Shown here: piece after piece, positions 1-64,000 of the stretch
Layout of the letters: every line of letters begins with the position of its first letter
Position numbering within the stretch: the first letter of the stretch is position 1
From: a phage
Sequence record: PZ445554.1
DNA: 64,000 nt
Reading direction: 5' to 3' (one strand)
Notes under the pieces: model-generated
The model's input: the letters and a program-made list of their open reading frames with translations, nothing else
Database searches by the model: none
What the model was told of the DNA's origin: nothing
Translations under genes and position numbers: made by a program

Positions 1-169
1 AGTCCAAGCTTCATTTCTATTGGACATTATTTTTGTATATTCTGCTTTAAATGCATTCTTAAGCATAGATTCAGTAACTATATGCTCTTCATTAGAAAAA
101 TTATTTCTCAGAATATATCGTTTTATTTCAGGAATAGTTAATAGATGCTGTCCAGTTGAATATTCCATG
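1..169 (-). CDS. hypothetical protein, 5' part only (runs off window start)
   Basis: Minus-strand ATG at 169 preceded by GGAGGAAAAAC RBS; frame open to position 1 (MEYSTGQHLLTIPEIKRY...); immediately downstream of gene 46. Confidence 0.4.
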
Positions 170-223
170 TTTTTCCTCCATAGAGATTATACTCTAATAA
201 ATTAAAGCATAATCTCTTATAAA

Positions 224-1906
224 TTAAACCATTACAGTAAATCGACCAACTTTCTTCATTTGAAGATGCTGACCGTATTCTTGCGGGTCATGGTCTTTAT
301 GCGAAATTATAAAAACATTAGTGTTTTTCATTGAATTTATAATATTAGCTACACCTTTAATACCTTCGGCATCAAATGACCCATCAAACACTTCATCGAG
401 TATTAATGTACTAATACTAACACCAGATACAATAGAAGCAATATCACGCCAAGTAAATAAAAGAGCAATATCAATTCGCGCTTTTTCACCTTCACTAAAT
501 GAAGCATAACTAAAATCTTCGCGACCACGGGATTTAATTGTCTCATTAAATTCTTCATCTAATGTAAACACATAATCCGCTTCCATTATTTTAAGATAAT
601 GGTTAATCTGCTTATTAAATAATGGAATGTACTTTTTAATAATAGCACCTTTAATACCAGAATCTTTGAGCATATCAGTCAAAATTCCTCGGTGGTATTT
701 TTCCATTACTAAATTAGTTTTTGTCTTAACAATTTTATCAAGTTCTTCTTGAAGCAGTGCTATTTCATCAGCATGGTCAATAAACTCAGAAGATGCTTTT
801 TCTATAGCCGCTTTAACCTTTTTAGCTTTATCTACTGCTGCGATCAGAGATTGCTTTTTATTGCGAATATCATTTGCCAACGACTGCTGGGTTTTAATAT
901 TATCTCGGTATTCATCAACAAGAACTTTTAAATTATCACGGTGTGTTGAAAGCTGTTCAAACGAATGCGTACATTCAGAAACTTTATCTTTAATTTTAGA
1001 AACAACTTTATCACCGGAACTTAATTGTGACAAACAGGTTGGACATAATCCACCTTCGTGATACATATTAATGACTTTATTATACGAGTCAATTTTTGAT
1101 TTAATTAAAACTGCTTCTTGACCGATTTTATTAAATGCATCAGTCGGGTCTTCATCTAAAACAATATTAACTAATCTTTCATTAGCTTCTTCTATTTCAG
1201 ATTTTAGCGTTCTAGCTTCTTTTGCCAAATCATCATACATATTTTGTAGACGCGTAAGGTTGTCACCCGTTAATTTTTTCTGGCGTTCAACGTTATCATT
1301 ATATATTTTAATTTGTTGGATAATACTATCTTTTTTAACATCAAGCACTTGGTTTTGTGAATTTAATTCGCGTATTAGTGCTTTATTAAGCTTATCCATT
1401 TCAGCTAATGTTCCTACCTCGAGCAGGTCTTCCACAAGCTTTCTTCGCGCAGGGGTCGACAAACCCATGAAAGGGGTATACCCTGCTGTACCAAGGACAA
1501 CAATCTGCTTGAAACTGGCATATGACATTCCGATAAGCTGTTCAAATTCTGCTTGGAAATCTTTACTACTGGCAGATTCATTAAGACGTGTACCGTTAAC
1601 GGTGATTTCGAAAACGTTTGGTTTTTGTCCTCTTTTGATATAGTACTTTTTCTCATCATATTCCATCCACAGTTCAACTAAAAGTTCTTTCTTATTTGTG
1701 CTGTTTATTAATTGGCCTTTCTTTACATCACGAAATGGCTTGCCAAAAAGCCCAAATGTGATGGCTTCTAGCATAGTAGACTTACCACCGCCATTTCGTC
1801 CAGTAATAAGAGTTTTTTGAACCTTATCTAATTGAATGTCAATAGGATTTCCACCTACTGACATTATATTTTGATACCTAACTCGGTTTAGTTTAAAATT
1901 CTTCAC
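224..1906 (-). CDS. 46: recombination endonuclease subunit gp46 (Rad50/SbcC-like ATPase)
   Basis: 560 aa; Walker A GRNGGGKST near N-terminus, long central coiled-coil, CPTC zinc hook, C-terminal ABC signature/Walker B LILDEVFD; 4-nt overlap with gene 47. Confidence 0.93.
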   Translation of the reverse strand: MKNFKLNRVRYQNIMSVGGNPIDIQLDKVQKTLITGRNGGGKSTMLEAITFGLFGKPFRDVKKGQLINSTNKKELLVELWMEYDEKKYYIKRGQKPNVFEITVNGTRLNESASSKDFQAEFEQLIGMSYASFKQIVVLGTAGYTPFMGLSTPARRKLVEDLLEVGTLAEMDKLNKALIRELNSQNQVLDVKKDSIIQQIKIYNDNVERQKKLTGDNLTRLQNMYDDLAKEARTLKSEIEEANERLVNIVLDEDPTDAFNKIGQEAVLIKSKIDSYNKVINMYHEGGLCPTCLSQLSSGDKVVSKIKDKVSECTHSFEQLSTHRDNLKVLVDEYRDNIKTQQSLANDIRNKKQSLIAAVDKAKKVKAAIEKASSEFIDHADEIALLQEELDKIVKTKTNLVMEKYHRGILTDMLKDSGIKGAIIKKYIPLFNKQINHYLKIMEADYVFTLDEEFNETIKSRGREDFSYASFSEGEKARIDIALLFTWRDIASIVSGVSISTLILDEVFDGSFDAEGIKGVANIINSMKNTNVFIISHKDHDPQEYGQHLQMKKVGRFTVMV

Positions 1907-2118
1907 AAAAGATTCCTTTTAATGTATCTTTTAGACCATTCTATCATATCATCATAATCTAAAAAGTATTCATCAAATTCAGCCATGCAAACAACACCTT
2001 GTGCTGCTTTTGATGTGATATAAATTATTCCAACATATCTAGAATCTTCTTCGGTATAATCAATATTTGCTATGAATTCATCATTAATGTCAAATGTCGA
2101 AAACTTCACAGTATGCAT
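1903..2118 (-). CDS. hypothetical small protein (46.1-like position)
   Basis: ORF-track ORF 1903..2166; stop overlaps gene 46 start; start probably internal Met because of overlap with next ORF. Confidence 0.4.
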   Translation of the reverse strand: MHTVKFSTFDINDEFIANIDYTEEDSRYVGIIYITSKAAQGVVCMAEFDEYFLDYDDMIEWSKRYIKRNLL

Positions 2119-2353
2119 CCTTAATACAAGATACAGCCATATCTCGTAATGATTTAGGGGTGTCATTATCTAAAATGTTGAAGTTAAAAGATACAGCCCA
2201 GTCAGTGCAGACCGTAACCTTTTTAATACAATTATCTTCAACTTCTAGTGGTTCAAACCAGTATTCAATAATTTCTTTATGACCAATATCATCTTTTACT
2301 TCGCATTCAAAATGCTGACTCATCATAACATTTTTAAATTCATCAAAAGTCAT
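2090..2353 (-). CDS. hypothetical small protein (46.2-like position)
   Basis: 87-aa ORF; stop/start overlap with gene 47 (2350) typical of T4 coupling. Confidence 0.45.
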   Translation of the reverse strand: MTFDEFKNVMMSQHFECEVKDDIGHKEIIEYWFEPLEVEDNCIKKVTVCTDWAVSFNFNILDNDTPKSLRDMAVSCIKDAYCEVFDI

Positions 2354-3369
2354 TGTGTTGCCTCTACATATAGCTGATTTGCATATTGAATAAGTGCTTC
2401 ACGATCAGAATCAGTGATGTCTGGAATTGCATTAATATACTCTTCCATTAATGTCTGAAGCGATTGAACTTCAACTTCTTCACTGTCATCTGACTCGACA
2501 GAGTTATCAATCTTTGACACAACTCGTAATGAATGCACAACTTTTTCTAGTTCAGATTCGAATTTCGTCAGATTTTTGTCTACTTCAGTTACTATAACAC
2601 GTACTGATAGATTTGTAAAATCTTTATAGTCAATTTTTCCTTTAAATGGATAATGAATTCTACGATGCCAGGTAGTATTGTTTGGAATAAATTCCATTCG
2701 TTCTGTTTCTGTATCAAACATCCAGAACCCACGAGGGTCATTCTCGTCACCTGCTGTTAGTGTCCATGGTGTCCCAATATATCTGACGTTTGCAGCCTCA
2801 GAAATAGTATGGAAGTGACCAGACCACACTTCTTTATAAGTCTTAAGGAAATCAGGTTCAAGACCGTGAGATTTCATTCCTTTATAAAAATAAAATCCAT
2901 TCAGTTCCCAGTGACCAACACAAAAAGAAGCAGATGAAGTTTTGATGTGTTCAAGAATTTCACCAGTATTTTCTTCGCACATCCAAGGAATTAAATCAAT
3001 CAAACACCCGTCAAAATCTACTGTAGTAGGCTTATCATATACTTTAACATTAGGATATTTAGCCAAAAGCTCAGTAGAGGCATTTGGATGCATTACATTT
3101 TTGTAGTGGAGATCGTGATTTCCTACAATAGTATGTAATGTGATTCCAGCGTCATCAAGCATTTGAACTATTTCACGGGCAAACTCCATAGTTTTATGTG
3201 TGATTGCTTTTCGCACATCAAAAATATCACCATATTGAATCCATACAGTAATTCCATTTTTCTTAGAATATTCTATCGCTTGCTTAATTCCATCAATTTG
3301 AATACCGCGAATCCACTCATCATCAGCTTTAACGCCTAAATGCCAATCACCCAAGTTTAGTATTTTCAT
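2350..3369 (-). CDS. 47: recombination nuclease subunit gp47 (Mre11/SbcD-like phosphoesterase)
   Basis: 339 aa; N-terminal LGDWHLG and GNHD calcineurin-like phosphoesterase motifs; adjacent to gene 46 as in T4. Confidence 0.93.
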   Translation of the reverse strand: MKILNLGDWHLGVKADDEWIRGIQIDGIKQAIEYSKKNGITVWIQYGDIFDVRKAITHKTMEFAREIVQMLDDAGITLHTIVGNHDLHYKNVMHPNASTELLAKYPNVKVYDKPTTVDFDGCLIDLIPWMCEENTGEILEHIKTSSASFCVGHWELNGFYFYKGMKSHGLEPDFLKTYKEVWSGHFHTISEAANVRYIGTPWTLTAGDENDPRGFWMFDTETERMEFIPNNTTWHRRIHYPFKGKIDYKDFTNLSVRVIVTEVDKNLTKFESELEKVVHSLRVVSKIDNSVESDDSEEVEVQSLQTLMEEYINAIPDITDSDREALIQYANQLYVEATQ

Positions 3370-3970
3370 GGTGTCTTTTCCATCCTAATTTAGCTGCTTT
3401 TGAAACCAGTTCTTTAATTTTTCCTTTTGTCCATTCAGGACCAGGAGGTTCATGACATAACATTTGCTTAACTCCGTTATTATACCATTTTTTACCTTTA
3501 TTATGTGATGAAGCTTTAAATTTATTTGACCTTCCTTTTGCATAACCTTCTGGAATATAAGGCAAAAAGGCAGATTTTCCTGTTAATGGATCATGTGAAT
3601 GTATATTTCCTTTACAATTATGAGAACCATATAATGGATGATTTTGTCCTTTATTATCTCTTCCAAATGAACCTTTTGGAGCAGCATATGACATATTAAA
3701 GAATAATGGATTTTTAACTGCATCATGCAATCGTTGATAATATAACTCGCATTTAATAGCTTCTTCACGCGTATCAAATTCAGCTAAAATGCATGAATCA
3801 AATAAGTGAGGATTATCTGAAAGCTCTTTATTATAAATTTTCTTATACTTTTTAGATAAAACTGAACCATGATATCCAGCTAAATGCCTATCTAAAGACG
3901 TAGATCCAATATAAAAAGGAGGAAGTTTATCTCCACTATATATTGTTAAATAAGTTATATATTTTTTCAT
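3347..3970 (-). CDS. GIY-YIG family homing endonuclease (Seg-like)
   Basis: 207 aa; N-terminus YLTIYSGDKLPPFYIGST..R..H...ILAEFDTREEA..E fits GIY-(8-11)-YIG with conserved Arg/Glu; basic Gly/Lys-rich C-terminus typical of DNA-binding linker; overlaps gene 47 start by 23 nt. Confidence 0.7.
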   Translation of the reverse strand: MKKYITYLTIYSGDKLPPFYIGSTSLDRHLAGYHGSVLSKKYKKIYNKELSDNPHLFDSCILAEFDTREEAIKCELYYQRLHDAVKNPLFFNMSYAAPKGSFGRDNKGQNHPLYGSHNCKGNIHSHDPLTGKSAFLPYIPEGYAKGRSNKFKASSHNKGKKWYNNGVKQMLCHEPPGPEWTKGKIKELVSKAAKLGWKRHHENTKLG

Positions 3971-4107
3971 ATATCAAGAACCGTCATTGAAATGCAAAAT
4001 AAAATTATTGAAATAAATCCATCTGGAGTGCTAAAGAACCCAATCCAACATGCTCTAGTGAATAGATAAAATGCAAGAAAAAGTATCACATATCCAAGAA
4101 ATATCAT
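3967..4107 (-). CDS. putative small hydrophobic peptide (46 aa)
   Basis: Hand-translated MIFLGYVILFLAFYLFTRACWIGFF...; its TGA overlaps ATG of the GIY-YIG ORF (ATGA); below ORF-track size cut-off. Confidence 0.25.
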   Translation of the reverse strand: MIFLGYVILFLAFYLFTRACWIGFFSTPDGFISIILFCISMTVLDI

Positions 4108-4130
4108 TATATCAAACTCCGTATAAAGCT

Positions 4131-4148
4131 AAAGGGCCGAAGCCCTTT
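4131..4148 (-). terminator. rho-independent terminator after a-gt
   Basis: AAAGGGC-TTCG-GCCCTTT hairpin (minus strand) at the a-gt stop, followed by U-rich tract. Confidence 0.5.
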
Positions 4149-5349
4149 ATTTTGTAATAATGTCAAACTGTTCTTTAAAGCAGAAGCTTGAATCTTGATG
4201 CTGATACAAAAATTCATATGCTTTTTCTCGCTCACGGTCATAAAGAGCTCGGTCAGATGACAGTTCTTTAATACGTTCAAATGTTGATTCCATGTCATTT
4301 TCATCAAACCAAATGATACCGCTATCATGCGAGGTCAAAGGAGTATTATCAACACGGAATTTTAAATTTTCGCCAGTAGATTTCCAAAATACCGGAATTG
4401 TTCCACATGCACCAAGCTCGAGATGAGTATATTCTAAAGAACGTTGTAGATATTTTTTATCCAACTTACTCAACTGATAACCAAAACCGGATTTACTCAT
4501 GCGTTCAAGCATTTCGCTATTTACATAACGGTCAAGAATTTGCGTTGGCAAATTAGGAGCAATTTTAATTTGGTCTACTTGATGAAGACGATAATACTCG
4601 TATGGAATTCCTTTTTCTTTAATAGGAATGAACGCTGGAGAACGTTCCAGACCTTCCATAATAGTACTTAGTCCTGCAGGTTTAAGATGTTTTTCGTGAA
4701 AATCAAACATCTGATAAAAACCTTTCCATGTAGTCGTACGACCAATCCAACGATTGATATTCATGTTAATTTCAGAAACATCTTTCCAGTAGGTTGACCG
4801 AACCTTCGCAATATCCATAGGAGGCTGAAAGTTATATACTGTCGGCGCTTCTTCAATATCATCAAATAAAGAAACTGTTTCAGGATACCACTCTTTCATC
4901 AGAACTTTATTAAAATCACCATTATCAGAATGACTAAAAATAACATCAGCTCGACGAACAGTTTCTTCTAATCCCAAATTTCGGCGCAAAGAAAGAGAAG
5001 AGTGGTCATGTTGATAAACTACAACACGAACCGAAGGTTTAATGTTATCAATAATTTTTTTATAGTTATTAATAGTGTCTTCTTCAACTGAAGTAGCAGG
5101 AACTGAATTGATAATTAGAATATCACAATCATTTACCAGCTTAAGTGTTTTATCGTATTCTTTTGCCAATAAAACCGGAATTGAAAATGATTTATAATCA
5201 TGTGCACAGTTACGAGTAAATGATTTATCTTTAGCATAAACCAAAGTTACTTCATGACCATTTTTAATAAACCAATCACGTTGCTCAAGAGAAAATTTAG
5301 TTACACCACAACCTTCAAGACCCCGAGCCATAAAAATACATACTTTCAT
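4147..5349 (-). CDS. a-gt: DNA alpha-glucosyltransferase (hydroxymethylcytosine glucosylation)
   Basis: 400 aa; begins MKVCIFMARGLEGCGVTKFSLEQRDWFIKNGHEVTLVYAKDKSF, recognised as the T4 alpha-gt sequence; same length as T4 enzyme. Confidence 0.95.
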   Translation of the reverse strand: MKVCIFMARGLEGCGVTKFSLEQRDWFIKNGHEVTLVYAKDKSFTRNCAHDYKSFSIPVLLAKEYDKTLKLVNDCDILIINSVPATSVEEDTINNYKKIIDNIKPSVRVVVYQHDHSSLSLRRNLGLEETVRRADVIFSHSDNGDFNKVLMKEWYPETVSLFDDIEEAPTVYNFQPPMDIAKVRSTYWKDVSEINMNINRWIGRTTTWKGFYQMFDFHEKHLKPAGLSTIMEGLERSPAFIPIKEKGIPYEYYRLHQVDQIKIAPNLPTQILDRYVNSEMLERMSKSGFGYQLSKLDKKYLQRSLEYTHLELGACGTIPVFWKSTGENLKFRVDNTPLTSHDSGIIWFDENDMESTFERIKELSSDRALYDREREKAYEFLYQHQDSSFCFKEQFDIITK

Positions 5350-5400
5350 TTAATATCCTCTTTGTTTTGGTTTATTTTACCAAAAATTTATAAAGCAATA

Positions 5401-5418
5401 TAGGAGCCGAAGCTCCTA
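5401..5418 (-). terminator. rho-independent terminator
   Basis: TAGGAGC-TTCG-GCTCCTA hairpin overlapping stop of the upstream small ORF, followed by T-rich run on minus strand. Confidence 0.4.
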
Positions 5419-5589
5419 TCCACATAATACGCCATACAGAGGCTCGTTAGAACTTTTAAATTTTATGCGCTTATATGTTATAGTTCCTTCTGCTTTAGCT
5501 TTATCATGAGACTCTTTAAAGCGTCTCATCATTTCCTCTTTAGAGGAACGAATTTTATTATAATCTATTTCAGAAGTCTGGGTGTTCAT
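5416..5589 (-). CDS. putative small protein (57 aa)
   Basis: Hand-translated MNTQTSEIDYNKIRSSKEEMMRRFKESHDKAKAEG...; start 3 nt after stop of upstream ORF; not in ORF track (<60 aa). Confidence 0.3.
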   Translation of the reverse strand: MNTQTSEIDYNKIRSSKEEMMRRFKESHDKAKAEGTITYKRIKFKSSNEPLYGVLCG

Positions 5590-5592
5590 CTT

Positions 5593-5799
5593 TCATAACT
5601 GCCACCATTTTTTAACTTGATAAGAATCAACCCACACTTTCATATTAGGGTCTGCTCTTACAATAGGAGGATTAACTTCTTTAATTGAACTATCATGGTA
5701 TTCTTTTTCAGAAATTTTCACACAAAGATGACCATTCAAAGATTCAGTAAATCCTGCATTAATTTTAAGACGCTTGAATTTTACGTGTGTAAGCATCAA
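5593..5799 (-). CDS. hypothetical protein
   Basis: 68-aa ORF in the a-gt/55 intergenic cluster of small early genes. Confidence 0.4.
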   Translation of the reverse strand: MMLTHVKFKRLKINAGFTESLNGHLCVKISEKEYHDSSIKEVNPPIVRADPNMKVWVDSYQVKKWWQL

Positions 5800-6082
5800 T
5801 CATATCCTCAATCTGCGATCTAGTAGTCTTCCAAAGAATACTAATGAGTTCATCGTTATATGGCTGTTTTAGAATATCCCGACTTTTCTTGATAGCATAT
5901 TCGTATTGAGCAAAATTATTATTTTCAGCTGCAATCTGAGCGTGCTTATAAAGACGATTCAGTTCGCGTTTGTTTTTATGCAATAACTTATTTGCTTTTC
6001 TTTCTGCTTCAAGACGGTTCTTTTCTTCAATAGAAGAAATAAGCTTTTCCACTTCATCATTAATTTCGGGTTTATCAGTCAT
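5765..6082 (-). CDS. hypothetical protein
   Basis: 105-aa ORF, charged/helical; tightly packed with neighbours. Confidence 0.5.
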   Translation of the reverse strand: MTDKPEINDEVEKLISSIEEKNRLEAERKANKLLHKNKRELNRLYKHAQIAAENNNFAQYEYAIKKSRDILKQPYNDELISILWKTTRSQIEDMIDAYTRKIQAS

Positions 6083-6083
6083 A

Positions 6084-6329
6084 TTATTTCTCTAATATAA
6101 AATAAAAATCATCATCTGTTAAATGATACCGATAGTTTAATTCTACACCATTAGATTTAAAAGCGGTATCATACGGATTTTCTGGATCAATATCAATGTC
6201 AAGAGCTAAAACCTCCCTGAGATACATTTTAAGTAAATAGGGAATAGCTTCAACTTCAGGTATTTCTTCCAAGAATCCGGAGAGGTTAATCGTTAGCCTC
6301 ATATAAAAAATCCAAACTAGGAGAATCAT
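6084..6329 (-). CDS. hypothetical protein
   Basis: 81-aa ORF; start likely an internal Met because it overlaps the end of gene 55. Confidence 0.4.
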
Positions 6330-6843
6330 CTACAACACTTTTCTTTTCAGCCCCCGGTGTTCTATAGGTTGATTCTTCGTAATGCGTCATTTTATCGTAG
6401 ATGTCTTGAATAAAAGTTTCATCTACTAACGCAACCATATCGTCGTCACGGCTGTCATAGACATTGTGAACGAAGTAACTATATTTCTTTGCAACTTCCT
6501 TACGTTCCTTTTTAATACGTTGGACGAATGCATTAAAACAAGCTTGAGTTATATATGCATGTGGGTTTTTATATTTCGTTTCATCAAAATTATGAAGCCC
6601 CTTAATAGAAGCTTCTATACCATCTGCAATCATTTCTTGTTTCCAAGATTGGGTGTATCCTGAAAAGTTGAAACGTTTAGATAAGCCTTCTGCAATAAGC
6701 ATAATGGCTAATCCGATAGTATCATTCTGACGAACTACTTTATTTGGGTCTTTATTATTTGCTAATTCTGTTTTCCAATCAATAATAGCTTGTAAAAGCT
6801 CTTTATTGTTTACGTAATTATATTTAGGCTTAGTTTCTGACAT
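6286..6843 (-). CDS. 55: late-transcription sigma factor gp55
   Basis: [30 protein letters not shown]... recognised as T4 gp55; 185 aa from second Met. Confidence 0.93.
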
Positions 6844-6921
6844 TTTCACCTCTTAGCTCAATTCATAGATCTATTATATCATAATATTTGAAGATCTATC
6901 TTAAAGCATAGAGAATATCAG

Positions 6922-7191
6922 TTATCTAAGTAAGCAGTATGCTTGGAACACTTTCTCCATCATCTTTTTAAATTCATGAATATCTATATAATGACTAGTT
7001 AGATCAGCATGATATAAAAAGTCTAAAAACTTTTCATGTGTACTAACATATTCACTTTCATTTAATTCAGAAACATGACTTTCCCAATATCCAACACCAG
7101 TCTTATTTGGGAAAAATGAAATTTTCATGTATTGGTCAACATAGAAAATGCCATAATTTTCAATAGTAATAGAAATATTAATAAATTTCAT
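6922..7191 (-). CDS. hypothetical protein
   Basis: 89-aa ORF upstream of gene 55. Confidence 0.45.
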   Translation of the reverse strand: MKFINISITIENYGIFYVDQYMKISFFPNKTGVGYWESHVSELNESEYVSTHEKFLDFLYHADLTSHYIDIHEFKKMMEKVFQAYCLLR

Positions 7192-7409
7192 ACATTCATC
7201 AACTTAGCCGCTTCAAGAGCTGCATCTAGTGAATCAAATTGATCAACATATTCAATCAATTCGCCGTAATTGGCATATAACCACCATTGGCTAAATTCAT
7301 ACTCAAGGATGAATCCGTTTCCTTCAATTTGAGTTAAACCAATGCCATTTGTATTTACTTCATATCCGGCAAGACGCAAATCGTTAATAAGAGCTTCGTT
7401 CATATTCAT
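7188..7409 (-). CDS. hypothetical protein
   Basis: 73-aa acidic ORF; 4-nt overlaps with both neighbours. Confidence 0.5.
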   Translation of the reverse strand: MNMNEALINDLRLAGYEVNTNGIGLTQIEGNGFILEYEFSQWWLYANYGELIEYVDQFDSLDAALEAAKLMNV

Positions 7410-7732
7410 ACCTTAGCAATTTTCAGGTCTGCAAATTTTTTCTTGCGTTGATTTTTCATGCGACGAATAGTTTTATCGGAAATTTCATGCTTTTGATAAG
7501 CTTTAGATTCTACGCCAAAAGCTTTAACATCAAATTCCGACAAGATATATTGAACCAGCAATTCACGGACAGTATTACGTCCAATCTTCTGATCATTCTG
7601 TTTCATCGTCTGATGAAGCTCTTTTTCCCATTTATCCAAAATTTGAGGAGTTACAATATCGCCTTTTTCTAGCAAAGAAACTACTTTATCATATGCGTAA
7701 GAATTAATGACGTTTTTAATTTGAATAGTCAT
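7406..7732 (-). CDS. hypothetical protein
   Basis: 108-aa ORF, basic C-terminus. Confidence 0.5.
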   Translation of the reverse strand: MTIQIKNVINSYAYDKVVSLLEKGDIVTPQILDKWEKELHQTMKQNDQKIGRNTVRELLVQYILSEFDVKAFGVESKAYQKHEISDKTIRRMKNQRKKKFADLKIAKV

Positions 7733-7769
7733 ACATTATCCTCAATTACGTTAAAATTTTATTATCCAA

Positions 7770-7789
7770 AAAGGGCCGAAGCCCTTAGC
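7770..7789 (-). terminator. rho-independent terminator
   Basis: GGGC-TTCG-GCCC hairpin directly after stop at 7785, followed by TTTTT on minus strand. Confidence 0.55.
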
Positions 7790-7985
7790 TAAACTTTTTG
7801 GCACCCTTCCAGCCTTCGTACATCATTGCGACTGACAATGACAAAGCTCCTTCACATGCTGCATACTTATTATTCCAGAACCAATTTAGAAAAACTTCAT
7901 CCTCAATACCATTGTGTTTCATGTTCTGGAAAAATTTGGCGCGTTCTTCAGCAATTCGCTGCGATAATTTAGATTCAGGATTCAT
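7785..7985 (-). CDS. hypothetical protein
   Basis: 66-aa ORF. Confidence 0.5.
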   Translation of the reverse strand: MNPESKLSQRIAEERAKFFQNMKHNGIEDEVFLNWFWNNKYAACEGALSLSVAMMYEGWKGAKKFS

Positions 7986-8117
7986 TTAAATTTCCCAATT
8001 ACCATTTTCATCAATAAATTTAATCCAGTCATTTACTGACCACTTAGTTGTATCGCCTTTTGGAGTAGCATTTAAAGTATATAGCCCTTGCTTAAAAAGC
8101 ATTCGTTTGATATTCAT
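7986..8117 (-). CDS. hypothetical small protein
   Basis: ORF 7986..8201 trimmed to internal Met with GAGG RBS to avoid overlap. Confidence 0.3.
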   Translation of the reverse strand: MNIKRMLFKQGLYTLNATPKGDTTKWSVNDWIKFIDENGNWEI

Positions 8118-8124
8118 ATTTTCC

Positions 8125-8418
8125 TCAGCTGTAACGATAACACTCGTTTGATTTACGTTTAGCAACTCGTTGAGAAGTATTATAATCAAAATCATCGTCA
8201 ATGTAAACTGATTTTTTCAACTTTCTTACTTCACCGCGTAATTGACGATTTAACTCATCTTTAACTTCTGAATCAATACCTTTCATTCTACGCCATTTAT
8301 CTGAGCGAAAAATGTTTTCAACCATATCTTTATGACTTACACCATCAGGAGCTTTACGCTTTCCGAAATAGTCATAATCACGAACTTTCAAGTCTTTACG
8401 ACGATACGTTTTACCCAT
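8125..8418 (-). CDS. hypothetical basic protein
   Basis: ORF 8125..8457; probable start MGKTYRRKDL with AAGGA RBS. Confidence 0.45.
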   Translation of the reverse strand: MGKTYRRKDLKVRDYDYFGKRKAPDGVSHKDMVENIFRSDKWRRMKGIDSEVKDELNRQLRGEVRKLKKSVYIDDDFDYNTSQRVAKRKSNECYRYS

Positions 8419-8593
8419 GGAGTTTAATTTCCTTAGCAACTGAACTAAATGCAGCACGATCGCAAATCATGCGTTTATGTAACTTGAGTATAATATAGCA
8501 AACTTCAAAACTATTTACATGAGTAACACGAACAGCATTACCATTAATGAGATAATACTGTCCCTTTTTAATTTCTTTATCAACTACAACCAT
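8411..8593 (-). CDS. hypothetical protein
   Basis: 60-aa ORF. Confidence 0.4.
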   Translation of the reverse strand: MVVVDKEIKKGQYYLINGNAVRVTHVNSFEVCYIILKLHKRMICDRAAFSSVAKEIKLHG

Positions 8594-8734
8594 ATCAATT
8601 CCTCAAAGGTAATTCATATGTTAATAATACCATGGTTTGAACTTGTTGTAAACAACTTTGTGAAAAATATTTTAGGGAATGATAAGAAAGGAACGATAGC
8701 TTAGAATGGTAATATACAGAATGTGAGAAAGAAA

Positions 8735-8748
8735 GGCCCAGAGGGCCC
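8735..8748 (-). terminator. rho-independent terminator after nrdH
   Basis: GGCCC-AGA-GGGCC hairpin 4 nt past stop, then TTTCTTTCT on minus strand. Confidence 0.5.
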
Positions 8749-8751
8749 GTC

Positions 8752-9075
8752 TTAATCTTCTATGATATCTCTATCATATCCAAGTGAAATGAGAGTTTCT
8801 TTGAAGTGTTTAATGTTCTTTTGTCTAGAATCATTAATGAAAATGACTGGATAACGAATGTTAAGAGATGTGAATCCAGCGCGTTTAGCAAGAGATACAA
8901 TCAGTGGACGATCATACTCAATCTTACCATTATTTGTAAGAACTTTATAGAAAGTAAAAGGAGCATTGAGCTCCTTTAGAAGTTTTGTAACTGATTGACA
9001 TCCAGGACAACGACCTACTTCATCTGGAATTCCATAGACTTCAATCTTATTCTTTAAGTTCGAGTTTTGTTCCAC
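8752..9075 (-). CDS. nrdH: glutaredoxin-like protein NrdH
   Basis: KIEVYGIPDEVGRCPGCQS with CPGC redox motif; position upstream-adjacent to nrdG/nrdD; true start uncertain (no nearby ATG, GTG candidate at 9075). Confidence 0.6.
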   Translation of the reverse strand: MEQNSNLKNKIEVYGIPDEVGRCPGCQSVTKLLKELNAPFTFYKVLTNNGKIEYDRPLIVSLAKRAGFTSLNIRYPVIFINDSRQKNIKHFKETLISLGYDRDIIED

Positions 9076-9337
9076 GAGAAATAATTCCTTGGTAAGCCCA
9101 ATAAGGAGGATTAACAGAATCCTCGTCAGAGTTTTCTTCAGGAAAATAAACCTGGATAACAAATCCAGATGCATCAAAGGTAAAATAAACCGTAGGCAGT
9201 TCACCTAACAATTCGGCACGAGCATTAATTTCTTCGAGATCTCGTTCACGTCCAGCCCAAAAACTAGGATTTAGACTACATTCGTAAAAATAATAGTCAT
9301 TACCGAACATGTCAAAACCCTTCCAACTCTCTACCAC
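9047..9337 (-). CDS. hypothetical protein
   Basis: 96-aa ORF. Confidence 0.5.
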   Translation of the reverse strand: MVESWKGFDMFGNDYYFYECSLNPSFWAGRERDLEEINARAELLGELPTVYFTFDASGFVIQVYFPEENSDEDSVNPPYWAYQGIISRGTKLELKE

Positions 9338-9360
9338 ATACCGCTCAAAACTAATTATAA

Positions 9361-9576
9361 TTAAGCCTTTTTATCAAGAACAGAATTCAGCTTGTTAGTA
9401 ATTTTATCCAGACGCTCATTGAACTCACTAGAAGATAAGCCCTTTTCTGGAGAAATCAAACTAATCACGAAAAATATAGCAATAAAAGGAATAAGGAAAA
9501 TAGCTCCAACTGCCATAAACAGAAAGAATGTTACAGTTGTAAGAAAATCAGCTAAACCTTTACGAAATTTATACAT
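9361..9576 (-). CDS. small membrane protein
   Basis: 71 aa; hydrophobic stretch TVTFFLFMAVGAIFLIPFIAIFFVISLI. Confidence 0.5.
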   Translation of the reverse strand: MYKFRKGLADFLTTVTFFLFMAVGAIFLIPFIAIFFVISLISPEKGLSSSEFNERLDKITNKLNSVLDKKA

Positions 9577-9691
9577 ATTTTACCCTTAATTAATTAACCA
9601 AGCATTGATAAGCACTAAACTATATTGGGAATAAAATTCTGGACCAAAATGAAAAATCATATCATTTATAGTATCCATAATATAATTCAAT

Positions 9692-10162
9692 TTAATCATG
9701 TTTCCACACCCCATCGGTATTTGACCAAAGCCGCTGATTATCTGATCCTCGCCACAGCTTTTTAGTCGGAAGATTTTTCTCATACTTCCCATCAATAATA
9801 ACATCAACATATTTAAGCATTTCTAGTTGTTTAATATCTTCAAACTTATATCCTGTCCACAACCAAATGCTTTTATTGGGATAAAGATTTTTTACTGTTT
9901 GAACGATGCAATGAATAACATCTCGGTTATCAGGATAGAGAGGGTCTCCTCCAGTTATAGTTAATCCTTCTATATAATCATTATTCAAACATTCAATTAA
10001 TTGTTCTAGTGTTTCACCAGTGAATGGAATACCATTTCTAGCATTCCATGTTGATTTATTATAACACCCTTCACATTTATGCAAACAACCTGTAACGAAA
10101 AGAACGACCCTGCAACCAGGGCCATTCACAAAATCACAAGGATAAAATCTATCATAATTCAT
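9692..10162 (-). CDS. nrdG: anaerobic ribonucleotide reductase activating protein (radical SAM)
   Basis: 156 aa; CLHKCEGCYN radical-SAM cysteine cluster; 4-nt overlap with nrdD. Confidence 0.9.
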   Translation of the reverse strand: MNYDRFYPCDFVNGPGCRVVLFVTGCLHKCEGCYNKSTWNARNGIPFTGETLEQLIECLNNDYIEGLTITGGDPLYPDNRDVIHCIVQTVKNLYPNKSIWLWTGYKFEDIKQLEMLKYVDVIIDGKYEKNLPTKKLWRGSDNQRLWSNTDGVWKHD

Positions 10163-11976
10163 TGATGCTTAACCCTATGCATGATTTCTTTATTTTTACC
10201 GAGATTAAATCCGCGTTCGTTAGGATTTCCCAAATAACCACATGTTCTTCTTATTGTGTTCATCTTTTTAGGATCAGTTTCTCCACAAATAGAACAAACA
10301 AATCCGTTTTCAGTAGGAGTCATTTCATGGGTACTTCCGCATGTAAAACATTTATCTACCGGCATGTTAACACCAAAATAATCTAAATGTTGTGCAGCAT
10401 AATCCCATACGGCCTCAAGACCCTTTAAGTTATTTTTCATATCAGGAAGTTCAACATAAGAAATGTGACCACCTGTCGCAATGAAATGATATGGCGCTTC
10501 ACGAGAAATCTTTTCAAACGGAGTAATATTTTCTTCTACTGAGACATGGAAACTGTTAGTGTACCAGCCTTTATCGGTAACATCTTTTACGCTTCCATAT
10601 TTTTCTGTATCGAGTTTACAGAAGCGATAACAAAGGTTTTCAGCAGGAGTCGAATATAAACTAAAAGCAAATCCGGTTCTTTCAGTCCACTGTTTAAGAT
10701 GAGCATTCATTTTAGTTAAAATTTCTCGTCCAATATCACGACCGACAAGAATATTCAATTCGTGAATACCAATGTATCCTAAAGACACTGAACTTCTACC
10801 GTTTTTAAATAACTCAATTATGTCGTCATCAGGTTTAAGACGAACCCCAAATGCACCTTCTTGGTAAAGAATAGGAGCAACAGTAGCTTTAACTCCTTTT
10901 AAGGAACTAATTCTACACATCAAAGCTTCAAAACATAAATCCATTCGTTCATTGAATAATTCAACAAATTTCTGTTCATTGAACTGTGTTCCAATATAAG
11001 AATCTAACGCGATGCGAGGAAGATTCAATGTTACAACACCAAGATTATTACGTCCATCAAGAATTTCATTGCCAGTCGAATCTTTCCATACGCTCAAGAA
11101 ACTACGGCAACCCATTGGAGAAACAGGAACAGATGAACCAGTGATAGCTTTATTATTCTTAGCTGAAATAATATCAGGATACATTCTTTTGCTTGCACAC
11201 TCTAGAGCAAGCTGCTTAATATCATAGTTCGGATCGTCTTTATAAAGATTAACACCTTCTTCAACGAACATAACAAGCTTAGGGAAAATAGGAGTTATCC
11301 CATCACGACCAAGACCTTTAATACGATTTTTCAGAATTGCTTTCTGAATCATTCGTTCAGTCCAGTCAGTTCCCGTACCAAATGTAATTGTTACAAAAGG
11401 AGTCTGTCCGTTTGAACTAAAGAGAGTATTTACTTCATATTCATAAGCTTGGAATGCATCGTATACGTCTTTTTCTGTTTTAGATTGAGCATAATTCAAC
11501 GCATCAGCGATTTGCCATTTTTCTGCATCCTCAATATGTTTTGCATAGGTGCGTTTAACATAAGGAGAAAGTACTTTATCTACATTCGCAAAAGTCGTTC
11601 CGCCGTATTGGTGAGAAGCAACCTGTGCAGTAATTTGTGCCATAATTGCAGTAGCAACGCCAATTGATTTAGGAGTTTCAATCTGTGCATTACCAAGCTT
11701 AAATCCGTTCTCAAGCATTCCTTTTAAATCTACTAAACAGCAATTAGTAAATGGAAGAGCAGGGGAATAATCAATATCATGGAAATGAATAATTCCGCTT
11801 TCATGCGCTTTCATAATAAAAGACGGGACCATATTTTTGGCAATGTGTTTAGACACAATACCAGCCATAAGGTCCCGTTGAGTTGGAAAAACACGAGAAT
11901 CTTTATTAGCATTCTCGTTTAAAAGGTCTTTATTAGTTTTATGAATCAATCCTTCAATTTCTTTTTCAATTGTCAT
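10159..11976 (-). CDS. nrdD: anaerobic ribonucleoside-triphosphate reductase (glycyl radical enzyme)
   Basis: 605 aa; C-terminal glycyl-radical motif RTCGYLG and Zn-ribbon cysteines (CFTCGS...CSICG); one uninterrupted ORF. Confidence 0.95.
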   Translation of the reverse strand: MTIEKEIEGLIHKTNKDLLNENANKDSRVFPTQRDLMAGIVSKHIAKNMVPSFIMKAHESGIIHFHDIDYSPALPFTNCCLVDLKGMLENGFKLGNAQIETPKSIGVATAIMAQITAQVASHQYGGTTFANVDKVLSPYVKRTYAKHIEDAEKWQIADALNYAQSKTEKDVYDAFQAYEYEVNTLFSSNGQTPFVTITFGTGTDWTERMIQKAILKNRIKGLGRDGITPIFPKLVMFVEEGVNLYKDDPNYDIKQLALECASKRMYPDIISAKNNKAITGSSVPVSPMGCRSFLSVWKDSTGNEILDGRNNLGVVTLNLPRIALDSYIGTQFNEQKFVELFNERMDLCFEALMCRISSLKGVKATVAPILYQEGAFGVRLKPDDDIIELFKNGRSSVSLGYIGIHELNILVGRDIGREILTKMNAHLKQWTERTGFAFSLYSTPAENLCYRFCKLDTEKYGSVKDVTDKGWYTNSFHVSVEENITPFEKISREAPYHFIATGGHISYVELPDMKNNLKGLEAVWDYAAQHLDYFGVNMPVDKCFTCGSTHEMTPTENGFVCSICGETDPKKMNTIRRTCGYLGNPNERGFNLGKNKEIMHRVKHQ

Positions 11977-12446
11977 TTTAAACTCTTTCTAAGCTGCTTC
12001 TTAAATGAAGCTATTAACTGTGTTTTGGTGTCAGATTCATTATATTCAAATCCTCTTTGAAGCATCTCGGCCATCATTTCCTCTTTTCCTAAACGAGAAA
12101 ATTCCTTTGATTTATCTCCAACAAAGTTAGGGTGAATATTATTTTGGGTGTAATCGGATTTTAAATAAGTAAGTAAATTTTCTAACCATTCAAGATAATC
12201 AACACCTTGTCCCTTTAAGCCAGAACGATTAAATTTGTGCTTCATTTGACCTTCTGCGGCATTGCAGAGATTACAAAGCAATCCACGTACCTTTCCTGCT
12301 TTTGGTCCATTTAATTCATGGTCATGATCAAGATGATTAGCTTGAACATCAGGATTTAGTTCTCGTTGGCAAATTAAGCATTTACCGTTTTGTGCATTAT
12401 AAAATTTCTGTTTTTCTTCTTTGTATAATTTGCCAGTCAATAACAT
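11973..12446 (-). CDS. 49: endonuclease VII (Holliday junction resolvase)
   Basis: 157 aa; MLLTGKLYKEEKQKFY... with CLIC..HLDHDH..CNLCN zinc/HNH-like motifs, recognised as T4 gp49. Confidence 0.93.
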   Translation of the reverse strand: MLLTGKLYKEEKQKFYNAQNGKCLICQRELNPDVQANHLDHDHELNGPKAGKVRGLLCNLCNAAEGQMKHKFNRSGLKGQGVDYLEWLENLLTYLKSDYTQNNIHPNFVGDKSKEFSRLGKEEMMAEMLQRGFEYNESDTKTQLIASFKKQLRKSLK

Positions 12447-12454
12447 AATAAAAC

Positions 12455-12490
12455 CCTTACCTTAAATAGATAAGGGTATTTATTATTTTT
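12455..12490 (-). promoter_or_regulatory. RBS-sequestering hairpin upstream of gene 49
   Basis: Inverted repeat ACCCTTA..TAAGGGT encloses the gene 49 Shine-Dalgarno; matches known T4 gene 49 translational control. Confidence 0.4.
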
Positions 12491-12665
12491 AAGTATTGTA
12501 AAACATTCGATGCAATCGTTTATACTGTCGAATCATCTTTTTAGTAGGACGAGAATAGGTTCCTACGCAAGTGGTCATATGAGGGTCCGTAGAATGTCCT
12601 TTAATAAAAAGTTTCCAAACCTTACCGCCATTTAACTTTTCAGTATAAACCAATTCGGTTTTCAT
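12489..12665 (-). CDS. small ORF (58 aa) whose C-terminal 15 aa duplicate the pin C-terminus
   Basis: Hand-translated MKTELVYTEKLNGGKVWKLFIKGHSTDPHMTTCVGTYSRPTKKMIRQYKRLHRMFYNT; AAGG RBS; last 46 nt are a ~89% copy of the pin 3' end. Confidence 0.35.
   Translation of the reverse strand: MKTELVYTEKLNGGKVWKLFIKGHSTDPHMTTCVGTYSRPTKKMIRQYKRLHRMFYNT
12491..12536. repeat. 46-nt imperfect direct repeat, copy A (copy B at 12707-12752 is the pin 3' end)
   Basis: 41/46 identical; 4 of 5 differences synonymous in the encoded MIRQYKRLH(Q/R)MFYNT. Confidence 0.8.
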
Positions 12666-12676
12666 TAAAATGCCTT

Positions 12677-12779
12677 GTCAGAAAAAGAATTTTGAGTTTT
12701 TTTTTTCAAGTATTATAAAACATTTGATGCAATCGCTTATATTGCCGAATCATTTGGTCAGAAAAAGAATTTTGAGTTT
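12677..12779. repeat. perfect 23-nt direct repeat pair (12677-12699 and 12757-12779)
   Basis: GTCAGAAAAAGAATTTTGAGTTT occurs twice, flanking copy B of the 46-nt repeat; second copy encodes ETQNSFSD of pin. Confidence 0.85.
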
Positions 12780-13191
12780 CAAGCCATTCAATATATTCTG
12801 CCGCAGCTTGCATCAGGTTACCTTCATAATCATCAATATCTTTTTTCAATGCCACTTTAGCTAATGCATATGAAATACGTTCACCTTGAAAAGCGGCTTT
12901 AGGCTTCTGAACATCTTGGCTAGTTCTCTCTACAACTTCCTCGATTTCACCATTTTCAACGGATTCAGTATTCCACAAACACCAATACGTAATTGGCTTA
13001 TCATAGATGTTAATAATCTTTCCGTCGGAAAGTTCAATTTCAATAATTCCAGTGTCAGGCTCTATATCATCTTCACATTCTTTTGCAAGTTCACGAACTT
13101 TAAAGACAGTACCTGCACTAAGTTCCGGCCAGTAATTACATAGCCCTGTATCAACACGATTAATTCTAAACCACTTATCTACTGTAATCAT
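12706..13191 (-). CDS. pin: protease inhibitor Pin-like protein
   Basis: 161 aa from internal Met (MITVDKWF...) with GGAG RBS; position between 49 and nrdC as in T4. Confidence 0.7.
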   Translation of the reverse strand: MITVDKWFRINRVDTGLCNYWPELSAGTVFKVRELAKECEDDIEPDTGIIEIELSDGKIINIYDKPITYWCLWNTESVENGEIEEVVERTSQDVQKPKAAFQGERISYALAKVALKKDIDDYEGNLMQAAAEYIEWLETQNSFSDQMIRQYKRLHQMFYNT

Positions 13192-13314
13192 GTCCCATCT
13201 CCATATCAATTAAGTCATTTATCGTTGGTTCATTATATACTGTTTCTTCATCAGTGTAAACCGGTTCTTCCGGCTCTGGCTCTACAGTTTCCCATCTAGC
13301 CGCCCACCAAGGTT

Positions 13315-13635
13315 TTATAGCGTAATCCATTCTCGTACTGTCTGAGTTACTACACGTTCTCGAAGCTCAACCAGTTCAACGGTAGGAACTGCATAATACC
13401 AGTCAGAATGGTAAGAACCTGAGCGAGATTCATTTACAGCCACATGTACATTATGTTTTGGACTAAAATAAACACACTGACGATATTGGCATTTACCATC
13501 TTGCACCCAGTCTTCTATTTCGATAGGTTTAAGATAGTCGGAAAAATCGAAATCATAGTTTTCCGAAAATGCATCATGGTCTTCGATGATTTCACTCAGA
13601 ACTGCATCAACATCTAATTTATTTTCAATAGTCAT
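13315..13635 (-). CDS. hypothetical protein
   Basis: 106-aa acidic ORF. Confidence 0.5.
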   Translation of the reverse strand: MTIENKLDVDAVLSEIIEDHDAFSENYDFDFSDYLKPIEIEDWVQDGKCQYRQCVYFSPKHNVHVAVNESRSGSYHSDWYYAVPTVELVELRERVVTQTVREWITL

Positions 13636-13646
13636 TTTTTCACCAA

Positions 13647-13856
13647 TTAATTTCGCAATTTATTAAGTTCTTCATAATCAATCCAGGATTCTAATCCTGA
13701 TGGCAAATCAGATTCAATTTCCCACAGAAGTTCTTCAATTTTATGAAGACGATCTAATTCTTCAGCTGGAATAGTAACCATTGATGGAGCTCTTGATACA
13801 CTAATATCGTAAATCATATTTACCCCAGTTTGACCATACAATCGCCGTATTTCCAC
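13647..13856 (-). CDS. hypothetical protein
   Basis: 69-aa ORF. Confidence 0.5.
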   Translation of the reverse strand: MEIRRLYGQTGVNMIYDISVSRAPSMVTIPAEELDRLHKIEELLWEIESDLPSGLESWIDYEELNKLRN

Positions 13857-14035
13857 TTAGAAATAGACTTTTCGCCGTTAGAATAATAAACTTCGAGTTT
13901 AGCACGATTATTTTTAATTTGAATAACCTTGGCTGTCATTAAAGTTCCATACCCATAGTAAACTGCAACTTCATCACCTACATATACCGCGCTTCCGCGG
14001 TAATCATGGATATAATCAGTTCCTTCGAGCATCAT
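13820..14035 (-). CDS. hypothetical protein
   Basis: 71-aa ORF; 4-nt overlap with nrdC. Confidence 0.5.
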   Translation of the reverse strand: MMLEGTDYIHDYRGSAVYVGDEVAVYYGYGTLMTAKVIQIKNNRAKLEVYYSNGEKSISKWKYGDCMVKLG

Positions 14036-14295
14036 TTAAAGTATTCCCGCAATTGGTCAAATCCACCAATATGACTTCCATCAGGAGCAAATACCTGAGG
14101 CATTGTCAAGCCAATTTGAGTATCACGACCTAGTTTAGTCAGAAGCTCAGCAATTTTCTCATCGTCAAAAACACCTTTTTCCGGCATAATGTTGATAAAC
14201 TCAAACGGCTGTTTCTTCACGGTCAAAAGACGTTTTGCATTATCGCAATACACACATTTATGGATGTTGCTATCATAACCATATACTTTAAACAT
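14032..14295 (-). CDS. nrdC: glutaredoxin/thioredoxin NrdC
   Basis: 87 aa; MFKVYGYDSNIHKCVYCDNAKRLL with CVYC active site, recognised as T4 NrdC. Confidence 0.9.
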   Translation of the reverse strand: MFKVYGYDSNIHKCVYCDNAKRLLTVKKQPFEFINIMPEKGVFDDEKIAELLTKLGRDTQIGLTMPQVFAPDGSHIGGFDQLREYFK

Positions 14296-14296
14296 A

Positions 14297-14554
14297 TTAT
14301 TCCTTAATTCCTAGTACTTGTTTAAAAGTCTCGTCGTAATCAAGACTTTGACCCGTTTGTTCTTTATGTTTGTATATAATATCACTTACTTCTGATAGCA
14401 TATTTTTATATGAACGAGTTAAAGCAGATTTAAGCACGCTGTATCTATCAGGAAATTTACCGTGTTCATTATAATAAGCTATTGCTAATTCACGGACTGC
14501 CTTTTCGGCAGTCTCCATATATTCTTTACGCTTGGTCATTTTCTTCTCGGTCAA
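14297..14554 (-). CDS. hypothetical protein
   Basis: 85-aa ORF. Confidence 0.5.
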
Positions 14555-14840
14555 ATCGGTGTTTACAATGGCGACATTTATAACGAAGATTATTAGTCTG
14601 CCAATGGACTAATTGCACCTGTTCAGTTCCACATTCAGGGCAATTAGGAACGTTTTTAGAAGCACGTTCGCGGCGTTCAACCATGACCATTACAGAATCC
14701 CAATTAATAGGGCTGCTATAATCATCACAACCATGAATCTTTCCACGCATTTCCAGATCGTCTTCTTCACCAGCCATAATAATTTTAATTAGACTAGAAT
14801 TACTTGAAGCTGCAATGTCTTCTAATAGACGCTTTTTCAT
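14526..14840 (-). CDS. hypothetical zinc-ribbon protein
   Basis: 104 aa; CPECG...CRHCKH four-cysteine motif near C-terminus. Confidence 0.5.
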
Positions 14841-15766
14841 TTCAATACCTCAATAGCATTACGTAAACCATTTGCTTTTGCATTAAGAGCTTTTAACAAT
14901 TTGGTGTGTTCTTCAATTTGGGCTTCAACTTCAATCAAACGAGCATTGAGATATTCACGTTCTTCGCTCAAGTTATCAACCTTTTCTACTTTAGGTTCTT
15001 TTACAACTGGCTTATACGTATTAGGGTTCTTCAGTTTAATTAGAATGCGTGAACTGTATAACATTGAACCATTATCTTCGGTTTCATCATGCATTTCTAC
15101 TACGTCCATGATTTTTAACATCATGCGAAGTTTATAAGACAACGAACGAATAGTTTTGTTGTGCTTATTAATTTCTCTAGCTGTCATGGTGCCGAGATTA
15201 CGTGAGTAATAATAAGGAACCTGGATATTAATTAATACTGATGAACCACCTGGCTTGTGTGTTACTTCATCAGCAATAACCCAGTCCTTAACATGAACTG
15301 TATTTGTACGGTCATCGCCCATGGTAAACAGTTTGCGAGCATGCTTAAAAAGCATATTCACTTGAGTATTGAATTGACAAGCAAATTTATCAGCAAATTT
15401 AGTTTCAGGAATGGTAGATAACCAATCAGCCAAATGGGTCTTTTTAACATCGTTAATAATAGTAAATTCAACCAAATCGGTTATAGATGTCGCAGATTTA
15501 ATGAAGCTCGGCTTCATAAAGTTTTTAATGTTATCGCGAGCTACAGTAGAAGATAACATACGAGAACGTTTAAACCATTCAAGCAAATTGCCTAACGAAT
15601 GAGAATAAGCGTTTTGAGTATCTTTACAGATATGATTTTCCTGGCCAACATATTGAAGGAAATCACGAAGAATATTATTGATTACTGCTCTGTGCCCGAT
15701 CTGATAATTACGGTGTTTAGTAATAAGACTGTCAAAATAATCAATATAATGTTTACGAGTTTTCAT
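14837..15766 (-). CDS. hypothetical protein, paralogue family member A (C-terminal coiled-coil)
   Basis: 309 aa; shares FxxxRKLF and KxMDVV motifs with three following ORFs; C-terminal heptad-rich tail. Confidence 0.6.
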   Translation of the reverse strand: MKTRKHYIDYFDSLITKHRNYQIGHRAVINNILRDFLQYVGQENHICKDTQNAYSHSLGNLLEWFKRSRMLSSTVARDNIKNFMKPSFIKSATSITDLVEFTIINDVKKTHLADWLSTIPETKFADKFACQFNTQVNMLFKHARKLFTMGDDRTNTVHVKDWVIADEVTHKPGGSSVLINIQVPYYYSRNLGTMTAREINKHNKTIRSLSYKLRMMLKIMDVVEMHDETEDNGSMLYSSRILIKLKNPNTYKPVVKEPKVEKVDNLSEEREYLNARLIEVEAQIEEHTKLLKALNAKANGLRNAIEVLK

Positions 15767-15818
15767 GTTCTTCTCACTTGGTTAATGGTTTATACTCCGA
15801 GCCATCCTTGGCTTTAAA

Positions 15819-16871
15819 TTACTTAATTAACTGTAAAGCTTGTTCAAGACGATCCAGGCGATTAACAGATTCTTCCCAAATCCTTTTAGCCTGCTCATAT
15901 TCTTTCTGTGCTTTATTAGAAATTTCTAGAACTTCTTTATAAGCTTTTTCTAGTGCAATAACTTCTGGACGAATTTCTATCGGTTCAGGTGAATCGTCAA
16001 GACATTCCATTAGTTCCTCAAGGGTAGTTTCTTCTTTAGGAGTATTCACAATTTCATCACATTTTTGTTGGTAAATTTCTTTATCAGTCGGTGAGTACGC
16101 ACACTTTACTTCACGAAGACTAACTACAATTTTATATCCTTCCCAACCGCATATATTCTTAAAAGGATAAGTATGAATATTTTCTACTGTTTCCATACAA
16201 AGTAATGCAGTCTCTAACTGACGAGTTATATCACTAGCAATTGAGAAAAATTTATTAATGTTCTTTTGATTAGCTTCTGGTGTAAAAAATTCATAATTCA
16301 CAAAAATAGCTACTTTATTTTTATCAAGTTCATATTCTTTTATGATAATCATATCAGAAGCCAAAGGATGAATTTGACGATAATCGCCATAGCATAATTT
16401 AGAAGCTGATTTCAAAATTTGCTTCTTGAAAAGTCTAAAATTACTAACCCAACGACGAGTAAAAATATTCTCAGGGTCTTCTTTAATATTAAGATGATAA
16501 GAATTAACATCACCGAACCAATTGTATCCTACTACATCTTTAGTTCGTTTAATTTCTTTCCCAAATTTACTAAGAATATCTTGATTAACTAAATATGAAA
16601 GAAGACGAGACCCTTTAAAGGTTTCCTTAATATCATCTTTATCTGCACGACTAGAAATTTTATGAACTTCATGAATAAATTTGCTGGAAGAAACAATACT
16701 TGCATCAGTATTATTGAGCCATTGATTGATAATGGAAATAACGCTATTCTGACTAGACATAGGTTTAACTTTATCATCAATAACGCTATTGAATGATTTG
16801 ATATATTCGTTACGAGTCATATTAATCTCCTCAGTAGAAAGTAAGAACATTATACCACATCCTTGTGGCAA
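15819..16871 (-). CDS. hypothetical protein, paralogue family member B
   Basis: 350 aa (probable start MTRNEYIK); WVSNFRLFKKQILKSASKL and LCMETVENIH align with member C; C-terminal coiled-coil. Confidence 0.6.
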   Translation of the reverse strand: MPQGCGIMFLLSTEEINMTRNEYIKSFNSVIDDKVKPMSSQNSVISIINQWLNNTDASIVSSSKFIHEVHKISSRADKDDIKETFKGSRLLSYLVNQDILSKFGKEIKRTKDVVGYNWFGDVNSYHLNIKEDPENIFTRRWVSNFRLFKKQILKSASKLCYGDYRQIHPLASDMIIIKEYELDKNKVAIFVNYEFFTPEANQKNINKFFSIASDITRQLETALLCMETVENIHTYPFKNICGWEGYKIVVSLREVKCAYSPTDKEIYQQKCDEIVNTPKEETTLEELMECLDDSPEPIEIRPEVIALEKAYKEVLEISNKAQKEYEQAKRIWEESVNRLDRLEQALQLIK

Positions 16872-16877
16872 AGTAAA

Positions 16878-17897
16878 CTAGTTCAGTGCATTTAGTGCAT
16901 TATTCAGTTTAGAACGTTGCTTTGCCAGATTTTGAACCCTTGACTGAGCTTGTTCTAACACCTTTTCAGCTTCTAGCACTTCATTGGTCGCTTTAACGAG
17001 TTCATCATCTACTGCCTTGATAGACTTCTCAATCGCATCCGCGTGCCATTTTTCAACGGGTTTAAGACTCGGATTTTCAACAGGAAGAAAATTCACTTTA
17101 TTGAATTTCCATGCATCTTTATTACCTGAACTATACATCCAAAATTTAGGATCGTTTGATGAGTAATTAGATAAATTTAAGTTATCTTGCACTTCTTGCT
17201 TTTTCTCTTGCGGGACTTCGTCCTTTCTCAAAAAATCGTATTTAAATGAAACGACCATATCAAGTTCATATGTTGTTGTATGTTCCCAATTTCGCTCAAA
17301 ACGAGGTAAAATCTTAGAATGAACAGCGGCAACAACATCCATATACTTAAATGCTTCTGTCAACTGCGATTTAAGGCATTCACAAATTGAAAGAGAATTT
17401 TTTGTATTAGGTTTAAAGCTAATTCGCGCAGTTCTATTATTTTCTTTTAATGGTCTTACTTCCATCTGAAGAGTATAACCATCAAATTTCAGGTTCTTTA
17501 AGTTAATGTCAGAACCTTTTAATCGACTAGCCGTCGACAAAATTTGCTTTAATTGTTTACGGAATAGAGCAATAAATCTCCATTCAATACGATAATGATT
17601 TGGATTGAAAAATCCAGATGATAAATCGACCTTACTCTGACCAACACCTTGAACAAATAGAGGATTTTTATAATCAATAGTTTTACAGAAATCGGTGAGC
17701 TGCTCACGAGCAGTCATTTGTGTAATATACCCCGCTTTACTAAAATGACGTAATAATTCACTGCTATTTAGATATTTAAAGTGAATAGCACGATTAACTT
17801 TATCAGGGTCTAAATTATTTTCACACAAAAATGTCATAACATTACGAGTATCGCTGCCAGTACGAACCATATCTTCAATTTGAGAACGAGTTTTCAT
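16878..17897 (-). CDS. hypothetical protein, paralogue family member C
   Basis: 339 aa; EWRFIALFRKQLKQILSTASRL and FKYMDVVAAVH align with members A/B; C-terminal coiled-coil. Confidence 0.6.
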   Translation of the reverse strand: MKTRSQIEDMVRTGSDTRNVMTFLCENNLDPDKVNRAIHFKYLNSSELLRHFSKAGYITQMTAREQLTDFCKTIDYKNPLFVQGVGQSKVDLSSGFFNPNHYRIEWRFIALFRKQLKQILSTASRLKGSDINLKNLKFDGYTLQMEVRPLKENNRTARISFKPNTKNSLSICECLKSQLTEAFKYMDVVAAVHSKILPRFERNWEHTTTYELDMVVSFKYDFLRKDEVPQEKKQEVQDNLNLSNYSSNDPKFWMYSSGNKDAWKFNKVNFLPVENPSLKPVEKWHADAIEKSIKAVDDELVKATNEVLEAEKVLEQAQSRVQNLAKQRSKLNNALNALN

Positions 17898-17905
17898 GGT
17901 GTTCC

Positions 17906-18808
17906 TTAAGATTTAAGTAAATCAACAATTTTAATTAACTTTTCACGCTCAGATTTAGCTTTACTACTCAGTCCAGATAGTCTGAAAATTTCATCATCAT
18001 ATTGTTGAATAGAAATATTCAGCTCTTCAATCTGTTTATTAAAATAATCAATTTGTTCAGAATGTTTTTCGTTACTACGAAATGGTACAGGTTTTGTAGG
18101 CAATTTAGTTGAATTGGATTCATCCGGGCGATAAATTAAAATACAACTTGAACCAATCGGACATTTAGCACCAGATGAATATTCTAACGTTCCAGCTTCT
18201 TTTAAAACTTCAAAAGCTAAACAGAGATGATGCCCCATATTGACATAATCTGTAGAGCGAGCTCTGATATAATAATCATCGCCGCGAATACTAAATTTAA
18301 AGCATTTAAGGTCTTCTGTATTATTGGTCTTAAAAATCATTTGTTTATCTAGACCTTTAGCTAATCGAGCGCCTAATGCTAATAATCGTCGTTGATTTTC
18401 CCACAAATCCGCAATCATTTGATCGAATGATAATTTCGGCATTAGTCGACCATAAAGGTCATATCCTTTATTATAATTGCGAAGGATTTCACTCGCATTA
18501 ATACGAGACAACGCTCCAATTTTATTAAGGGCTTTCATGATGCGATTAGATAAACCCATTCCAGACCCGTTTGTTCGTTGTAAATGTTTATCTAATCCAA
18601 ACCCAATATCAACTTTAAATTTATCTAAAATTTCAGCATGAACATCTCTGTCAATAACATTCAAATCCAAAGTTGGGTTAAATCTATGAAAAAATTTATC
18701 TGGCTCTCCACGACGAAGTACAGTCCATTCATTTAATTTTTTATTAACTAAAGATTTAATTACTGCGTTGACATTATTAATTACTACTGACATATTTTCC
18801 TCACTCAA
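17906..18808 (-). CDS. hypothetical protein, probable paralogue family member D
   Basis: 300 aa; similar size and C-terminal coiled-coil; weaker similarity. Confidence 0.55.
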   Translation of the reverse strand: MSEENMSVVINNVNAVIKSLVNKKLNEWTVLRRGEPDKFFHRFNPTLDLNVIDRDVHAEILDKFKVDIGFGLDKHLQRTNGSGMGLSNRIMKALNKIGALSRINASEILRNYNKGYDLYGRLMPKLSFDQMIADLWENQRRLLALGARLAKGLDKQMIFKTNNTEDLKCFKFSIRGDDYYIRARSTDYVNMGHHLCLAFEVLKEAGTLEYSSGAKCPIGSSCILIYRPDESNSTKLPTKPVPFRSNEKHSEQIDYFNKQIEELNISIQQYDDEIFRLSGLSSKAKSEREKLIKIVDLLKS

Positions 18809-19209
18809 TTTTCAATTTTACTAAATACACAGAATATGATGGAAAAGACTATATAAGCACCGCATACAGATTGAACTAATACCATTCCAAAGAACCAAAC
18901 AATATTATCAAACAGTGTCTGTTTTACGTCGAAAGGACGTAAACTTACAGTAATATTATCACCTTTTTCTATTGAAGAATACATCTCTGGTGAAATATAT
19001 TCGCTAAATCTATAACCGTCTTTGAGTTCATATACGGCAATAAACGATAAACTAGACCCCTTTCCTTGAGTTCCTGTAAGGGTATTAACTACAGTAACAT
19101 CATAATCTTTATAATGCATATAATCATTAATTGCGTAATAACCATATGCAACTACTACACATAAACAGCATATCAATAAATTCAATCTTTTAATTATCAA
19201 CTGTTTCAT
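18805..19209 (-). CDS. membrane protein
   Basis: 134 aa; hydrophobic N-terminal (LLICCLCVVVAYGYYAI) and C-terminal (IVWFFGMVLVQSVCGAYIVFSIIFCVF) segments. Confidence 0.55.
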   Translation of the reverse strand: MKQLIIKRLNLLICCLCVVVAYGYYAINDYMHYKDYDVTVVNTLTGTQGKGSSLSFIAVYELKDGYRFSEYISPEMYSSIEKGDNITVSLRPFDVKQTLFDNIVWFFGMVLVQSVCGAYIVFSIIFCVFSKIEN

Positions 19210-19267
19210 AATAATAATCTCAATTAAAAGGGCTTAGAACCATTATACCATCCTTGGTATAAAGCGG

Positions 19268-19795
19268 TTATGCGAGTACCGTCTTTAACCGTTCTTCAAA
19301 CTTCCGAAGAGTATTTTGGCGTTCAGCTCTTTGCTTTTTGTAAGTTTCAATACGCTCTGAAATGAGATTGTATCGTTCATTTACTGATTCTTTCATAAAA
19401 TCAGGAATTTCACGAGAAGCTTTAATCTCGTCAAATTTATCAATAACAGCTTGCTCTTCAGCAATTAAGTTATCATACATCAAAATATCTTTCTTGATGA
19501 ACTCAATATCTTCTTGAGTTACACGAGATAATTTAGATGCTTTATCCTTTTTGTACTGTTCGTTAGTATCACGAGACCAGTGTAATGTACGATTTTTATT
19601 CGTATTCTTGTAAATTTCTACAATACCAATCTCATCGATAATAACGATCCAATTCCAACGGGATTTGTAAATTTGTCCTCCATCAACCGTGATTTCACCT
19701 CCGATTGAGATGTCATTAAAGAACTTGCTTTGTGCTTCAGATTTAAATTTACCATCGTTGTAATTTACCAGGTTGAAAATATCTTTAGCGTTCAT
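19268..19795 (-). CDS. hypothetical protein
   Basis: 175 aa; GGAGGAAC RBS; directly downstream of early promoter. Confidence 0.55.
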   Translation of the reverse strand: MNAKDIFNLVNYNDGKFKSEAQSKFFNDISIGGEITVDGGQIYKSRWNWIVIIDEIGIVEIYKNTNKNRTLHWSRDTNEQYKKDKASKLSRVTQEDIEFIKKDILMYDNLIAEEQAVIDKFDEIKASREIPDFMKESVNERYNLISERIETYKKQRAERQNTLRKFEERLKTVLA

Positions 19796-19823
19796 TTTGT
19801 GTTCCTCCGTAGTTGATAGTTGT

Positions 19824-19853
19824 ATAGTACCACAGAGGAACAGTCTTGTAAAC
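19824..19853 (-). promoter_or_regulatory. T4-type early promoter
   Basis: Minus strand GTTTAC-N18-TACTAT with upstream TGG; conserved module also at 21263, 24835, 36359. Confidence 0.5.
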
Positions 19854-19855
19854 CA

Positions 19856-20170
19856 CTAAAAGAAACTTCTTTCACAATTTTTTCCACTGAACCACGCGCT
19901 CACTGCTTTCTTAGTCTCAGGAGCAGTGTTATCCATAAACCATTCAAAGGCAGCCTTTTTATGATTCTGGAGGGCTTCTCGGGCTTTAATCTGCTCACGG
20001 TCTATTAACACTAACATATGAGCCTTTCTTGTCACCAAGGGCTTCTTATGATTCTTGGAGTATTCCCAGTCATTTGTCCAACGCATTGTCGTTGCGAACT
20101 GATGAACCGCGTCTTTAATTTTAGTTTCGTAAATTTCACGAGCCTTTGAGTATAACATCACTACCTCCAT
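19856..20170 (-). CDS. hypothetical protein
   Basis: 104-aa ORF. Confidence 0.5.
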   Translation of the reverse strand: MEVVMLYSKAREIYETKIKDAVHQFATTMRWTNDWEYSKNHKKPLVTRKAHMLVLIDREQIKAREALQNHKKAAFEWFMDNTAPETKKAVSAWFSGKNCERSFF

Positions 20171-20259
20171 TTACCAGTTTAATTCTAATCATCTTTTTGA
20201 TGGCAGTCCATATAATCTATTTCTGAACTGCCTTTTTGTCATAGAAGGCCTCTTATGAA

Positions 20260-21240
20260 TTATTTCAGAAGAGTAACCTCAGCAATTTCTTCCCAACCGT
20301 TTTTGTCGGTCATAATAAAGTCAGCAAGATAAAGTGCAGTACGCAGTGAAACATTGCGTAAACGATTAACATTGACTTTCATCCATGATAATGCTTTATA
20401 AGTTTCTTCATCAGAAAGACCGCGCTTTTGCATCATGTCAGTTGAAAGAATAACATCTTCAACCCTGACCATAATTTCTTCATTAGTGTGAACACCCAAA
20501 TCCAAATAAACTGAGCGGGACACTAATGCTTGTAAATGTGGAGCAAGTTTAGTACCACGGTCTAATTCGCGGTCAATATCAACGTTTGTGATAAAAACAA
20601 TTGTTCCTTTAAATTCAAACTCACGGTCAATGCCTTTTTCTTCTAAGTAAGAAGATGCAGTACTCCAGCAGACTTTACGGGTCTCTCCAGTGTCCAGAGC
20701 AGCTTTCAGAAGATTAAGAATGTCCATATCAGAGAAAACATCCACATCATCAATCAAAAGGACAGAATTCTCTTCACGATTATTCCAAAGCTGCTCATAA
20801 AGACCGATACCAGAGATTTTACCATTAATGCTTTTATACTCAATGTATCCAATATCATTTGCTTTATTTAAAGCTTTATCTAAAGAATACGTTTTACCAA
20901 TACCCGCCGCACCAGAGATAATTAATGAACGAATGTTTCCGTTAATAATACCATTCGTCATCATTCCCATAACATTAAATCTTTTATTAATGCGGGTTTT
21001 CATATCTTCATATGATTCTTTAACTTCTTCAACTTTTACGCCATCATATGAAATGTCTGATTTGTAAACCCAAACACCGCGACGTTTACCGTCAATTTCA
21101 ACAAAAACTTTACCATCTCCTTGTGCATCTACCGGAGCATTATCTGGGAACCATTCGCCTAAGAGCTCAAAAGTTCCAGAGATTTCTTTACCGAAGTAGA
21201 TACCCTTATTGATAGTTACAGTTTTCATTTTATTCTCCAA
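20260..21240 (-). CDS. AAA+ family ATPase
   Basis: 326 aa; Walker A GAAGIGKT, Walker B VLLIDDVD, sensor-like TIVFITN; ~90-aa N-terminal beta-rich domain. Confidence 0.7.
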   Translation of the reverse strand: MENKMKTVTINKGIYFGKEISGTFELLGEWFPDNAPVDAQGDGKVFVEIDGKRRGVWVYKSDISYDGVKVEEVKESYEDMKTRINKRFNVMGMMTNGIINGNIRSLIISGAAGIGKTYSLDKALNKANDIGYIEYKSINGKISGIGLYEQLWNNREENSVLLIDDVDVFSDMDILNLLKAALDTGETRKVCWSTASSYLEEKGIDREFEFKGTIVFITNVDIDRELDRGTKLAPHLQALVSRSVYLDLGVHTNEEIMVRVEDVILSTDMMQKRGLSDEETYKALSWMKVNVNRLRNVSLRTALYLADFIMTDKNGWEEIAEVTLLK

Positions 21241-21262
21241 ATCCGTATCAGTTGATAGTTGT

Positions 21263-21292
21263 ATAGTACCATAAAGCTTTATGCTTGTAAAC
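21263..21292 (-). promoter_or_regulatory. T4-type early promoter
   Basis: GTTTAC-N18-TACTAT (minus) followed by conserved leader ACAACTATCAACTG and GGAG RBS of the ATPase gene. Confidence 0.5.
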
Positions 21293-21322
21293 CGTTTTGT
21301 GAAAAATTTTTGAAATAAAAAA

Positions 21323-21340
21323 GGGAGCCCGAAGGCTCCC
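21323..21340 (-). terminator. rho-independent terminator
   Basis: GGGAGCC-TTCG-GGCTCCC hairpin immediately after the nucleotidyltransferase stop, then TTTTTT. Confidence 0.55.
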
Positions 21341-21342
21341 TA

Positions 21343-22356
21343 TCATTTATAATAACTTCGGTGGTTTTCAAGATAGACCTTCTCAAGGAAGTCATCCCAG
21401 AAACCCATGTCTACTTTTTGCTGCATACCGTTCTTAGAAGCTTCAGTAGATGCTGCTTCTACTTGATCGACCACATCTTCCAAAAACTCTTGAACTGTTT
21501 TAAATGGATGCTTACCCAACTTCACGTCGAGAATAAATGGAGCATCTTGGAGTGGATAAACCAAGTCACCGGTTTTGTAAATTTCCAATAGTTGAAGTCC
21601 ACCACGACAAGCATGGCTCAGAGCTTTCCAGTCAATACCTTCATTGGCTTCGGCCTTACGAGCACGTTCACCATATTCAGCATCTAATTTGTTCAGTGAC
21701 TGCTTAAGCTCAATAAGAGAAAGAGTTGTCTGATATTTACGACCCAACACAGTGTAGAACGTTTGTGGGCCTGTTTTCTCATGATTATAGAACACCCATT
21801 CACAGAATTCGTTTTCTGGAAGACGATGCTTAATATCTTCAACTTTAGTACGACGCTGCTTAATGGAACCGTCTTCTTGGTAATCAACCCATTGCTCAGG
21901 GATTTGATTAACTACTTTCAATACATCACGTAATGCAGCCAAACGAGAACCCTTGACACCGTATTTAGAAGCTTGCTTACGGACATATCCTAAATAGGAT
22001 TTCATGTTAGTCGTATAAAAACGAGAACGGTTGTCTTGAATAAACTTCCACACGTCAGGCAAATCAGATTTAACCACTAGCTCAGGTGGAGTGTGAAGCA
22101 TATCCAATGCTACAGTTTCACCATCTGCTGCTAATTTAAAGAAATATTTAAGACTGTATAGTTCATGGTCAATATCATCTTTAGTGTTTTTAGATGATGT
22201 GTTGTTAGTGTTTTTACTCATGTGCTCTTTGACATTTCCGATAAGAATATCGCGAGCAGGAGGAACAAAGATTTCTTTAAAATCTATATCAGATTCTGGG
22301 GTAGAAGTTCCATAAAGATGACTACCAAAATAGCTTTTCATTACTGTTTTCATCAT
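21343..22356 (-). CDS. nucleotidyltransferase-fold protein (Pol-beta superfamily)
   Basis: 337 aa; N-terminal GSHLYGTSTPESDIDF fits the GS-x(9-13)-DxD NTase motif; C-terminal ~200 aa of unknown fold. Confidence 0.65.
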   Translation of the reverse strand: MMKTVMKSYFGSHLYGTSTPESDIDFKEIFVPPARDILIGNVKEHMSKNTNNTSSKNTKDDIDHELYSLKYFFKLAADGETVALDMLHTPPELVVKSDLPDVWKFIQDNRSRFYTTNMKSYLGYVRKQASKYGVKGSRLAALRDVLKVVNQIPEQWVDYQEDGSIKQRRTKVEDIKHRLPENEFCEWVFYNHEKTGPQTFYTVLGRKYQTTLSLIELKQSLNKLDAEYGERARKAEANEGIDWKALSHACRGGLQLLEIYKTGDLVYPLQDAPFILDVKLGKHPFKTVQEFLEDVVDQVEAASTEASKNGMQQKVDMGFWDDFLEKVYLENHRSYYK

Positions 22357-22814
22357 TCAGCCTTATATTCAATAACAGGACATACTTTAGCTTTACGAGC
22401 TTTTAAAAATTCAACGATAACCGATTTCTTGGGTTGAATAGGAGGTAAACCTTTATACGCCCTATCAATATTTTCTACGTGTAAAGCATAATCCTTTTTC
22501 CATTTATAATCTTTATATTTTTCACGCAAATGTGCAGGAATAACAAATGAACCAATAATAAGTAAAACAACCAAAAGCGCAAGTATAAATGCCGATGGAA
22601 GAAGAGTCCATAAACTACCAAAAATAAGCCAGCGCTGTAAACTTTCTGCACAAATAATTGTTAGCCCTACGAGTATAGCACACCCAAAAATAGAAACGAA
22701 AAATGTAGGGATAACAATAGACCAAAAATATGCGCATAGTGTCTTAGGTCGTTGCCATTCATCGTTAAACAATTTGAATAATTTATAATGCCAAGAGTTT
22801 TCATTAATAATCAT
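22353..22814 (-). CDS. membrane protein
   Basis: 153 aa; two long hydrophobic segments. Confidence 0.55.
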   Translation of the reverse strand: MIINENSWHYKLFKLFNDEWQRPKTLCAYFWSIVIPTFFVSIFGCAILVGLTIICAESLQRWLIFGSLWTLLPSAFILALLVVLLIIGSFVIPAHLREKYKDYKWKKDYALHVENIDRAYKGLPPIQPKKSVIVEFLKARKAKVCPVIEYKAE

Positions 22815-22816
22815 AA

Positions 22817-23338
22817 TTATCCTTTCATTGAAGGTGTAACAGTTGTTAAATACTTAATCATAGCTTCAGCTTCTGATTTTGATAATGAAATTTCTCCATT
22901 GTTTTGACGAATAGAAATAAAATCCGGATGACGGTCACCACCAGCTTTTAAAACACACATATAAGTATCAACTTCGCCTTCAATATTTGAAATGATTGAA
23001 GCAGTTCCACATGAATGCGGTTTTTGATAAATCAATACAGCTTTTCTTCCGCCATTTGACTGCTCATAGGCTTTTAATACATCAAGCAAATCAGTTCTTT
23101 TATCAATAGCTAAAATGTTATTTTCATCTTCAATGTTAAATCCTTCAGATACTTCATAAAGCGTTACCCATAAATCACCAATGTCAATAACAGCATTTAC
23201 TTTTCCACGGCTTTCAAGAGTATGACAAATTTTCTTGATTTCGTCATAACTCATTTTAATAATATCATCTCCTTGACTAAGGAAGATGTCATTTTTAAAT
23301 TCAACACGAATTAAACCACTTCCACTTGAAATAAACAT
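22817..23338 (-). CDS. hypothetical protein (paralogue of next ORF)
   Basis: 173 aa; C-terminus ISLSKSEAEAMIKYLTTVTPSM matches ITLNKDEAIALKTYLDSVIPTM of 23345..23890. Confidence 0.55.
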   Translation of the reverse strand: MFISSGSGLIRVEFKNDIFLSQGDDIIKMSYDEIKKICHTLESRGKVNAVIDIGDLWVTLYEVSEGFNIEDENNILAIDKRTDLLDVLKAYEQSNGGRKAVLIYQKPHSCGTASIISNIEGEVDTYMCVLKAGGDRHPDFISIRQNNGEISLSKSEAEAMIKYLTTVTPSMKG

Positions 23339-23344
23339 ATTTCC

Positions 23345-23890
23345 TCACTTTGAAATCATAGTTGGAATAACAGAATCAAGATAAGTCTTTAACGCAATAG
23401 CTTCATCTTTGTTTAATGTAATGATATGTGATCGAAAATCGTCAATTTGACGAATAGATACTACATCTCCCTCTTCATAGCATTTTGACACATTTAAAAT
23501 AGTTTCATCATTCTGATTATAGGAGTTAGTAATAATAGCATTGCAATTTTTGAGCCATTTTAAACTATGTTTTCTTTCATTAGAATAATAAAAATATTTA
23601 ATCTTAGCTATAAAACTATCCCAATGGATAACTGATAAACACATTGACTCACTTTTAATATTAAATCCTGGGCATGAAGAATAAAAATGAATTTTGTGCT
23701 CATCATTGATGCTTACTATTTTATCAGTATAAGGATATTCAATTTGGGTTAAATGAATAATTTCACTAGGTGTAAAATACAGCATATCGTCTTCTTGCGT
23801 CAAACGATACATATTATTTACTTTTTCTATAGCCAATTCACCAAAAAGTGGACTAACTTCTAATACTAATCGTTTCGCCTCGCTCATCAT
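23345..23890 (-). CDS. hypothetical protein (paralogue of previous ORF)
   Basis: 181 aa; AGGAG RBS; shared C-terminal motif with 22817..23338. Confidence 0.55.
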   Translation of the reverse strand: MMSEAKRLVLEVSPLFGELAIEKVNNMYRLTQEDDMLYFTPSEIIHLTQIEYPYTDKIVSINDEHKIHFYSSCPGFNIKSESMCLSVIHWDSFIAKIKYFYYSNERKHSLKWLKNCNAIITNSYNQNDETILNVSKCYEEGDVVSIRQIDDFRSHIITLNKDEAIALKTYLDSVIPTMISK

Positions 23891-23994
23891 TACATACTCC
23901 TTTGAATCATATCAATAATATTGTTCACCAGATTATAGGTAAACAAAGGATAATTATATTGAATCATCACATACACAACAAACAAAATTTTCAT
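23890..23994 (-). CDS. putative 34-aa hydrophobic leader peptide
   Basis: Hand-translated MKILFVVYVMIQYNYPLFTYNLVNNIIDMIQRSM; GAGGAGAAGAGA RBS; TAATG overlap with the 181-aa ORF; just downstream of promoter. Confidence 0.3.
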   Translation of the reverse strand: MKILFVVYVMIQYNYPLFTYNLVNNIIDMIQRSM

Positions 23995-24022
23995 TCTCTT
24001 CTCCTCAGCAGTTGACAAGATT

Positions 24023-24052
24023 ACTATACCATAACCTTGCCAACTTGTAAAC
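24023..24052 (-). promoter_or_regulatory. T4-type early promoter
   Basis: Minus strand GTTTAC-N18-TATAGT. Confidence 0.45.
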
Positions 24053-24054
24053 CA

Positions 24055-24228
24055 TTAAATGACGTTTTCGATAAAATTCTGAAGCTTTGTATGAGCATCA
24101 ACCATGATTTTCATTTCTTCTTTGGCGAAAGCTATACCTCTTTCCCGAGAAGAACATTCATAGTCAGAAACTGCATTAGCGTATTCTTCAATTAGCTTCA
24201 TTAAAAACATCTGCTTTTCAGTTTTCAT
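24055..24228 (-). CDS. putative small protein (57 aa)
   Basis: Hand-translated MKTEKQMFLMKLIEEYANAVSDYECSS...; below ORF-track cut-off. Confidence 0.3.
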   Translation of the reverse strand: MKTEKQMFLMKLIEEYANAVSDYECSSRERGIAFAKEEMKIMVDAHTKLQNFIENVI

Positions 24229-24412
24229 TATTCCACCTAATCATTTCAAGATATTGAACTAACTTAGCTTTAGATTTATCCAAATCCTTTTTAGCTGCTT
24301 CTATACCGTCGTATGAATATCCTTCACAATGCTCAACTGCTAATTGATATGAATCTATTTCAATATCACGTGCTAATTTAATGATTTTTTCAAACTGTTC
24401 GCGTGTTAGCAT
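24218..24412 (-). CDS. hypothetical protein
   Basis: 64-aa ORF. Confidence 0.45.
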   Translation of the reverse strand: MLTREQFEKIIKLARDIEIDSYQLAVEHCEGYSYDGIEAAKKDLDKSKAKLVQYLEMIRWNNEN

Positions 24413-24414
24413 AC

Positions 24415-24654
24415 TTAAACTCTCGTATTATGATCGATAATTTCATCAAGAAACATATCTAACGCTTCTACAGCATTATTAACTTTATCTTCAAGTTCTT
24501 CAATACCTTTATTTGCAATGCCTGACGAAAACCAAGCAAAGTCACTAAGTTCCTCATCTGCTTTACGAATTAAAGCTACCAATTCCTTAATTTTATCCGC
24601 TTGTTCGATACTAATCATTATTCTACCACATATGAAAGAGAGAATATTGCACAC
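24415..24654 (-). CDS. hypothetical protein
   Basis: 79-aa ORF (start possibly internal Met). Confidence 0.45.
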
Positions 24655-24806
24655 GCCATGTGAGTTGCAACTTCATCACACATATTATAACGTTTCTTAA
24701 GAAGTTCTACAAGTTCTTCACTAGTAACTTCATCCATGTCGACGAAAAAATCACCATTAATGATGACGTAGATATTTCCTTCTTGATTGAGTGCTTCAAT
24801 TTTCAT
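24618..24806 (-). CDS. hypothetical protein
   Basis: ORF 24618..24851 trimmed to [10 protein letters not shown] start with AAGAGGAGAA RBS, downstream of the promoter's predicted start site. Confidence 0.45.
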
Positions 24807-24834
24807 GATGTTCTCCTCTTTATCTGATAGTTGT

Positions 24835-24864
24835 ATAGTACCACAACTCAAACGGAAAGTAAAC
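24835..24864 (-). promoter_or_regulatory. T4-type early promoter
   Basis: GTTTAC-N18-TACTAT plus conserved ACAACTATCA leader. Confidence 0.5.
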
Positions 24865-24879
24865 CGGTAAAATGAAAAA

Positions 24880-24897
24880 AGTCTCCCGAAGGAGACT
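24880..24897 (-). terminator. rho-independent terminator
   Basis: AGTCTCC-TTCG-GGAGACT hairpin after stop at 24902, followed by TTTTTT. Confidence 0.5.
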
Positions 24898-24901
24898 AAT
24901 G

Positions 24902-25288
24902 TTATTCGAGGGAAAGAAGATACTTACTCTGGTAAAACATTCCAGTAATATCATCTATCGTGCTTTGAATGGCTGGAGGCATTTCTTTATAAATGCTGTT
25001 AGATTGGTCTAGTATACGATCAATCATTTTAATTGTGTCGGTAGGAAGTTTACTGGCATTTGGAATTGAAGGTGTGTATTTTCTACCAGAATACCCCAAA
25101 TATTGCTCACCAAATTTATCAATCAAATCTGGCAACTCGGAGAAAATAAAATCGTATGCTTTGTGTCTAGCATAACTTTTAGTTTCAAAATGCGCAGAAT
25201 GAAAATAAGCTTGTGCAGCCATTAATAAACCTAAGTATTCATCTGCCTTTGAAGGTTTTCCACTTTGTGAAAAGTCGCTGAATTTCAT
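24902..25288 (-). CDS. hypothetical protein
   Basis: 128-aa ORF; 4-nt overlap with rI. Confidence 0.55.
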
Positions 25289-25578
25289 TCAGTCTCCAAT
25301 TTAATATTCATAATTCTAGCGTATGATTGTGCCATCTCCGCGCCTCGTTCTATACATTCAAAATCAGAAGAGCACGGGTCATTTTTATAGGTCGTTCTCA
25401 TAAAACTATAGAATTGTTCAGACGATTCTACGCTTTTATTTTCAAAAAGCATATAAACGTGTCTAATACCAGATTCCATAAATTTATCAAAATGAGGATC
25501 GACATTCGCTTCAATCGGTGGAGATAAAGCAAACGCTAATCCTAGCATGGCAAATAGTGCCGTTGCTTTTAAGGCCAT
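25285..25578 (-). CDS. rI: lysis inhibition regulator rI
   Basis: 97 aa; MALKATALFAMLGLAFALSPPIEANVDPHFDKFMESG... signal-anchor plus periplasmic domain, recognised as T4 RI. Confidence 0.85.
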   Translation of the reverse strand: MALKATALFAMLGLAFALSPPIEANVDPHFDKFMESGIRHVYMLFENKSVESSEQFYSFMRTTYKNDPCSSDFECIERGAEMAQSYARIMNIKLETE

Positions 25579-25590
25579 AAAGGCCTCCTA

Positions 25591-25803
25591 TCATTTTTGT
25601 CCTGTATTTACTTTATGCCGATGCACGGCCTTAACTTTATCAAGGTATTTTTCAAAATTTCGCAATCTAGTATAGTCTGCCGGAGATTGATTGAGTGATA
25701 CTTCTCGACGCAAAGCTGAAATAACATTTCCAACTTCCCTACGAATTTCATCTAATTGAAGCACAGTAAGATTGCGAAGTTGCTTTTCAGTTAATTGTAG
25801 CAT
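25591..25803 (-). CDS. hypothetical protein
   Basis: 70-aa basic ORF upstream of rI. Confidence 0.5.
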
Positions 25804-25828
25804 ATATACCCCTTTAGTTAGATAAACC

Positions 25829-25836
25829 TATTTATA
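25829..25836 (-). promoter_or_regulatory. putative late promoter
   Basis: Exact TATAAATA on minus strand 25 nt upstream of ATG at 25803. Confidence 0.35.
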
Positions 25837-25845
25837 ACTTTTGCA

Positions 25846-26427
25846 CTAACCGAGCTTTTTAGTTAATTCATTCCAATGTTTTCTACACAAGGAAACATAA
25901 ATTTCATCGCCAATACAGATTTGATTACCCTCTTTAACTGGTGTTCCATCTTCCATTAATCGAGCTGTCATAATCGCTTTTTTACCACAATGACAAACTG
26001 CTTTTAGTTCAATAAGTTTATCTGCAATCGCCAAAAGTTCTTTAGAACCTTCAAACAATTTTCCAGCGAAATCAGTCCTTAGCCCATAAGCCATAACAGG
26101 AACATTATATGTATCAACAATTCGACTTAATTGATGCACTTGTTCAGTTTTTAAAAACTGAGCTTCATCTACAAATACGCAATGAATATCTTTTTGTGCT
26201 TCAGCCCATTTATAGAACTCAAAAATATCCATATCATCTGTAATAATATTCGCTTCCTGCTTAATTCCAATGCGAGAAACGACTTCACAGACAGAATCGC
26301 GAGTATCAATAGCAGGCTTAAGAACTAATACACTCATTCCACGTTCTTTATAATTATGTGCAGCAGTCAAAAGAGAAGCAGATTTTCCAGCATTCATTGC
26401 TGCATAAGTAAAAATTAAACTCGCCAT
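25846..26427 (-). CDS. tk: thymidine kinase
   Basis: 193 aa; P-loop AAMNAGKS, zinc-ribbon cysteines (CHCGKKA...C..C), recognised as T4 Tk. Confidence 0.93.
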   Translation of the reverse strand: MASLIFTYAAMNAGKSASLLTAAHNYKERGMSVLVLKPAIDTRDSVCEVVSRIGIKQEANIITDDMDIFEFYKWAEAQKDIHCVFVDEAQFLKTEQVHQLSRIVDTYNVPVMAYGLRTDFAGKLFEGSKELLAIADKLIELKAVCHCGKKAIMTARLMEDGTPVKEGNQICIGDEIYVSLCRKHWNELTKKLG

Positions 26428-26428
26428 C

Positions 26429-26617
26429 TTAGTCCTTAGTTAAATTTTCTAAATATGTTTCTAAATCATTTTCAGCTTTATCGATAGATTTTACTAATTC
26501 GTAATATGTTTCGGCATCTCCATATTCAGAAGATATTTCAAAAGACAAATCCTTTTCTAAACTAATAATTTCACCAACTAAAAATAATATTTCGTTCTTT
26601 TGTTCGCGAGTAATCAT
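26429..26617 (-). CDS. hypothetical small acidic protein
   Basis: 62 aa; paralogue of next ORF (MITREQKNEILFL vs MSLSKEQKDKLFSL). Confidence 0.5.
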   Translation of the reverse strand: MITREQKNEILFLVGEIISLEKDLSFEISSEYGDAETYYELVKSIDKAENDLETYLENLTKD

Positions 26618-26799
26618 AAGGAATTTATATAATTAATAAGTTCTTGTTCTTTATTATCGAATTCTTTAGAAAGTTCTTCGTACTCGTTTGCACTAAAAGG
26701 ACCGCATTCATTACAAACTTTTTCCAATTCGCTATTTTTATCCATAACTTCGTGGATAAGAGAAAAGAGTTTGTCTTTTTGTTCTTTGCTTAGGCTCAT
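26614..26799 (-). CDS. hypothetical small acidic protein
   Basis: 61 aa; 4-nt overlap with previous ORF. Confidence 0.5.
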   Translation of the reverse strand: MSLSKEQKDKLFSLIHEVMDKNSELEKVCNECGPFSANEYEELSKEFDNKEQELINYINSL

Positions 26800-26969
26800 A
26801 TATTAATTTCCAGAAGTTTTAAAATAATTCGCTTTTGCTTAAATATTTCCATAGTTAAATGATCAGTATCTTTTTGACCAATTCCAATGGCAAAACCTTT
26901 ATTAGCAGCGAGTTCAATTAAATTATCAAGTTCACGTAACACTTCGTACTGTAACTCAGAACTATTCAT
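26796..26969 (-). CDS. putative small protein (57 aa)
   Basis: Hand-translated MNSSELQYEVLRELDNLIELAANKGFAIGIGQKD...; ATGA overlaps at both ends with neighbouring genes. Confidence 0.45.
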   Translation of the reverse strand: MNSSELQYEVLRELDNLIELAANKGFAIGIGQKDTDHLTMEIFKQKRIILKLLEINI

Positions 26970-27178
26970 TTCGGTTTACCTTCTTTAACGAAATCTGGAT
27001 AAGGATAAAATCCCGAATAAAATCCTTCACCTTTATGATTGATGCATCCTTTATTAGAACAATAGCACCAATAATCGAAATCACAAGCCATTTCATCGTT
27101 GCATAAAGCAAAAACAACCGGCCACTTACACTTTTCACAATGGGCATTTTTAAGAATACTAGTTTGGCTCATAACCAT
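26966..27178 (-). CDS. cysteine-rich small protein
   Basis: 70 aa with 8 Cys (CEKCKW...CNDEMACDFDYWCYCSNKGC). Confidence 0.5.
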   Translation of the reverse strand: MVMSQTSILKNAHCEKCKWPVVFALCNDEMACDFDYWCYCSNKGCINHKGEGFYSGFYPYPDFVKEGKPK

Positions 27179-27396
27179 GTCACCTTTAAGCAGTATTCTT
27201 CTACATGCTGTTTACGACCTTTCTTATCAATAAAGGTATATTCAACGAATGTTCCAATGTAGTCTTTATCTACATCATGTGGACTATTAATTGGACATTT
27301 AGTACGGCAAATGCGTTCCCATTGACGAATAATTACTGCCTTATTCTTTGGGTCATACGGATGTGGATAATGTATATTCATAATAACGGTTCCCAA
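27169..27396 (-). CDS. hypothetical protein
   Basis: 75-aa ORF. Confidence 0.45.
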   Translation of the reverse strand: MGTVIMNIHYPHPYDPKNKAVIIRQWERICRTKCPINSPHDVDKDYIGTFVEYTFIDKKGRKQHVEEYCLKVTWL

Positions 27397-27845
27397 TCAA
27401 CAATCACAATTTCTAATTTAGAGGAATATGTATCTAAAATCCCCTCAATAATATCCCAGTTCCCTTTACCTATGCCTGCACCAATCCTAGGCATATAGAT
27501 TGTAGGTTTAATCAGTTTATTTTCACCAAACTCATTTAATTCTAACATACAATTCATTAAAGCGGAATACTCAAAATTTGGCCCCGGTTGAAATTGAGTA
27601 TAAAGATTGAAGCAGTAAGCTTTATGAGTCCTAAAGTATTTTTCATAGACTGAGTAAGAACCGAGTTTAGTTACATCGCCCCATTCTGTCTGTAATTTAT
27701 CAGCTTCCAAAATTTTAGGGAAAGCTTTGGTTAATTGACCCGCTACGCCTGAACCCATAGTATGAAAACAATTGCATCCATGCGCAATATTTTTACCTTC
27801 AGCGAAAAGGGCGACAATATCGCCCTTGATATATTTTACAATCAT
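27378..27845 (-). CDS. macro domain protein (ADP-ribose binding/processing)
   Basis: 155 aa; GDIV...NIAHGCNC...GSGVAGQL and later PRIGAGIGKG match macro-domain motifs. Confidence 0.65.
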   Translation of the reverse strand: MIVKYIKGDIVALFAEGKNIAHGCNCFHTMGSGVAGQLTKAFPKILEADKLQTEWGDVTKLGSYSVYEKYFRTHKAYCFNLYTQFQPGPNFEYSALMNCMLELNEFGENKLIKPTIYMPRIGAGIGKGNWDIIEGILDTYSSKLEIVIVDWEPLL

Positions 27846-28189
27846 CTAGTACTCAATCCTCGATTATAAGAATCTACCAAACGGTCAACCATTGAATGAC
27901 AAGCGGCTTTATCTTTCTCCTCCGCAACTGAGCATTCTAAGGTATTCCACTTTTTAGCATATCGTTTTAATAATGTATCGTTTTTGTATCTGCTTGATTT
28001 ATCTCTTTCTCCGTCTTTATATGCATATATTAATTTCTGTGCAAATTCAGCTTGGCATGCTTTATTTTTCCCACAATAATCTGCCGCAGTGCGGTTTACA
28101 TATTCTCTAATTTCAGTATATGATGTATCTGCTGATGCAGAAGCAGAAAATGAAATTAATCCTATACATAAAACCAAAATTTTAGTCAT
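27842..28189 (-). CDS. secreted/periplasmic small protein
   Basis: 115 aa; N-terminal signal peptide MTKILVLCIGLISFSASASA; four Cys. Confidence 0.55.
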   Translation of the reverse strand: MTKILVLCIGLISFSASASADTSYTEIREYVNRTAADYCGKNKACQAEFAQKLIYAYKDGERDKSSRYKNDTLLKRYAKKWNTLECSVAEEKDKAACHSMVDRLVDSYNRGLSTR

Positions 28190-28727
28190 TTACTATTTCC
28201 AAAAGTTTATTATTTTTAAGGTAATTAGCCTTTTCTAGGACTTCAGAAGCATATTTAGAACCTGCTTTAACATTCCATCCCGAATTATAAGAGGATATTG
28301 CTTTTCTTATATCGCCCTTATGTATATTTAACCAATAAGAAAGTTCAATGTACGCCCAGGAAGCTGAATTGGATCGTTTATTCAACATTCTTTTTATTTC
28401 AGCATCAGTCATATTATAACCAAGTTCCTTAACTCTCGCTCGCATAGTAGGCAAATAATTTTGGAACATTCCATAAGCGTGATGCTTTGGTTTAGATTTT
28501 AAATTAACTCCGCCAGAGCTTTCTTGCCATAAAATGGCTGCCATTATATGACCTAATCCGCTCTTGTGGATATTTTTATGTGTTTTATATTTTCCATCCT
28601 TAGAAAATTGTTCCCCGAATTGATACGCGTAACGCATGTTATCGAGTTGGACATTACTGAAAGTATGCTCGGAGCTATGTGCCATCATTGAAATGGCCAA
28701 TAGACCAGCGAGTAGTGCTTTTCTCAT
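28182..28727 (-). CDS. secreted lytic transglycosylase-like protein (SLT domain)
   Basis: 181 aa; signal peptide MRKALLAGLLAISMMAHS; ES...GMFQ...YNSG motifs resembling family-1 lytic transglycosylases. Confidence 0.6.
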   Translation of the reverse strand: MRKALLAGLLAISMMAHSSEHTFSNVQLDNMRYAYQFGEQFSKDGKYKTHKNIHKSGLGHIMAAILWQESSGGVNLKSKPKHHAYGMFQNYLPTMRARVKELGYNMTDAEIKRMLNKRSNSASWAYIELSYWLNIHKGDIRKAISSYNSGWNVKAGSKYASEVLEKANYLKNNKLLEIVND

Positions 28728-28734
28728 GCTTACC

Positions 28735-29196
28735 TCATTGAGTTTTAATTACTGCTTTAGAAGCCTTTCCTGGTAAACGACGACTGTTAATAATTGCCAT
28801 CCTACATTGAAGTGACGGGTCTTTGAACTTCTCGTTAGGTTTACAAACTGTAAATCCAAGCCAAAGATTTCCATCTGTGATTTCTAAACGTCCAGGACGA
28901 TATTCAACCCCATCAATAAAATCCTCGTCAATGTCAGGACGCGGAGGCATACTCAGGAATTCATTAACTTCTAAAACATGGTCTTTTATTTTATGGAATA
29001 ATTCAAAAACATATGTCTCATCAATCTCCCGCTGAATTGCGCGATCAAGAAGATGCTGAGAATATTTTAGATGAAACGATGAGACCCTTGCTGCTTTTGA
29101 TGCCTCACGAATCTCATTGTTAATTTGACGAAACTCCGACTCAAAGTGACGACGAAGCTTATTTCGACGGATAAAAACTTCTGTATTGATAGTCAT
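28735..29196 (-). CDS. regB: site-specific endoribonuclease RegB
   Basis: 153 aa; MTINTEVFIRRNKLRRHFESEFRQINNEIRE... recognised as T4 RegB. Confidence 0.9.
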   Translation of the reverse strand: MTINTEVFIRRNKLRRHFESEFRQINNEIREASKAARVSSFHLKYSQHLLDRAIQREIDETYVFELFHKIKDHVLEVNEFLSMPPRPDIDEDFIDGVEYRPGRLEITDGNLWLGFTVCKPNEKFKDPSLQCRMAIINSRRLPGKASKAVIKTQ

Positions 29197-29223
29197 GTTG
29201 TTCTCCTCTTAACTGATAGAAAA

Positions 29224-29253
29224 ATTATACCACAGTCAAGAGGAAAAGTAAAC
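29224..29253 (-). promoter_or_regulatory. T4-type early promoter upstream of regB
   Basis: GTTTAC-N18-TATAAT with TGG extension; GAGGAGAA RBS follows. Confidence 0.5.
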
Positions 29254-29255
29254 AG

Positions 29256-29576
29256 TTATTCTTTAAATCTAATCAATTTATTCATAGACTTTGAAACTTC
29301 TGCACGAACCTCATGTAGATTTTTGAGCTGTTCAAGACGCTGCGTATAGTAAGCAATTTCATCTTCTTCGAGACAGTCCTGCGAATCTTCTTTAAGATAA
29401 CGTGCATAGTCCTGAAAAGCGTTACGGATTACTTCCTGGAAGTCATCAAGACTTTGAATTTTCTTAGGAGCAGCAGATACACGACGAGGGGCAGTATAAT
29501 ACTCATAACCAAACCCTGCGCTTAATTGAGCCATTAGTATTTTTCCTCTGGTTGGAACACTGCACGACAAGCCCAC
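29256..29576 (-). CDS. hypothetical protein
   Basis: 106-aa ORF (likely start MAQLSAGF). Confidence 0.5.
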
Positions 29577-29836
29577 ATACTGGCTTCTTTGAGTTTCGTT
29601 TTAGCAATAGTTAACTGATCGAGGCTTTCGGCGTAATTCTTCGCGAGTTCATCATCTTCACAGCTATCAAATGCTTCCCAAAATTCATCGTATAAAGCAT
29701 CAAAGATAAGTCCTAAACGAACTTCAGCGTCTTTAATAGCATTTACTTTACCGATTTTTTCGTCGGTATGTGGCTTATAACCTTTAATATCTTCAATCAT
29801 ATTTGACTTCCTCACCAGTACATAAATCGTATTCAA
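29534..29836 (-). CDS. hypothetical small helical protein
   Basis: 100-aa ORF (likely start MIEDIKGY); by position could correspond to T4 vs.4, not verifiable here. Confidence 0.5.
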
Positions 29837-30014
29837 CTAAACGAATAGGTTCATGAATGCCATATCCCTGAACAGAAATTTCTGTAGTAGGATAAATTCC
29901 ATTAATATCACCCATGTTCCATGCTTCGTTAAATTGCTGTTCGCCTGAATTACTAAACCATTCAGCGAAAGCATTTAGCACATCTTCAGAACCTTCAATA
30001 ATTATCTTTGCCAT
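29793..30014 (-). CDS. hypothetical protein
   Basis: 73-aa acidic ORF. Confidence 0.5.
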   Translation of the reverse strand: MAKIIIEGSEDVLNAFAEWFSNSGEQQFNEAWNMGDINGIYPTTEISVQGYGIHEPIRLVEYDLCTGEEVKYD

Positions 30015-30376
30015 TACAAACTCTCGGTAAAGGTACGAGCGATAACATCGCGCTGCTGTTCCGGAGTCAGAGAGTTAAAGCGAACTGCATAACCGGATAC
30101 ACGGATGGTCAGCTGCGGATATTTTTCCGGATGCTTAACTGCATCTTCCAGAGTTTCGCGACGCAGAACGTTAACGTTCAGGTGTTGACCACCTTCAATT
30201 TTAACTGTAGGCTGTTGCTCAATTTCAATTTCACGGGCATGCAAACCGTAGAAAATTTCTGGGTCTACAAAAGAGTCCTCTTTAAAGGTTTTGGAGACAA
30301 TAATTCGTGCTTGAATACCATCTTCAAAATAAATAGTACCTTTATGTGTGCCTTCAAGAATTTGATATGCTTTCAT
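30014..30376 (-). CDS. autonomous glycyl radical cofactor (GrcA/YfiD-like)
   Basis: 120 aa; C-terminal [59 protein letters not shown] is the PFL/GrcA glycyl-radical domain (RVSGY). Confidence 0.85.
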
Positions 30377-30383
30377 ATAAACC

Positions 30384-30713
30384 TCAATTAGAAAATAAAT
30401 TTATCCAAGATTGTTCTTTAATTAAAAATGGCTCAGAATCATATGCCATTAAACTTTGCGTAATTAATCCTTTAAAAGGTCCATCAATAAATTCCATGGT
30501 AAAATATGGAATTTTATTCATTAGCCGTGCATTAGGAGCAGTGCACAAAACTCTGCATCCTTTGAATACGCCTTTTTGTAATTTGTATTGCTTAGGATAA
30601 AATTCACTTAAAATGTTATTTTTTGCCAAAATTTCAAAATGATTCACCAATTTATTTTTAATAGTTTTTGGCGAAAAATAAAGATATTCGAAAAGCTGAG
30701 TGTCTGTCATCAT
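30384..30713 (-). CDS. hypothetical protein
   Basis: ORF 30384..30764 trimmed to ATGATGA-coupled start. Confidence 0.5.
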
Positions 30714-31249
30714 TGCATTCCAATCACAAAAAATTGAGGACGAGTAATACCACCAATGCAACATTTACTATTACAGCAGTAGTGTACAGTGTCAATATGG
30801 ACACTATAAATCTTATCCATATCAGGAGATTTGACAGGCTCATCAATTATATACAAAATTCGCGAAAGCGATAAACCTCTGAACTTGCTTCCTTTATTAC
30901 CAATAAAACTGCGCACAGAATCAGTAAATAAACGAAAACGTATATCATCATTAGAATAACGCGAAAATTCCTTTTTAATGTTATTTGCAGAAATTTTAGC
31001 GTAAGCTGAAGTATTAGAAAGAACAATAACTGTTCCGCCATCATACAGCCAATTAGCAGCAAAGTTAGTCACAGCAATTGATTTACCAGATTGACGTCCA
31101 CCGTCTAGTCGAAGTGTGCAGTACTGTTTAAGTAATTCTTCAAATGGCGGGATATATTCGTTTTTACAAATTTCTTCTACTCTAGCATCAGAATGGTGTG
31201 TAAAAGCATTCATCAGGGATAGATAAGGACCAGTTAAAAATGTTCTCAT
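30710..31249 (-). CDS. small P-loop NTPase-like protein
   Basis: 179 aa; Walker A GGRQSGKS and Walker B-like ILYIIDEP. Confidence 0.55.
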   Translation of the reverse strand: MRTFLTGPYLSLMNAFTHHSDARVEEICKNEYIPPFEELLKQYCTLRLDGGRQSGKSIAVTNFAANWLYDGGTVIVLSNTSAYAKISANNIKKEFSRYSNDDIRFRLFTDSVRSFIGNKGSKFRGLSLSRILYIIDEPVKSPDMDKIYSVHIDTVHYCCNSKCCIGGITRPQFFVIGMQ

Positions 31250-31389
31250 TTCTTCTCTCTAAGTTTGGGCCATTCCATGGCGCATGAATTGTCCATTTCT
31301 GTATTTACCCATTACCGCGCTTTGGCTCGACCTTATCACAGGTTGGCGGGAATCCCTCATAGAATCATGAGGTCCAGGTTGTTCCCATA

Positions 31390-31863
31390 TTATTTGAACG
31401 ATTTAACGTACTGAATAGAACCTTTACTATTCACGAAAGCGATTTTACCATTTTTATTATACATGGTAGCAGTACGTTGATAGCCATAAGTTTGTTTACC
31501 AGATTGATAACCAACTAATGCAAAATTATCTTCACCCATTTTATTCTGTTTAGCGCGAATGCGTTCATGACCATGTGCCATAAGAACCTTAGCATCACCA
31601 GTTGCAATGGATCGACGAGTTTTTTCATCTTCAACTGTATTAACAAAGTCGTCAAATGAATCAAATTTAGCATGAGATTTATTATACAATTTTCCATCTA
31701 CTGCATAATTATATCCCTGTACATCCATCTCAACTTCTGTACCATCATCCAATACAGCAGTGATTTTTTGACCTTTTTTAAATTTCAAAAGATCAGTAAA
31801 AGATTCAGCAATAATTTGAGAATTAATAGCTGCTTCAGTAATAAATTCTTGATATGTTTTCAT
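31390..31863 (-). CDS. internal protein-like (capsid targeting sequence-bearing)
   Basis: 157 aa; N-terminus MKTYQEFITEA matches the T-even internal-protein targeting leader. Confidence 0.6.
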   Translation of the reverse strand: MKTYQEFITEAAINSQIIAESFTDLLKFKKGQKITAVLDDGTEVEMDVQGYNYAVDGKLYNKSHAKFDSFDDFVNTVEDEKTRRSIATGDAKVLMAHGHERIRAKQNKMGEDNFALVGYQSGKQTYGYQRTATMYNKNGKIAFVNSKGSIQYVKSFK

Positions 31864-31872
31864 ATGTTTCCT

Positions 31873-32289
31873 TTAAATGTAAATATTTTTGCCGTAATAC
31901 TTGTACCAGTGTGGCTTCATTAAAATTTTTTCATCAAGTCGTTGTTGACTCAATTTAATAGCTGATTTGCATGGATTATAATCATTTTTCCATTCTGCTG
32001 GAATATCGCTGATGTCAGGAACTTCAGTATCTTTTATACTGAACCCGCGTTTTAAGCATTCCGTTATAATGTCTAATTGACGCTTTCGCAAAAATTCTAA
32101 CTTATCGTAAAAGAAAGTAACATGACCAGAACCTAAAATAAATTTAGAAGATATTTTAAAATCTTTAACGCGCTTACCGTTTGCCACATGCTTACGAACT
32201 ATACCAAAAACACGTGGCAATTCACGGTATTCTGCTATTAAATGTTGATCAGCAAGTTCAGATACTAAAGTCAAATTAATACGAGTCAT
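31873..32289 (-). CDS. denV: endonuclease V (pyrimidine-dimer DNA glycosylase)
   Basis: 138 aa; [43 protein letters not shown] recognised as T4 DenV. Confidence 0.92.
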
Positions 32290-32314
32290 TTTATCCCTCC
32301 AAGTAACTGTGAAT

Positions 32315-32344
32315 ATACTATCACAATTCTAGGAGAAAGTAAAC
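32315..32344 (-). promoter_or_regulatory. T4-type early promoter upstream of denV
   Basis: GTTTAC-N18-TAGTAT (minus), GGAGGGA RBS follows. Confidence 0.45.
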
Positions 32345-32348
32345 AACT

Positions 32349-32879
<531 letters not shown>

Positions 32880-33335
32880 TTAAAAGAGGTTGTTCATTAT
32901 TCGGTAAAGTGAAGGACCCATCACATATTGCCACTGAGTACGAGGAATAAGAGCAAAAGCATCCATCTCTGGAATCATAACGCCATCTTTATTTTCAAAA
33001 TAAGACTCACAATAGCAATTTCTGAACATCTCATGCTCTACTGGAATCGTATAATAAAATAACTGTAAGTCTTTATTACTAGAATATTTAAATACACCTA
33101 GGTCTTCTAGAAGGTCTGGATTATAATTGCTAAAACCAGTCTCTTCTAAGCATTCTCTTCGTGCTGCATCTAGTGCGCTTAAATCAGAATTTTCTACGCG
33201 GCCCTTTGGAATATCCCAACGATGTGCCATCATTCCAGGCTTACGAGAACCAGTAACCCGACCCATAAATAAATCTTTATCTTCTGTCATAAAGATAATA
33301 CCAGCTGATAATGTTTTCATTTTAATTTCCTGCAT
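32880..33335 (-). CDS. nudE: Nudix hydrolase
   Basis: 151 aa; Nudix box GRVENSDLSALDAARRECLEETG. Confidence 0.85.
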   Translation of the reverse strand: MQEIKMKTLSAGIIFMTEDKDLFMGRVTGSRKPGMMAHRWDIPKGRVENSDLSALDAARRECLEETGFSNYNPDLLEDLGVFKYSSNKDLQLFYYTIPVEHEMFRNCYCESYFENKDGVMIPEMDAFALIPRTQWQYVMGPSLYRIMNNLF

Positions 33336-33805
33336 TCAGTGATAAAGTTATTTAAATTTTGAGCATATTTCTTTTCATCAAAAATCTTTTGTTGTCTGCG
33401 TAACCGCCATGGCATTTCAATGAACACACACCATATTCCGGATAATATTGCTGCAGTAAAAATATTAACAAATATAGTACAAAGAGCCCAATCTCCTATT
33501 CTGTCCATTGGATTTTTTCCAAAGAAGTAAAATACGAATGATGACGCAGGAAGACTAATGATATACCACAGAAGCATATTCTTATCCGTAAACCATTCAG
33601 CGTTCGTTAACTTAGCACGACCGTTTTGAATACAAACGAATTTATCGTCTGTTACAGTAGATGGCTTAACTGCTTGATATCCCATTCTAAACTCCCTAAT
33701 CAACAAATTTTTCATATCTTCGGAACAGCCATTCCAATCAACTCTATCAACTGGAATGCCATCATCTCCATCATCTAAATCATACCAGCGAGTTTTTAAA
33801 ATCAT
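33317..33805 (-). CDS. membrane protein, junction-repeat family member
   Basis: 162 aa; two hydrophobic segments; C-terminus ...FITECRKLK. Confidence 0.55.
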   Translation of the reverse strand: MILKTRWYDLDDGDDGIPVDRVDWNGCSEDMKNLLIREFRMGYQAVKPSTVTDDKFVCIQNGRAKLTNAEWFTDKNMLLWYIISLPASSFVFYFFGKNPMDRIGDWALCTIFVNIFTAAILSGIWCVFIEMPWRLRRQQKIFDEKKYAQNLNNFITECRKLK

Positions 33806-34176
33806 TTAATTTTCCTGCAATCACTCACAAACTCTTCCATTGATTCTTTTTCAATATAAGACATGTAGTTATTATATTCTTTTAATTGTATTTTGTAATC
33901 TTTTTTTCTTTGCCAATTTATTTTAAAATTATCATAATGAAAATATAACATGGTACCAAAGAATGAAAATAATGAAATCGCTATAGTATAATGAAGTTCA
34001 CTCCAAACTTCTATTATATCTATTATACCGCTGACGTTACTACGGATGTTTAAAATAAAACAGTCAATTAACAATCCAATAAGACTACCTGCAAGAGCTG
34101 CAAATGCTGATACGGCAAGAATTAATAGTGCCTCTGGAAACGAATATTTAACTTTATTTAGTTTTGGCTTTTGCAT
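33802..34176 (-). CDS. membrane protein, junction-repeat family member
   Basis: 124 aa; hydrophobic segments; C-terminus ...EFVSDCRKIK. Confidence 0.55.
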   Translation of the reverse strand: MQKPKLNKVKYSFPEALLILAVSAFAALAGSLIGLLIDCFILNIRSNVSGIIDIIEVWSELHYTIAISLFSFFGTMLYFHYDNFKINWQRKKDYKIQLKEYNNYMSYIEKESMEEFVSDCRKIK

Positions 34177-34571
34177 CGTGATTCCTTAACAAATTTCATA
34201 ATTTCATCAAATTCATACGCAGCAAGTTTAAGCTGATGTTCCTTTTTAATCTTTTTACACTGAGCTTTCCATTCGCGTACGCGTTTACGATAATGTCTTC
34301 CTTGATACCAGTATCCTACCCAATTTACAGGTACTAATAAAAATGGAACTACTAATGGAAGAATTAATACTAACAGAAATACTGCGTCTGATTCAATATC
34401 AGTAGTAACATCTATAACTATTCCAATAATCATTAGGATTATAAATGATACAGCTGTCACAGGACCTACTAATACATCAGTAGGAATTAGCTGGCGCTTT
34501 AATTCATACTTCAACGGTTTACTTGGAAGGTATAGTGATGGTTTTGACATATTCTCTACATTCCTTAACAA
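34158..34571 (-). CDS. membrane protein, junction-repeat family member
   Basis: 137 aa; hydrophobic segments; C-terminus ...KFVKESRCKSQN. Confidence 0.55.
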   Translation of the reverse strand: MLRNVENMSKPSLYLPSKPLKYELKRQLIPTDVLVGPVTAVSFIILMIIGIVIDVTTDIESDAVFLLVLILPLVVPFLLVPVNWVGYWYQGRHYRKRVREWKAQCKKIKKEHQLKLAAYEFDEIMKFVKESRCKSQN

Positions 34572-35127
34572 ATTTTTCTAATAATAAATCGCTTTCAAAA
34601 TTGGGATTTTCTACGAATTTATCAAAAAGATCATCAACAATAGTTAAGATATTCTTTTTACTAAGAATACGTTTATTTTCATGCTTCGTTTCAGAATCAA
34701 CTATAAGAGTAAAGAAATATTTCTTTCCCTGAAATTTTACCGTAGTATCAATATAAAATAAATTTGACTTTTGTAAATTACGTTTAAACCATGCGTCGCT
34801 TAAACTATAAACACCGAGATAATCAAAATCGTCGTTTAAATAACATACGGTCCATTCAGGAGAAATGAAATCAGTAAATTCAACATCAAAATCGCATGTC
34901 AATGAATAAATTGATTCAATACTGTTAATAAGTATTCCAGGACGTATTAAAGACTTTTTACCTCTGGAAAATCTTCCAGAAAGACTTTCATCAGTTTCAT
35001 ATGAAGAACCCCAATAATAATTACGTCCTTCTGCCATACGTTTAAGAGCATTTAGCAATTGGTCTGGAACATCAACCTGTCTTTGGAACTCTTCAAACAT
35101 TGAATTGAAATCACTTTGCATTTTCAT
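34519..35127 (-). CDS. hypothetical protein sharing C-terminal KFVKECR motif
   Basis: 202 aa, soluble; C-terminus ...EKFVKECREYVK. Confidence 0.55.
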   Translation of the reverse strand: MKMQSDFNSMFEEFQRQVDVPDQLLNALKRMAEGRNYYWGSSYETDESLSGRFSRGKKSLIRPGILINSIESIYSLTCDFDVEFTDFISPEWTVCYLNDDFDYLGVYSLSDAWFKRNLQKSNLFYIDTTVKFQGKKYFFTLIVDSETKHENKRILSKKNILTIVDDLFDKFVENPNFESDLLLEKFVKECREYVKTITIPSK

Positions 35128-35148
35128 TCCTATTTACTCCAAGTAATA

Positions 35149-35162
35149 GGGGCCGAAGCCCC
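35149..35162 (-). terminator. possible rho-independent terminator
   Basis: GGGGC-TTCG-GCCCC hairpin after stop at 35169; weak U-tract. Confidence 0.35.
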
Positions 35163-35168
35163 TTATCA

Positions 35169-35762
35169 TTATTTCAGAGAATTAATATATTCCTGAACAT
35201 CGGCAGAGGTAGTTTCAACCCCAGAAATATTACCATTAAAGGTTTCAACTCGAGCAAGAGTATCTTCAATATCAACCTTAGTCAGTGCTGCAATTTCAAC
35301 TACATCATCAGCAGTACTAATTCCAAGTGCATTCGCTGCACGAGTTTCACGGATATATTCCAATTTAACTGCAAGTTCTTGGCGAGCATCATCTAACTCA
35401 ACTACTTTCTTGGCGATTTCAATTCGCATTTCAGCATACCCATCAGCTTTAGTAGTCAACTGCTCAGCTGTTCGACGATATAGCAAGCCGAGTTTAGCAT
35501 GCATTGTTACATCTTGACCTTCGGAAAGAAGCTTGCGAATTTCACGCTCTTTTGATTCAGCCTGTTTATTCTTTTCAACAATAAGTTCACGAATACGCTT
35601 TTCTTCATTAATAGATTTAACAGAAGCAGTTTTTAGATCTTTAATCTTATCAAGTAGTTTTGCTGCTGCAGCAGTATACTGTTCTTCAACAGATAGATTT
35701 TTAGCCATAGCAGAACCAAGTTTAGTGCGAATAAACTCAACAATTTTCTTCAGTGTGTTCAT
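35169..35762 (-). CDS. coiled-coil protein
   Basis: 197 aa; predominantly heptad/charged helical sequence. Confidence 0.55.
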
Positions 35763-35806
35763 AGTATTTCCTTAGGTTAATTAAGATTTAAAATCCATGA
35801 GAGTAT

Positions 35807-35983
35807 TATACTCCGGATAGTTTGTAAACTATTTCAACATCGCCTTTTGCTGCTTTATAACCTTCAGCCCAAGATACAACCGAGTTTTTATCTGAAGATT
35901 CAAATTCTGGCATTGGGCTTTCGCCAATGTTCACGCAGTATGTTTCTTCATTTTCGTCAAACCAAATAATTAAAGTAGTCATT
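35807..35983 (-). CDS. putative small acidic protein (58 aa)
   Basis: Hand-translated MTTLIIWFDENEETYCVNIGESPMPEF...; ACGGAGAAATAA RBS; below ORF-track cut-off. Confidence 0.3.
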
Positions 35984-36051
35984 TATTTCTCCGTTTTCTG
36001 TATTTGTTTTGATAAGTCTATAATAACACCGTCCTTGGCGTTTGTACACAA

Positions 36052-36327
36052 TTATTTCATATTATTGAAATATTCTTCTGCAATTTCGTCGTTATCATGG
36101 TAAACTTTAGAAGACAGTTTAACATAACCTTCAGCAGTGAACATGTTAATCACAACCTTTACAGTATACCACTGACCGTCTTCATTACCCATTACTGCAT
36201 AAGTTTCAAACATCGGATGGTCAGGACCGATAACTTTAATATCATTCACCGTACGACCAAAATCTTCTGAAACACATTTCATAAAGAAGTTGAACAGTTC
36301 ACCGTAATTATCCATTTCATTCTCCAA
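36052..36327 (-). CDS. hypothetical protein
   Basis: 91-aa ORF, GGAGAATGAA RBS, downstream of early promoter. Confidence 0.5.
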   Translation of the reverse strand: MENEMDNYGELFNFFMKCVSEDFGRTVNDIKVIGPDHPMFETYAVMGNEDGQWYTVKVVINMFTAEGYVKLSSKVYHDNDEIAEEYFNNMK

Positions 36328-36358
36328 GTTGTTTTCTGTATCAGCAGTTGATAGTTGT

Positions 36359-36388
36359 ATAGTACCATGGAAGAACAGGGATGTAAAC
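36359..36388 (-). promoter_or_regulatory. T4-type early promoter
   Basis: GTTTAC-N18-TACTAT with conserved ACAACTATCAACTG leader and A/T-rich upstream element. Confidence 0.5.
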
Positions 36389-36496
36389 AGTTTTGTGAAA
36401 AAATTTTTAAAAAGTTTTAGGGAATTCTAGGGTCAGGAGGGGCAATTAAAAGGTAGGATAATATATTATAAAGGGTATAAACTAAATGATGCCTAG

Positions 36497-36548
36497 AGAG
36501 GCCCGAAAAGGCCTAGATACCAAAAAGCCCCAACCTTTCGGTCGGGGC
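36497..36548 (-). terminator. tandem rho-independent terminators ending the tRNA/stable-RNA operon
   Basis: GCCCCGACC-GAAA-GGTTGGGGC followed by TTTTTG (36521-36548) and AGGCC-TTTTCG-GGCCT (36499-36514) on minus strand. Confidence 0.6.
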
Positions 36549-36836
36549 TAAGCCTTGCGGCAACCTTGTCGGGGTTCCACCTGCTAAGGCAAGTGTTTGT
36601 ACGAAACGCCGGGACTTGAACCCGGTTATTAAGTAGTTGACGCTACTCAATATTTTTAAAAGGCCATATCTCGACCATATCCGAACGTTCCGTCAAAAAC
36701 GCTACTCGGCTTACGGCAAAGATATTTCCTCGAATCGATAATTCGGTGCGCCGTTTCTGCTGTGATGTAAGAGGGCATCAATAAACGCAAAGATTATTAA
36801 CGCAATTCCTTACTCAGGGAACATCAGTCCGACGAC
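36549..36836 (-). ncRNA. probable small stable RNA(s) downstream of tRNA-Arg
   Basis: No ORF; GC-richer than surroundings; contains tRNA T-arm-like CCGGGTTCAAGTCCCGG; by position analogous to T4 stable RNA species; boundaries not defined. Confidence 0.3.
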
Positions 36837-37391
36837 TTACCGGTAGCGACCCGGTTTCTCATTTGGTATTTCAAATTGTGTAGATTTAGTATCTAATTTT
36901 TTAACTATGGAACTTATGTCATGAAAGAAAAACCATTCACCATTTATATGGTCCTGATTATAAATGCTGTGCATATATTTTTCAAGTTCTACTGCATCCT
37001 GGGAATATCTAAATGATACTATTTTAAAACTTTTAAACGGTGAAAATGTATTTGCTGTTATAACTCTAACATCAGGTTCTATACTTCTTCCTATTTTATA
37101 ATAATTAGGATTTGTAGTATCTACCATTATGTATACGAAAGCCTGTCGATAGCTTTTTTCTATATCAAATTCATCTTTAAATTTCAAAAGATTTAGGGCG
37201 GCAGTCCTACAAAATACTTTCCATTTTGACAAGCGTTTGGCTTTAGTCATAGAAAAGAATTTTTTCTTATCTGTTATTTTAAGAAAAGCAACATTTTCAA
37301 TTAGTTCTTGTGTTATTTCAAAATTACCATGGTATATTAATCCAGCTTTTATAGCCAAATTAATTTGGTCCCAGTCTACATCACTTCTCAT
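36837..37391 (-). CDS. T5orf172-domain protein (GIY-YIG superfamily, putative mobile endonuclease-like)
   Basis: 184 aa; C-terminal half FVYIMVDTTNPNYYKIGRS...SQDAVELEKYMHSIYNQDHINGEWFFF matches the T5orf172 core (YKIGxT...E..xH...GEWF). Confidence 0.65.
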   Translation of the reverse strand: MRSDVDWDQINLAIKAGLIYHGNFEITQELIENVAFLKITDKKKFFSMTKAKRLSKWKVFCRTAALNLLKFKDEFDIEKSYRQAFVYIMVDTTNPNYYKIGRSIEPDVRVITANTFSPFKSFKIVSFRYSQDAVELEKYMHSIYNQDHINGEWFFFHDISSIVKKLDTKSTQFEIPNEKPGRYR

Positions 37392-37412
37392 AATATTATT
37401 CTCTCAATAATT

Positions 37413-37489
37413 TGGCCAGGGTGAAAGGATTCTAACCTTTAACCTGCGGTTTAGAGGACCGCTACTCTATACAATTGAGTTACACCCCG
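37413..37489 (-). tRNA. tRNA-Arg (anticodon TCT)
   Basis: Cloverleaf: acceptor CGGGGTG/CACCCTG, D-stem ACTC/GAGT, anticodon stem GCGGT/ACCGC loop CCTCTAA, T-arm AAAGG-TTAGAAT-CCTTT, CCA encoded; unusual C33. Confidence 0.6.
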
Positions 37490-37615
37490 TAATTAGTTCA
37501 CAGCAATACCTACTCCAACAATCAAGATGTCTTCACACGAAATTAAGAGAAGAGTGATCAGTTCAACCCCTATAATCGCGTCAAGTAGATATTAATGTGA
37601 CAACTGTCACAAGTT

Positions 37616-37690
37616 TGGCGGACGTGATAGGATTCGAACCTATAACCAATCGCTTAACAGGCGATCGCTCTGCCATTGAGCTACACATCC
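37616..37690 (-). tRNA. tRNA-Asn (anticodon GTT)
   Basis: Acceptor GGATGTG/CACGTCC, D-arm GCTC-AATGGCA-GAGC, anticodon loop CTGTTAA, T-arm ATAGG-TTCGAAT-CCTAT, GCCA 3' end. Confidence 0.7.
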
Positions 37691-37694
37691 AAAT

Positions 37695-37781
37695 TGGTGG
37701 GGAGTGGTGGAGTCGAACCACCCGAGTCGCAATGACAATGAATTTACAGTCCACACCGCTACCTCTACGGGATAACTCCCC
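37695..37781 (-). tRNA. tRNA-Tyr (anticodon GTA)
   Basis: Class II tRNA, long variable arm; acceptor GGGGAGT/ACTCCCC, anticodon loop CTGTAAA, T-arm GGTGG-TTCGACT-CCACC, CCA encoded. Confidence 0.6.
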
Positions 37782-37794
37782 CTAATTCGTAATT

Positions 37795-37869
37795 TGGTGA
37801 CCCTGGGTGGAATTGAACCACCATCTGGCGATTATGAGTCGCTTGCTTGAACCTTCCAGCTACAGGGCC
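37795..37869 (-). tRNA. tRNA-Ile (anticodon CAT, lysidine type)
   Basis: Anticodon stem-loop GCGACTCATAATCGC identical to E. coli tRNA-Ile2; acceptor GGCCCTG/CAGGGTC; T-arm GGTGG-TTCAATT-CCACC; CCA encoded. Confidence 0.65.
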
Positions 37870-37870
37870 T

Positions 37871-37946
37871 TGGTGCTGATTGACGGAATCGAACCGCCGA
37901 CGTCCTCATTACAAGTGAGGTGCTCTACCTACTGAGCTAAATCAGC
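37871..37946 (-). tRNA. tRNA-Thr (anticodon TGT)
   Basis: Acceptor GCTGATT/AATCAGC, D-arm GCTC-AGTAGGTA-GAGC, anticodon stem CCTCA/TGAGG loop CTTGTAA, T-loop TTCGATT, CCA encoded. Confidence 0.7.
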
Positions 37947-37951
37947 AAAAC

Positions 37952-38041
37952 TGGCGGAGGCGATAGGATTTGAACCTATGAGTCGCCGGAGCGACTGCCG
38001 GTTTTCAAGACCGGTGCATTAAACCACTCTGCCACGCCTCC
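37952..38041 (-). tRNA. tRNA-Ser (anticodon TGA)
   Basis: Class II; acceptor GGAGGCG/CGCCTCC, anticodon stem CCGGT/ACCGG loop CTTGAAA, long variable arm, T-arm ATAGG-TTCAAAT-CCTAT, CCA encoded. Confidence 0.7.
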
Positions 38042-38043
38042 AG

Positions 38044-38117
38044 TCTCCGTGGCAGGATTTGAACCTACGACATTCTGCTCCCAAAGCAGACGCTCTACCA
38101 AACTGAGCTACACGGAG
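38044..38117 (-). tRNA. tRNA-Pro (anticodon TGG)
   Basis: Acceptor CTCCGTG/CACGGAG, D-arm GCTC-AGTTTGGTA-GAGC, anticodon stem TCTGC/GCAGA loop TTTGGGA; CCA not encoded. Confidence 0.65.
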
Positions 38118-38127
38118 TAAATTAAAT

Positions 38128-38201
<74 letters not shown>

Positions 38202-38206
38202 AAATT

Positions 38207-38293
38207 TGGTGCGAGAAGTGGGACTCGAACCCACAAGGAAATCATTCCGCAGCATTTTAAGTGCTGTGCCTTTACCAATTTGACCATTCTCGC
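38207..38293 (-). tRNA. tRNA-Leu (anticodon TAA)
   Basis: Class II; GCGAGAATGGTCAAATTGGTAAAGGCACAGCACTTAAAATGCTGCGG...GGGTTCGAGTCCCACTTCTCGCACCA recognised as T4 tRNA-Leu. Confidence 0.8.
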
Positions 38294-38294
38294 G

Positions 38295-38367
38295 CTGGGA
38301 ATAAAGGACTCGAACCTTTGCATCCTGGAATCAAAATCCAGTGCCTTACCAACTTGGCTAATTCCCA
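38295..38367 (-). tRNA. tRNA-Gln (anticodon TTG)
   Basis: Acceptor TGGGAAT/ATTCCCA, anticodon stem CTGGA/TCCAG loop TTTTGAT, T-arm AAAGG-TTCGAGT-CCTTT; CCA not encoded; 1 nt from tRNA-Leu. Confidence 0.7.
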
Positions 38368-38436
38368 ATTATTAACAAAGGCTCTCTAACAAGAACCCTT
38401 GATGATAGAGGGTATTAATCAGTGCGGTATGAGTTA

Positions 38437-38462
38437 ATAATAACAAATAATTCTTAAAGCAT
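38437..38462 (-). promoter_or_regulatory. candidate MotA-dependent middle promoter for the tRNA operon
   Basis: Minus strand ATGCTTTA (MotA-box-like) followed 12 nt later by TATTAT, ~70 nt upstream of tRNA-Gln. Confidence 0.3.
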
Positions 38463-38464
38463 AT

Positions 38465-38752
38465 TTACCATTTATGCTGATACATATTTACGATGCATTC
38501 AAGACCCAAAGGATTCTTGAAAATATCATATTCAAGAGGACCTTTTTCTGTTTCAATAAAGAAATCAAAATTTACTGTGTTAAATTTACGGTCTTCCTTC
38601 ACTAATTTAACTTGAGAAGATGAACGGTCAACATAAACCTTTTCAACTTCAAAACATGTTAAAATGCCATAATCATCAATCAAGGCTTTAGCTGCTTCTT
38701 GATCATATTTATATCCATTTTCAATGGATGATACTTTAGCATAAAGAATCAT
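38465..38752 (-). CDS. hypothetical protein
   Basis: 95-aa ORF. Confidence 0.5.
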   Translation of the reverse strand: MILYAKVSSIENGYKYDQEAAKALIDDYGILTCFEVEKVYVDRSSSQVKLVKEDRKFNTVNFDFFIETEKGPLEYDIFKNPLGLECIVNMYQHKW

Positions 38753-38789
38753 TATCAGCCTCTATCAACGATAGTATGAGTATGGGCAT

Positions 38790-39164
38790 TTACGATTTGC
38801 CACCAATCAAAGCGATTGGAACCATAATCCGGTTTATTTCATTTTCTTTAATGATATCACGTAGTTTATCTTCTGTTTCAGCATACGCAATTAAATCATC
38901 ATATCCACCACAAGGATAATAATTATCACCTGCAAATAAAAGAAAATTTACCTTAGATGGATTTACGTAATAATGGTCTTTAGGATATTTAGTTCCTCTC
39001 CAATCAGTTACTTCAACATAACGGTAAGAAAATCCATTTTTACTTTCAATCCAACTCCACGCTTCAAAAGGAGTATTAAAAACTTTATCAGGTATTAAAT
39101 TACCTTCAAAATGAGAAGGATTTGCATAATCCCCAGCATAAACATAATATTCGTTAATACTCAT
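38790..39164 (-). CDS. hypothetical protein
   Basis: 124-aa ORF, Tyr/aromatic-rich. Confidence 0.5.
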   Translation of the reverse strand: MSINEYYVYAGDYANPSHFEGNLIPDKVFNTPFEAWSWIESKNGFSYRYVEVTDWRGTKYPKDHYYVNPSKVNFLLFAGDNYYPCGGYDDLIAYAETEDKLRDIIKENEINRIMVPIALIGGKS

Positions 39165-39350
39165 TTATTCACCTTTAGAAATTTTATCCATAACAATAGC
39201 AATTAAACCAATTAAAAATGCTACTACAAGTGAAAACACATTTTCTGCTGTAGTCAATAATCCACATATAAATCCAACAAACATTGAAAAACTAAAAGCG
39301 GAAGCAGAAATTGCAATAGCAACATTTCGAATTAATTCACAACGTTTCAT
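39165..39350 (-). CDS. small membrane protein
   Basis: 61 aa; two hydrophobic helices. Confidence 0.5.
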   Translation of the reverse strand: MKRCELIRNVAIAISASAFSFSMFVGFICGLLTTAENVFSLVVAFLIGLIAIVMDKISKGE

Positions 39351-39378
39351 TTTATTCTCCTCAGTAGTAGATAGGGTA

Positions 39379-39408
39379 ATAGTATCACTACCCTATCTAA
39401 AAGTAAAC
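39379..39408 (-). promoter_or_regulatory. T4-type early promoter inside an 11-bp inverted repeat
   Basis: GTTTAC-N18-TACTAT; -10 element lies in loop of perfect inverted repeat TAGATAGGGTA/TACCCTATCTA (39368-39399). Confidence 0.5.
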
Positions 39409-39642
39409 TTATTTTTTACGAAAAATTGATTTATTTTCTGCTGCCCATTTTTCAATAACTGCAGCAGGACCAGTAACAACAATTTTATCACCGTAATCTT
39501 CTGCGGCGAGTTGACCGAAATTATCTAATGCATCACGAAGAACTCCATGAGGCATTTCACCCATTTTATCTTTCTTGCCAGTGTAAATAAACTCAACTTT
39601 TACATCAGCAGTTTCAGCAATAAATTCTTGGTAAGTTTTCAT
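39409..39642 (-). CDS. internal protein-like (IPI-type position, capsid targeting leader)
   Basis: ORF 39409..39654; from MKTYQEFIAE 77 aa; leader matches T-even internal-protein capsid targeting sequence. Confidence 0.6.
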   Translation of the reverse strand: MKTYQEFIAETADVKVEFIYTGKKDKMGEMPHGVLRDALDNFGQLAAEDYGDKIVVTGPAAVIEKWAAENKSIFRKK

Positions 39643-39676
39643 TTTGATTTCCATTTGGTTTTGTTTTGATAGGGTA

Positions 39677-39706
39677 ATAGTATCACAACTAAAACCCTAT
39701 GTAAAC
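39677..39706 (-). promoter_or_regulatory. T4-type early promoter inside inverted repeat
   Basis: GTTTAC-N18-TACTAT; flanked by ATAGGGT/ACCCTAT; 30-nt upstream block GTAAACAACTTTGTGAAATTATTTTAAATC repeated at 40031. Confidence 0.5.
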
Positions 39707-39718
39707 AACTTTGTGAAA

Positions 39719-39976
39719 TTATTTTAAATCTTCTAATCGTTTCTTCATCTTAGAACCGTTCTTAGCGATTTCGCCTGCATCAGAGCATAATGCTAAAAGC
39801 GCTTTAACTTTAGTTTGATCTCCTTTAAAAGATGAAGGATCAACAGCAGCAGCAAGTTCTTTAATACGAGAGAAAAGGCGCTCAGCTTCAGCTAAAGCCA
39901 TTCCAAGCTTTACTTCCATACCGTGGGAAGATTCAGTAATAGTAGTTTTTGTAGCAAACTCTTTGAAAGTTTTCAT
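39719..39976 (-). CDS. internal protein-like (capsid targeting leader variant)
   Basis: 85 aa; N-terminus MKTFKEFATK resembles the internal-protein leader; helical. Confidence 0.55.
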   Translation of the reverse strand: MKTFKEFATKTTITESSHGMEVKLGMALAEAERLFSRIKELAAAVDPSSFKGDQTKVKALLALCSDAGEIAKNGSKMKKRLEDLK

Positions 39977-40006
39977 TTTATTTTCCTAATTAATTTTGAT
40001 GAGATA

Positions 40007-40036
40007 ATAGTATCACTACCTCATCAGTATGTAAAC
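40007..40036 (-). promoter_or_regulatory. T4-type early promoter inside inverted repeat
   Basis: GTTTAC-N18-TACTAT; flanked by TGATGAG/CTCATCA inverted repeat. Confidence 0.5.
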
Positions 40037-40048
40037 AACTTTGTGAAA

Positions 40049-40733
<685 letters not shown>

Positions 40734-40734
<1 letters not shown>

Positions 40735-41459
40735 TATAGTACCTTTAGTGTATTTTTAATTTTAGAAAAAAGTTCTTCAAGAGAACCATCGTTTGTAATT
40801 ACTAAATCGCCATCACGAATTGGCAATCCAGCTTCTGTAATATGTGTATCATTGGATTTTTGACCAGGACGAACTACATGAATTACTGTAGCACCCATCG
40901 CCCTAGCCGCATCCATTTCATGATCTTGACGGGTATCAGGAACGATATAATAATCATAACCTGAGTTAAATTTATCAAGATAATCTAAAGCAAATAATTT
41001 TACCCAGTACATGCGGTCGAAGTTATTAACAATCAAATCCGTACCTAGGGCTTGCATCAGACGACGGACTGACCATTGATCTTCAATATTATTTATAACG
41101 TCAATAATCTTGTTAAATGCTACGGAATTAACTGATTCTTGTCCTTCGTCATCAAAAACAAACACACCTTTAATTGGGCTTTTACCATTAAGATAGCAAA
41201 ATGCTTGTTCCATAATCGTGATTACTTCTAATTTAGTCAGATTTAAATTAGTCTCACGATCATAGTCAATTCCTTCAAACTCTTTACGAGTTAAGCAAGG
41301 ATAGTCAGTGTTTGCTGCAAATACTCCCCATGCATAAGCCAATGCATCCTTAATAGGACCGGCAAGTTGGTATTTAACTGCAGAATAATTGCTCATGATA
41401 AAATCAGCAGTAGTATCTTTTCCACTACGCTTTACACCGCTTAAAAAGATTAGTTTCAT
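40734..41459 (-). CDS. 1: deoxynucleoside monophosphate kinase gp1
   Basis: 241 aa from MKLIFLSGVKRSGKDT (P-loop), GAGGAGAAAC RBS; ORF-track version has a 13-aa N-terminal extension. Confidence 0.9.
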
Positions 41460-41508
41460 GTGTTTCTCCTCAAATTTAATTAAGATTATAACACACAAAA
41501 CTGAAGCA

Positions 41509-42039
41509 TTAAACTTCTGCTATAATTTTACCATCTTTTTCTACTTGAAAATACGTATAAGGAATCGTAGCTGTACATACTAAAGCCGGGTCTGAATCTT
41601 CTGTGTAGCTAAATTCTACTTCAGATAGGTCAGAAACCCAAGGCTTATAAAAATTTATTGACATCACGATTTCAGTTTTGCTATTATCTAAGATGTAAAG
41701 CGTAATGTACTCAGGACCTGTTTTTTGAGCAGTATTTTCACCTGTAAGATAGTTGCTAGTTCCTAGCATCCATTCATACATTCCTATCCATGACTTAAGT
41801 TCTTCATCAACTATAAATCTCACAATGAGTGGATCATACTCAAATGTAACACCTGGACGTTGTGCTCGACCCAGGCCAAATGGCCCAGTCACGGTATCAG
41901 TAACAGGTATTCTAATTCCTGGAATAGGAACTGACTGAGCATTTAAAGTAAAAGCAGATGTAGTATTACTATGTGGTATTGATACTACAAAGTTAGTTGT
42001 ATTTGCTTGGTTAAAAATTTGTTGCAGAGCTTGCGACAT
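41509..42039 (-). CDS. 3: tail tube terminator/tail completion protein gp3
   Basis: 176 aa from MSQALQQIFNQANTTNF with GAGGAA RBS; ORF-track ORF is longer. Confidence 0.8.
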   Translation of the reverse strand: MSQALQQIFNQANTTNFVVSIPHSNTTSAFTLNAQSVPIPGIRIPVTDTVTGPFGLGRAQRPGVTFEYDPLIVRFIVDEELKSWIGMYEWMLGTSNYLTGENTAQKTGPEYITLYILDNSKTEIVMSINFYKPWVSDLSEVEFSYTEDSDPALVCTATIPYTYFQVEKDGKIIAEV

Positions 42040-42145
42040 ATATTCCTCATAATGCTTTATAACTGTTGGTGGTATAATGGGTCTAAGTCCCTTCCATTCA
42101 ATTCCATTTAGAACAAACAACAGAAAAGAATGGAAGATAATAGAA

Positions 42146-42970
42146 TTAGATATTTGACCAGACTTTGTTTGCAGAGAAACGTTTTCCTTTTGAAACGAAC
42201 TGCTGAAGTGGCATTAACACAACGTTCGCCCAGTCTTTCGGGGCGATTTCAACAAGGCTACCCATAACATTACCAGGTATATATGCCTTAATCATTTGGT
42301 CTGCACCCCTAAATCCTTTCACTTGACTCCAATCAATTTTTAATTTCGTTTTATTAGTAATAGTCGGTGTATTTGCATATTGCTTTAAAAGCTCTTCTAG
42401 GAATTGCTGGCGAGCTTTAGGTGGAATATAGTGCAAGTTCAATCCGTACATTAAATTATGCTTACCTAAACCAAGGTAAATTATTAAAGGAAATTTATCC
42501 CAGTAAGGAAGAGTTTCCTTGTGTTTAGCATCATAAGCAAAAGCATATATTCGTCCCGGCTGCGGGCGAACAACTTTATGTCCTTTTACTTGCTTAATAG
42601 TTTCAGCAAACCACTTTCTGGTTTTATTATTAATTGCTGCACCTTCATTACGAATTTTATCACGCAATGTTTGTCTGAATGAATTTATCATAAGCAGTTG
42701 TCTTTCTTGCTTATTGAGTTTATTCATTGGTTTTGATTCAAGCTTTTGAATCTTTTCAGCCGTTTTAATTCCTGAAGCATATTTTGACATTGCCGAAGTA
42801 AACGTAGAGTATTTGATTCCTCTTTCTTCAGCAAATTGCTTTCCTGTCATTCCTTTTGCTTTGGCCTTTTTATATTCAAGACCTATCTGAATCCATTTCT
42901 TTTCGTTTAATGATTGCTTAACCTTTGGAACTTGGGGAGTGCTTTCATTAATTATTTGAAAAATAGCCAT
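42146..42970 (-). CDS. 2: DNA end-protector protein gp2
   Basis: 274 aa, basic; position between genes 3 and 4; T4 gp2 length. Confidence 0.85.
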
Positions 42971-43422
42971 TATGCCCCCTTAAAGCCAAGAGCTCGTAAT
43001 CCATCTTCTGTTAGAATTCTAAATTTTATTCCACGCTTTTCAGCTAAAGATTGTGCTGCTTTCCATTTGTCGGTATTAACAGACCAGGTATAAATTTCAT
43101 TCATAAATCTTTTCTTCGCTGCGGTTGTTAGATGTGCTGGTTTAACCGGTGGTTGTGTTTCTTTTTTAGGTTTTATTTCAATAAAAAATTCTTGTCCAGA
43201 AGAATCTTTCATCCAAATATCCATGAAGTATCTACGTTTTTTTCCTTCTGCATTACAAAAATAAGGAATTACTGCTGTTTCACTACCCCATGCAATAATT
43301 TCTGGATTTTTATCTAACCATTCAAAAAAGAATTTTTCCCAATTTGATCTATACGTAATTTTTTTAGGGTCACCTCTATACTTTGATATATTTTTAGGAA
43401 CCCATTTTCCAGAATATGCCAT
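42970..43422 (-). CDS. 4: head completion protein gp4
   Basis: 150 aa; divergent from gene 53 across a late-promoter region. Confidence 0.85.
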
Positions 43423-43433
43423 TGGATTCTCCT

Positions 43434-43456
43434 TATAAATAGATAATATATTTATA
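43434..43456. promoter_or_regulatory. divergent late promoters for gene 53 (+) and gene 4 (-)
   Basis: TATAAATA on plus strand 43434-43441 (29 nt before gene 53 ATG) and on minus strand 43449-43456 (27 nt before gene 4 ATG). Confidence 0.7.
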
Positions 43457-43469
43457 AACAGGAGGGCCC

Positions 43470-44060
43470 ATGCTCTTTACATTTTTTGATCCGATTGAAT
43501 ATGCGGCCAAAACGGTGAATAAAAACGCGCCGACTATTCCTATGACAGATATTTTTAGAAACTATAAAGACTATTTTAAACGCGCTCTTGCGGGATACCG
43601 CTTACGTACTTATTATATCAAAGGTTCACCACGCCCGGAAGAATTAGCAAATACTATATATGGAAATCCACAGCTGTATTGGGTTTTATTGATGTGTAAT
43701 GATAATTATGATCCGTATTATGGATGGATTACTTCACAAGAAGCAGCTTATCAAGCATCTATACAAAAATACAAAAATGTAGGTGGAGACCAAATAGTAT
43801 ATCATGTGAATGAGAACGGTGAAAAATTTTATAATTTAATATCATACGATGATAATCCATATGTTTGGTATGATAAAGGTGATAAAGCTAGAAAATATCC
43901 TCAATATGAAGGAGCACTTGCTGCTGTTAATACGTATGAAGATGCTGTTCTTGAAAATGAAAAACTTCGTCAAATAAAAATAATAGCAAAATCAGACATT
44001 AATTCATTTATGAACGACCTTATACGTATAATGGAGAAATCTTATGGAAATGATAAGTAA
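43470..44060 (+). CDS. 53: baseplate wedge protein gp53
   Basis: 196 aa; GGAGGG RBS; first late gene downstream of late promoter. Confidence 0.88.
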   Translation: MLFTFFDPIEYAAKTVNKNAPTIPMTDIFRNYKDYFKRALAGYRLRTYYIKGSPRPEELANTIYGNPQLYWVLLMCNDNYDPYYGWITSQEAAYQASIQKYKNVGGDQIVYHVNENGEKFYNLISYDDNPYVWYDKGDKARKYPQYEGALAAVNTYEDAVLENEKLRQIKIIAKSDINSFMNDLIRIMEKSYGNDK

Positions 44061-45771
44061 TAACCTTAATTGGTTTGTTGGTGTTGTTGAAGATAGAATG
44101 GACCCATTAAAATTAGGTCGTGTTCGTGTTCGTGTGGTTGGTCTGCATCCACCTCAAAGAGCACAAGGTGATGTAATGGGTATTCCAACTGAAAAATTAC
44201 CATGGATGTCAGTTATTCAACCTATAACTTCTGCAGCAATGTCTGGAATTGGAGGTTCCGTTACTGGACCGGTAGAAGGAACTAGAGTTTATGGTCATTT
44301 TTTAGACAAATGGAAAACTAACGGAATTGTCCTTGGCACGTATGGTGGAATAGTTCGCGAAAAACCGAATAGACTTGAAGGATTTTCTGACCCAACTGGT
44401 CAATATCCTAGACGTTTAGGAAATGATACTAACGTATTAAACCAAGGCGGAGAAGTAGGATATGATTCGTCTTCTAACATTATCCAAGATAGTAACTTAG
44501 ACACCGCAATAAATCCCGATGATAGACCGCTATCAGAAATTCCAACTGATGATAATCCAAATATGTCAATGGCTGAAATGCTTCGCCGTGATGAAGGATT
44601 AAGACTAAAAGTTTATTGGGATACAGAAGGATATCCAACAATTGGTATTGGTCATCTTATCATGAAGCAGCCAGTTCGTGATATGGCTCAAATTAATAAA
44701 GTTTTATCAAAACAAGTTGGTCGTGAAATTACTGGAAACCCAGGTTCTATTACAATGGAAGAAGCGACGACTTTATTTGAACGTGATTTGGCTGATATGC
44801 AACGGGACATTAAATCACATTCTAAAGTAGGACCAGTCTGGCAAGCTGTCAACCGTTCTCGTCAAATGGCGTTAGAAAATATGGCATTTCAAATGGGTGT
44901 TGGCGGTGTAGCTAAATTTAACACAATGTTAACTGCTATGTTAGCCGGAGATTGGGAAAAAGCATATAAAGCCGGTCGTGATTCATTGTGGTATCAACAA
45001 ACAAAAGGCCGTGCATCCCGTGTTACCATGATTATTCTTACGGGGAATTTGGAATCATATGGTGTTGAAGTGAAAACCCCGGCTAGGTCTCTATCAGCAA
45101 TGGCTGCTACTGTAGCTAAATCTTCTGACCCTGCTGACCCTCCTATTCCAAATGACTCGAGAATTTTATTCAAAGAACCAGTTTCTTCATATAAAGGCGA
45201 ATATCCTTATGTGCATACAATGGAAACTGAAAGCGGACATATTCAGGAATTTGATGATACTCCTGGGCAAGAACGATACAGATTAGTTCATCCGACTGGA
45301 ACTTATGAAGAAGTATCACCGTCAGGAAGAAGAACAAGAAAAACTGTCGATAATTTGTATGATATAACCAACGCTGATGGTAATTTTTTGGTAGCCGGTG
45401 ATAAAAAGACTAACGTCGGTGGATCAGAAATTTATTACAACATGGATAATCGTTTACATCAAATCGATGGAAGCAATACAATATTTGTACGTGGCGATGA
45501 AACTAAGACAGTTGAAGGTAATGGAACTATCCTAGTTAAAGGTAATGTTACTATTGTAGTTGAAGGTAATGCTGACATCACAGTTAAAGGAGATGCTACC
45601 ACTTTAGTTGAAGGTAATCAAACTAATACAGTAAATGGAAATCTTTCTTGGAAAGTTGCTGGGACAGTTGATTGGGACGTTGGTGGTGATTGGACAGAAA
45701 AAATGGCATCTATGAGTTCTATTTCATCCGGTCAATACACAATTGATGGATCGAGGATTGACATTGGCTAA
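44044..45771 (+). CDS. 5: baseplate hub/cell-puncturing protein gp5 with lysozyme domain
   Basis: 575 aa; internal T4-lysozyme-like segment MAEMLRRDEGLRLKVYWDTEGYPTIGIGHLI; C-terminal VxGxxxxxV beta-helix repeats. Confidence 0.93.
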   Translation: MEMISNNLNWFVGVVEDRMDPLKLGRVRVRVVGLHPPQRAQGDVMGIPTEKLPWMSVIQPITSAAMSGIGGSVTGPVEGTRVYGHFLDKWKTNGIVLGTYGGIVREKPNRLEGFSDPTGQYPRRLGNDTNVLNQGGEVGYDSSSNIIQDSNLDTAINPDDRPLSEIPTDDNPNMSMAEMLRRDEGLRLKVYWDTEGYPTIGIGHLIMKQPVRDMAQINKVLSKQVGREITGNPGSITMEEATTLFERDLADMQRDIKSHSKVGPVWQAVNRSRQMALENMAFQMGVGGVAKFNTMLTAMLAGDWEKAYKAGRDSLWYQQTKGRASRVTMIILTGNLESYGVEVKTPARSLSAMAATVAKSSDPADPPIPNDSRILFKEPVSSYKGEYPYVHTMETESGHIQEFDDTPGQERYRLVHPTGTYEEVSPSGRRTRKTVDNLYDITNADGNFLVAGDKKTNVGGSEIYYNMDNRLHQIDGSNTIFVRGDETKTVEGNGTILVKGNVTIVVEGNADITVKGDATTLVEGNQTNTVNGNLSWKVAGTVDWDVGGDWTEKMASMSSISSGQYTIDGSRIDIG

Positions 45772-45781
45772 TATACTTCCA

Positions 45782-46300
45782 ATGAGCGCTGATTTAGGAG
45801 AATCCATGGAAGGTTCTTCTATCGACGTCACCTTTACCGCTCAATTAGAAACAGGTGAAACGTTAGTATCTATAAATATAACTAGTTACGAAGAAACTCC
45901 TGGGGTTTTAGTAGAAGAAAATCGCTTATATGGAACATATGAATCTGTGTTTGGATTTGGAAATGACGCGTTGAAATATCGTTTAGTTGATGAATTTAAA
46001 ACTGCTGCTTCATGGGAAGACCTTCCAACTGATTCTAATACTCAGTTATATTTATGGAAAGCTCCTCAAAACCTCCAGAAGACATTCACTTACGAAGTAA
46101 CATTAATATATGACTACCAAGAACAAAGTGAATCTGGAGGTTCTGGCAGTAATTCTAGATCATCTTCTGATACTACTGAACCGACAGATCCTCCTGCTCT
46201 AGTAAGAAAAACTCTCGTTAAAAATTATACTAAAACTATAGTTGGAAATTGGAGTCGTTGGGCTAATAAATTAAGAAGCTATGTGTATGAGAGGTCATAG
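45782..46300 (+). CDS. hypothetical protein (5.1 position)
   Basis: ORF 45743..46300 trimmed to first Met after gene 5 stop. Confidence 0.5.
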
Positions 46301-46594
46301 ATGTCAGGATTAAGTTATGATAAATGTGTTACTGCTGGTCATGAAGCATGGCCTCCAACAGTTGTGAATGCTACACAAAGTAAAGTATTCACTGGAGGAA
46401 TTGCTGTTCTCGTAGCAGGTGATCCAATTACAGAACATACAGAAATTAAAAAGCCATATGAAACACATGGCGGAGTGACACAACCCAGAACTTCTAAGGT
46501 ATATGTCACTGGAAAGAAAGCTGTTCAAATGGCTGATCCAATATCATGCGGTGATACTGTGGCTCAGGCATCATCTAAAGTATTCATTAAATAG
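46301..46594 (+). CDS. 5.4: PAAR-repeat spike tip protein gp5.4
   Basis: 97 aa; small Gly/Val-rich PAAR-like protein following gene 5. Confidence 0.75.
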
Positions 46595-46602
46595 GATTTA
46601 AA

Positions 46603-48585
46603 ATGGCAAATACCCCTGTAAATTATCAATTAACAAGAACAGCAAATGCTATTCCCGAGATATTCGTCGGGGGTACGTTTGCTGAAATAAAACAAAACCT
46701 CATTGAATGGCTTAATGGCCAAAATGAATTTTTGGATTATGATTTTGAAGGCTCAAGATTAAACGTTCTGTGTGACCTTTTGGCTTATAATACATTGTAC
46801 ATTCAGCAGTTTGGTAATGCTGCTGTGTATGAAAGCTTTATGCGTACTGCTAACTTACGAAGTTCAGTTGTTCAAGCTGCACAAGATAACGGATATTTAC
46901 CTACTTCAAAATCCGCTGCGCAGACCGAAATTATGTTAACATGCACCGACGCATTGAATAGGAATTACATTACTATTCCTCGCGGAACTCGCTTTTTAGC
47001 ATATGCAAAAGATACTTCTGTTAATCCATATAACTTTGTATCTACCGAAGATGTTATTGCTATTCGTGATAAAAATAACCAATATTTTCCACGATTAAAA
47101 TTGGCCCAAGGACGTATAGTAAGAACTGAAATCATTTATGATAAATTGACACCTATTATCATTTATGATAAAAATATTGATAGAAACCAGGTTAAATTAT
47201 ACGTTGATGGAGCGGAATGGATTAACTGGACAAGAAAGTCAATGGTTCATGCTGGTTCTACATCAACAATTTACTACATGCGTGAAACTATTGATGGAAA
47301 CACTGAATTCTATTTTGGCGAAGGTGAAATTTCCGTTAATGCTTCTGAAGGAGCTCTAACTGCTAACTATATTGGAGGTCTTAAACCTACCCAGAACTCT
47401 ACTATTGTTATTGAGTACATCAGTACTAACGGTGCAGATGCGAACGGCGCAGTCGGATTTTCATATGCAGATACATTGACAAATATAACTGTCATCAACA
47501 TTAATGAAAACCCAAATGATGACCCAGATTTTGTTGGGGCTGATGGCGGTGGCGATCCAGAAGATATTGAGCGTATTCGCGAATTAGGTACTATTAAACG
47601 CGAAACCCAGCAACGCTGCGTAACCGCAACTGACTATGATACATTTGTCTCAGAAAGATTTGGTTCTATTATTCAAGCTGTTCAGACTTTCACTGATTCT
47701 ACTAAACCCGGGTATGCATTTATTGCTGCTAAACCTAAATCAGGATTGTATTTAACTACTGTGCAACGTGAAGATATTAAAAATTATCTCAAAGACTATA
47801 ATTTAGCTCCTATTACGCCATCAATTATTTCTCCTAATTATCTTTTTATTAAGACTAATTTAAAAGTCACATATGCTTTAAATAAACTACAAGAATCCGA
47901 ACAGTGGCTTGAAGGTCAAATAATTGATAAAATTGATCGCTATTATACCGAAGATGTAGAAATTTTTAACTCGTCTTTTGCCAAGTCTAAAATGTTAACT
48001 TACGTAGATGATGCAGATCATTCTATCATTGGTTCATCAGCTACTATTCAAATTGTTCGTGAAGTACAAAACTTCTATAAAACGCCTGAAGCAGGTATTA
48101 AATACAATAATCAAATAAAAGATCGTTCTATGGAATCTAATACGTTTTCATTTAATTCTGGACGAAAGGTTGTAAATCCTGATACTGGTTTAGAAGAAGA
48201 TGTATTATATGACGTTCGTATAGTATCAACAGACCGAGATTCTAAAGGAATTGGTAAAGTTATTATTGGTCCATTTGCTTCTGGCGATGTTACAGAAAAT
48301 GAAAACATTCAGCCGTATACGGGCAACGATTTTAACAAATTAGCAAATTCTGATGGACGCGACAAATACTATGTTATCGGTGAAATAAATTATCCAGCTG
48401 ACATGATTTATTGGAATATCGCTAAAATTAATTTAACATCTGAAAAATTTGAAGTTCAGACTATTGAATTATATTCTGACCCAACCGATGATGTTATCTT
48501 TACTCGCGATGGTTCACTGATTGTATTTGAAAATGACTTACGTCCACAATACTTAACTATCGATTTGGAGCCTATATCACAATGA
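46603..48585 (+). CDS. 6: baseplate wedge protein gp6
   Basis: 660 aa; position and size as T4 gp6. Confidence 0.9.
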   Translation: MANTPVNYQLTRTANAIPEIFVGGTFAEIKQNLIEWLNGQNEFLDYDFEGSRLNVLCDLLAYNTLYIQQFGNAAVYESFMRTANLRSSVVQAAQDNGYLPTSKSAAQTEIMLTCTDALNRNYITIPRGTRFLAYAKDTSVNPYNFVSTEDVIAIRDKNNQYFPRLKLAQGRIVRTEIIYDKLTPIIIYDKNIDRNQVKLYVDGAEWINWTRKSMVHAGSTSTIYYMRETIDGNTEFYFGEGEISVNASEGALTANYIGGLKPTQNSTIVIEYISTNGADANGAVGFSYADTLTNITVININENPNDDPDFVGADGGGDPEDIERIRELGTIKRETQQRCVTATDYDTFVSERFGSIIQAVQTFTDSTKPGYAFIAAKPKSGLYLTTVQREDIKNYLKDYNLAPITPSIISPNYLFIKTNLKVTYALNKLQESEQWLEGQIIDKIDRYYTEDVEIFNSSFAKSKMLTYVDDADHSIIGSSATIQIVREVQNFYKTPEAGIKYNNQIKDRSMESNTFSFNSGRKVVNPDTGLEEDVLYDVRIVSTDRDSKGIGKVIIGPFASGDVTENENIQPYTGNDFNKLANSDGRDKYYVIGEINYPADMIYWNIAKINLTSEKFEVQTIELYSDPTDDVIFTRDGSLIVFENDLRPQYLTIDLEPISQ

Positions 48586-51500
48586 CAGTAAAAGCACCTT
48601 CAGTCACTAGTCTCAGAATTTCCAAGTTATCCGCAAATCAGGTGCAAGTACGCTGGGATGACGTTGGTGCTAATTTCTACTATTTTGTAGAAATCGCTGA
48701 GACAAAAACAAACTCGGGGGAAAATCTCCCGAGTAATCAATACAGATGGATTAACTTAGGATATACTGCAAATAACAGCTTCTTTTTTGATAATGCTAAT
48801 CCATTGACATCGTACATTATCAGAGTAGCTACAGCTGCGCAAGATTTTGAGCAGTCTGATTGGATTTATACCGAAGAGTTTGAAACTTTTGCTACAAATG
48901 CTTATACATTTCAAAACATGATTGAAATGCAATTAGCCAATAAATTCATTCAGGAAAAATTTACTCTTAATAATTCTGATTATGTTAATTTTAATAATGA
49001 CACTATAATGGCTGCATTGATGAATGAATCATTTCAATTCAGCCCATCGTATGTTGATGTTTCATCAATAAGTAATTTTATTATTGGTGAAAATGAGTAT
49101 CATGAAATACAAGGTTCTATTCAGCAAGTGTGTAAGGATATTAACCGAGTTTATTTGATGGAATCAGAAGGAATTCTATATCTTTTTGAGCGCTATCAAC
49201 CTGTAGTTAAAGTATCCAATGATAAAGGACAAACCTGGAAAGCCGTAAAGCTCTTCAATGACCGTGTAGGATATCCTTTATCTAAGACAGTATATTACCA
49301 ATCTGCGAACACAACATACGTTCTAGGATACGACAAGATTTTCTATGGCGGCCGTAAATCGACTGACGTTAGATGGTCAGCAGATGATGTCAGATTCAGT
49401 TCGCAGGATATAACATTTGCTAAACTTGGTGACCAGTTACATTTAGGATTTGATGTAGAAATTTTTGCCACTTACGCGACTTTACCAGCGAATGTATACC
49501 GCATTGCAGAAGCTATTACTTGTACAGATGATTACATTTACGTTGTTGCCAGAGATAAAGTTAGATATATAAAAACGAGTAATGCACCTATAGATTCTGA
49601 CCCGTTATCACCAACATACTCGGAAAGACTTTTTGAACCTGATACAATGACTATAACTGGAAATCCTAAAGCAGTATGCTATAAAATGGATTCTATCGGT
49701 GATAAAGTTTTTGCTCTTATTATTGGTGAAGTTGAAACATTAAATGCCAATCCGAGAACTTCAAAAATAATTGATTCTGCTGATAAAGGAATATATGTTT
49801 TAAATCATGACGAAAAAACATGGAAAAGAGTTTTCGGTAATACCGAAGAAGAAAGAAGACGTATTCAACCTGGATACGCAAACATGTCAACTGACGGTAA
49901 ATTAGTTTCTCTGTCTTCGAGTAATTTTAAATTTTTAAGTGATAATGTTGTTAATGACCCTGAAACTGTGGTGAAATATCAGTTAATCGGTGCTGTTAAA
50001 TATGAATTTCCCCGTGAATGGTTAGCTGATAAGCATTATCATATGATGGCATTTATAGCGGATGAAAAATCTGATTGGGAGACTTTTACTCCTCAACCAA
50101 TGAAATACTACGCAGAACCGTTCTTTAATTGGTCTAAAAAATCTAACACACGCTGTTGGATAAACAACTCTAATAGAGCTGTAGTAGTTTATGCTGATTT
50201 AAAATACACTAAAGTTATAGAAAATATTCCGGAAACATCACCAGATAGATTAGTTCATGAATACTGGGATGATGGTGATTGTACGATAGTAATGCCAAAT
50301 GTTAAATTCACGGGATTTAAAAAATATGCGTCTGGGATGCTTTTTTATAAATCTTCTGGTGAAATAATTTCTTATTATGATTTTAACTATCGTGTGAGAG
50401 ATACAGTAGAAATTATTTGGAAGCCGACTGGAGTATTTTTAAAAGCATTTTTACAAAACCAAGAGCATGAGACTCCTTGGTCGCCAGAAGAAGAGCATGG
50501 ATTAGCTGACCCTGATTTAAGACCATTAATTGGCACAATGATGCCTGATTCTTATTTGTTGCAGGATTCGAATTTTGAGGCATTTTGTGAAGCATATATT
50601 CAATATCTTTCTGACGGATACGGAACTCAGTATAATAATTTACGAAATTTAATTCGTAATCAGTATCCACGAGAAGAGCATGCGTGGGAATATTTGTGGT
50701 CAGAGATATATAAAAGAAACATTTATTTAAATGCTGACAAACGTGATGCTGTTGCAAGATTTTTTGAATCACGTAGTTATGATTTTTATTCTACTAAAGG
50801 AATTGAAGCATCATACAAATTTCTTTTTAAAGTTCTTTATAATGAAGAAGTTGAAATTGAAATTGAATCTGGAGCTGGTACTGAATATGATATAATCGTT
50901 CAATCTGATTCTTTGACTGAGGATTTAGTAGGACAAACGATTTATACAGCTACAGGAAGATGTAATGTTACTTATATAGAAAGAAGCTATTCTAATGGTA
51001 AATTGCAATGGACCGTAACTATTCATAATCTTTTGGGACGATTAATTGCTGGTCAAGAAGTTAAAGCAGAAAGACTCCCTAGTTTCGAAGGCGAAATTAT
51101 TCGCGGGGTTAAAGGAAAGGATTTGCTTCAAAACAATATAGACTATATTAATAGAAGTAGATCATACTATGTAATGAAAATTAAATCCAATTTACCTTCT
51201 TCCCGCTGGAAATCTGACGTTATTCGTTTTGTTCATCCAGTAGGATTTGGATTTATAGCAATCACGCTTTTAACTATGTTTATTAATGTCGGTTTAACTC
51301 TTAAACACACAGAGACAATAATTAATAAATATAAAAACTACAAATGGGATTCTGGATTACCTACTGAATACGCAGATCGTGTAGCTAAATTGACTCCAAC
51401 TGGTGAAATTGAGCATGATTCGGTAACAGGCGAAGCAATTTATGAGCCTGGCCCAATGGCTGGTGTAGAATATCCTCTTCCTGATGACTATAATGCTGAA

Positions 51501-51683
51501 AATAACAATTCAATATTTCAAGGTCAATTGCCGTCTGAACGACGTAAATTAATGAGTCCTTTATTTGATGCATCTGGAACAACATTTGCGCAATTTAGAG
51601 ATTTAGTTAATAAACGTCTAAAAGACAATATAGGAAATCCGAGAGACCCTAAAAATCCAACACAGGTTAAAATAGATGAATGA
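48582..51683 (+). CDS. 7: baseplate wedge protein gp7
   Basis: 1033 aa; 4-nt overlap with gene 6. Confidence 0.9.
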   Translation: MTVKAPSVTSLRISKLSANQVQVRWDDVGANFYYFVEIAETKTNSGENLPSNQYRWINLGYTANNSFFFDNANPLTSYIIRVATAAQDFEQSDWIYTEEFETFATNAYTFQNMIEMQLANKFIQEKFTLNNSDYVNFNNDTIMAALMNESFQFSPSYVDVSSISNFIIGENEYHEIQGSIQQVCKDINRVYLMESEGILYLFERYQPVVKVSNDKGQTWKAVKLFNDRVGYPLSKTVYYQSANTTYVLGYDKIFYGGRKSTDVRWSADDVRFSSQDITFAKLGDQLHLGFDVEIFATYATLPANVYRIAEAITCTDDYIYVVARDKVRYIKTSNAPIDSDPLSPTYSERLFEPDTMTITGNPKAVCYKMDSIGDKVFALIIGEVETLNANPRTSKIIDSADKGIYVLNHDEKTWKRVFGNTEEERRRIQPGYANMSTDGKLVSLSSSNFKFLSDNVVNDPETVVKYQLIGAVKYEFPREWLADKHYHMMAFIADEKSDWETFTPQPMKYYAEPFFNWSKKSNTRCWINNSNRAVVVYADLKYTKVIENIPETSPDRLVHEYWDDGDCTIVMPNVKFTGFKKYASGMLFYKSSGEIISYYDFNYRVRDTVEIIWKPTGVFLKAFLQNQEHETPWSPEEEHGLADPDLRPLIGTMMPDSYLLQDSNFEAFCEAYIQYLSDGYGTQYNNLRNLIRNQYPREEHAWEYLWSEIYKRNIYLNADKRDAVARFFESRSYDFYSTKGIEASYKFLFKVLYNEEVEIEIESGAGTEYDIIVQSDSLTEDLVGQTIYTATGRCNVTYIERSYSNGKLQWTVTIHNLLGRLIAGQEVKAERLPSFEGEIIRGVKGKDLLQNNIDYINRSRSYYVMKIKSNLPSSRWKSDVIRFVHPVGFGFIAITLLTMFINVGLTLKHTETIINKYKNYKWDSGLPTEYADRVAKLTPTGEIEHDSVTGEAIYEPGPMAGVEYPLPDDYNAENNNSIFQGQLPSERRKLMSPLFDASGTTFAQFRDLVNKRLKDNIGNPRDPKNPTQVKIDE

Positions 51684-52680
51684 TTCAAGTGTTATCTATC
51701 GTGCGATAGTTACTTCAAAATTTAGAACAGAAAAAATGTTGAATTTTTATAATTCAATTGGAAGTGGTCCGGATAAAAACACTATCTTTATCACATTTGG
51801 AAGATCAGAACCGTGGTCATCAAATGAAAATGAGGTGGGCTTTGCCCCACCTTATCCAACCGATTCTGTATTAGGCGTAACTGACATGTGGACGCATATG
51901 ATGGGAACAGTAAAGGTTCTTCCATCAATGCTTGACGCAGTTATTCCTCGTCGAGATTGGGGAGATACTAGATATCCGGATCCATACACATTTAGAATTA
52001 ACGATATTGTAGTGTGTAACTCAGCTCCTTACAACGCTACTGAATCAGGCGCAGGGTGGTTAGTATATCGTTGTTTAGATGTTCCTGATACTGGAATGTG
52101 TTCAATCGCATCTTTAACTGATAAGGATGAATGCCTTAAATTAGGCGGAAAATGGACACCTTCTGTTAGGTCAATGACTCCTCCTGAAGGTCGAGGAGAT
52201 GCTGAAGGAACAATTGAACCTGGGGACGGGTATGTATGGGAATATCTTTTTGAGATTCCGCCTGATGTATCTATAAATAGATGCACGAATGAATATATCG
52301 TGGTTCCTTGGCCTGAGGAATTAAAAGAAGACCCGACTAGATGGGGATATGAAGATAATCTCACTTGGCAACAAGATGATTTTGGATTAATTTACCGGGT
52401 TAAGGCAAATACTATCCGTTTTAAAGCATATTTAGATTCAGTTTATTTTCCTGATGCTGCATTGCCAGGAAATAAAGGATTTAGACAAATATCAATAATC
52501 ACGAATCCTCTTGAAGCTAAAGCTCATCCAAATGACCCAAACGTTAAAGCTGAAAAGGATTATTATGATCCAGAAGATTTAATGAGGCATTCGGGCGAAA
52601 TGATTTATATGGAAAATAGGCCACCTATTATCATGGCAATGGATCAAACAGAAGAAATCAATATTCTGTTTACATTTTAA
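51676..52680 (+). CDS. 8: baseplate wedge protein gp8
   Basis: 334 aa; 8-nt overlap with gene 7. Confidence 0.9.
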   Translation: MNDSSVIYRAIVTSKFRTEKMLNFYNSIGSGPDKNTIFITFGRSEPWSSNENEVGFAPPYPTDSVLGVTDMWTHMMGTVKVLPSMLDAVIPRRDWGDTRYPDPYTFRINDIVVCNSAPYNATESGAGWLVYRCLDVPDTGMCSIASLTDKDECLKLGGKWTPSVRSMTPPEGRGDAEGTIEPGDGYVWEYLFEIPPDVSINRCTNEYIVVPWPEELKEDPTRWGYEDNLTWQQDDFGLIYRVKANTIRFKAYLDSVYFPDAALPGNKGFRQISIITNPLEAKAHPNDPNVKAEKDYYDPEDLMRHSGEMIYMENRPPIIMAMDQTEEINILFTF

Positions 52681-52685
52681 ATTAA

Positions 52686-52709
52686 GGGAGCCCATGGGCT
52701 CCCTTTTTT
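52686..52709 (+). terminator. rho-independent terminator after gene 8
   Basis: GGGAGCCC/GGGCTCCC palindrome followed by TTTTTT. Confidence 0.7.
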
Positions 52710-52712
52710 CTT

Positions 52713-52720
52713 TATAAATA
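52713..52720 (+). promoter_or_regulatory. late promoter for gene 9
   Basis: Exact TATAAATA 24 nt upstream of gene 9 ATG. Confidence 0.65.
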
Positions 52721-52744
52721 TTATAAACTCATAAGGAAACCGCT

Positions 52745-53611
52745 ATGTTCATTCAAGAACCAAAGAAATTGATTGATACCGGCGAAATTGGTAACGCTTC
52801 TACTGGTGATATCTTATTCGACGGTGGTAATAAAATTAATAGTGATTTTAATGCAATTTATAACGCGTTTGGCGATCAGCGTAAAATGGCAGTAGCAAAT
52901 GGCACTGGCGCTGACGGGCAAATTATCCATGCTACTGGGTATTATCAAAAACACTCTATTACAGAGTACGCAACTCCAGTGAAAGTTGGCACTAGACATG
53001 ATATTGATACCTCTACTGTAGGTGTTAAAGTTATTATTGAAAGAGGCGAACTCGGCGATTGTGTTGAATTCATTAACTCTAATGGATCAATATCAGTTAC
53101 TAATCCTTTAACAATTCAAGCTATTGATTCAATTAAAGGTGTTTCAGGTAATTTAGTAGTAACTAGCCCATATAGTAAAGTAACTTTACGCTGTATTTCA
53201 TCTGATAATTCTACATCGGTTTGGAATTATTCTATTGAAAGTATGTTTGGACAAAAGGAATCACCAGCTGAAGGTACATGGAATATTTCTACATCCGGAT
53301 CAGTTGATATTCCACTATTTCATCGCACTGAATACAATATGGCTAAATTGTTAGTTACGTGCCAATCGGTAGATGGAAGAAAAATTAAAACGGCAGAAAT
53401 AAATATTCTTGTAGATACTGTTAATTCAGAAGTCATTTCTTCTGAATATGCTGTCATGCGGGTTGGAAATGAAACAGAAGAAGACGAAATCGCTAATATT
53501 GCATTTAGTATTAAAGAAAATTATGTAACGGCAACTATAAGTTCTTCAACTGTCGGTATGAGATCAGCAGTTAAAGTTATCGCTACGCAGAAAATCGGGG
53601 TGGCTCAATAA
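52745..53611 (+). CDS. 9: baseplate wedge/tail-fibre socket protein gp9
   Basis: 288 aa. Confidence 0.9.
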   Translation: MFIQEPKKLIDTGEIGNASTGDILFDGGNKINSDFNAIYNAFGDQRKMAVANGTGADGQIIHATGYYQKHSITEYATPVKVGTRHDIDTSTVGVKVIIERGELGDCVEFINSNGSISVTNPLTIQAIDSIKGVSGNLVVTSPYSKVTLRCISSDNSTSVWNYSIESMFGQKESPAEGTWNISTSGSVDIPLFHRTEYNMAKLLVTCQSVDGRKIKTAEINILVDTVNSEVISSEYAVMRVGNETEEDEIANIAFSIKENYVTATISSSTVGMRSAVKVIATQKIGVAQ

Positions 53612-55416
53612 TGAAACAAAATATTAATATCGGTAATGTTGTAGATGATGGTACCGGTGACTACCTGCGTAAAGGTGGTATAAAAATAAATGAAAACTTT
53701 GATGAGCTTTATTACGAGCTTGGTGATGGAGATGTTCCATATTCAGCCGGTGCCTGGAAAACTTATAATGCTTCATCAGGACAAACATTAACAGCAGAAT
53801 GGGGAAAATCATATGCTATTAACACTTCATCTGGAAGAGTAACTCTACAACTTCCTAAAGGAACCGTTAATGATTATAATAAAGTAATTAAAGCTAGGGA
53901 TGTATTTGCAACATGGAATGTTAATCCAGTTACTCTAGTAGCCGCTTCTGGTGATACTATTAAAGGATCATCGTCATCAGTTGAAATTAATGTTCAATTT
54001 AGCGATTTAGAGTTAGTTTATTGTGCTCCAGGACGTTGGGAATATGTCAAAAACAAACAAATTGACAAAATTATTAGTTCAGATATTAGTAATGTAGCAC
54101 GTAAAGAATTTTTAGTCGAAGTTCAAGGACAAACAGACTTTTTAGATGTTTTCCGCGGAACTAGCTATAATGTTAATAACATCCGAGTAAAACACCGTGG
54201 TAATGAATTATATTACGGCGATGTATTTAGTGAAAACAGTGACTTTGGCTCTCCTGGGGAAAATGAAGGAGAATTGATTCCTCTTGATGGATTTAATATT
54301 AGGTTAAGACAGCCTTGTAATATTGGTGACACTGTTCAAATTGAAACATTTATGGATGGTATATCACAATGGAGAAGTTCATATACAAGACGCCAAATAA
54401 AAGTATTAGATTCAAAATTAACGTCAAAAACTTCTTTAGAAGGAAGTATTTACGTTACTGATTTATCAACAATGAAATCAATTCCATTCTCTGCATTTGG
54501 ATTAATTCCTGGAGAACCTATTAATCCTAATTCTCTTGAAGTTCGTTTTAATGGAATTTTACAACAACAAGCTGGAACAGCAGGATATCCTCTGTTTTTG
54601 TGTGAAGGTGCTAACTCAGATACGCAAGCAGGATGTATATCTCTTGGTGGTGAATGGAAAGAATCGAACACAGATTATTCTATAGAATATGAAGATGGAA
54701 AACCTGTCAGTCTTTTATTTGATAGAAAATTTGAATCAGGTGATATAATCGTTATAACATGGTTTAATAATGATTTAGGAACTCTTTTAGAAAAAGATGA
54801 CATTATTGAATTAACTGATGACCGTTATGTTAGTAAAGGATCATCTACTGAAGTTACTGGGGATGTAGCCTTAACAGATTTTGATAAAATCGGTTGGCCA
54901 AATGTTGAAAAAGTTGATTCTTATACTAGAACGTATAATTCAATATCATCTATTTTCGACAGCATTTATCCTGTTGGTTCAATTTATGAAAATGCTATAA
55001 ACCCAAATAATCCGGTGACTTATATGGGATTTGGTTCATGGAAATTATTTGGTAAAGGACAAGTTTTAGTAGGATGGAATGATGATGTTACGGATCCAAA
55101 CTTTGCTTTAAACAATAATGATTTAGATTCTAGCGGAAATCCTTCACATACTGCCGGTGGAACAGTTGGTACAACATCAGTAACGCTTGAAAACGCAAAT
55201 CTTCCTGCGACTAAAACTGATGAAAGAGTTTTAATTGAAGACGAAAATGGATCAGTTATTATTGGAGGATGTCAATATGACCCAGACGAAACTGGTCCTA
55301 TATATACAAAATATCGTGAAGACTACGCAACAACAAACTCTTCACATACTCCTCCTACTAATATTAGTAATATTCAACCGTCTATTACTGTATACCGTTG
55401 GATAAGGATTGCATAA
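53611..55416 (+). CDS. 10: baseplate wedge protein gp10
   Basis: 601 aa; TAATG coupling to gene 11. Confidence 0.9.
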
Positions 55417-56075
55417 TGAGTTTACTTAATAATAAAGCGGGAGTTATTTCCCGCTTAGCAGATTTTCTTGGTTTTAGAACTAAGAAAAATGATATTTCGG
55501 TTATGAATAATCAGCCGGTAGGCGCTGTAACAATTTCACAAATAGCAAAAGGTTTTTATGACTCAAATGTAGAATCTGCTATCAATGATGTTAGAAATAT
55601 GGCAGAGCAACAGGTTGGAGCTGTATTAATTAATATAAGCGGCGTATCTCCTACTGGCGTGCAACAAACCGACTATTGGTCATTTGAAGGAACTGTTACT
55701 GATACTTCAGCCAAACCAGGTGACCCAGTTATTGTTAACATGTTTGGTATTCCGGTTAAAGCTACTAATGGAATGACTTCAATTGAATTTACTAGTGCTG
55801 TTAGAACAGCTCTACAGGAAATGGTTGTAAAATTTATTGCAATTGATTCATTTGAAGACCATCCTACTATAGGGAATAAAATACAAGTTAAGTATTTAGA
55901 TAACCAAGAACATATCTTAGAGCAATACTCTGATAAAGGAATTACTTTCAAACAAGAAATAATTTCTCCTTCTAAACCCGGGTATGGAACTTGGCAATTA
56001 TTAGGTGCGCAAACTGTTACGCTAGATAGTCATACACAACCTACAGTATTTTATTATTTTGAGAGAATAGCATGA
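55416..56075 (+). CDS. 11: baseplate wedge protein gp11 (short tail fibre attachment)
   Basis: 219 aa from MSLLNNKAG; ORF-track ORF starts 6 codons earlier. Confidence 0.88.
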
Positions 56076-57622
56076 GTAACAATACATATCAGCACGTATC
56101 AAATGAATCAAAATATGTTAAATTCGATCCCACTGGATCGAATTTTCCTGGCACTGTTACGACAGTACAGTCTGCATTATCAAAAATAAGTAATATCGGC
56201 GTAAATGGTATTCCTGATGCAACTATGGAAGTTAAAGGAATAGCAATGATTGCATCAGAGCAAGAGGTTTTAGATGGAACAAATAATTCTAAAATCGTTA
56301 CACCAGCTACATTAGCAACAAGATTATTGTATCCAAATGCTACTGAAACTAAATATGGTTTAACGCGCTATTCAACAAATGAAGAAACATTAGAAGGCTC
56401 AGATAATAATTCATCAATAACGCCGCAAAAACTGAAATACCATACTGATGATGTGTTCCGAAATAGATATTCATCTGAGTCATCAAACGGGGTTATTAAA
56501 ATATCATCTACGCCTGCAGCTTTGGCTGGTGTCGATGATACTACGGCGATGACTCCGTTGAAAACCCAAAAACTTGCAATAAAATTAATTTCACAAATAG
56601 CTCCTTCAGAAGACACTGCAACAGAATCGGTGAGAGGAGTAGTTCAATTATCTACTGTTGCACAAACTCGTCAAGGAACTCTCCGCGAAGGATATGCAAT
56701 TTCCCCATATACCTTTATGAATTCTGTTGCAACACAAGAATATAAGGGTGTTATACGTCTAGGAACACAAGCAGAAATTAATAATAATTTGGGGGATGTT
56801 GCAGTAACAGGTGAAACACTAAATGGTCGAGGAGCTACCGGTTCTATGCGTGGGGTAGTAAAATTAACGACGCAGGCCGGTATTGCTCCTGAAGGCGATA
56901 GCTCTGGGGCATTAGCCTGGAACGCAGACGTAATTAATACTCGTGGTGGACAAACTATTAATGGTTCTTTAAATTTAGATCATCTCACAGCAAATGGAAT
57001 TTGGTCGCGCGGCGGAATGTGGAAAAATGGCGATCAACCTGTTGCCACTGAAAGATACGCGTCCGAAAGAGTTCCAGTTGGAACTATTATGATGTTTGCG
57101 GGTGATTCAGCACCTCCAGGTTGGATTATGTGTCATGGTGGAACCGTGTCAGGTGACCAATTTCCTGATTATAGAAACGTAGTTGGAACAAGATTTGGTG
57201 GCGATTGGAATAATCCTGGCATTCCTGATATGCGGGGTCTTTTCGTCAGAGGAGCTGGCACAGGCGGTCATATTTTAAATCAACGAGGACAAGATGGTTA
57301 TGGAAAGGATAGACTTGGCGTAGGATGTGACGGAATGCATGTTGGCGGTGTTCAAGCACAACAAATGTCATACCATAAACACGCTGGTGGTTGGGGAGAA
57401 TATAACAGAAGTGAAGGTCCATTTGGCGCGTCTGTTTATCAAGGATATCTTGGAACTAGAAAATATTCCGACTGGGATAACGCTTCATACTTCACCAATG
57501 ATGGATTTGAATTAGGTGGACCGAGAGATGCCCTTGGTACACTTAATCGCGAAGGATTAATTGGTTATGAAACTAGACCATGGAATATATCATTAAACTA
57601 TATTATTAAAGTTCATTACTAA
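56072..57622 (+). CDS. 12: short tail fibre protein gp12
   Basis: 516 aa; repetitive Gly/Thr/Ser-rich beta segments; ATGA overlap with gene 11. Confidence 0.9.
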
Positions 57623-59089
<1,467 letters not shown>

Positions 59090-59092
59090 CAT

Positions 59093-59108
59093 GGGGCCGC
59101 AAGGCCCC
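59093..59108 (+). terminator. possible terminator after wac
   Basis: GGGGCC-GCAA-GGCCCC hairpin right after wac stop; weak U-tract. Confidence 0.4.
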
Positions 59109-59120
59109 AAAGGATTTTAA

Positions 59121-60822
<1,702 letters not shown>

Positions 60823-60863
60823 TAAATATTATAAACTAATTAAAGCCCAGATTAGGAGAAATC

Positions 60864-64000
<3,137 letters not shown>

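Follow-up and report, generated by a model that had tools for sequence, protein, structure and literature searches.

Among the free-standing endonuclease genes of phage T4, segE lies between inh and uvsW, immediately upstream of its target uvsW, and it has an upstream promoter of its own (PMC2988022). SegF and SegG are encoded by promoter-less GIY-YIG cassettes that sit beside an essential gene of DNA metabolism and sometimes overlap it (segF overlaps gene 56 by 11 nt); they exclude the markers of genes 56 and 32 by intronless homing, and their cleavage sites and co-conversion tracts are known experimentally. I-TevI, by comparison, is intron-encoded (T4 td). The window analysed here, a 64,000-nucleotide stretch of DNA from a T4-like phage (record PZ445554.1), holds a 207-aa open reading frame. 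This frame very probably represents an intact homing endonuclease gene that is free-standing and of the T4 Seg type, and its product would cut T4-type DNA at the beginning of gene 47 or close to it.

The gene (3347..3970, minus strand) is placed between gene 47 (2350..3369, minus strand), which encodes an Mre11/SbcD-like recombination nuclease subunit (Pfam Metallophos match and T4 annotation; 339 aa, the same length as in T4), and gene 47.1 (3967..4107, minus strand). Its 3' end (…HENTKLG*) runs over codons 1-8 of gene 47 in an overlap of 23 nt (3347..3369, minus strand) that brings the stop 20 nt inside gene 47, and its ATG shares bases with the TGA of 47.1 in an ATGA at 3967..3970. The reading frame and both overlaps, as given in a preliminary description of this DNA, agree with the list of open reading frames and with the sequence. 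The upstream edge of the 47.1-seg-47 block is formed by a GC-rich UUCG hairpin after a-gt (4130..4149) that is terminator-like on both strands and carries a terminator annotation in phage GiZh and in several further records; a-gt itself occupies 4147..5349 (Pfam AGT, E 1.8e-237).

Alignments with T4 and 12 other genomes without the gene reveal a segment of ~601 bp (3370..3970, minus strand) that is extra compared to T4-type genomes. The alignment of the 47/a-gt junction that had been suggested as a check thus finds a clean insertion between 47.1 and 47 relative to T4, T2, RB14, RB32, PP01 and others. Since copies of a 7-bp direct repeat, ATGAAAA (3964..3970 and 3363..3369), mark the two boundaries of the segment, the exact insertion ends are ambiguous by 7 bp. 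The 46-aa hydrophobic frame described previously as unlisted does exist, and its stop does overlap the endonuclease ATG, but it is the annotated T4 gene 47.1: the frame matches phrog_6693 and is 100% identical to T4 gp47.1, a 'predicted membrane protein' (NP_813808). Gene 47.1 directly adjoins gene 47 in all genomes without the endonuclease. It is present and identical in these genomes; we therefore rejected it as a part of the mobile element and consider it a neighbour, so that the partner of the endonuclease once seen in this tiny frame is a conserved resident gene. In T4 the stop of 47.1 has its ATGA overlap with the ATG of gene 47, here with that of the endonuclease instead; the insertion simply took over this coupling.

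Regarding expression, no T4 late-promoter motif (TATAAATA) was found near the gene and sigma-70-like sites are not above chance there, and hence the gene is treated as promoter-less. Seg cassettes without promoter have been described, and the pattern fits the endonuclease gene here (PMC2988022). The cassette is probably co-transcribed with both 47.1 and 47, and translation of the endonuclease is probably coupled to that of 47.1 via the ATGA overlap. A strong Shine-Dalgarno sequence is missing in front of gene 47 both here and in T4, and translation of gene 47 seems to depend on coupling to the upstream frame. A small AU hairpin over the endonuclease start codon was considered as a regulatory element and dropped, the predicted RNA folding at the 47.1/endonuclease start being as stable as that of shuffled sequence (z = 0.06).

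The assignment of the protein to the GIY-YIG enzymes draws on profiles, motifs and a structure model. Its match to PF01541 (GIY-YIG) scores 20.6 bits against a gathering cut-off of 22.6 (E 5.8e-4). Given that other features of GIY-YIG membership are present, the sub-threshold score reflects a divergent subfamily and is not evidence against membership. The family assignment first proposed from the letters is backed by the alignment of the family profile to a profile of T4 SegA-G (hhalign; 97.5% probability, E 5e-12, 90 columns) and by a full-length match of the family HMM to T4 SegE (41.8 bits). The T4 Seg profile, run against the 238 open reading frames of the window, has the 207-aa frame as its sole match (E 2e-8), and the PHROG matches are phrog_10820 (E 1e-93) and phrog_314, 'homing endonuclease' (E 3e-18). 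A NUMOD domain, which had likewise been suggested for the profile search, was not found in the 207-aa protein by the Pfam scan with E up to 1; many of the homologues with the N-terminal domain in common carry PF07460 (NUMOD3), and one has PF01541 as well. NCBIfam gave no meaningful match, a single-sequence search of the PDB gave chance matches to ribosomal proteins only, and the profile search of the PDB had as its only, weak match the DNA-binding domain of I-TevI (1I3J, E 0.085).

The motif of the preliminary description, TIY and YIGST separated by eight residues, is recovered as T9-I10-Y11 and Y20-I21-G22-S23-T24 with R28, R68 and E75 downstream, and the catalytic domain (aa 1-100; 3671..3970, minus strand) additionally contains Y33 and N92. 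Y11, Y20, I21 and G22 are kept in 41/41 aligned homologues with a residue there. In 42/42 homologues E75 and N92 are unchanged, and the T4 Seg proteins have an equally invariant E and N at the aligned positions; we take the two residues to be the counterparts of the catalytic Glu E75 and of N90 in I-TevI, respectively. The position of R28, corresponding to the catalytic R27 of I-TevI, is Arg in the window protein but Lys in most of the family (26 K and 9 R among 42 members, the remaining 7 having other residues), which counts against the assignment; T4 SegA-E have no Arg there either. R68 is near-invariant (40/42), but its position differs from that of I-TevI R27. The AlphaFold model has a pLDDT of 83 overall and >93 in the catalytic domain; its two strands with the GIY and YIG elements, residues 4-11 and 19-25, reach pLDDT >95. 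The modelled domain shows the GIY-YIG alpha/beta fold, with the catalytic domain of I-TevI, PD-T4-3, UvrC and Eco29kI as best PDB matches.

The putative DNA-binding region at the C-terminus (3365..3661, minus strand) has a NUMOD3-like linker of degenerate sequence (aa 104-118), followed by two modules in the form of beta-hairpins, …HSHDPLTGKSAFLPYIPEGYAKGR… and …KWYNNGVKQMLCHEPPGPEWTKGK…, and by a terminal helix. Both modules align by the family HMM to …CYTNGTKNIFIKPGELVPEGFVKGM… and …FWVNNGAINKLIQPDGIIPDGFIKGR… of SegE. AlphaFold models the hairpins at 123-136 and 161-172, with pLDDT ~81-93 in the two SegE-like modules, and the helix at 186-202. Taken together, sequence and model place the protein among Seg-type GIY-YIG enzymes, having an N-terminal catalytic domain and a predicted C-terminal DNA-binding region like that of SegE. 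The same protein, at 99% identity, is already contained in dozens of phage records under the labels 'HNH endonuclease' (RefSeq), 'putative homing endonuclease' (BASEL phages) and phrog_10820. The HNH assignment was rejected, with no HNH family in the Pfam scan (E up to 1) and GIY-YIG enzymes, no HNH, as top matches of the fold search; judged by the motifs and the predicted fold, both GIY-YIG, this label of RefSeq and PHROG is wrong. Most records holding the gene mislabel its product as 'HNH endonuclease' or 'hypothetical protein', and the proper label is Seg-type GIY-YIG homing endonuclease. The literature search found no paper on this endonuclease gene, and neither a name nor a target or experiment was found for it in the database records and papers retrieved.

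The distribution of the gene fits a mobile element. Among ~530 Tequatrovirus-type GenBank records, ~69 are carriers and ~462 have an uninterrupted 47.1/47 junction, so that about one in eight close relatives (~13%) has the gene and T4, T2, RB14, RB32, PP01 and most others do not; the variable presence among T-even phages anticipated in the preliminary description is thus borne out. The gene is also patchy in the other genera sampled. The GenBank records were taken individually; a scan of IMG/VR via gp47 covered 29 loci and contained no close carrier. Identity to the window copy is at least 99% in 51 of the 69 copies. The flanking haplotypes of a-gt and gene 47 are mosaic and common to carriers and non-carriers, and flank diversity is as high among the former as among the latter. 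Near-identical copies on mosaic flanks make up a population pattern compatible with preferential inheritance. Diversity within the gene was obtained from direct pairwise comparison, because runs of N in KNP1 and an indel in ESh34 distorted the values from the alignment of 21 genomes. For the whole protein, dN/dS between the two allele clades is ~0.08 (0.07-0.09), which argues for purifying selection on what would be a functional protein. Broken copies exist, for example in GEP001 with a premature stop, and the window copy has a private V144A in the conserved EGYVKGR module.

The candidate target emerges from gene 47 itself. Codons 3-6 (3352..3361, minus strand) read ATA CTA AAC TTG here and ATT TTA AAT TTA in T4-type genomes, and these silent substitutions are the only fixed differences over 3.5 kb between 8 carriers and 13 non-carriers. 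They are found in 68/69 carrier records and are absent from about 98% of non-carriers. The exception among carriers is ERS-1, an unverified record with homopolymer indels throughout, in which the codons are T4-type. The silent changes also occur in nine genomes lacking the gene, and one of the changes is present in RB14. The codons are located just upstream of the sequence for the GDWH metal-binding motif, among the most conserved parts of gene 47. Apparently 'emptied' sites with carrier-type codons occur in SHFML-26 and BCPEco_001. Such sites may derive from carriers by precise deletion; the nearest-neighbour identities of both are mixed, RB14-like in gene 47 and carrier-like in a-gt. The silent changes are understood as candidate immunity changes of the target site or, alternatively, as a donor remnant that hitch-hiked, and their placement points to a putative homing target at the gene 47 start.

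The mechanism we propose would operate on co-infection by a carrier and a T4-type phage. The enzyme would cut the genome of the T4-type phage directly at the gene 47 start or close to it, and recombinational repair from the carrier genome would copy the endonuclease gene with short flanks into the broken genome. The outcome would be intronless homing, which genetics would reveal as a localised exclusion of markers near genes 47 and a-gt. Two things would protect the carrier copy, the insertion itself and the silent changes in codons 3-6. Homing depends on double-strand breaks, and these are resected by the nuclease gp46/gp47.

Orthologues of 60-70% identity are found in Dhakavirus (NC-G, IME08, QL01), Jiaodavirus (KP185, KPV15) and the unclassified Klebsiella phage HMGUkp2. 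All of them overlap the gene 47 start (by 14 nt in NC-G, 17 nt in KP185), and gene 47 is the neighbour of every orthologue examined in three genera, with a-gt.2, a-gt or 47.1 on the upstream side. A comparison within Dhakavirus revealed a similar wobble-only cluster at codons 3-5 that separates carriers from non-carriers. The genome of each orthologue may be distinguished from that of the presumed prey by one and the same set of three or four wobble positions, in opposite sense in Tequatrovirus and Dhakavirus, and the opposite sense suggests co-evolving pairs of enzyme and target allele. The endonuclease gene may also be hard to lose, as the start codon of the essential gene 47 lies inside the endonuclease frame and gp47 translation would therefore depend on that of the endonuclease. 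The full extension of these ideas, a Seg lineage linked to the initial codons of the Mre11-like gene 47 in at least three genera of Straboviridae, with co-evolving enzyme/target pairs and resistance to loss, appears rather unlikely to us.

The reading of codons 3-6 as part of the target competes with one in which the endonuclease is real and of Seg type, but the silent cluster is unrelated to target immunity, a remnant of the donor lineage's gene 47 that came with the cassette and persists solely through its closeness (9-18 bp) to the insertion, and cutting takes place elsewhere in gene 47, a-gt or 47.1. We hold this to be a possible, though somewhat improbable, account. At a distance of no more than 18 bp from the insertion, the cluster could stay with the gene by mere physical linkage of donor sequence rather than through selection for immunity, and with the nearest informative marker 27 bp beyond the cluster, recombination inside it would rarely be visible. 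The nine genomes that have the codons without the gene, the intermediate allele of RB14 and the apparent pairing of the gene with T4-type codons in ERS-1 are in line with a leftover. Characterised Seg enzymes, moreover, cut away from their own genes, often by hundreds of bp (PMC2988022), so that the real target could be elsewhere in gene 47 or a-gt. Against this, four changes within 10 bp contrast with a local divergence of ~1%, and the rest of the stretch, 27 bp downstream and most of 47.1 upstream, is identical in 21 genomes. The recurrence of a wobble-only cluster in Dhakavirus and the constant position at the gene 47 start, kept in three genera irrespective of the upstream neighbour, likewise favour a target at the gene 47 start over a remnant of the donor.

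Two further explanations concern the purpose of the gene rather than the place of its cut. It might serve the phage mainly as a weapon or helper, cutting co-infecting rivals or promoting local recombination and amplification, with homing as a side effect, which we consider decidedly unlikely. It might alternatively be an inactive relic, kept because deletion would disturb translation of the essential gene 47, which is very improbable. The strength of purifying selection (dN/dS ~0.08) supports the weapon or helper, as does the position kept in several genera; being selection on the whole protein and not merely on an open frame, it speaks against the relic. Two recent reports, one on an amplification of anti-defence loci that SegB drives (PMC13096335), the other on an intron endonuclease that acts in interference competition (PMC11620839), also count for a weapon or helper. 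However, the restriction of the gene to about 13% of close relatives, and the broken copy of GEP001 alongside apparently emptied sites, are what a selfish cycle of gain, decay and loss predicts, and no sequence feature favours a host-directed role. The relic would be consistent with the private V144A of the window copy, with the sub-threshold Pfam score and with a gene 47 that lacks a strong Shine-Dalgarno sequence and is seemingly coupled to the upstream frame. Yet the residues of the catalytic core are all intact and conserved across the family, near-identical copies on diverse backgrounds imply recent spread, and precise loss seems possible, given that empty sites with carrier-type codons exist.

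Lastly, an active homing endonuclease with its target at the gene 47 start would have consequences for T4-type genetics. Crosses of carriers with T4 or T2 should show a new region (a-gt, 47, 46) in which markers are excluded locally, and homing at gene 47 would help explain the mosaic haplotypes around it. The candidate target amounts to ~30 bp where 47.1 meets 47. Three silent bases, the fixed wobble positions 3361, 3355 and 3352, would set a resistant allele apart from a sensitive one. Controls are at hand in natural 'empty resistant' alleles and in carrier phages of the public BASEL collection.

Of the systems described, SegE is the most similar. It is the best T4 match of the window protein over the full length (205 versus 207 aa), having in common with it the catalytic motifs YIG, G-Y-x-G-S, E and N and the two C-terminal modules '(W/Y)-x-N-G … P-(E/D)-G-(F/W/Y)-x-K-G'. 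Both genes are free-standing immediately upstream of a conserved gene, which for the window gene is the presumed target gene 47. They differ in that identity is ~27%, that the locus and hence the presumed target are not the same, that the window gene looks promoter-less and translationally coupled on both sides, and that it is absent from T4, unlike segE. SegF and SegG resemble it in genetic setting as promoter-less cassettes beside, and in part overlapping, an essential gene of DNA metabolism, patchy in T-even phages and with localised marker exclusion to be expected (PMC2988022). By the family HMM, SegG is a weaker match than SegE (20 bits) and SegF is not significant, and in contrast to their experimentally known cleavage sites, that of the window gene is a predicted one. 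As for I-TevI, its DNA-binding domain has a NUMOD3-like part to which the linker of the window protein is weakly similar; identity in structural alignments is ~17-21%, neither zinc finger nor helix-turn-helix was detected in the window protein, and its gene is not in an intron. The window gene is a further, uncharacterised Seg-type member and as such an ordinary kind of element; the understanding of homing endonucleases is unchanged by it, and what it adds is one more member with a candidate target that is unusually well defined.

Based on alignment of the window with T4, the 207-aa endonuclease gene (3970..3347, minus strand; ORF list and sequence) is an insertion relative to that phage. Identity extends through …GATATATGAAAA and resumes at ATGAAAAT… of gene 47, and the ~601 extra bases (3370..3970) between the identical flanks are bounded by a 7-bp repeat, ATGAAAA. 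The minus strand carries, in order, a-gt (5349..4147; Pfam AGT, E 1.8e-237), a 46-aa hydrophobic ORF (4107..3967), the endonuclease gene and gene 47 (3369..2350; Metallophos), past which lie two small ORFs and then gene 46. As the preliminary description stated, the 3' end of the 207-aa ORF overlaps gene 47 by 23 nt, and the start of the 207-aa ORF shares ATGA with the stop of the 46-aa ORF; the view of the small ORF as a partner of the endonuclease has to be given up. The ORF is gene 47.1, 100% identical to T4 gp47.1 and matching phrog_6693, annotated in T4 as a 46-aa 'predicted membrane protein' between a-gt and 47, with a stop that overlaps the gene 47 ATG (ATGA). Because 47.1 abuts gene 47 directly in genomes without the endonuclease (T4, T2, RB14, RB32, PP01, NR1, PYps10T and six IMG/VR contigs), it is a resident gene.

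Directly past the a-gt stop stands a GC-rich hairpin with a UUCG loop (AAAGGGCTTCGGCCCTTT; 4149..4130), stable and terminator-like on either strand, and several related records annotate it as a terminator. Near the endonuclease gene neither a promoter-like sequence nor a late promoter is conspicuous, in agreement with the Seg cassettes without promoters that the T4 review describes (PMC2988022). The window lacks mobB, and within 4147..5589 a-gt is adjoined upstream by an a-gt.2-like 57-aa ORF as in RB14, T2 and RB32, whereas in T4 the HNH gene mobB separates a-gt from a-gt.2 (T4 record L002, 2486..3280); this phage and T4 thus each have a different homing-endonuclease gene, the two flanking a-gt on opposite sides. 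Another variable slot for endonuclease genes is placed ~1.5 kb downstream of the endonuclease gene, directly past 46.1, where the comparison records of T2 (L040, 1..386), PP01 (L042, 1..386), SHFML-26 (L050, 2995..3071) and BCPEco_001 (L051, 2964..3040) have an ORF of 615-855 nt, labelled 'homing endonuclease' in two records; at the same point the window and T4 continue straight into gene 46.

The collective evidence from profiles and predicted structure identifies the 207-aa protein as a putative Seg-type GIY-YIG enzyme, as had been proposed from its T9-I-Y11, 8 aa, Y20-I-G-S-T motif, which is present. The family profile matches that of T4 SegA-G across the catalytic domain (97.5% probability, E 5e-12), and with the family HMM SegE is matched along its entire length (41.8 bits), followed by SegG and SegC. 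The SegE match takes in G-Y-(M/H)-G-S, a hallmark of Seg proteins, as well as two C-terminal modules with the pattern (W/Y)-x-N-G … P-(E/D)-G-(F/W/Y)-x-K-G. Among 238 window ORFs the 207-aa ORF is the sole match to the T4 Seg profile, and neither that profile nor the family profile finds another Seg-type ORF in the 64 kb (1..64000). The AlphaFold model (mean pLDDT 83; >93 across the first 90 residues) has the I-TevI catalytic domain as its best PDB match in Foldseek (probability 0.99), then Slx1 and UvrC. Invariant or near-invariant in the alignment (n = 42) are Y7, Y11, G13, Y20-I-G-S23, Y33, G35, S39, K40, R68, A71, E75 and N92. At the position of the I-TevI catalytic Arg the window protein has Arg (R28), the family mostly Lys, and T4 SegA-E no Arg. 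NCBIfam and single-sequence PDB searches gave no useful match. A correction concerns NUMOD: the Pfam scan returns GIY-YIG alone and sub-threshold (20.6 vs 22.6 bits, E 5.8e-4), but many of the 169 homologues in a large protein database share just the N-terminal ~115 residues and continue into NUMOD3 (PF07460), one such NUMOD3-bearing homologue also having PF01541. PHROGs places the protein in phrog_10820 (E 1e-93; 'HNH endonuclease') and phrog_314 ('homing endonuclease', E 3e-18). The 'HNH' label is wrong for a protein of Seg GIY-YIG type.

Variation of free-standing Seg genes among T-even phages is expected, and the presence of this one does vary. In the phage collection, 69 records have the gene, 51 with ≥99% identity to the copy in the window and 18 with 95-99%, and 69 have the carrier-type junction compared to ~462 with the uninterrupted T4-type junction, GenBank/RefSeq duplicates swelling both counts; carriers make up ~13% of Tequatrovirus-type records, and T4 lacks the gene. 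A 3.5-kb alignment of 8 carriers with 13 non-carriers shows signs of mobility: a-gt and gene 47 are as diverse in carriers as in non-carriers, and the flanking haplotypes are mosaic and common to both: the 5' haplotype of gene 47 in the window is that of the non-carrier PYps10T, and that of the carrier TadeuszReichstein resembles T4 and L003, another comparison record. Copies of the gene fall into two tight clades ~4% apart, with ~18 synonymous and ~6 non-synonymous differences between them (dN/dS 0.07-0.09), which indicates a protein under selection. The window copy is intact and has one private change, V144A (3538..3540), in a conserved P-E-G-Y-V-K-G-R module where 6/6 other copies compared have Val. 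The GEP001 copy (record L037, 1902..2450), annotated as a shortened CDS, has a stop already at codon 183, an example of the element's decay.

Beyond Tequatrovirus, what stays constant in the family is the gene 47 start, whatever lies upstream. Proteins 60-70% identical adjoin gene 47 directly upstream in Dhakavirus, Jiaodavirus and the Klebsiella phages KPV15 and HMGUkp2; in NC-G and KP185, in which both genes are annotated, the overlap with the gene 47 start is 14-17 nt. Their upstream neighbour is a-gt.2 in Dhakavirus NC-G, IME08 and a QL01 contig, with neither a-gt nor 47.1 there, and a-gt in Jiaodavirus KP185. The family's conserved C-terminal '…(H/N)-E-N…' is gene 47 ATGAAAAT in another reading frame.

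Within the 21-genome alignment, only columns 3361, 3355 and 3352 separate all carriers from all non-carriers; position 3360 does likewise except in RB14, a non-carrier with that one carrier-type change. All lie in gene 47 codons 3-6 and are silent (ATA CTA AAC TTG in carriers vs ATT TTA AAT TTA in non-carriers), just upstream of the sequence coding for the GDWH metal-binding motif. Homing endonucleases typically recognise conserved sequence such as this region. Collection-wide, the carrier-type codons occur at 68/69 carrier junctions, with P922 showing three of the four changes, and the T4-type codons at ~98% of uninterrupted ones. In Dhakavirus, the wobble bases of codons 3-5 split three carriers (ATT CTT AAT; L052, L053, L020) from four JS98-like non-carriers (ATA TTA AAC; L016, L018, L019, L031), perhaps of another genus, which weakens the comparison, and the following 24 nt do not differ between them. 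The changes run the opposite way to those in Tequatrovirus, a pattern that hints at allele-specific enzyme/target pairs. We infer, with moderate confidence, that the T4-type 47.1/47 junction is the site that the enzyme recognises or cuts, in which case the insertion together with the silent changes would protect carriers.

Confidence in that target is kept at moderate by the nearness of the cluster to the insertion, by carrier-type codons in gene-free genomes, by the ERS-1 record and by the fact that the Seg enzymes characterised to date often cleave at sites distant from the gene encoding them (PMC2988022). Since the cluster lies ≤18 bp from the insertion, with no informative marker for a further 27 bp, linkage alone could have kept donor gene 47 sequence and so account for the cluster. 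Nine genomes without the endonuclease gene, 47.1 abutting gene 47, have carrier-type codons 3-6 (such gene 47 starts lie at ~1531..1549 in SHFML-26, L050, and ~1500..1518 in BCPEco_001, L051); such starts may have been left behind when the gene was lost precisely between the ATGAAAA repeats, or may be pre-existing, resistant variants, and nearest-neighbour comparison favours neither. The only apparent exception to linkage, ERS-1 (L048, PP337211, 330..970), combines the endonuclease gene with T4-type codons in an unverified record whose copy is full of homopolymer indels; the copy may be broken, the assembly chimeric or the record an artefact of sequencing or assembly, or it may be a true exception.

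Apart from the corrections regarding 47.1 and NUMOD, the preliminary observation and its interpretation hold. The protein already stands in many database records, called 'putative homing endonuclease' in BASEL phages and 'HNH endonuclease' in RefSeq, and is uncharacterised while of a well-known kind. Literature searches found no published work naming or testing an endonuclease at the a-gt/47 locus, and the T4 homing endonucleases tabulated in the T4 review include none between a-gt and 47 (PMC2988022). What the analysis usefully adds is a corrected annotation, a tie to gene 47 that is constant across genera, and a candidate target defined sharply enough to be tested with ease. T4 SegE is the closest characterised relative of the protein and I-TevI the closest solved structure, with SegF and SegG as the functional models of intronless homing and marker exclusion.

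Follow-up and report, generated by a model that had tools for sequence, protein, structure and literature searches.

Short direct repeats are familiar sites of deletion and duplication in phage T4, known from the classical rII deletion studies. In T4-type phages, PeSL shuffling has also been described, in which short conserved sequences beside non-essential ORFs act as recombination sites and recombination between close relatives yields insertion, deletion and replacement alleles; the PeSL itself is an intergenic cassette with a strong sigma-70-like promoter and a terminator stem-loop (Arbiol et al. 2010, PMC2839356; Comeau et al. 2014, PMC4122927). The locus considered here lies between pin, coding for the Lon inhibitor PinA, and gene 49. 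According to work cited in PMC8835725, biochemical proof of Lon inhibition exists only for T4 PinA, and all the PinA biochemistry found in the literature was done on the T4 protein P07068, in the fused form discussed below (PMC8835725); the C-terminus of the protein is not mentioned in the PinA papers found. A small gene can accompany pin at this locus, and its likeness to pin had already been noticed, since the RB32 GenBank note on it reads 'similar to RB69ORF087c, JS98orf087clike, pin'. The literature searched held no explanation of this likeness and no match to DUF7279 or to the ORF names.

The window, that is, the whole stretch of 64,000 nucleotides (64 kb) that was analysed, belongs to a Tequatrovirus (T4-like) phage, and in its pin/gene 49 interval (Table 1) two sets of direct repeats flank a 58-aa ORF. 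The longer one, D1, pairs 12480-12536 with 12697-12753 (57 nt, 86% identical), and the shorter one is a perfect 23-mer, present as X1 within pin and as X2 (12677-12699), which starts 6 nt past the pin stop codon inside a run of ten adenines (A10). A third copy was not found in the 64-kb window with up to two mismatches allowed. A preliminary description of this DNA had reported the repeat of the pin 3' end, which is real: in 100 shuffles of 12000-13200 the closest 46-nt direct pair had 16 mismatches, against 5 observed, and a 23-mer repeat appeared in none of 100 shuffles. The register that it gave was one base off, since the true partner of 12707-12752 is 12490-12535, with six mismatches including G/A in the stop codon; over the 15 sense codons (12709-12753 and 12492-12536) five sites differ, four of them synonymous and one changing Q to R. 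The same description had placed perfect 23-mers inside pin and after its stop, a 58-aa ORF with its own RBS, and the gene 49 RBS hairpin directly downstream. Both 23-mers were located, the ORF is present on the minus strand with AAGG 7 nt upstream of its ATG, and the hairpin is supported by its fold (-20.4 kcal/mol, z = -4.17) and by a terminator-like score at 12477-12453. This hairpin carries a late-promoter-like motif, AATAAATA, in its 5' arm, is near-invariant across genera and leads into a gp49 that is 99-100% identical to that of T4-like phages.

Table 1. Features of the pin/gene 49 interval (positions in the window)
Feature	Position	Strand	Basis or remarks
Gene 49 (endonuclease VII), 157 aa	11973..12446	-	ORF list; annotated in T4, RB32 and others
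Gene 49 leader hairpin	12445..12486	-	Covers the gene 49 Shine-Dalgarno and AUG; core stem-loop 12453-12477
58-aa gene, DUF7279 / phrog_3272	12489..12665	-	Profile match, 370 phage records, dN/dS, AF2
Tail T2, MIRQYKRLHRMFYNT + TAA	12489..12536	-	Native tail of the small gene; repeat D1
Short-pin 3' remnant, ..TQNSFSDKAF-stop	12665..12699	-	X2, then AAGGCATTT, then TAA overlapping the small-gene ATG
A10 run	12697..12706	-	Join of the fused pin stop and X2
Pin (PinA, Lon inhibitor), 161 aa, fused form	12706..13191	-	Pfam/phrog; annotated pin in relatives
Tail T1, MIRQYKRLHQMFYNT + TGA	12706..12753	-	Small-gene tail captured by pin; last 15 codons
X1, native 23-mer	12757..12779	-	In pin, codons ..ETQNSFSD, directly before the fusion point

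On sequence grounds, the small ORF is a real and conserved gene under purifying selection. Its product matches Pfam PF23945 (DUF7279) over residues 7-56 with 62.7 bits (cut-off 24.5; 53-position model) and phrog_3272 over its full length (E = 3.4e-34, residues 1-58 of 59). Among all the phage records that match, 111 have at least 99% protein identity; 23 intact homologues are present in the compared loci, and dN/dS lies between 0.06 and 0.5 in every pair with estimable dS, in three genera. The preliminary description had named a frame broken in close relatives as evidence against its reading; this occurs only in rare cases (a 2-nt deletion in MLP2 and a frameshifted tail in Ec_YwIITB1), against those 111 near-identical records. 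The gene is the same as RB32ORF078c (100% protein identity, 0 of 177 nt different), and RB32ORF078c, RB69ORF087c and the JS98 ORF087c-like gene are of the same family as the gene in the window, with no difference in the gene itself. An exhaustive profile search of 1.8 billion representatives gave nine matches, of which only five (29-61 aa) are plausible members or fragments, and therefore the DUF7279 family seems to be confined to T-even-type phages. The AF2 model of the small protein (pLDDT 89) has a beta-beta-beta-alpha topology, with a helix at residues 42-56 that corresponds to tail T2. Foldseek found nothing significant for it in the PDB (best E = 0.28, dsRBD-like) and only family members, from phages S16 and Merlin, in BFVD. 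A homing-endonuclease or mobile cassette was rejected as a candidate, since the extra DNA encodes only the DUF7279 protein, with no nuclease family match and no significant fold match.

The pin gene, by comparison with its relatives, is the chimera and the small gene the old resident, the tail having passed from the small gene to pin. The Pin profiles cover the body of the window protein (PF10465 Inhibitor_I24, 155.9 bits, residues 4-140; phrog_2167, residues 1-146 with a 146-position model) and stop at about residues 140-146, and residues 146-161 match positions 43-58 of phrog_3272. The native pin C-terminus, ..LE.QL.FSD[RKE]AF-stop, is absent from the window pin, which reads ..ETQNSFSD and then QMIRQYKRLHQMFYNT, the fusion point codon being CAA (12754-12756). 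Pins outside one Tequatrovirus subset end in FSD[RKE]AF-stop, the stop often overlapping the ATG of the small ORF; in at least five clades they end in FSD[RKE]AF or ERRLS and never with the captured tail, and a 148-aa pin without the tail is common among relatives. In the AF2 model of the fused pin, which is of low confidence (pLDDT 63 for the whole chain and about 50 towards the C-terminus), the tail is drawn as an extension of a long helix.

The preliminary description had proposed the opposite direction, namely that the small ORF arrived on a cassette that entered between pin and gene 49, and that the small gene became chimeric through a copied pin 3' end. The window does resemble an insertion when it is compared with T4 alone, because in T4 pin adjoins gene 49 with no small ORF, and direct repeats flank the extra DNA. 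However, the tail belongs to the profile of the small-ORF family and not to those of Pin, and the small ORF bears it in genera whose pin is tail-less or missing: homologues in Dhakavirus JS10, Mosigvirus phiC120 and RB69, PECP20 and Gelderlandvirus UTK0003 share the tail motif, some of these phages being without any pin. In the first four the small ORF immediately precedes the gene 49 leader, and in UTK0003 it adjoins a 49.1-like gene, gene 49 being elsewhere. Moreover, Tequatrovirus alleles without the fusion, such as EP01 and SP1, combine a tailed small ORF with a tail-less pin, and X2 runs on into ..KAF-stop and a TAATG overlap, that is, into a native pin end. This end is collinear with the pin ends of EP01, GRNsp7 and SA20RB (..SDRAF-stop, TAATG) and of SP1 (..SDRTF-stop), and in the window it survives only in the remnant, which is non-coding and now provides the spacer and the Shine-Dalgarno (AAGG) of the small gene. 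An inserted, chimeric small gene is thus extremely improbable, and the direction of transfer has to be reversed, the small ORF being a full-length DUF7279 member with its native tail.

It is scarcely credible that the C-terminal helices of pin and of the small gene are homologous from ancient times and have stayed alike through selection or gene conversion, without any fusion. Both copies are in frame as protein ends and the motif is conserved across small-ORF genera, as this explanation would have it, but pins lack the motif except in the fused Tequatrovirus alleles and in one Mosigvirus-type fusion with a visible DNA junction. Tail T1 has 86-98% DNA identity to the tails of small ORFs, a similarity that breaks off sharply at the fusion codon, and nonsynonymous changes accumulate in the pin-borne copy: the changes specific to it are five nonsynonymous and one synonymous, and the tail varies only synonymously among small-ORF alleles, save one codon in UFV06. 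The contrast between pin-borne and small-ORF copies has a Fisher P of 0.08, with few events.

The claim that the repeats are the footprint of recombination is borne out by the structural alleles of relatives, of which at least five occur at the pin/small gene/gene 49 junction, connected by events at repeats or microhomologies. Their frequencies are based on 60 rows taken systematically from 639 records and on 22 full sequences. The window-type allele was found in about 11 of the 60 sampled records (~18%), and roughly 110-120 GenBank phages have this arrangement, among them RB32, deposited in 2006. EP01, GRNsp7, UFV06, SA20RB and SP1 are unfused and show the TAATG overlap; SP1 also has a small ORF of the window type, with 3 differences in 177 nt, and AGGACA in the position that it has after X2 in RB32. 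In T4, pin abuts gene 49 and the small gene has been lost, whereas the window has the fused pin, the short-pin remnant and the intact small gene; the pin bodies differ at 38 of 416 nt, and the fusion point and the 15-codon captured tail are common to both. The T4 junction, GACCGA|ATGATT, is the EP01 sequence less exactly 137 nt, with no obvious microhomology at the ends of this deletion. PST has the T4-type layout with a T1-type start followed by tail T2 sequence; HY03, 11B and ECP2301 have a clean deletion of the small gene at TTTTA(C)AAT; and in Ec_YwIITB1 the small-ORF body is joined to 14 nt of the 23-mer and tail T1. The pin bodies are mosaic and do not partition by allele type; CAM-21 (window-type) and IMGVR7 (T4-type) have no difference over the 416 nt of the pin body and an identical tail T1, and this pair, like PST, supports ongoing interconversion of the alleles. 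Outside Tequatrovirus, the metagenomic contig L068 has a Mosigvirus pin fused to the last nine codons of its own small ORF at an ACGTTT microhomology, a fusion that is independent of the Tequatrovirus one, and in PECP20 a tail-to-tail recombination has merged the two DUF7279 paralogues between which pin lies in phiC120. All structural alleles retain the gene 49 hairpin, and the rearrangements are scars in a non-essential region that spare the gene 49 regulatory leader.

The locus is thus very probably one allele of a T-even polymorphism of pin, the small gene and gene 49, and its history would comprise the following steps. Comparison shows that the ancestor had a short pin ending in ..FSD[RK]AF-stop, a TAATG overlap, the 58-aa DUF7279 gene and the gene 49 leader hairpin. 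In a Tequatrovirus ancestor, the 137-nt deletion took away the last three codons and the stop codon of pin together with codons 1-43 of the small gene, so that pin ran on in frame into the remaining 15 codons of that gene, as in the 161-aa pin of T4. The fused pin would then have been joined, within a short A-run, to an unfused pin 3' end (the 23-mer and ..KAF-stop) followed by an intact small gene, the donor probably being a diverged SP1-like phage, with the outcome that a fused pin and the small gene coexist, along with two copies of both the 23-mer and the tail. In this window allele, the small gene would be uncoupled from pin translation and rely on the AAGG in the remnant. Finally, the repeats feed further recombination, as natural recombinants show: a tail-to-tail crossover drops the small gene, as in PST, and a crossover between the 23-mers would bring back the unfused layout.

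The order of the join could also be the reverse, the window-type allele predating the T4 type, because simple repeat recombination yields both other layouts and SP1 could be a derivative. The window type would then be the older Tequatrovirus state, having arisen inside a single genome through a double template switch or through duplication with internal deletion, and the T4-type and SP1/EP01-type would be later repeat-mediated deletions. A crossover between the two tails does give the T4-type layout, as PST shows, one between X1 and X2 reproduces the SP1 layout exactly, with its AGGACA and a small ORF of the window type, and the window-type allele is common. However, copies made within one genome would start identical, yet of about 8 synonymous sites 4 distinguish tail T1 from tail T2 (dS 0.79), and X1 and X2 are identical at 23 of 23 positions. 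Moreover, tail T1 agrees with another small-ORF allele in circulation, that of GRNsp7 (CGG CAA TAT AAG), from which it departs by R10Q and one synonymous change, and tail T2 is of the SP1/RB32 type (CGA CAG TAT AAA ..TAA). Phages T4 and T2 keep the unfused CGA at the fusion point and all window-type alleles have CAA; outgroup genera show the unfused layout, and the small ORFs of the EP01 type, with dS of 0.22-0.26, have diverged too far for a recent derivation. An older window-type allele is therefore unlikely, and descent from two diverged small-ORF alleles is also the best explanation for the synonymous differences between the tails. The synonymous bias seen in the preliminary description is nominally significant (P = 0.006; 0.035 for transitions only).

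The A-run is the junction of two parental arrangements, and adenines are present in both parents at the join (TGAAA(A) and GAAACTC). The microhomology join predicts A3-A6 and the window has A10, and thus extra slippage or a homopolymer sequencing error would be needed. The run is A6 in RB32, BCPSen_003, CAM-21, IMGVR10, APTC-EC-2A and MLP2, A10 being unique to the window, and the best database matches are all 3-5 nt shorter than the window. This peculiarity might suggest an assembly or sequencing artefact, but the arrangement recurs in independently sequenced genomes, as the sampled records, the near-identical proteins and the 2006 RB32 deposit attest, so that an artefact of the whole arrangement is hardly conceivable and an error could be limited to the length of the A-run.

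After the loss of coupling, selection for a new Shine-Dalgarno sequence is a possibility. Changes of CGAGCA to AAGGCA or AGGACA after X2 were considered as its trace, a candidate that was rejected since AGGACA in SP1 is the coding end R-T-F-stop of a diverged allele of the short pin; AAGGCA still reads K-A-F-stop. A functional link between the two genes is very unlikely, although it can be formulated: the small DUF7279 protein might be a Pin partner, for example a co-factor against Lon or another host protease, with the basic C-terminal helix as its active part. If so, the ancestral translational coupling of pin and the small gene would follow, as would the capture of the helix in frame at least twice independently after loss of the small-gene body.

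The last 15 residues of T4 PinA are a helix from a neighbour gene that T4 has lost, which corrects the reading of a textbook gene. Short and fused pins, with and without the small protein, constitute a natural experiment on the role of the tail in Lon inhibition. Moreover, with two independent fusions and at least five alleles, the locus offers a compact, well-resolved example of how short repeats let T-even phages lose small accessory genes, fuse them and gain them back, with a regulatory element next to them left intact.

The locus resembles the PeSL system in that, in two genera, allele boundaries repeatedly fall at the conserved small-ORF tail and gene 49 leader. It differs in that the repeated units, the tail and the 23-mer, are coding sequence; no promoter-like site was found on the coding strand of 12447-12800, the sole stem-loop there is the single-copy gene 49 leader, and a PeSL cassette was rejected since the repeats are coding and have neither a promoter-like site nor a stem-loop of their own. 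The likeness to rII-type events is that microhomologies of 3-8 nt are present at several of the allele junctions (TTTTA(C)AAT, ACGTTT, AAAA(G)AT and the A-run), whereas the alleles described here are natural ones fixed in wild phages, two of which gave in-frame gene fusions. The pin/gene 49 locus consists of the scars of ordinary illegitimate and homologous recombination and involves no new mechanism.

The region around pin, whose T4 product PinA inhibits the host Lon protease, comes from a Tequatrovirus (T4-like phage) whose top DNA matches are coliphages such as APTC-EC-2A, WL-3 and G9062 at 98.5-98.8% identity, and every gene of this region lies on the minus strand. On the coding strand, pin runs through X1, one copy of a perfect 23-mer (codons ETQNSFSD), CAA and a tail, T1 (MIRQYKRLHQMFYNT), to TGA and an A-run, which is followed by the second copy, X2, AAGGCATTTTA, the ATG of the small 58-aa ORF, its body U (43 codons), its own tail, T2 (MIRQYKRLHRMFYNT), TAA and the gene 49 leader hairpin. 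The repeats noticed in the preliminary description are real, as the 57-nt direct repeat, the 23-mer and the shuffle controls indicate, although the pairing of their coordinates was off by one base in register. The 23-mer occurred in none of 100 shuffles of the window, and the 46-nt pair has 5 mismatches, against at least 16 in every shuffle of the local region. Over their 15 sense codons, the tails differ at five sites, four of them synonymous, and their stops are TGA and TAA. The run at 12697-12706 is A10 on the coding strand and A6 in 6/6 window-type relatives read, reflecting either expansion by slippage or a sequencing error in the homopolymer; a -1 frame through it would connect pin to a ..TQNSFSDKAF remnant closed by a stop.

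Features of the locus and of related loci, with the carriers of each structural allele
Feature	Record(s)	Position	Strand	Remark
nrdD	window	10159-11976	minus	
gene 49 (endonuclease VII)	window	11973-12446	minus	
58-aa ORF	window	12489-12665	minus	
pin	window	12706-13191	minus	
49.1, 49.2, further genes up to nrdC	window		minus	
direct repeat	window	12480-12536 / 12697-12753		57 nt, 86% identity
perfect 23-mer (X2 / X1)	window	12677-12699 / 12757-12779		
DUF7279 paralogues	phiC120 (L004)	606-776 and 1201-1380		
DUF7279 paralogues	RB69 (L063)			
recombinant DUF7279	PECP20 (L005)	1201-1371		
pin fusion	L068 (Logan SRR20302901 contig)	1201-1626		protein P0050; gene 49 directly next
allele A	EP01, GRNsp7, UFV06, SA20RB; SP1 with diverged sequence			148-aa pin ending ..SFSDRAF, stop (SP1 ..SDRTF, stop)
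allele B	T4, T2, RB18, PST, four IMG/VR contigs			pin ..SFSD(R/Q)(M/K)I.QYKRL...
allele C	window, RB32, BCPSen_003, CAM-21, IMGVR10, APTC-EC-2A, MLP2			fused pin, A-run, X2, small ORF
allele D	HY03, 11B_SA_NWU, ECP2301			short pin; clean small-ORF deletion between TTTTAAT and TTTTACAAT
allele E	Ec_YwIITB1			AAAA(G)AT junction links small-ORF body with final 14 nt of X, then T1; tail out of frame

Family profiles, outgroup small ORFs, tail-less pins and purifying selection together show that the tail is native to the small ORF and that pin is the chimeric gene. Over its full length, the small ORF fits Pfam DUF7279 (62.7 bits, cut-off 24.5), a tiny family restricted to T-even-type phages, and matches phrog_3272 at E = 3e-34. 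In pin, Pfam Inhibitor_I24 spans residues 4-140 and phrog_2167 residues 1-146, while residues 146-161 match phrog_3272 positions 43-58 in a profile search. A translated search returned 370 phage records that carry the small ORF, with identities down to 38% in other genera; the ORF lies immediately upstream of gene 49 in Dhakavirus JS10, a phage lacking an intact pin, in Mosigvirus phiC120 and RB69, and in PECP20, a phage without pin, and in Gelderlandvirus UTK0003 it adjoins a 49.1-like gene, gene 49 not being adjacent. Among 44 IMG/VR loci anchored on gene 49, pin ends in ...FSDRAF, ...FSDKAF, ...FSDEAF, ...NSRKF or ...ERRLS and never carries the tail. Moreover, the dN/dS of the small ORF is 0.06-0.5 in all pairs with estimable dS across three genera, denoting purifying selection, with synonymous sites near saturation between genera.

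Reading every junction in 22 Tequatrovirus loci anchored on the gene 49 ATG gave the structural alleles A-E of the table. In allele A, the pin TAA overlaps the small-ORF ATG (TAATG), with the small ORF next and the gene 49 leader after it; the T4 junction, GACCGA joined to ATGATT, equals the EP01 sequence minus 137 nt, an in-frame fusion. When 60 rows were drawn systematically from the 639 matching records, the rough frequencies were about 42% B, 18% C, 12% A or E and 7% D, in agreement with the protein search, where 111 records at >=99% identity comprise allele C and at least one A-type, SP1, with the same protein, and 62 at 90-95% are A alleles. The small gene is dispensable, since it is missing from alleles B and D and disrupted in MLP2 and Ec_YwIITB1. 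In MLP2 (L066), of window type, a 2-nt deletion cuts the small ORF to 40 aa; in Ec_YwIITB1 (L055), the frameshifted small ORF continues into gene 49.

The window allele would represent a join between two different parents. X2 and the next 11 nt are collinear with an unfused pin 3' end through the TAATG overlap, the window reading ..SDKAF and a stop. T1 carries the synonymous variants of a GRNsp7-type small-ORF allele plus the R10Q common to all fused pins, and T2 the variants of another small-ORF allele, CGA CAG TAT AAA ..TAA. The tails have diverged (dS 0.79) and X1 and X2 are identical, a combination that fits two parents, not duplication inside a single genome. The join sits where both parents carry A's, ..ACTTGAAA(A) and GAAACTC... 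The small ORF of SP1, which is unfused, differs from that of the window at 3/177 nt, and the AGGACA following X2 in RB32 is also present in SP1, which could be either a representative of the right-hand parent or a revertant from a C allele. Regarding the order of events, the fusion-point codon is CGA in T4 and T2, as in the unfused allele, and CAA in all C alleles, which fits a pin fusion that came first and a small gene re-acquired afterwards, an order that we favour slightly. Alternatively, allele C may have arisen first, crossovers between its repeats then yielding both B and the SP1-like layout.

Interconversion seems to be ongoing. The B-type PST has a T1-type start (CAAAAGATTCG) followed by T2 sequence and the TAA stop, which marks it as the outcome of a crossover between T1 and T2 in a C allele. 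The pin bodies of CAM-21 (C) and IMGVR7 (B) differ at 0/416 nt and T1 is identical, so that the presence or absence of the block of A-run, X2, U and T2 is their sole difference; apart from this pair, pin bodies are mosaics that do not group according to allele. A further sign of mosaicism within pin lies at 12830-12860 (pin codons ~112-120), where the window has ..AKVALKKDIDDYEG.. in place of the ..AKLAAQENNDGYEG.. of T4, RB32 and most others; the variant is the same in APTC-EC-2A (allele C) and nearly identical in 11B_SA_NWU (allele D, ..AKSALKKDIDDYEG..) and several 148-aa pins.

The 4:1 synonymous bias between the tails, previously read as constraint on two translated copies, is nominally significant, but it appears to reflect the divergence of two small-ORF alleles. 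When distinct changes are counted by context, small-ORF tails show four synonymous changes, one stop-codon switch and one altered codon, and pin-borne tails five nonsynonymous changes (R10Q in all; M1K, M1T, R3Q, H9N) and one synonymous (Fisher P = 0.08 for the contrast). Given this mostly nonsynonymous change, the captured tail looks relaxed or re-adapting, not conserved. In a confident AlphaFold model of the small protein (pLDDT 89, 15 family sequences), with beta-strands at 2-9, 15-22 and 31-36 and a C-terminal helix at 42-56, the duplicated tail is predicted to be that helix. Foldseek returned nothing significant in the PDB (best E = 0.28, weakly dsRBD-like) and only family members in BFVD.

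In Mosigvirus phiC120 and RB69, a DUF7279 paralogue lies on each side of pin, the upstream one in RB69 being annotated only as truncated ORF089c. In PECP20, the sequence follows the upstream paralogue as far as CATCGTAACTTTTATA and from there consists of the final codons of the downstream one together with the gene 49 leader, the product of a tail-to-tail crossover of the two; phiE142 likewise has no pin and a tail-to-tail recombinant of both paralogues. The metagenomic contig L068 has a Mosigvirus-type pin ending ..EYLERR-FHRDFYNVY, where a deletion at the 6-nt microhomology ACGTTT (junction AGACGTTT to TCATCG) puts pin in frame with the last nine codons of the downstream small ORF, making a second, independent pin-tail fusion. 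Two ENA metagenome proteins are also composite. In P0049 (191 aa), an upstream-type DUF7279 continues in frame into the whole of a Mosigvirus pin (..RNFYRGYDMNISDTRGKW..); both Pfam domains are there, and the protein may reflect either a genuine read-through fusion or an error in sequencing the stop codon. P0042 (142 aa) combines the N-terminal half of a Tequatrovirus pin with a Peptidase_S24-like (PF00717) segment, and this other chimeric pin may be an assembly chimera.

Other features of the neighbourhood can be mentioned. The window nrdD is an uninterrupted 605-aa ORF; that of T4 is split by a group I intron carrying I-TevII. At 13647-14035, between 49.2 and nrdC, small ORFs of 69 and 71 aa that overlap each other take the place of the single T4 gene 49.3. 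A near-consensus sigma-70-type promoter (TTTACA-17-TATAAT, 11/12 matches; 13232-13260, minus strand) lies within gene 49.1, upstream of pin, at a site annotated as a promoter in SA20RB. The gene 49 leader, a predicted stable hairpin covering the Shine-Dalgarno sequence and AUG of gene 49, is intact in all alleles in both Tequatrovirus and Mosigvirus, and we take it to be the one on which Barth et al. 1988, listed as ref. 60 of PMC2988022, reported.

The locus is a real and well-resolved but ordinary recombination scar, whose main value lies in a corrected reading of the T4 PinA C-terminus and in a natural allele set with which the importance of the tail, or of the small protein, can be tested. 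The window arrangement is present in more than 100 GenBank genomes, and the RB32 annotation remarks on the resemblance of the small ORF to pin, for which a literature search returned no explanatory paper. The closest described process is the PeSL-mediated modular shuffling of T4-type phages (PMC2839356); however, the repeats of the window are coding sequence, with neither promoter nor terminator, and are therefore not PeSLs.

Follow-up and report, generated by a model that had tools for sequence, protein, structure and literature searches.

Genes and features of the nrdC.3 to nrdC.6 locus

The window, that is, the whole 64,000-nucleotide stretch of phage DNA analyzed here (PZ445554.1), belongs to Tequatrovirus (T4-like), and the segment under study shows 92 to 97% DNA identity to Tequatrovirus genomes, the matching records of which annotate its genes as NrdC.3 to NrdC.6. 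By sequence, the four consecutive minus-strand ORFs are nrdC.3, nrdC.4, nrdC.5, and nrdC.6 of a T4-like phage (Table 1). An earlier note on this DNA had described four consecutive minus-strand genes, and the ORFs are present where it placed them, with two outer limits that are probably too long; the comparison with the T4 nrdC.x genes that it proposed is trivial, as the window genes are those genes. In the nrdC-mobD region of the Tevenvirinae, the array is flanked by nrdC.2 on one side and nrdC.7/nrdC.8 on the other, and this synteny is seen in the window, T4, Dhakavirus, Gaprivervirus, Mosigvirus, Kanagawavirus, Jiaodavirus, Mosugukvirus, and LC371242.

Table 1. Features of the nrdC.3 to nrdC.6 array in the window
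Feature	Coordinates	Strand	Description
nrdC.3	14837..15766	-	309 aa; paralog 1; Pfam/PHROG family in common with nrdC.4; phrog_1435, E 1e-116
NrdC.3 coiled-coil tail	14840..14986	-	last 49 aa; gap-free tail alignment; heptad shuffles, 0/2000
nrdC.4	15819..16820	-	333 aa from ATG 16820; phrog_1435, E 1e-166
NrdC.4 helical/coiled-coil tail	15822..15968	-	last 49 aa; gap-free tail alignment; heptad shuffles, 138/2000
Sigma-70/T4-early-type promoter-like site before nrdC.4	16849..16877	-	TTTACT-17-TATAAT with TG; consensus match only
nrdC.5	16878..17897	-	339 aa; ortholog of T4 NrdC.5; DUF7235/PF23882
NrdC.5 coiled-coil tail	16881..17057	-	residues 281-339; AlphaFold helix; heptad shuffles, 0/2000
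nrdC.6	17906..18793	-	295 aa from ATG 18793; phrog_2257, E 1e-151
NrdC.6 coiled-coil tail	17909..18070	-	residues 242-295; AlphaFold helices 242-271 and 277-294; heptad shuffles, 4/2000

The window NrdC.5 is 92.9% identical to T4 NrdC.5, in the same genomic position and with the same neighbors, and it matches the DUF7235 model PF23882 over residues 1 to 339 (412 bits, E 2e-123; gathering score, 30 bits). However, the N-terminal 60 residues are only 80 to 87% identical to those of T4, and the window is not T4 itself. The nrdC.6 product is 97% identical to that of T4, and nrdC.3 shows 62% identity to T4 nrdC.3 and 78% identity to the copy in the Mosigvirus PhAPEC2. NrdC.3, NrdC.4, and NrdC.6 show no match to the DUF7235/PF23882 model and are thus not members at the family level. 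PF26897 (nrdC.3 and nrdC.4; “Phage_T4_Y04OP” in nrdC.4 relatives), PF26899 (“Phage_T4_Y05B” in nrdC.6 relatives), and PHROGs 1435, 2351, and 2257 contain the window proteins or close relatives of these, and both Pfam and the PHROGs already group nrdC.3 with nrdC.4.

The 350-aa ORF of nrdC.4 begins at TTG 16871, which is probably not used as a start. This codon lies inside a promoter-like sequence of the T4 early type (aGTTTACt-17-TATAAT, 16877 to 16849), which was the top score of the promoter scan with 10 of 12 matches and is followed by GAGGAG and the ATG of the 333-aa form; the phrog_1435 match leaves out the first 17 residues of the longer frame. In nrdC.6, a GAGGA Shine-Dalgarno sequence and the ATG behind it give 295 aa rather than 300. 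The T4 annotation is consistent with both revised starts.

Homology of the four proteins

The earlier note had taken the four genes for tandem paralogs, which holds at the level of profiles and is invisible to pairwise BLASTP for most pairs. In a BLASTP comparison of the four proteins and seven neighbors, only NrdC.3 and NrdC.4 matched significantly (24% identity over 270 aa, E 5e-7). Direct hhalign comparisons linked NrdC.3 with NrdC.4 (E 2e-13), NrdC.4 with NrdC.5 (E 2e-5), and NrdC.3 with NrdC.5 (E 1e-4). The direct comparisons with NrdC.6 (E 0.008 to 0.03) were too weak alone, and therefore a bridge profile built from single-copy syntenic relatives of other T4-like genera was used, which resolved the link. 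By hhalign, this profile matches NrdC.3 with a probability of 95.7% (E 9.5e-9), NrdC.4 at 97.2% (E 3.9e-11), NrdC.5 at 99.3% (E 3.4e-20), and NrdC.6 at 98.0% (E 1.8e-13). In addition, IME523 and PM2 each have a single-copy member that matches the NrdC.5 and NrdC.6 HMMs alike, and P0263 matches NrdC.6 at 7e-17 and NrdC.5 at 9e-13.

If the similarity were an artifact of low-complexity or coiled-coil composition, the four genes would be unrelated neighbors, as the mostly nonsignificant BLASTP pairs and the weak direct NrdC.6 comparisons might suggest. However, the bridge alignments span 145 to 244 columns, including the globular core, the shared motifs sit in core helices, and the order of secondary-structure elements is identical in the NrdC.5 and NrdC.6 models. 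Furthermore, among 467 neighboring ORFs, the bridge HMM matched array members only and passed over the coiled-coil-ended nrdC.8. The artifact explanation is already effectively refuted, and we leave it almost no probability. Judged from sequence comparison, the four genes are true paralogs within a single protein family that occurs only in phages, although they have diverged strongly, nrdC.6 most of all. Two further candidates for membership were rejected: nrdC.8 matches neither the tail HMM nor the bridge HMM, and an ORF of about 260 aa upstream of the single-copy members gave no match.

The databases list three separate families without an assigned function, and here these are joined, DUF7235 included, in one superfamily through bridge profiles, predicted structure, and the tail. 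No paper uniting them was found in the literature searched, which covered few subscription journals. The superfamily is narrow and confined to phages, with 23 clusters among 1.84 billion proteins. Three runs of a homolog search based on a word index returned almost only close relatives, which served for the alignments, and a locus search with P0263 alone returned one weak locus.

Predicted core fold and conserved motifs

The AlphaFold models of NrdC.5 (pLDDT 73.5) and NrdC.6 (pLDDT 77.8) consist of a helix pair, a small sheet, a second helix pair, a beta-beta-alpha-beta-beta unit, a linker, and a terminal helix. This architecture was read from the order of elements in these two models and was assigned to NrdC.3 and NrdC.4 by alignment to NrdC.5. 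In Foldseek searches, the two models have the targets Cronus A0A2S1GM98 and Mineola A0A2Z4QAR2 in common, and the NrdC.6 model retrieved an NrdC.5-family representative at E 0.34 only. Both motifs that had been read from the sequence are real conserved columns: “F...RK.L..IL..AS.L” corresponds to the helix pair at NrdC.5 residues 104 to 126, and “K.MDVV...H” corresponds to the end of helix 168-184 leading into a strand. Throughout the superfamily, conservation is confined to A, L, F, G, and I columns and the terminal K. No catalytic motif is conserved, in agreement with the earlier note.

Searches of Pfam, NCBIfam, and PADLOC gave no significant domains beyond the proteins’ own DUFs, which, like the conserved columns, speaks for a nonenzymatic role. 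Among the PADLOC HMMs, the only match was between the tail of NrdC.4 and a coiled-coil segment in BrxC (12 bits, E 0.007), which was rejected as chance or compositional together with the other subthreshold matches, namely, PHL, DUF3905, integrase SAM-like, tyrosine recombinase, and CofH. A search of the PDB by sequence returned only designed helical repeats and uS9m, which were likewise rejected as compositional. Many GenBank records label these proteins thioredoxin or glutaredoxin. No such Pfam match is found at E values up to 1, the CxxC active site is absent from all four proteins, and the predicted folds of NrdC.5 and NrdC.6 are not thioredoxin-like. The “thioredoxin” label is a carryover from the gene name nrdC and a widespread misannotation.

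The alpha/beta core could also be read as a mimic of a phage structural protein, similar to tail-terminator or tail-completion proteins, which would act as a decoy on the sensor of a defense that detects virion proteins. A parallel exists in DSAD1, which contends with the tail tube protein for DSR2. However, the scores are typical of generic two-layer alpha/beta sandwiches, and no T4 virion protein is among the matches. We regard such mimicry as very unlikely.

C-terminal coiled-coil tails

The coiled-coil ends recognized in the earlier note are confirmed: the tails of all four proteins align without gaps, show heptad periodicity, and end exactly at the C terminus. In the heptad test, the number of shuffles (of 2,000) attaining the observed hydrophobic enrichment at a/d positions was counted, and the result is marginal for NrdC.4, whose low score stems from the exclusion of Tyr and Trp at these positions from the count. 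In the NrdC.5 model, the tail is a lone 58-residue helix (281 to 338) behind a disordered linker (222 to 279, pLDDT <50), and NrdC.6 has two terminal helices. A gap-free alignment of about 70 tails reveals a common terminal motif, ..(Q/E)R.KL..A(L/I)..LK, and the tail HMM matches family members only (E 1e-8 to 1e-20).

Rather than being independent inhibitors, the paralogs could assemble with each other through such tails into one hetero-oligomer with a single job, either Dsr1 neutralization or another early function. Register and terminal motif are kept across paralogs and genera, the tails are the most conserved part of the proteins between genera, and E. coli-infecting genera always retain at least one NrdC.5-like member, one NrdC.6-like member, and one of NrdC.3/NrdC.4. 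However, the heptad core residues differ among the paralogs, several genera have a single copy, and LYE-01 lacks nrdC.4. In addition, T4 NrdC.5 supplied alone from a plasmid restored infection of Dsr1-carrying cells (genetic complementation in trans; PMC9391042), although no statement of how far the deletion in the evolved T4 clone reached around this gene was found in the main text of that paper. Co-assembly for a single job is unlikely in our assessment.

Copy number and diversification

Copy number varies from one to four between genera and from three to four within Tequatrovirus; several genera carry a single copy, and E. coli-infecting genera carry three or four. Alleles have been replaced, fused, and lost, and variants with fusions and internal duplications exist. 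The window nrdC.3 is a mosaic allele with a dS above 1 relative to T4, and this allele replacement is the clearest sign of diversification. The dN/dS values between the window and T4 are 0.18 to 0.28 for nrdC.3 to nrdC.5, compared with 0.00 to 0.05 for conserved neighbors (nrdC.1, nrdC, nrdC.9 to nrdC.11, and gp49). The description of the genes as diversifying therefore stands for the nrdC.3 replacement and for the elevated values of nrdC.3 to nrdC.5, but all four genes have dN/dS below 1 (0.09 to 0.28), and nrdC.6 (0.09) is conserved to an extent seen in many ordinary genes.

A modular anti-defense platform driven by recombination can be envisaged, with support from the mosaic nrdC.3 allele, an nrdC.5::nrdC.3 fusion, and a protein of 173 aa in which a foreign N-domain is joined to an nrdC.5 tail. 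The conserved coiled coil would be an oligomerizing “handle,” and the N-terminal and core parts, exchanged between phages and genera, would be a “warhead” that is retargeted among immune sensors, with nrdC.3, nrdC.4, and nrdC.6 each silencing a distinct, as yet unassigned defense system; the paralogs would possibly co-assemble into mixed, multispecific particles. We offer this scheme tentatively, as a possibility that falls well short of probable.

Predicted role as inhibitors of host defenses

The array lies in a dispensable early-gene region, from which the nrdC.1-6 block can be deleted in T4 (PMC9825161), in accordance with the accessory region that the earlier note had assumed. T4 nrdC.5, for which early expression has been reported, counteracts the SIR2-domain defense protein Dsr1 (Srikant, Guegler, and Laub, 2022; PMC9391042). 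Nearby, nrdC.1 inhibits Septu (bioRxiv 10.1101/2025.11.20.689424), and gp49.2 inhibits OLD (PMC13096335). The promoter-like site before nrdC.4 and the arms-race signature of the array, namely, its varying copy number, the mosaic nrdC.3, the fusion and duplication variants, and the elevated dN/dS of nrdC.3 to nrdC.5, speak for the same kind of role. The anti-defense reading of the array is supported, but within the family such a role is demonstrated only for nrdC.5, and only in T4 itself. The searchable literature contains no reported function for nrdC.3 or nrdC.6 and only a trivial mention of nrdC.4. Given its identity to the T4 protein, the window NrdC.5 is expected to act against Dsr1 in the same way. 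Since NrdC.5 is known to switch off Dsr1, the remaining three paralogs are promising candidate inhibitors of further bacterial defenses. Alternatively, the paralogs other than nrdC.5 may be host-takeover or regulatory early proteins, such as modulators of transcription or metabolism, with no role in immunity. We consider this takeover role unlikely as well.

On balance, nrdC.3 to nrdC.6 form a lineage-specific tandem expansion of a phage-restricted superfamily, and their products are probably nonenzymatic host-immunity inhibitors that are oligomerized by coiled coils. Each protein begins with a helical N-terminal part that varies among the members, followed by the conserved alpha/beta core, a linker that differs greatly in length, and the C-terminal coiled coil, and the genes sit in the early-gene region of the phage. 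The heptad periodicity and the long lone helix in the monomer model suggest that the coiled coil forms oligomers. A host defense protein may be bound by the variable N-terminal and core parts and neutralized stoichiometrically. NrdC.5 would act by direct binding, and NrdC.3, NrdC.4, and NrdC.6 might each be aimed at a different defense system or allele. A functional analogy for the proposed direct binding is DSAD1, a phage protein that silences the defense-associated sirtuin NADase DSR2 without destroying NAD+ products (PMC10973363, PMC10981675, and PMC11087589) and may serve as a model for it; no similarity in sequence or fold to DSAD1 as solved with DSR2 was found. Other islands of T-even phages (dmd-tifA-adfA, 49.2 against OLD, and nrdC.1 against Septu) are likewise early accessory clusters of small-to-medium genes that are dispensable in the laboratory, in which each gene neutralizes one defense system and amplification and deletion occur. 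Whereas those islands consist of unrelated genes, nrdC.3 to nrdC.6 are four adjacent paralogs with a common predicted oligomerization tail.

Even in T4, the most thoroughly studied phage, no function is assigned to nrdC.3, nrdC.4, or nrdC.6, and NrdC.5 is known by its phenotype but not by its mechanism. If the four proteins form one family that shares an oligomerization tail and varies in the part facing the target, three uncharacterized genes can be put forward as specific and testable candidate inhibitors of immunity. Targets for mutation in NrdC.5 are then suggested as well: assembly could be probed in the tail, and specificity in the N-terminal and core parts. The increase from one copy to three or four in genera infecting E. 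coli and the allele swaps between genera make the array a compact case of accessory genomes tracking host defenses, which is relevant to the prediction of host range for therapeutic T4-like phages.

Identity of the array and gene boundaries

The 3.97-kb array segment matches 657 phage records at 80 to 97% DNA identity, almost all of them T4-like phages of Escherichia, Shigella, Yersinia, or Salmonella, and where these records are annotated, their matching genes bear the names NrdC.3, NrdC.4, NrdC.5, and NrdC.6. Two nearby ORFs, of 104 and 85 aa, match phrog_1474 and phrog_2052, respectively, which are also the PHROGs families of the T4 nrdC.2 and nrdC.1 counterparts. Genes for endonuclease VII and the NrdC glutaredoxin were also recognized by inspection in the window, whose gene order is that of T4. 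As judged from sequence, these matches and the T4-like gene order identify the array as the nrdC.3-to-nrdC.6 block of a Tequatrovirus other than T4 itself. The four consecutive minus-strand genes described in an earlier note on this DNA were all recovered as ORFs. The starts of two listed ORFs, nrdC.4 and nrdC.6, are probably over-extended. TTG 16871 of the long nrdC.4 ORF falls within a sequence resembling a T4 early-type promoter, with GAGGAG and then an ATG downstream, and both revised starts are consistent with the T4 annotation and PHROG match boundaries.

Coordinates of array genes and associated features, with divergence from T4. Positions are those of the window, or of a compared locus where an L-number is given.
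Feature	Position	Strand	Identity to T4	dN/dS	Remarks
nrdC.3	14837-15766	-	62% (aa); dS above 1	0.28	ORF
nrdC.4	15819-16871	-	92% (aa)	0.18	Listed ORF; likely start ATG 16820, 333 aa (promoter-like element, GAGGAG)
Promoter-like element ahead of nrdC.4	16877-16849	-			T4 early type: aGTTTACt, 17 bases, TATAAT
nrdC.5	16878-17897	-	93% (aa)	0.26	ORF
nrdC.6	17906-18808	-	97% (aa)	0.09	Listed ORF; likely start ATG 18793, 295 aa (GAGGA ahead of ATG)
nrdC.8	19268-19795				175 aa
nrdC.10 and nrdC.11	20260-22356		98.5-99.4%	0.05	Conserved pair
nrdC.1, nrdC, nrdC.9 to nrdC.11, gp49			98-100%	0.00-0.05	Conserved neighbors
Counterpart of P0056 fusion	14837-17500
Counterpart of P0257 tail	16881-17040
Counterpart of P0139	17906-18793
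Split nrdC.6	L007 5016-5865
Conserved ORF of ~258 aa	L008 4250-5020; L010 4593-5378; L015 7122-7898				Unrelated to family

Homology of the four genes

The earlier note regarded the four genes as paralogues. Pairwise BLASTP recovers this for a single significant pair, nrdC.3 and nrdC.4 (24% identity over 270 residues; E value of 5e-7), whereas a profile bridging the families joins all four. In PHROGs, nrdC.3 and nrdC.4 fall together in phrog_1435, and nrdC.5 and nrdC.6 are in separate families; Pfam has three families, PF26897 (Phage_T4_Y04OP), PF23882 (DUF7235), and PF26899 (Phage_T4_Y05B). With family profiles built from sequences of other genera (C3 to C6, for nrdC.3 to nrdC.6), hhalign aligned C3 with C4 (E value of 2e-13; 214 columns), C4 with C5 at nearly full length (2e-5; 238 columns), and C3 with C5 (1e-4; 128 columns), and C6 aligned with each of these three at E values of 0.008 to 0.03, in the same register every time.

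The decisive step toward a bridge between the families came when 1.84 billion representative proteins were searched in full by HMMER with the C3/C4/C5 profile; only 23 clusters were returned. Some of these, such as the retrieved proteins P0263 and P0259, match the C5 as well as the C6 family HMM (9e-13 and 7e-17, respectively, for P0263), and sequences of this type correspond to single-copy proteins that occupy the same position in the genomes of other genera of the Tevenvirinae (Kanagawavirus IME523, Jiaodavirus JD18, Mosugukvirus PM2, and LC371242). The bridge profile built from these relatives aligned by hhalign with C3 (probability, 95.7%; E value, 9.5e-9), C4 (97.2%; 3.9e-11), C5 (99.3%; 3.4e-20), and C6 (98.0%; 1.8e-13) over 145 to 244 columns, and its HMM matched all array members and no other among 467 ORFs taken from the window and from ten compared loci. 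These matches indicate that the four genes are homologous and effectively refute the alternative that they resemble one another by chance. A conserved ORF just upstream of the single-copy member in the Kanagawavirus- and Mosugukvirus-type loci gave no family HMM match.

In the superfamily alignment, conservation across four or more of the five groups is limited to columns of Ala, Leu, Phe, Gly, Ile, and a terminal Lys, and neither Pfam, NCBIfam, nor PADLOC detects a catalytic or known domain in NrdC.3 to NrdC.6, in agreement with the earlier remark that no catalytic motif is recognizable. GenBank records matching positions 14837 to 19209 commonly label nrdC.3 to nrdC.7 as "thioredoxin," with nrdC.7 sometimes labeled "Mur ligase domain-containing protein." A thioredoxin identity of the four was rejected; because all four lack both a CxxC motif and a thioredoxin-fold match, the label derives from the gene name nrdC.

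C-terminal tails and predicted structures

Across about 70 family members, the C-terminal 48 residues of full-length proteins align gap-free, and gaps are confined to two truncated or frameshifted sequences. The pattern is approximately (Q/E)R.KL..A(L/I)..LK, ending at most 1 residue from the C terminus in all, and the tail HMM matches family members only. Heptad a/d hydrophobics are far above those of shuffled tails for C3, C5, and C6, and the enrichment is marginal in a simple score for C4 because Tyr and Trp occupy a/d positions. The coiled-coil tails ascribed to all four proteins are thus borne out, and the alignment, HMM, and heptad pattern together indicate that the tail is a real and itself homologous feature. 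P0257 (173 aa) carries a near-identical nrdC.5 coiled-coil tail behind an unrelated 120-residue N-terminal part, for which matches are only partial and come from two Tequatrovirus records (Ec_YwIITB1 and the LYE-01 region); this foreign N-terminal part suggests that the tail is a portable module. The terminal helix of nrdC.8 (..ETYKKQRAERQNTLRKFEERLKTVLA) is heptad-like and resembles the family tail in appearance, and it matches neither the tail HMM nor the bridge HMM.

AlphaFold2, supplied with family alignments, produced usable models of NrdC.5 and NrdC.6 (mean pLDDT, 73.5 and 77.8). In both, a variable helical region at the N terminus is predicted to lead into an identical succession of elements. 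This begins with a helix pair, a small sheet, and a second helix pair; a long helix preceded and followed by two strands comes next, and then a linker of low confidence and a long terminal helix. The motifs recognized by eye find a place in these models, F...RK.L..IL..AS.L in the second helix pair and K.MDVV at the end of the long helix between the strand pairs. The linker comprises 58 residues in NrdC.5, 15 in NrdC.6, and almost none in NrdC.3. In Foldseek searches against viral models, NrdC.5 and NrdC.6 share uncharacterized targets of about 300 to 370 aa from distantly related T4-like phages, namely Erwinia phage Cronus and Klebsiella phage Mineola, with further matches for each query in phages of Acinetobacter, Pectobacterium, Serratia, Citrobacter, Yersinia, and Aeromonas. 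The predicted structural equivalence of the two rests on element order, alignment register, and shared Foldseek targets.

Divergence, rearrangement, and distribution

The dN/dS values of nrdC.2, nrdC.7, and nrdC.8 relative to T4 (0.18 to 0.36) exceed those of the conserved neighbors. Differences from T4 in nrdC.4 and nrdC.5 are concentrated in the first 60 to 90 residues, and the tail is the best-conserved part between genera. nrdC.3 is mosaic, its first and last 60 residues being 80 to 100% identical to T4 and its center 90 to 93% identical to Mosigvirus PhAPEC2 and just 40 to 57% to T4, a pattern which implies exchange between genera.

Several rearranged members were observed. P0056, from a 167-kb metagenomic/isolate contig, is a 299-aa in-frame fusion that joins the nrdC.5 middle to the nrdC.3 C-terminal half (..AWKFNKVN|MLFKHARKLF..); the underlying deletion took out nrdC.4 and apparently arose by recombination between paralogues. 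P0139, the nrdC.6 product of Shigella phage Sf25 (378 aa) and the top Foldseek match, contains an internal segment of about 83 residues duplicated in tandem, which spans the core end, linker, and tail start. In the UNVERIFIED record of Escherichia virus TH15, nrdC.6 is broken into ORFs of 137 and 63 aa, reflecting either a pseudogene or a sequencing error.

The superfamily is restricted to T4-like phages. Kanagawavirus, Jiaodavirus, Mosugukvirus, and LC371242 have one copy; Dhakavirus and Gaprivervirus have three (C4, C5, and C6), as do Mosigvirus PhAPEC2 (C3, a C5-like copy, and C6) and Tequatrovirus LYE-01 (without nrdC.4); T4 and the window have four. Four Dhakavirus/Gaprivervirus loci (L002, L004, L005, and L006) carry an extra ORF of 56 to 71 aa between the nrdC.6-like and nrdC.5-like genes, which partly overlaps the start of the latter and is missing from Tequatrovirus. 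nrdC.10 and nrdC.11, described in the literature and records as an AAA-ATPase-like protein and a nucleotidyltransferase (RlaP/COG3541), adjoin the array in all the genera examined, the exception being Gaprivervirus VR26, where no nrdC.10 is annotated.

Possible roles against host defense

When supplied in trans, T4 nrdC.5, described as an uncharacterized early gene, allows a T4 deletion clone to plate again on cells that carry Dsr1, a SIR2-domain defense protein (PMC9391042). The nearby nrdC.1 inhibits Septu (bioRxiv 10.1101/2025.11.20.689424), gp49.2 inhibits OLD (PMC13096335), and loss of the nrdC.1-6 block is harmless on a laboratory host (PMC9825161). Together with the homology, the anti-Dsr1 activity and the neighboring inhibitors support the initial interpretation of tandem paralogues of an anti-defense type; early takeover proteins unrelated to defense have less support. 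In the searchable literature, we found no published mechanism for NrdC.5 against Dsr1, no mention of nrdC.3 or nrdC.6, and only passing mention of nrdC.4.

NrdC.3 to NrdC.6 probably act as stoichiometric, non-enzymatic inhibitors. In this model, the coiled coil would assemble them into dimers or larger oligomers, and the variable surface of the N-terminal part and core would bind a host immune protein, which for NrdC.5 would be Dsr1. This proposal for NrdC.5 is modeled on the inhibition of DSR2 by the phage protein DSAD1, although NrdC.5 and DSAD1 themselves are unrelated. Obligate hetero-oligomers with one function and a structural-protein decoy are less supported than such separate inhibitors.

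Neither the genes nor the activity of one of them is new; we did not find it stated elsewhere that all four, filed as three families of unknown function, constitute one superfamily with a common tail, as the profile comparisons indicate. Because they belong to one superfamily with nrdC.5 and share its tail, nrdC.3, nrdC.4, and nrdC.6 are direct candidates for further anti-defense proteins.

Follow-up and report, generated by a model that had tools for sequence, protein, structure and literature searches.

Early promoters of a T4-like phage recur as a conserved frame around a variable spacer, with a predicted hairpin that may mask the ribosome-binding site of one copy in read-through RNA

The early promoters (Pe) of bacteriophage T4 were reportedly described by Liebig and Rüger in 1989 and by Wilkens and Rüger in 1994. 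Their consensus has GTTTAC at -36 to -31 (Nolan et al. 2006, PMC1524935), the promoter consensus of the promoter-early stem-loop (PeSL) elements of T4 and PST reads TTTACW-N17-TAYWAT (PMC4122927), and T4 early promoters are regarded as an "uber" UP/-35/TGn/-10 type with additional conserved regions (Hinton 2010, PMC2988021). The PeSL model itself, together with experimental mini-circles, has been published (Arbiol et al. 2010, PMC2839356; Comeau et al. 2014, PMC4122927), and T4 is known to recombine at microhomologies of 6–10 bp (PMC9391042). RNA structure around the ribosome-binding site is also familiar from T4: in e, soc, 49, and I-TevI, long transcripts keep the Shine–Dalgarno (SD) sequence masked, and an internal late promoter yields RNA in which it is free (Uzan and Miller 2010, PMC3014915 section 29). 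Sites of the type cleaved by the phage nuclease RegB follow the consensus GG*AGRAYARAA (PMC3014915 section 8).

The window analysed here is a 64,000-nt stretch of phage DNA (PZ445554.1). Its region belongs to Tequatrovirus, with ~97 per cent identity over 8 kb to teqsoen, slur02, JK38, and many others, and, a series of indels excepted, it is collinear with T4 from ~33 kb to 76 kb, the gene order agreeing with that of T4 nrdC-tk and e-tRNA. Four repeated blocks in the window precede genes that, by position and size, are homologs of T4 nrdC.8 (copy 1), nrdC.10 (copy 2), mobD.5 (copy 3), and e.8 (copy 4); none of the four encoded proteins had a Pfam match above the cut-off. At the gathering threshold, Rfam recognized only tRNAs in the whole window and no family overlapping the four blocks. 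The T4 records NC_000866 and AF158101 are without promoter features in the corresponding region; Pe133295 is named in an incidental note of the T4 record. The blocks and the terminators near them are as follows:

19793..19853, minus strand: copy 1, early promoter of the nrdC.8 homolog; -35 GTTTAC 19853-19848, spacer 19847-19833, TGG 19832-19830, -10 TACTAT 19829-19824, predicted +1 A 19817, SD GGAGGA 19808-19803, ATG 19795-19793
21226..21292, minus strand: copy 2, early promoter of the nrdC.10 homolog; -35 21292-21287, TGG 21271-21269, -10 21268-21263, predicted +1 21256, SD GGAG 21238-21235 within GGAGAATAAAA, ATG 21228-21226
21322..21341, minus strand: intrinsic terminator AGGGAGCCTTCGGGCTCCCT plus T-run, 30 nt 5' of the copy 2 -35
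24804..24864, minus strand: copy 3, early promoter of the mobD.5 homolog; -35 24864-24859, TGG 24843-24841, -10 24840-24835, predicted +1 24828, SD GGAG 24816-24813, ATG 24806-24804
24880..24897, minus strand: intrinsic terminator AGTCTCCTTCGGGAGACT plus T-run, 16 nt 5' of the copy 3 -35
36313..36388, minus strand: copy 4, early promoter of the e.8 homolog, with the UP-like A/T-rich tract AAAAATTTTTTCACAAAAC on its 5' side; -35 36388-36383, TGG 36367-36365, -10 36364-36359, predicted +1 36352, SD GGAG 36325-36322, ATG 36315-36313
36526..36549, minus strand: intrinsic terminator AGCCCCGACCGAAAGGTTGGGGCT plus TTTT, ~140 nt 5' of copy 4, ending the upstream tRNA/small-RNA unit

A sequence-only reading of the window had described a ~40-nt block that recurs almost exactly at these four loci. 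The recurrence is confirmed, with coordinates within 2–5 nt, but "almost exactly" is too strong. Specifically, the 23-mer TGGTACTATACAACTATCAACTG is present on the minus strand at 19810-19832 (one mismatch), 21249-21271 (none), 24821-24843 (three), and 36345-36367 (none), and it had 0 matches in 100 dinucleotide-preserving shuffles. The multiple alignment of the four copies that the same reading had proposed leaves only GTTTAC and the 19-nt TGGTACTATACAACTATCA invariant (the two together occur four times, always on the minus strand, against a chance expectation of 0), whereas the 15-nt spacers from GTTTAC to TGG are strongly divergent. The gap written earlier as GTTTAC-N18 needs correction: 15 nt separate GTTTAC from TGG, and 18 nt is the distance that reaches TACTAT. 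What recurs is a pair of fixed elements with a variable spacer between them; a near-exact 40-mer is excluded. In all four copies, a GGAG-type SD (first base at 19808, 21238, 24816, and 36325) lies 11–26 nt past the core and is followed by ATG, so each block does stand directly upstream of a ribosome-binding site. The leader of copy 3 departs from those of the other copies past ACAACTATCA.

All four copies have an exact GTTTAC, TTTACA/T, 17 bp, TGG, and TACTAT. The corresponding pattern, GTTTAC-N15-TGN-TANNNT, matched 12 sites in the window (0.23 expected), all 12 on the minus strand, which encodes the early genes; a relaxed scan added three further sites with an SD and ATG downstream. The four loci are therefore real members of a set that is not closed. 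When 1–76 kb and 119–169 kb of T4 were scanned with the strict pattern, 29 sites were found, all on the early-gene strand, and nearly the same blocks occur at the T4 counterparts of copies 1–4 (G at 53943, 55384, 58780, and 70696). The start was set 36 nt downstream of the first base of GTTTAC. With this rule, the T4 pattern sites at 57990 and 133331 give +1 positions at 57954 and 133295; Pe57954 is a named T4 promoter (PMC6024815), and because the predicted starts equal the named Pe57954 and Pe133295, we consider both the pattern and the rule validated.

In their position before early genes, on the early-gene strand, with a TGn extended -10, TAnnnT, and, in copies 2 and 4, an UP-like A/T tract, the four copies resemble T4 Pe, and nothing essential sets them apart. 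What is unusual within Pe is the length of their common block, which runs from TGG to about +7, and copies 1, 2, and 4 share an extra leader stretch (ACTAC/ACTG). The sub-family to which the copies belong shares TGGTACTATACAACTATC and has T4 members at 27080, 53943, 55384, 58780, 70696, 146875, 163673 (motA), and 167086 (denB); among the eight T4 copies with TGGTACTATACAAC, seven have the full 19 nt, and the one at 58780 differs at one base. On the 5' side of the -35, copies 2 and 4 carry an A/T-rich tract with AAAAATTTTT(T)CACAAAAC, as in many T4 Pe; copy 3 has the T-run of its terminator at this place, and copy 1 the less A/T-rich end of the nrdC.9 coding sequence. The sigma-70-type architecture before SD and ATG, and the same layout at the T4 sites, agree with the earlier reading of the blocks as a promoter plus leader. 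The four blocks are almost certainly sigma-70-type early promoters of a T4-like phage, with activity and exact starts taken over from T4, and as modules they are known elements, the ordinary early promoters of a close T4 relative. Host RNA polymerase would bind the UP-like tract, the -35 GTTTAC(A/T), the 17-bp spacer ending in TGn, and the -10 TACTAT; initiation at the A 36 nt past the G of GTTTAC would then give an immediate burst of translatable nrdC.8, nrdC.10, mobD.5, and e.8 mRNA. Two forces have presumably kept the copies near-identical: a common selection on how polymerase recognizes them and initiates there, and exchange from one copy to another.

The leaders also have a candidate element for the later fate of these mRNAs, as GGAG is followed by an A-rich tract in all four. 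Compared to the RegB consensus, the copy 2 SD tract (GGAGAATAAAA) is a perfect match, copy 4 (GGAGAATGAAA) misses one of the seven positions after GGAG, copy 3 (GGAGAACATCA) misses two of the seven, and copy 1 (GGAGGAACACA) fits poorly. By analogy with T4, the module would combine a strong immediate start with a built-in predicted site for later mRNA inactivation, which is standard T4 early biology.

The copy 1 module differs from the other three in the folding of its read-through RNA. The structure is as follows:

19800..19842, minus strand: predicted RNA hairpin of copy 1; 5' arm UGUUCCUCUGUGGU 19842-19829, loop 19828-19814, 3' arm ACUACGGAGGAACA 19813-19800

The GTTCCTC and GAGGAAC arms that had been noticed around the -10 of the first copy are real and extend to a stem of 14 bp, two of them G·U, closed by a 15-nt loop (minimum free energy [MFE] -29.7 kcal/mol; z -3.9; 1 of 200 shuffles as good). 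The loop takes in most of the -10 hexamer along with the predicted +1 at 19817, and the 3' arm holds the whole SD GGAGGA. An RNA that starts at 19817 is predicted to be unstructured (MFE 0). The earlier suggestion that the arms sequester the SD in read-through transcripts is thus consistent with the folding models, in which the stem covers the SD in the long form and is gone from the short one. The duplex between the copy 1 spacer and its own leader, at -20.8 kcal/mol, is the best for that spacer among 12 leaders. Copies 2, 3, and 4 have no significant hairpin (z -1.7, -0.3, and -1.0, respectively; copy 3 has a weak local stem only), so among the four the claim stands for copy 1, and a hairpin as their common trait is rejected. 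Taken together, the promoter identity and the structural reality of the copy 1 hairpin are very probable.

In the nrdC.8 promoters of related phages, a hairpin is retained at this position with three different arm pairs: TGTTCCTCTGTGG with CTACGGAGGAACA, AGGTCTAT with ATAGACCT, and, in phage L011, TCTCCAGTAG with CTACTGGAGG. Relative to the L011 pair, the T4 denV promoter (TCTCCTGTAG with CTACAGGAGA) shows a compensatory exchange of T-A to A-T.

Copies 2, 3, and 4 follow intrinsic terminators (21341-21322, 24897-24880, and 36549-36526), and the stem-loops of the first two are annotated as terminators in phage R5505. Because no terminator was found in the interval between copy 2 and copy 1, read-through nrdC.8 transcripts should exist. 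Transcripts from the nrdC.10 promoter would carry a masked nrdC.8 ribosome-binding site, and those from Pe(nrdC.8) would have their 5' end in the loop, without the 5' arm, and would be open. According to this model, the hairpin would serve as the insulation of copy 1, the sole terminator-less copy of the four, and would not be a trait of the repeated module. We lean slightly toward the view that nrdC.8 is translated mainly from own-promoter transcripts through such translational masking. The nrdC.9 stop codon lies 13 nt 5' of the 5' arm, so the stem might be opened in part by a ribosome that terminates there, and the outcome would be translational coupling instead of a block. In T4, hairpins are weaker at promoters that follow a terminator (-7.1 vs -12.7 kcal/mol; one-sided P = 0.04; Fisher P = 0.11), a weak anticorrelation that is suggestive only. 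Hairpins of this kind as intrinsic terminators were also considered and rejected, as the stems are without a following U-tract.

Pairing between spacer and leader extends beyond copy 1 to other promoters of the window, including the following:

29190..29253, minus strand: regB promoter, same family; spacer UUUUCCUCUUGACUG pairs with CAGUUAAGAGGAGAA (duplex -23.3 kcal/mol, z -2.8)
39343..40061, minus strand: three tandem early-promoter modules at the internal-protein locus; G of GTTTAC at 40036, 39706, and 39408

At regB, whose T4 counterpart is at 62797, this pairing is predicted to sequester the SD in read-through RNA. The tandem modules flank small ORF cassettes, and each has a hairpin around its -10. 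Because the stems of different families lie in different registers and no single consensus structure can be drawn for them, we paired each promoter spacer with its own leader and compared the result to its pairing with the leaders of other promoters. For the 12 sites of the window, the duplex energy was -13.2 kcal/mol for cognate and -8.3 kcal/mol for non-cognate pairs (permutation P < 5e-5); for the 29 T4 sites, which are not fully independent because arms are common to paralogous promoters, the values were -11.2 and -7.0 kcal/mol (P < 2e-5). Strong stems were formed by 15 of the 29 cognate T4 pairs but by only 172 of the 812 non-cognate ones. Transition mismatches in the cognate T4 stems comprised 17 G·U and 1 A·C (null: 96 and 67), and sense strands folded better than antisense strands (-13.6 vs -9.9 kcal/mol; Wilcoxon P = 3e-4). 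The skew toward G·U and the sense-strand folding bias place the structure in the mRNA strand, and there in read-through RNA only.

The SD is buried in 8 of the 15 strong T4 stems (dexA, nrdC.8, regB, 123093, 130310, 136336, 166807, and, weakly, e.8); the other 7 stop just past the -10 and leave it free. As about half of the stems spare the SD, masking is not the sole role of the dyad symmetry. No description of early promoters inside hairpins was found in PMC2988021, PMC3014915, PMC2839356, and PMC4122927, the older primary T4 literature lying outside this search, and the genome-wide association of Pe with spacer–leader hairpins may be a modest, possibly undescribed extension. A more general proposal, which we put forward tentatively and regard as rather doubtful, is that about half of T4-type Pe are built into their own spacer–leader hairpins as a general post-transcriptional device, an alternative to a terminator that determines whether a gene is expressed from its own promoter only or also by read-through. 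If this were true, the Pe spacer would be under dual selection, as the spacer DNA seen by polymerase and as an RNA anti-SD arm, and it would become clear why spacer and leader travel as one module in cassette shuffling.

The suggestion that the modules can act as recombination substrates is already published in the form of the PeSL model. According to this explanation, which would add to the promoter role, the modules are mainly recombination cassettes, homology patches at which ORFs are inserted, deleted, or swapped, and their near-identity is a product of that exchange; we see its chances as evenly balanced. In phage R5505, a cassette with a 66-aa ORF is inserted directly past ...ACAACTATCAA of copy 2, and phages in IMG/VR join identical spacers to different leaders and genes, and the reverse. 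Phage L009 retains the copy 1 stem with another -10/+1 block. Additionally, the agreement of the window with T4 breaks off within the Pe modules 32344, 39408, and 39706 and at 29 nt from the 40036 module. However, none of the four copies lies at such a breakpoint, the deletion junction predicted for copies 2 and 1 was present in 0 of 660 matching phage records (synthetic junction query), and many other breakpoints are explained by the homing-endonuclease genes mobB, mobC, I-TevII, mobD, and segB. Recombination thus finds support at copy 2 and at further Pe sites, and none at copies 1, 3, and 4. In structure, copies 2 and 3 resemble a PeSL, with terminator stem-loop, Pe, and SD alike, in a hyperplastic region of small accessory ORFs. 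In contrast, the stem-loop of copy 1 wraps the -10, has no U-tract, and has no terminator upstream, so that copy 1 is not a full PeSL, and the terminator of copy 4 is ~140 nt away. In R5505, where the cassette is inserted, nrdC.10 has in turn come under a degenerate promoter, and this promoter has a hairpin of its own that surrounds the -10.

The hairpins themselves might serve RNA metabolism instead of translational masking, by shielding GGAG from RegB on long transcripts, by giving the upstream mRNA a protective 3' end after RegB or RNase E has cut downstream, or by making nrdC.8 translation depend on that of nrdC.9. RNA structure is known to shield GGAG from RegB (PMC3014915 section 8), and the GGAG with A-rich tract in all four leaders would offer a target. 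The seven strong T4 stems that end just 5' of the SD fit stability or processing better than masking, and in most hairpin-type promoters an upstream stop codon lies directly against the -35. On the other hand, the remaining 8 of the 15 bury the SD, those of copy 1 and regB among them, and in the closest tested T4 precedents, e and I-TevI, the structure blocks 30S binding (PMC3014915 section 29). We consider a role in RNA metabolism unlikely on this evidence, and less probable than masking at copy 1.

It is very improbable that the dyad symmetry acts in DNA, either as the site of a dimeric regulator (for example, a factor that shuts off early promoters) or as a cruciform. The mechanism by which T4 early promoters are shut off is not known (PMC2988021, PMC3014915), and in many promoters the -10 forms the centre of the symmetry. 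However, a sequence-specific protein is hard to reconcile with arms that differ entirely from one promoter to the next, and both the mismatches on the mRNA strand (17 G·U vs 1 A·C) and the stronger folding of the sense strand (P = 3e-4) disfavor a DNA palindrome, as symmetry in double-stranded DNA gives no such bias. A chance repeat can be dismissed, as can a transcribed structured RNA or the end of a mobile element with no link to promoters, given the 0 matches in 100 shuffles and the 12 sites against 0.23 expected, the lack of Rfam families overlapping the blocks, and their constant position and orientation before SD and ATG.

As such, the finding is a renewed encounter with T4 early promoters and with the PeSL idea, and its use lies in the annotation of four predicted transcription starts; the hairpin pattern deserves a modest follow-up. 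If Pe were routinely embedded in hairpins that cover the downstream ribosome-binding site in read-through RNA or lie just 5' of it, dozens of accessory genes would each have their timing, immediate-early or delayed-early, decided by a simple RNA switch, and many of these small accessory early genes are candidates for anti-defence functions, such as nrdC.5 (PMC9391042). The promoter spacer would then be a dual-purpose sequence, and the engineering of T4-like phages would have to move spacer and leader jointly.

The closest described counterparts of the proposed copy 1 switch are the masks of e, soc, 49, and I-TevI. As in these genes, the SD is predicted to be paired in RNA that started upstream, and the predicted start of the internal promoter lies inside the structure. 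Unlike them, copy 1 has an early sigma-70 promoter as its internal promoter and not a late gp55 promoter (TATAAATA), and the spacer between -35 and -10 of that very promoter supplies the 5' arm. The switch modelled for copy 1 would therefore part own-promoter from read-through expression within the early period, whereas the masks of e, soc, 49, and I-TevI part early from late. Copy 1 would work like the e/soc/49/I-TevI class but is not a strict member of it, as its promoter is of the early type.

Beyond copy 1 (the early promoter block before the nrdC.8 homologue), early promoters generally tend to lie inside RNA hairpins formed by their own leader and the spacer between their -35 and -10 elements, an observation that covers the early promoters of the window and three T4 loci (L001, L003 and L004). 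At the T4 early promoter sites, spacers pair more strongly with their cognate leaders than with those of other promoters (P < 2e-5), and mismatches within the spacer-leader stems comprise 17 G·U against one A·C. Besides copies 1-4, the window carries the following sites, each located by the G of GTTTAC:

8653, minus, early promoter
16878, minus, early promoter
24052, minus, early promoter, hairpin-embedded example
29253, minus, early promoter (regB), hairpin-embedded example
32344, minus, early promoter
39408, minus, early promoter, hairpin-embedded example
39706, minus, early promoter
40036, minus, early promoter, hairpin-embedded example

At 32287-32344 (minus), the counterpart of the T4 ipIII promoter (T4 66498) runs straight into the denV SD and ATG, the fusion point lying a few nucleotides past ...TTACTTG of the leader; ipII and ipIII are both missing from the window. 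T4 denV has an early promoter of its own, with a 14-nt spacing before TGA and a predicted 10-bp stem that would mask the SD.

Copy 2 precedes the nrdC.10 homologue (20260-21228, minus), in which residues ~96-201 weakly match Pfam P-loop/AAA and STAND NTPase models, all sub-threshold (top match: E-value 8e-5, 23 bits, below the cut-off of 27). In phage R5505 (MK373786.1 51887-52317; locus L038, 3190-3620), an extra 66-aa ORF separates the copy 2 promoter from nrdC.10. Downstream of this insertion, nrdC.10 is preceded by a degenerate promoter, GTATAC...TGTTATAGT, which lies between the arms of a perfect inverted repeat of 10 bp (GATAGGACTA and TAGTCCTATC).

Three SD regions resemble the RegB/S1 cleavage consensus GGAGRAYARAA:

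21235-21245, minus, copy 2, perfect match
24813-24823, minus, copy 3, two of the seven positions after GGAG mismatched
36322-36332, minus, copy 4, one of those seven mismatched

This fit implies that early inactivation of the mRNAs from copies 2, 3 and 4 would be programmed.

The internal-protein locus (39330-40060, minus) is unlike that of T4: two small ORFs flanked by three tandem promoter modules occupy the ipI position, and the T4 promoter region 73844-73967 has two matches (39610-39734 and 39942-40065). A cassette layout of this kind is what the PeSL/Repoila shuffling model would predict.

Further intervals differ from T4 (5340-5365, 10142-10162, 11438-11441, 22357-23320 and 36869-37850). 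The T4 homing-endonuclease genes mobB and mobC and the I-TevII intron are missing, ~960 bp with two different ORFs (153 and 173 aa) stand in place of mobD, and the sequence replacing the segB interval has no T4 match. Ten tRNA genes (37413-38367, minus: Arg, Asn, Tyr, Met-CAT, Thr, Ser, Pro, Gly, Leu and Gln) compare with eight in the T4 annotation, the two extras being Asn and Tyr; the CAT-anticodon tRNA is probably the counterpart of the T4 gene annotated as tRNA-Ile. Within ~43000-44500, a negative GC skew turns positive near 43-44 kb, the position of the T4 changeover from minus-strand early to plus-strand late genes, past 57A, 1 and 3.

Follow-up and report, generated by a model that had tools for sequence, protein, structure and literature searches.

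An ancient tandem duplication within the MobD.1 (Y05I) family of T4-like phages

Two adjacent ORFs of 173 and 181 amino acids in a 64-kb stretch of phage DNA (the window, meaning the whole stretch analyzed) are the products of an old tandem duplication in the MobD.1 (T4 Y05I) family. Both copies are genuine genes that purifying selection maintains, and both lie on the minus strand, at exactly the coordinates originally predicted (Table 1). Overall, at a probability of about 0.55, the pair is best explained as ancient MobD.1-family duplicates that belong to an early transcription unit, may act as accessory protein-binders and sit at an exchangeable locus. The descriptive part of this explanation is as good as certain; its mechanistic part stands somewhat below even odds.

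Homology and family membership of the two copies

BLASTP aligned residues 3-171 of the 173-aa protein with residues 12-178 of the 181-aa protein; 29% of the aligned positions were identical and 49% positive (E = 2e-9). The whole-protein Smith-Waterman local score was 100, compared to 31.2 ± 5.4 in 2000 shuffled controls (maximum 60, z = 12.8), and thus exceeded every shuffle. Tested by themselves, the N-terminal halves gave z = 6.9, with the score matched by 1 of 2000 shuffles, and the C-terminal halves gave z = 8.4, with the score matched by none of 2000; for the last 35 residues of the pair z was 9.1. The original prediction had pointed to a shared C-terminal motif, SIRQ...L.K.EA.A...YL..V.P.M. 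This motif is present in both proteins, but the similarity is not confined to it, as both domains are homologous by BLASTP and by comparison with shuffles. Since each half is significant separately, the C-terminal motif is the best-conserved portion of a full-length homology.

At the DNA level, similarity between the copies consists of a few in-register matches of 13-24 nt under conserved motifs, for example TCTATTCGTCAAA, which corresponds to SIRQ and is found at a spacing of 543 nt. Because these matches are short and in register, the duplication must be ancient; a recent copy, or gene conversion between the paralogues, is ruled out by matches of only 13-24 nt. A profile search of all six frames of the 64-kb window found no further copy of the C-domain beyond the two genes.

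Both proteins matched the same two curated Pfam domains, PF24449 (T4_y05I_N; gathering score 24.9 bits, with 115.7 bits reached by the 173-aa protein and 132.2 bits by the 181-aa protein) and PF24448 (T4_y05I_C; gathering score 27 bits, with 79.9 and 75.3 bits, respectively), and the same protein cluster, PHROG 1502. The local duplication that had been proposed for the pair is thereby borne out. That the resemblance is due to chance or composition, or that the ORFs are not genes, has a negligible probability. Such a reading can appeal to the low sequence identity and to nothing else, and it is rejected by the z-score against shuffles, by the matches of both proteins to the same curated profiles (E<=1e-21), by omega values well below 1 for both copies and by conservation across hundreds of genomes.

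The 181-aa protein is 91% identical to T4 MobD.1 and 99% identical to RB32 MobD.1. Its gene lies in the tk-to-nrdC early region between mobD.2 and nrdC.11, in the same order as in RB51. Sequence and location identify the 181-aa gene as orthologous to T4 mobD.1 (Y05I) and the 173-aa gene as RB32ORF097c. The product of the latter is 100% identical to that of a phage ECP52 gene, and at least 434 phage records contain the paralogue at >=80% identity. Note that the paralogy was already known: the RB51 record (GenBank/RefSeq) annotates the second copy under the gene name RB32ORF097c with the note "similar to mobD.1", and both proteins fall within curated Pfam and PHROG families.

The mobD.x gene names denote mere position beside T4 mobD (PMC2988022). 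A homing endonuclease, at which such a name hints, was rejected for the pair, as Pfam gave no match to a nuclease family (HNH, GIY-YIG). RefSeq calls many mobD.1 and mobD.4 orthologues 'molybdopterin-guanine dinucleotide biosynthesis protein MobD' (e.g. positions 4046-4591 and 5116-5319 of the RB51 region, L001). No molybdenum-cofactor biosynthesis family was matched in Pfam or NCBIfam, so that this product name has no support; it was apparently carried over by mistake from the gene symbol. The original prediction assigned no function to the pair, and in agreement with this, open-access full texts and bioRxiv contained nothing on function and only a table entry for the mobD insertion site, and the family libraries offered just Pfam's name 'putative transcription factor'. 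Neither protein matched a DNA-binding Pfam family, and the Pfam label is not supported; we flag both names as misleading. NCBIfam gave no matches at all, and the PADLOC defence profiles gave none for the pair and its three downstream neighbours.

Transcription unit, selection and locus variants

The gene order around the pair is tk, rI.1, rI, rI.-1, small mobD.x ORFs, the pair, a 153-aa membrane protein gene, nrdC.11 and nrdC.10, which identifies the window as DNA of a T4-like phage (Tequatrovirus). Compared over 2 kb, the window shares 96.6% identity with RB51 and RB68; this 2-kb stretch has matches in 505 phage records, of which almost all belong to Tequatrovirus.

Table 1. Features of the mobD.1 region of the window.
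Feature	Position	Strand	Evidence and remarks
nrdC.11, RlaP-family nucleotidyltransferase	21343..22356	-	Pfam RlaP, 44 bits; annotated nrdC.11 in RB51
RB32ORF096c-type membrane protein, 153 aa	22353..22814	-	PHROG 944 'membrane protein'; directly downstream of the pair
mobD.1 tandem paralogue (RB32ORF097c type), 173 aa, two domains	22817..23338	-	ORF, BLASTP, Pfam
173-aa paralogue, C-domain, residues 102-171	22826..23035	-	Pfam T4_y05I_C
173-aa paralogue, N-domain, residues 2-95	23054..23335	-	Pfam envelope
mobD.1 orthologue (T4 Y05I), 181 aa, two domains	23345..23890	-	ORF, Pfam, PHROG 1502
MobD.1 C-domain, residues 109-178, with the originally predicted motif	23357..23566	-	Pfam T4_y05I_C
MobD.1 N-domain, residues 8-104	23579..23869	-	Pfam envelope
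mobD.2, 34-codon ORF	23890..23994	-	read from sequence; stop overlaps mobD.1 start (TAATG)
Promoter-like site, sigma-70/T4-early type (TTTACA, 17 nt, TG-TATAGT)	24023..24051	-	consensus match alone
Intrinsic-terminator-like hairpin after nrdC.11	21322..21341	-	8-pair stem, 6 G-C pairs, T run
Terminator-like hairpin after rI.-1, upstream	24880..24897	-	7-pair stem, T run

The promoter-like site just upstream of mobD.2 matches at 10/12, has an extended -10 element and was the top-scoring site in a regional scan. In RB51 the same 105-nt mobD.2 gene is annotated, likewise with a 1-nt overlap. Six bases separate the 181-aa gene from the 173-aa gene, and Shine-Dalgarno-like sequences precede both ATGs (AGGAG for the 181-aa and GAGGA for the 173-aa gene). 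The membrane protein gene that follows encodes two long hydrophobic stretches, and its stop codon overlaps the start of nrdC.11 (ATGA). The stretch from the promoter-like site to the hairpin after nrdC.11 contains two weak A+T-rich terminator-like sites (23946-23921 and 23453-23439) and no others. The promoter-like site, the abutting or overlapping stops and starts and the terminator together predict a unit of mobD.2, mobD.1, the paralogue, the membrane protein gene and nrdC.11. As read from consensus matches, these genes would be co-transcribed as an early unit that starts at a T4-early-type promoter and ends at a strong terminator. The two hairpins flanking the region have TTCG loops and T runs, and the opposite strand scores as well.

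Other small genes of the neighbourhood are also arranged in series. Another tandem paralogue array lies at 24055-24654 on the minus strand and encodes proteins of 57, 64 and 79 aa (mobD.2a, mobD.3 and mobD.4), all belonging to Pfam DUF7438. The small ORFs after tk (26429-26969, minus strand) resemble this array, and DUF7438 is found in the corresponding ORFs of related contigs; one of these small ORFs is named 'helicase loader' in some RefSeq records. On the other side of the pair, nrdC.9 and nrdC.10 of RB51 are separated by a seg-like endonuclease gene (L001 245-964). The window lacks this gene at about 20170-20260, and an nrdC.9-like ORF (19856-20170, DUF7203) adjoins nrdC.10.

Pairwise Nei-Gojobori comparison across seven phages gave omega values of 0.08-0.34 for T4-type alleles of mobD.1, 0.08-0.29 for the paralogue and 0.04-0.26 for the membrane protein gene, which indicates purifying selection on all three. 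The MobD.1 family itself is small: among 1.84 billion representative proteins, a profile search returned 27 matches, 12 of them at E<=1e-10, and all named or context-checked members reside in T-even-type phages or in assemblies containing one. A viable genome-reduced T4 lacks the block from nrdC.11 to mobD.3 (PMC9825161), indicating that these genes are dispensable in the laboratory. In a phage T2 record (LC348380.1, L014 1940-3020), mobD.1 and the paralogue each carry two frameshifts, and the translated pieces are nearly identical to the intact genes. These frameshifts represent either very recent decay or sequencing errors.

The two domains also occur in other arrangements. Stand-alone genes of 70-87 aa encode the C-domain by itself. 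In L015, a divergent metagenomic T4-like contig, two tandem ORFs of ~100 aa resembling the N-domain are followed by a 70-aa C-domain gene (1986-2845); the match of these ORFs to the N-domain profile was weak (E = 3e-5 and 3e-4 in a 20-sequence search). Two further ORFs of this contig, of 185 and 182 aa and located between the membrane protein gene and RlaP, have the right size for family members and were rejected, as they did not match the family profiles. A natural hybrid of 179 aa (P0021) consists of residues 1-128 of MobD.1 fused to the C-terminal 51 residues of the paralogue; it replaces both genes in six contigs, of which the three shown come from three sequencing runs (L005 3001-3540, L006 3001-3540 and L007 1306-1845). 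An 88-aa 'Phage_tudor' gene is found just upstream of the hybrid.

Alleles of mobD.1 differ sharply between otherwise similar phages. Between RB27 and the window, the flanks are 93-100% identical in DNA, whereas identity falls to ~50% over about 23440-23880 (L003 3498-4040). The divergent part comprises the N-terminal three quarters of mobD.1, i.e. the N-domain and the first part of the C-domain, and the mosaic boundary is sharp and coincides with the conserved C-terminal motif. RB27 also has an extra gene of 61 aa just upstream of mobD.1.

Copy number varies as well. There is one copy in Dhakavirus JS98. In T4, mobD.1 is followed by mobD, which encodes an HNH homing endonuclease, where the window has the second copy and the membrane protein gene; the mobD insertion site is listed as nrdC.11/mobD.1 (PMC2988022). 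Since mobD was found at >=95% identity in 47 records, the two-copy arrangement of the window is the common one. A gene containing the y05I C-domain, a 096c-like membrane protein gene, zero to two further genes and RlaP follow each other in four lineages (Tequatrovirus, Dhakavirus JS98, Yersinia phage fHe-Yen9-01 and contig L015). The membrane protein directly follows the gene with the C-domain in all four and is absent from T4. In relatives it is located at L004 4084-4536, L008 4225-4653 and L015 2854-3345, and it has the motifs M.I...SWHY+L at the N-terminus and K..CP.I at the C-terminus. These variants suggest that the locus behaves as an exchangeable cassette, with mobD occupying in T4 the place of the second copy and the membrane protein gene.

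Predicted structure and possible function

AlphaFold models were built from 27-sequence alignments. In both models the N-domain is predicted to adopt the same beta4-alpha-beta4-alpha topology (pLDDT ~90 for MobD.1 and 83-94 for the paralogue). The C-domain of ~70 residues was modelled less confidently, at a pLDDT of 49-69 in MobD.1, as beta strands followed by a terminal helix, and of 52-77 in the paralogue. It would contain four or five strands, and its sequence ends in the conserved motif K.EA.AL..YL..V.P.M, which sits on the terminal helix in the models. The models thus contain three predicted beta-meander-plus-helix units. Units 1 and 3 showed faint profile similarity (hhalign, P = 0.001), and the DUF7189 proteins encoded nearby are faintly similar to unit 1 of the N-domain as well as to the C-domain. 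The other unit pairs gave no signal, and a three-repeat module is therefore a hint.

A PDB fold search with both models gave no match at E<=0.001, with TM-scores of 0.12-0.38. The best matches (E = 0.003-0.09, TM<=0.38) were Ctf4, sliding clamps such as 6fvn_D (E = 0.024), PH-like domains of histone chaperones and a Whirly-like protein that binds guide RNA (2gje_D; probability 0.92, E = 0.09, TM 0.32/0.38). PC4, Whirly and PUR entries were not among the best 50 PDB fold matches. Searching PDB sequences with profiles of the full-length, N-domain and C-domain alignments returned nothing below E = 0.07. Among viral predicted structures, the significant matches were family members and uncharacterized phage proteins, and no others. 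All 27 aligned members have a pI of 4.5-5.8; the net charge is -6/-7 for the N-domain and neutral for the C-domain. Across the C-domain family the positions L, A, T, E, Y, L and P are invariant and a Q is nearly so, and no basic residue is conserved.

Based on the acidic pI, the absence of conserved basic residues in the C-domain and the lack of a DNA-binding Pfam match, we infer that the pair binds other proteins rather than DNA. Acidity is compatible with nucleic-acid binding and does not exclude it. The proteins could instead be nucleic-acid-binding regulators, in which the beta4-alpha units bind ssDNA or RNA in the manner of PC4, Whirly and PUR proteins, or hold DNA like a clamp. This is what the Pfam name would suggest, and the three modelled units, the faint similarity of units 1 and 3 and the weak fold matches to 2gje_D, 6fvn_D and histone-chaperone PH domains point the same way. 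However, the Pfam name is a label and not a test, no fold match reached E<=0.001, no PDB-sequence match fell below E = 0.07, and the proteins are acidic and lack conserved basic residues. We consider a role as such regulators unlikely. The proteins are early, small, acidic, dispensable, restricted to T-even-type phages as far as checked, and their alleles are swapped, a pattern that fits accessory protein-binders better than a DNA-binding regulator.

Under this preferred explanation, the two proteins would be dispensable accessory factors that bind other proteins. The same pattern suggests a division of labor in which the N-domain, fast-evolving and shuffled by recombination, would recognize the targets and confer specificity, and the conserved C-domain would mediate a common docking or dimerization. 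This function might take the form of homo- or heterodimers of the paralogues, or of contact with the membrane protein encoded next.

The last possibility leads to a reading that overlaps with the preferred explanation and does not exclude it, namely that the pair, the membrane protein and NrdC.11 (RlaP) make up one module, in which the soluble y05I proteins would act as adaptors for, or regulate, an activity linked to the membrane or to RNA repair. The order of the C-domain gene, membrane protein and RlaP, kept in four lineages, argues for it, as do stops and starts that overlap or abut and internal terminator-like sites that number just two and are weak. However, T4 has mobD.1 and nrdC.11 and yet dispenses with the membrane protein and the second copy, synteny among T4-like genomes is generally high whatever the function, and the sequence gives no sign of an interaction. 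The conserved gene order may thus reflect inherited synteny and not functional coupling, and a dedicated module is, in our judgement, improbable. A more far-reaching proposal, which we regard as a long shot, is that the y05I C-domain is a self-associating or membrane-protein-docking adaptor joined to varied N-domains, each of which would neutralize a different host factor, e.g. a protein of the defence or stress response. T-even phages would generate the combinations of C- and N-domain by fusing, splitting and duplicating genes and by exchanging alleles, and the N-domain allele would carry the specificity. Were this the case, the block of mobD.1, paralogue, membrane protein and RlaP would serve counter-defence as a modular cassette.

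The original observation is right, but the finding is an ordinary one and of small value as a discovery. It has some use as a case study, mobD.1 being among the many uncharacterized early genes of T4. The locus bears the marks of an exchangeable cassette, with deep alleles in near-identical genomes, a natural hybrid, domain fission and replacement by a homing endonuclease gene in T4, and is therefore a reasonable candidate for host-range and anti-defence screens.

Comparison with known systems

PC4-, Whirly- and PUR-type proteins are composed of repeated units, each a four-stranded meander followed by a helix. In PUR-alpha, two units pack within one chain and the third is free, an arrangement that the pair would resemble. 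The order of strands and helices in the models of the pair fits such meander-plus-helix units. This is a resemblance in the order of secondary structure, without a significant structural or sequence match, and the pair is acidic.

Closer to hand are phage proteins that contain a single unit or domain. The DUF7189 proteins (PF23819) have ~65 aa, adjoin mobD.1 in JS98 and share the motif h.h.Q..D.h.L...E..L...L with unit 1 of the N-domain and with the C-domain. These matches (E = 1e-4 to 4e-2) are under the Pfam cut-off, and DUF7189 proteins consist of one unit. Stand-alone T4_y05I_C proteins (PHROG 7763; Yersinia phages vB_YenM_TG1 and fHe-Yen9-01, Serratia phage X20) have the same C-domain and terminal motif and, unlike the pair in the window, lack the N-domain. 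In the two contexts checked, fHe-Yen9-01 and L015, the stand-alone gene is located upstream of the membrane protein gene and RlaP.

The 173-aa gene corresponds to RB32ORF097c and RB51ORF104, with an amino acid identity of 97.7-98.3% to RB32 and RB68 and of 98% to RB51. Its position is identical to that of RB32ORF097c, and there is no difference of substance between the two. T4 MobD.1 (UniProt Y05I, 'uncharacterized 21.3 kDa protein in the nrdC-mobD intergenic region') corresponds to the 181-aa gene, which likewise lies between mobD.2 and nrdC.11. The arrangements diverge beyond this point: in T4 the mobD endonuclease gene comes after a single copy, whereas in the window the membrane protein gene comes after two.
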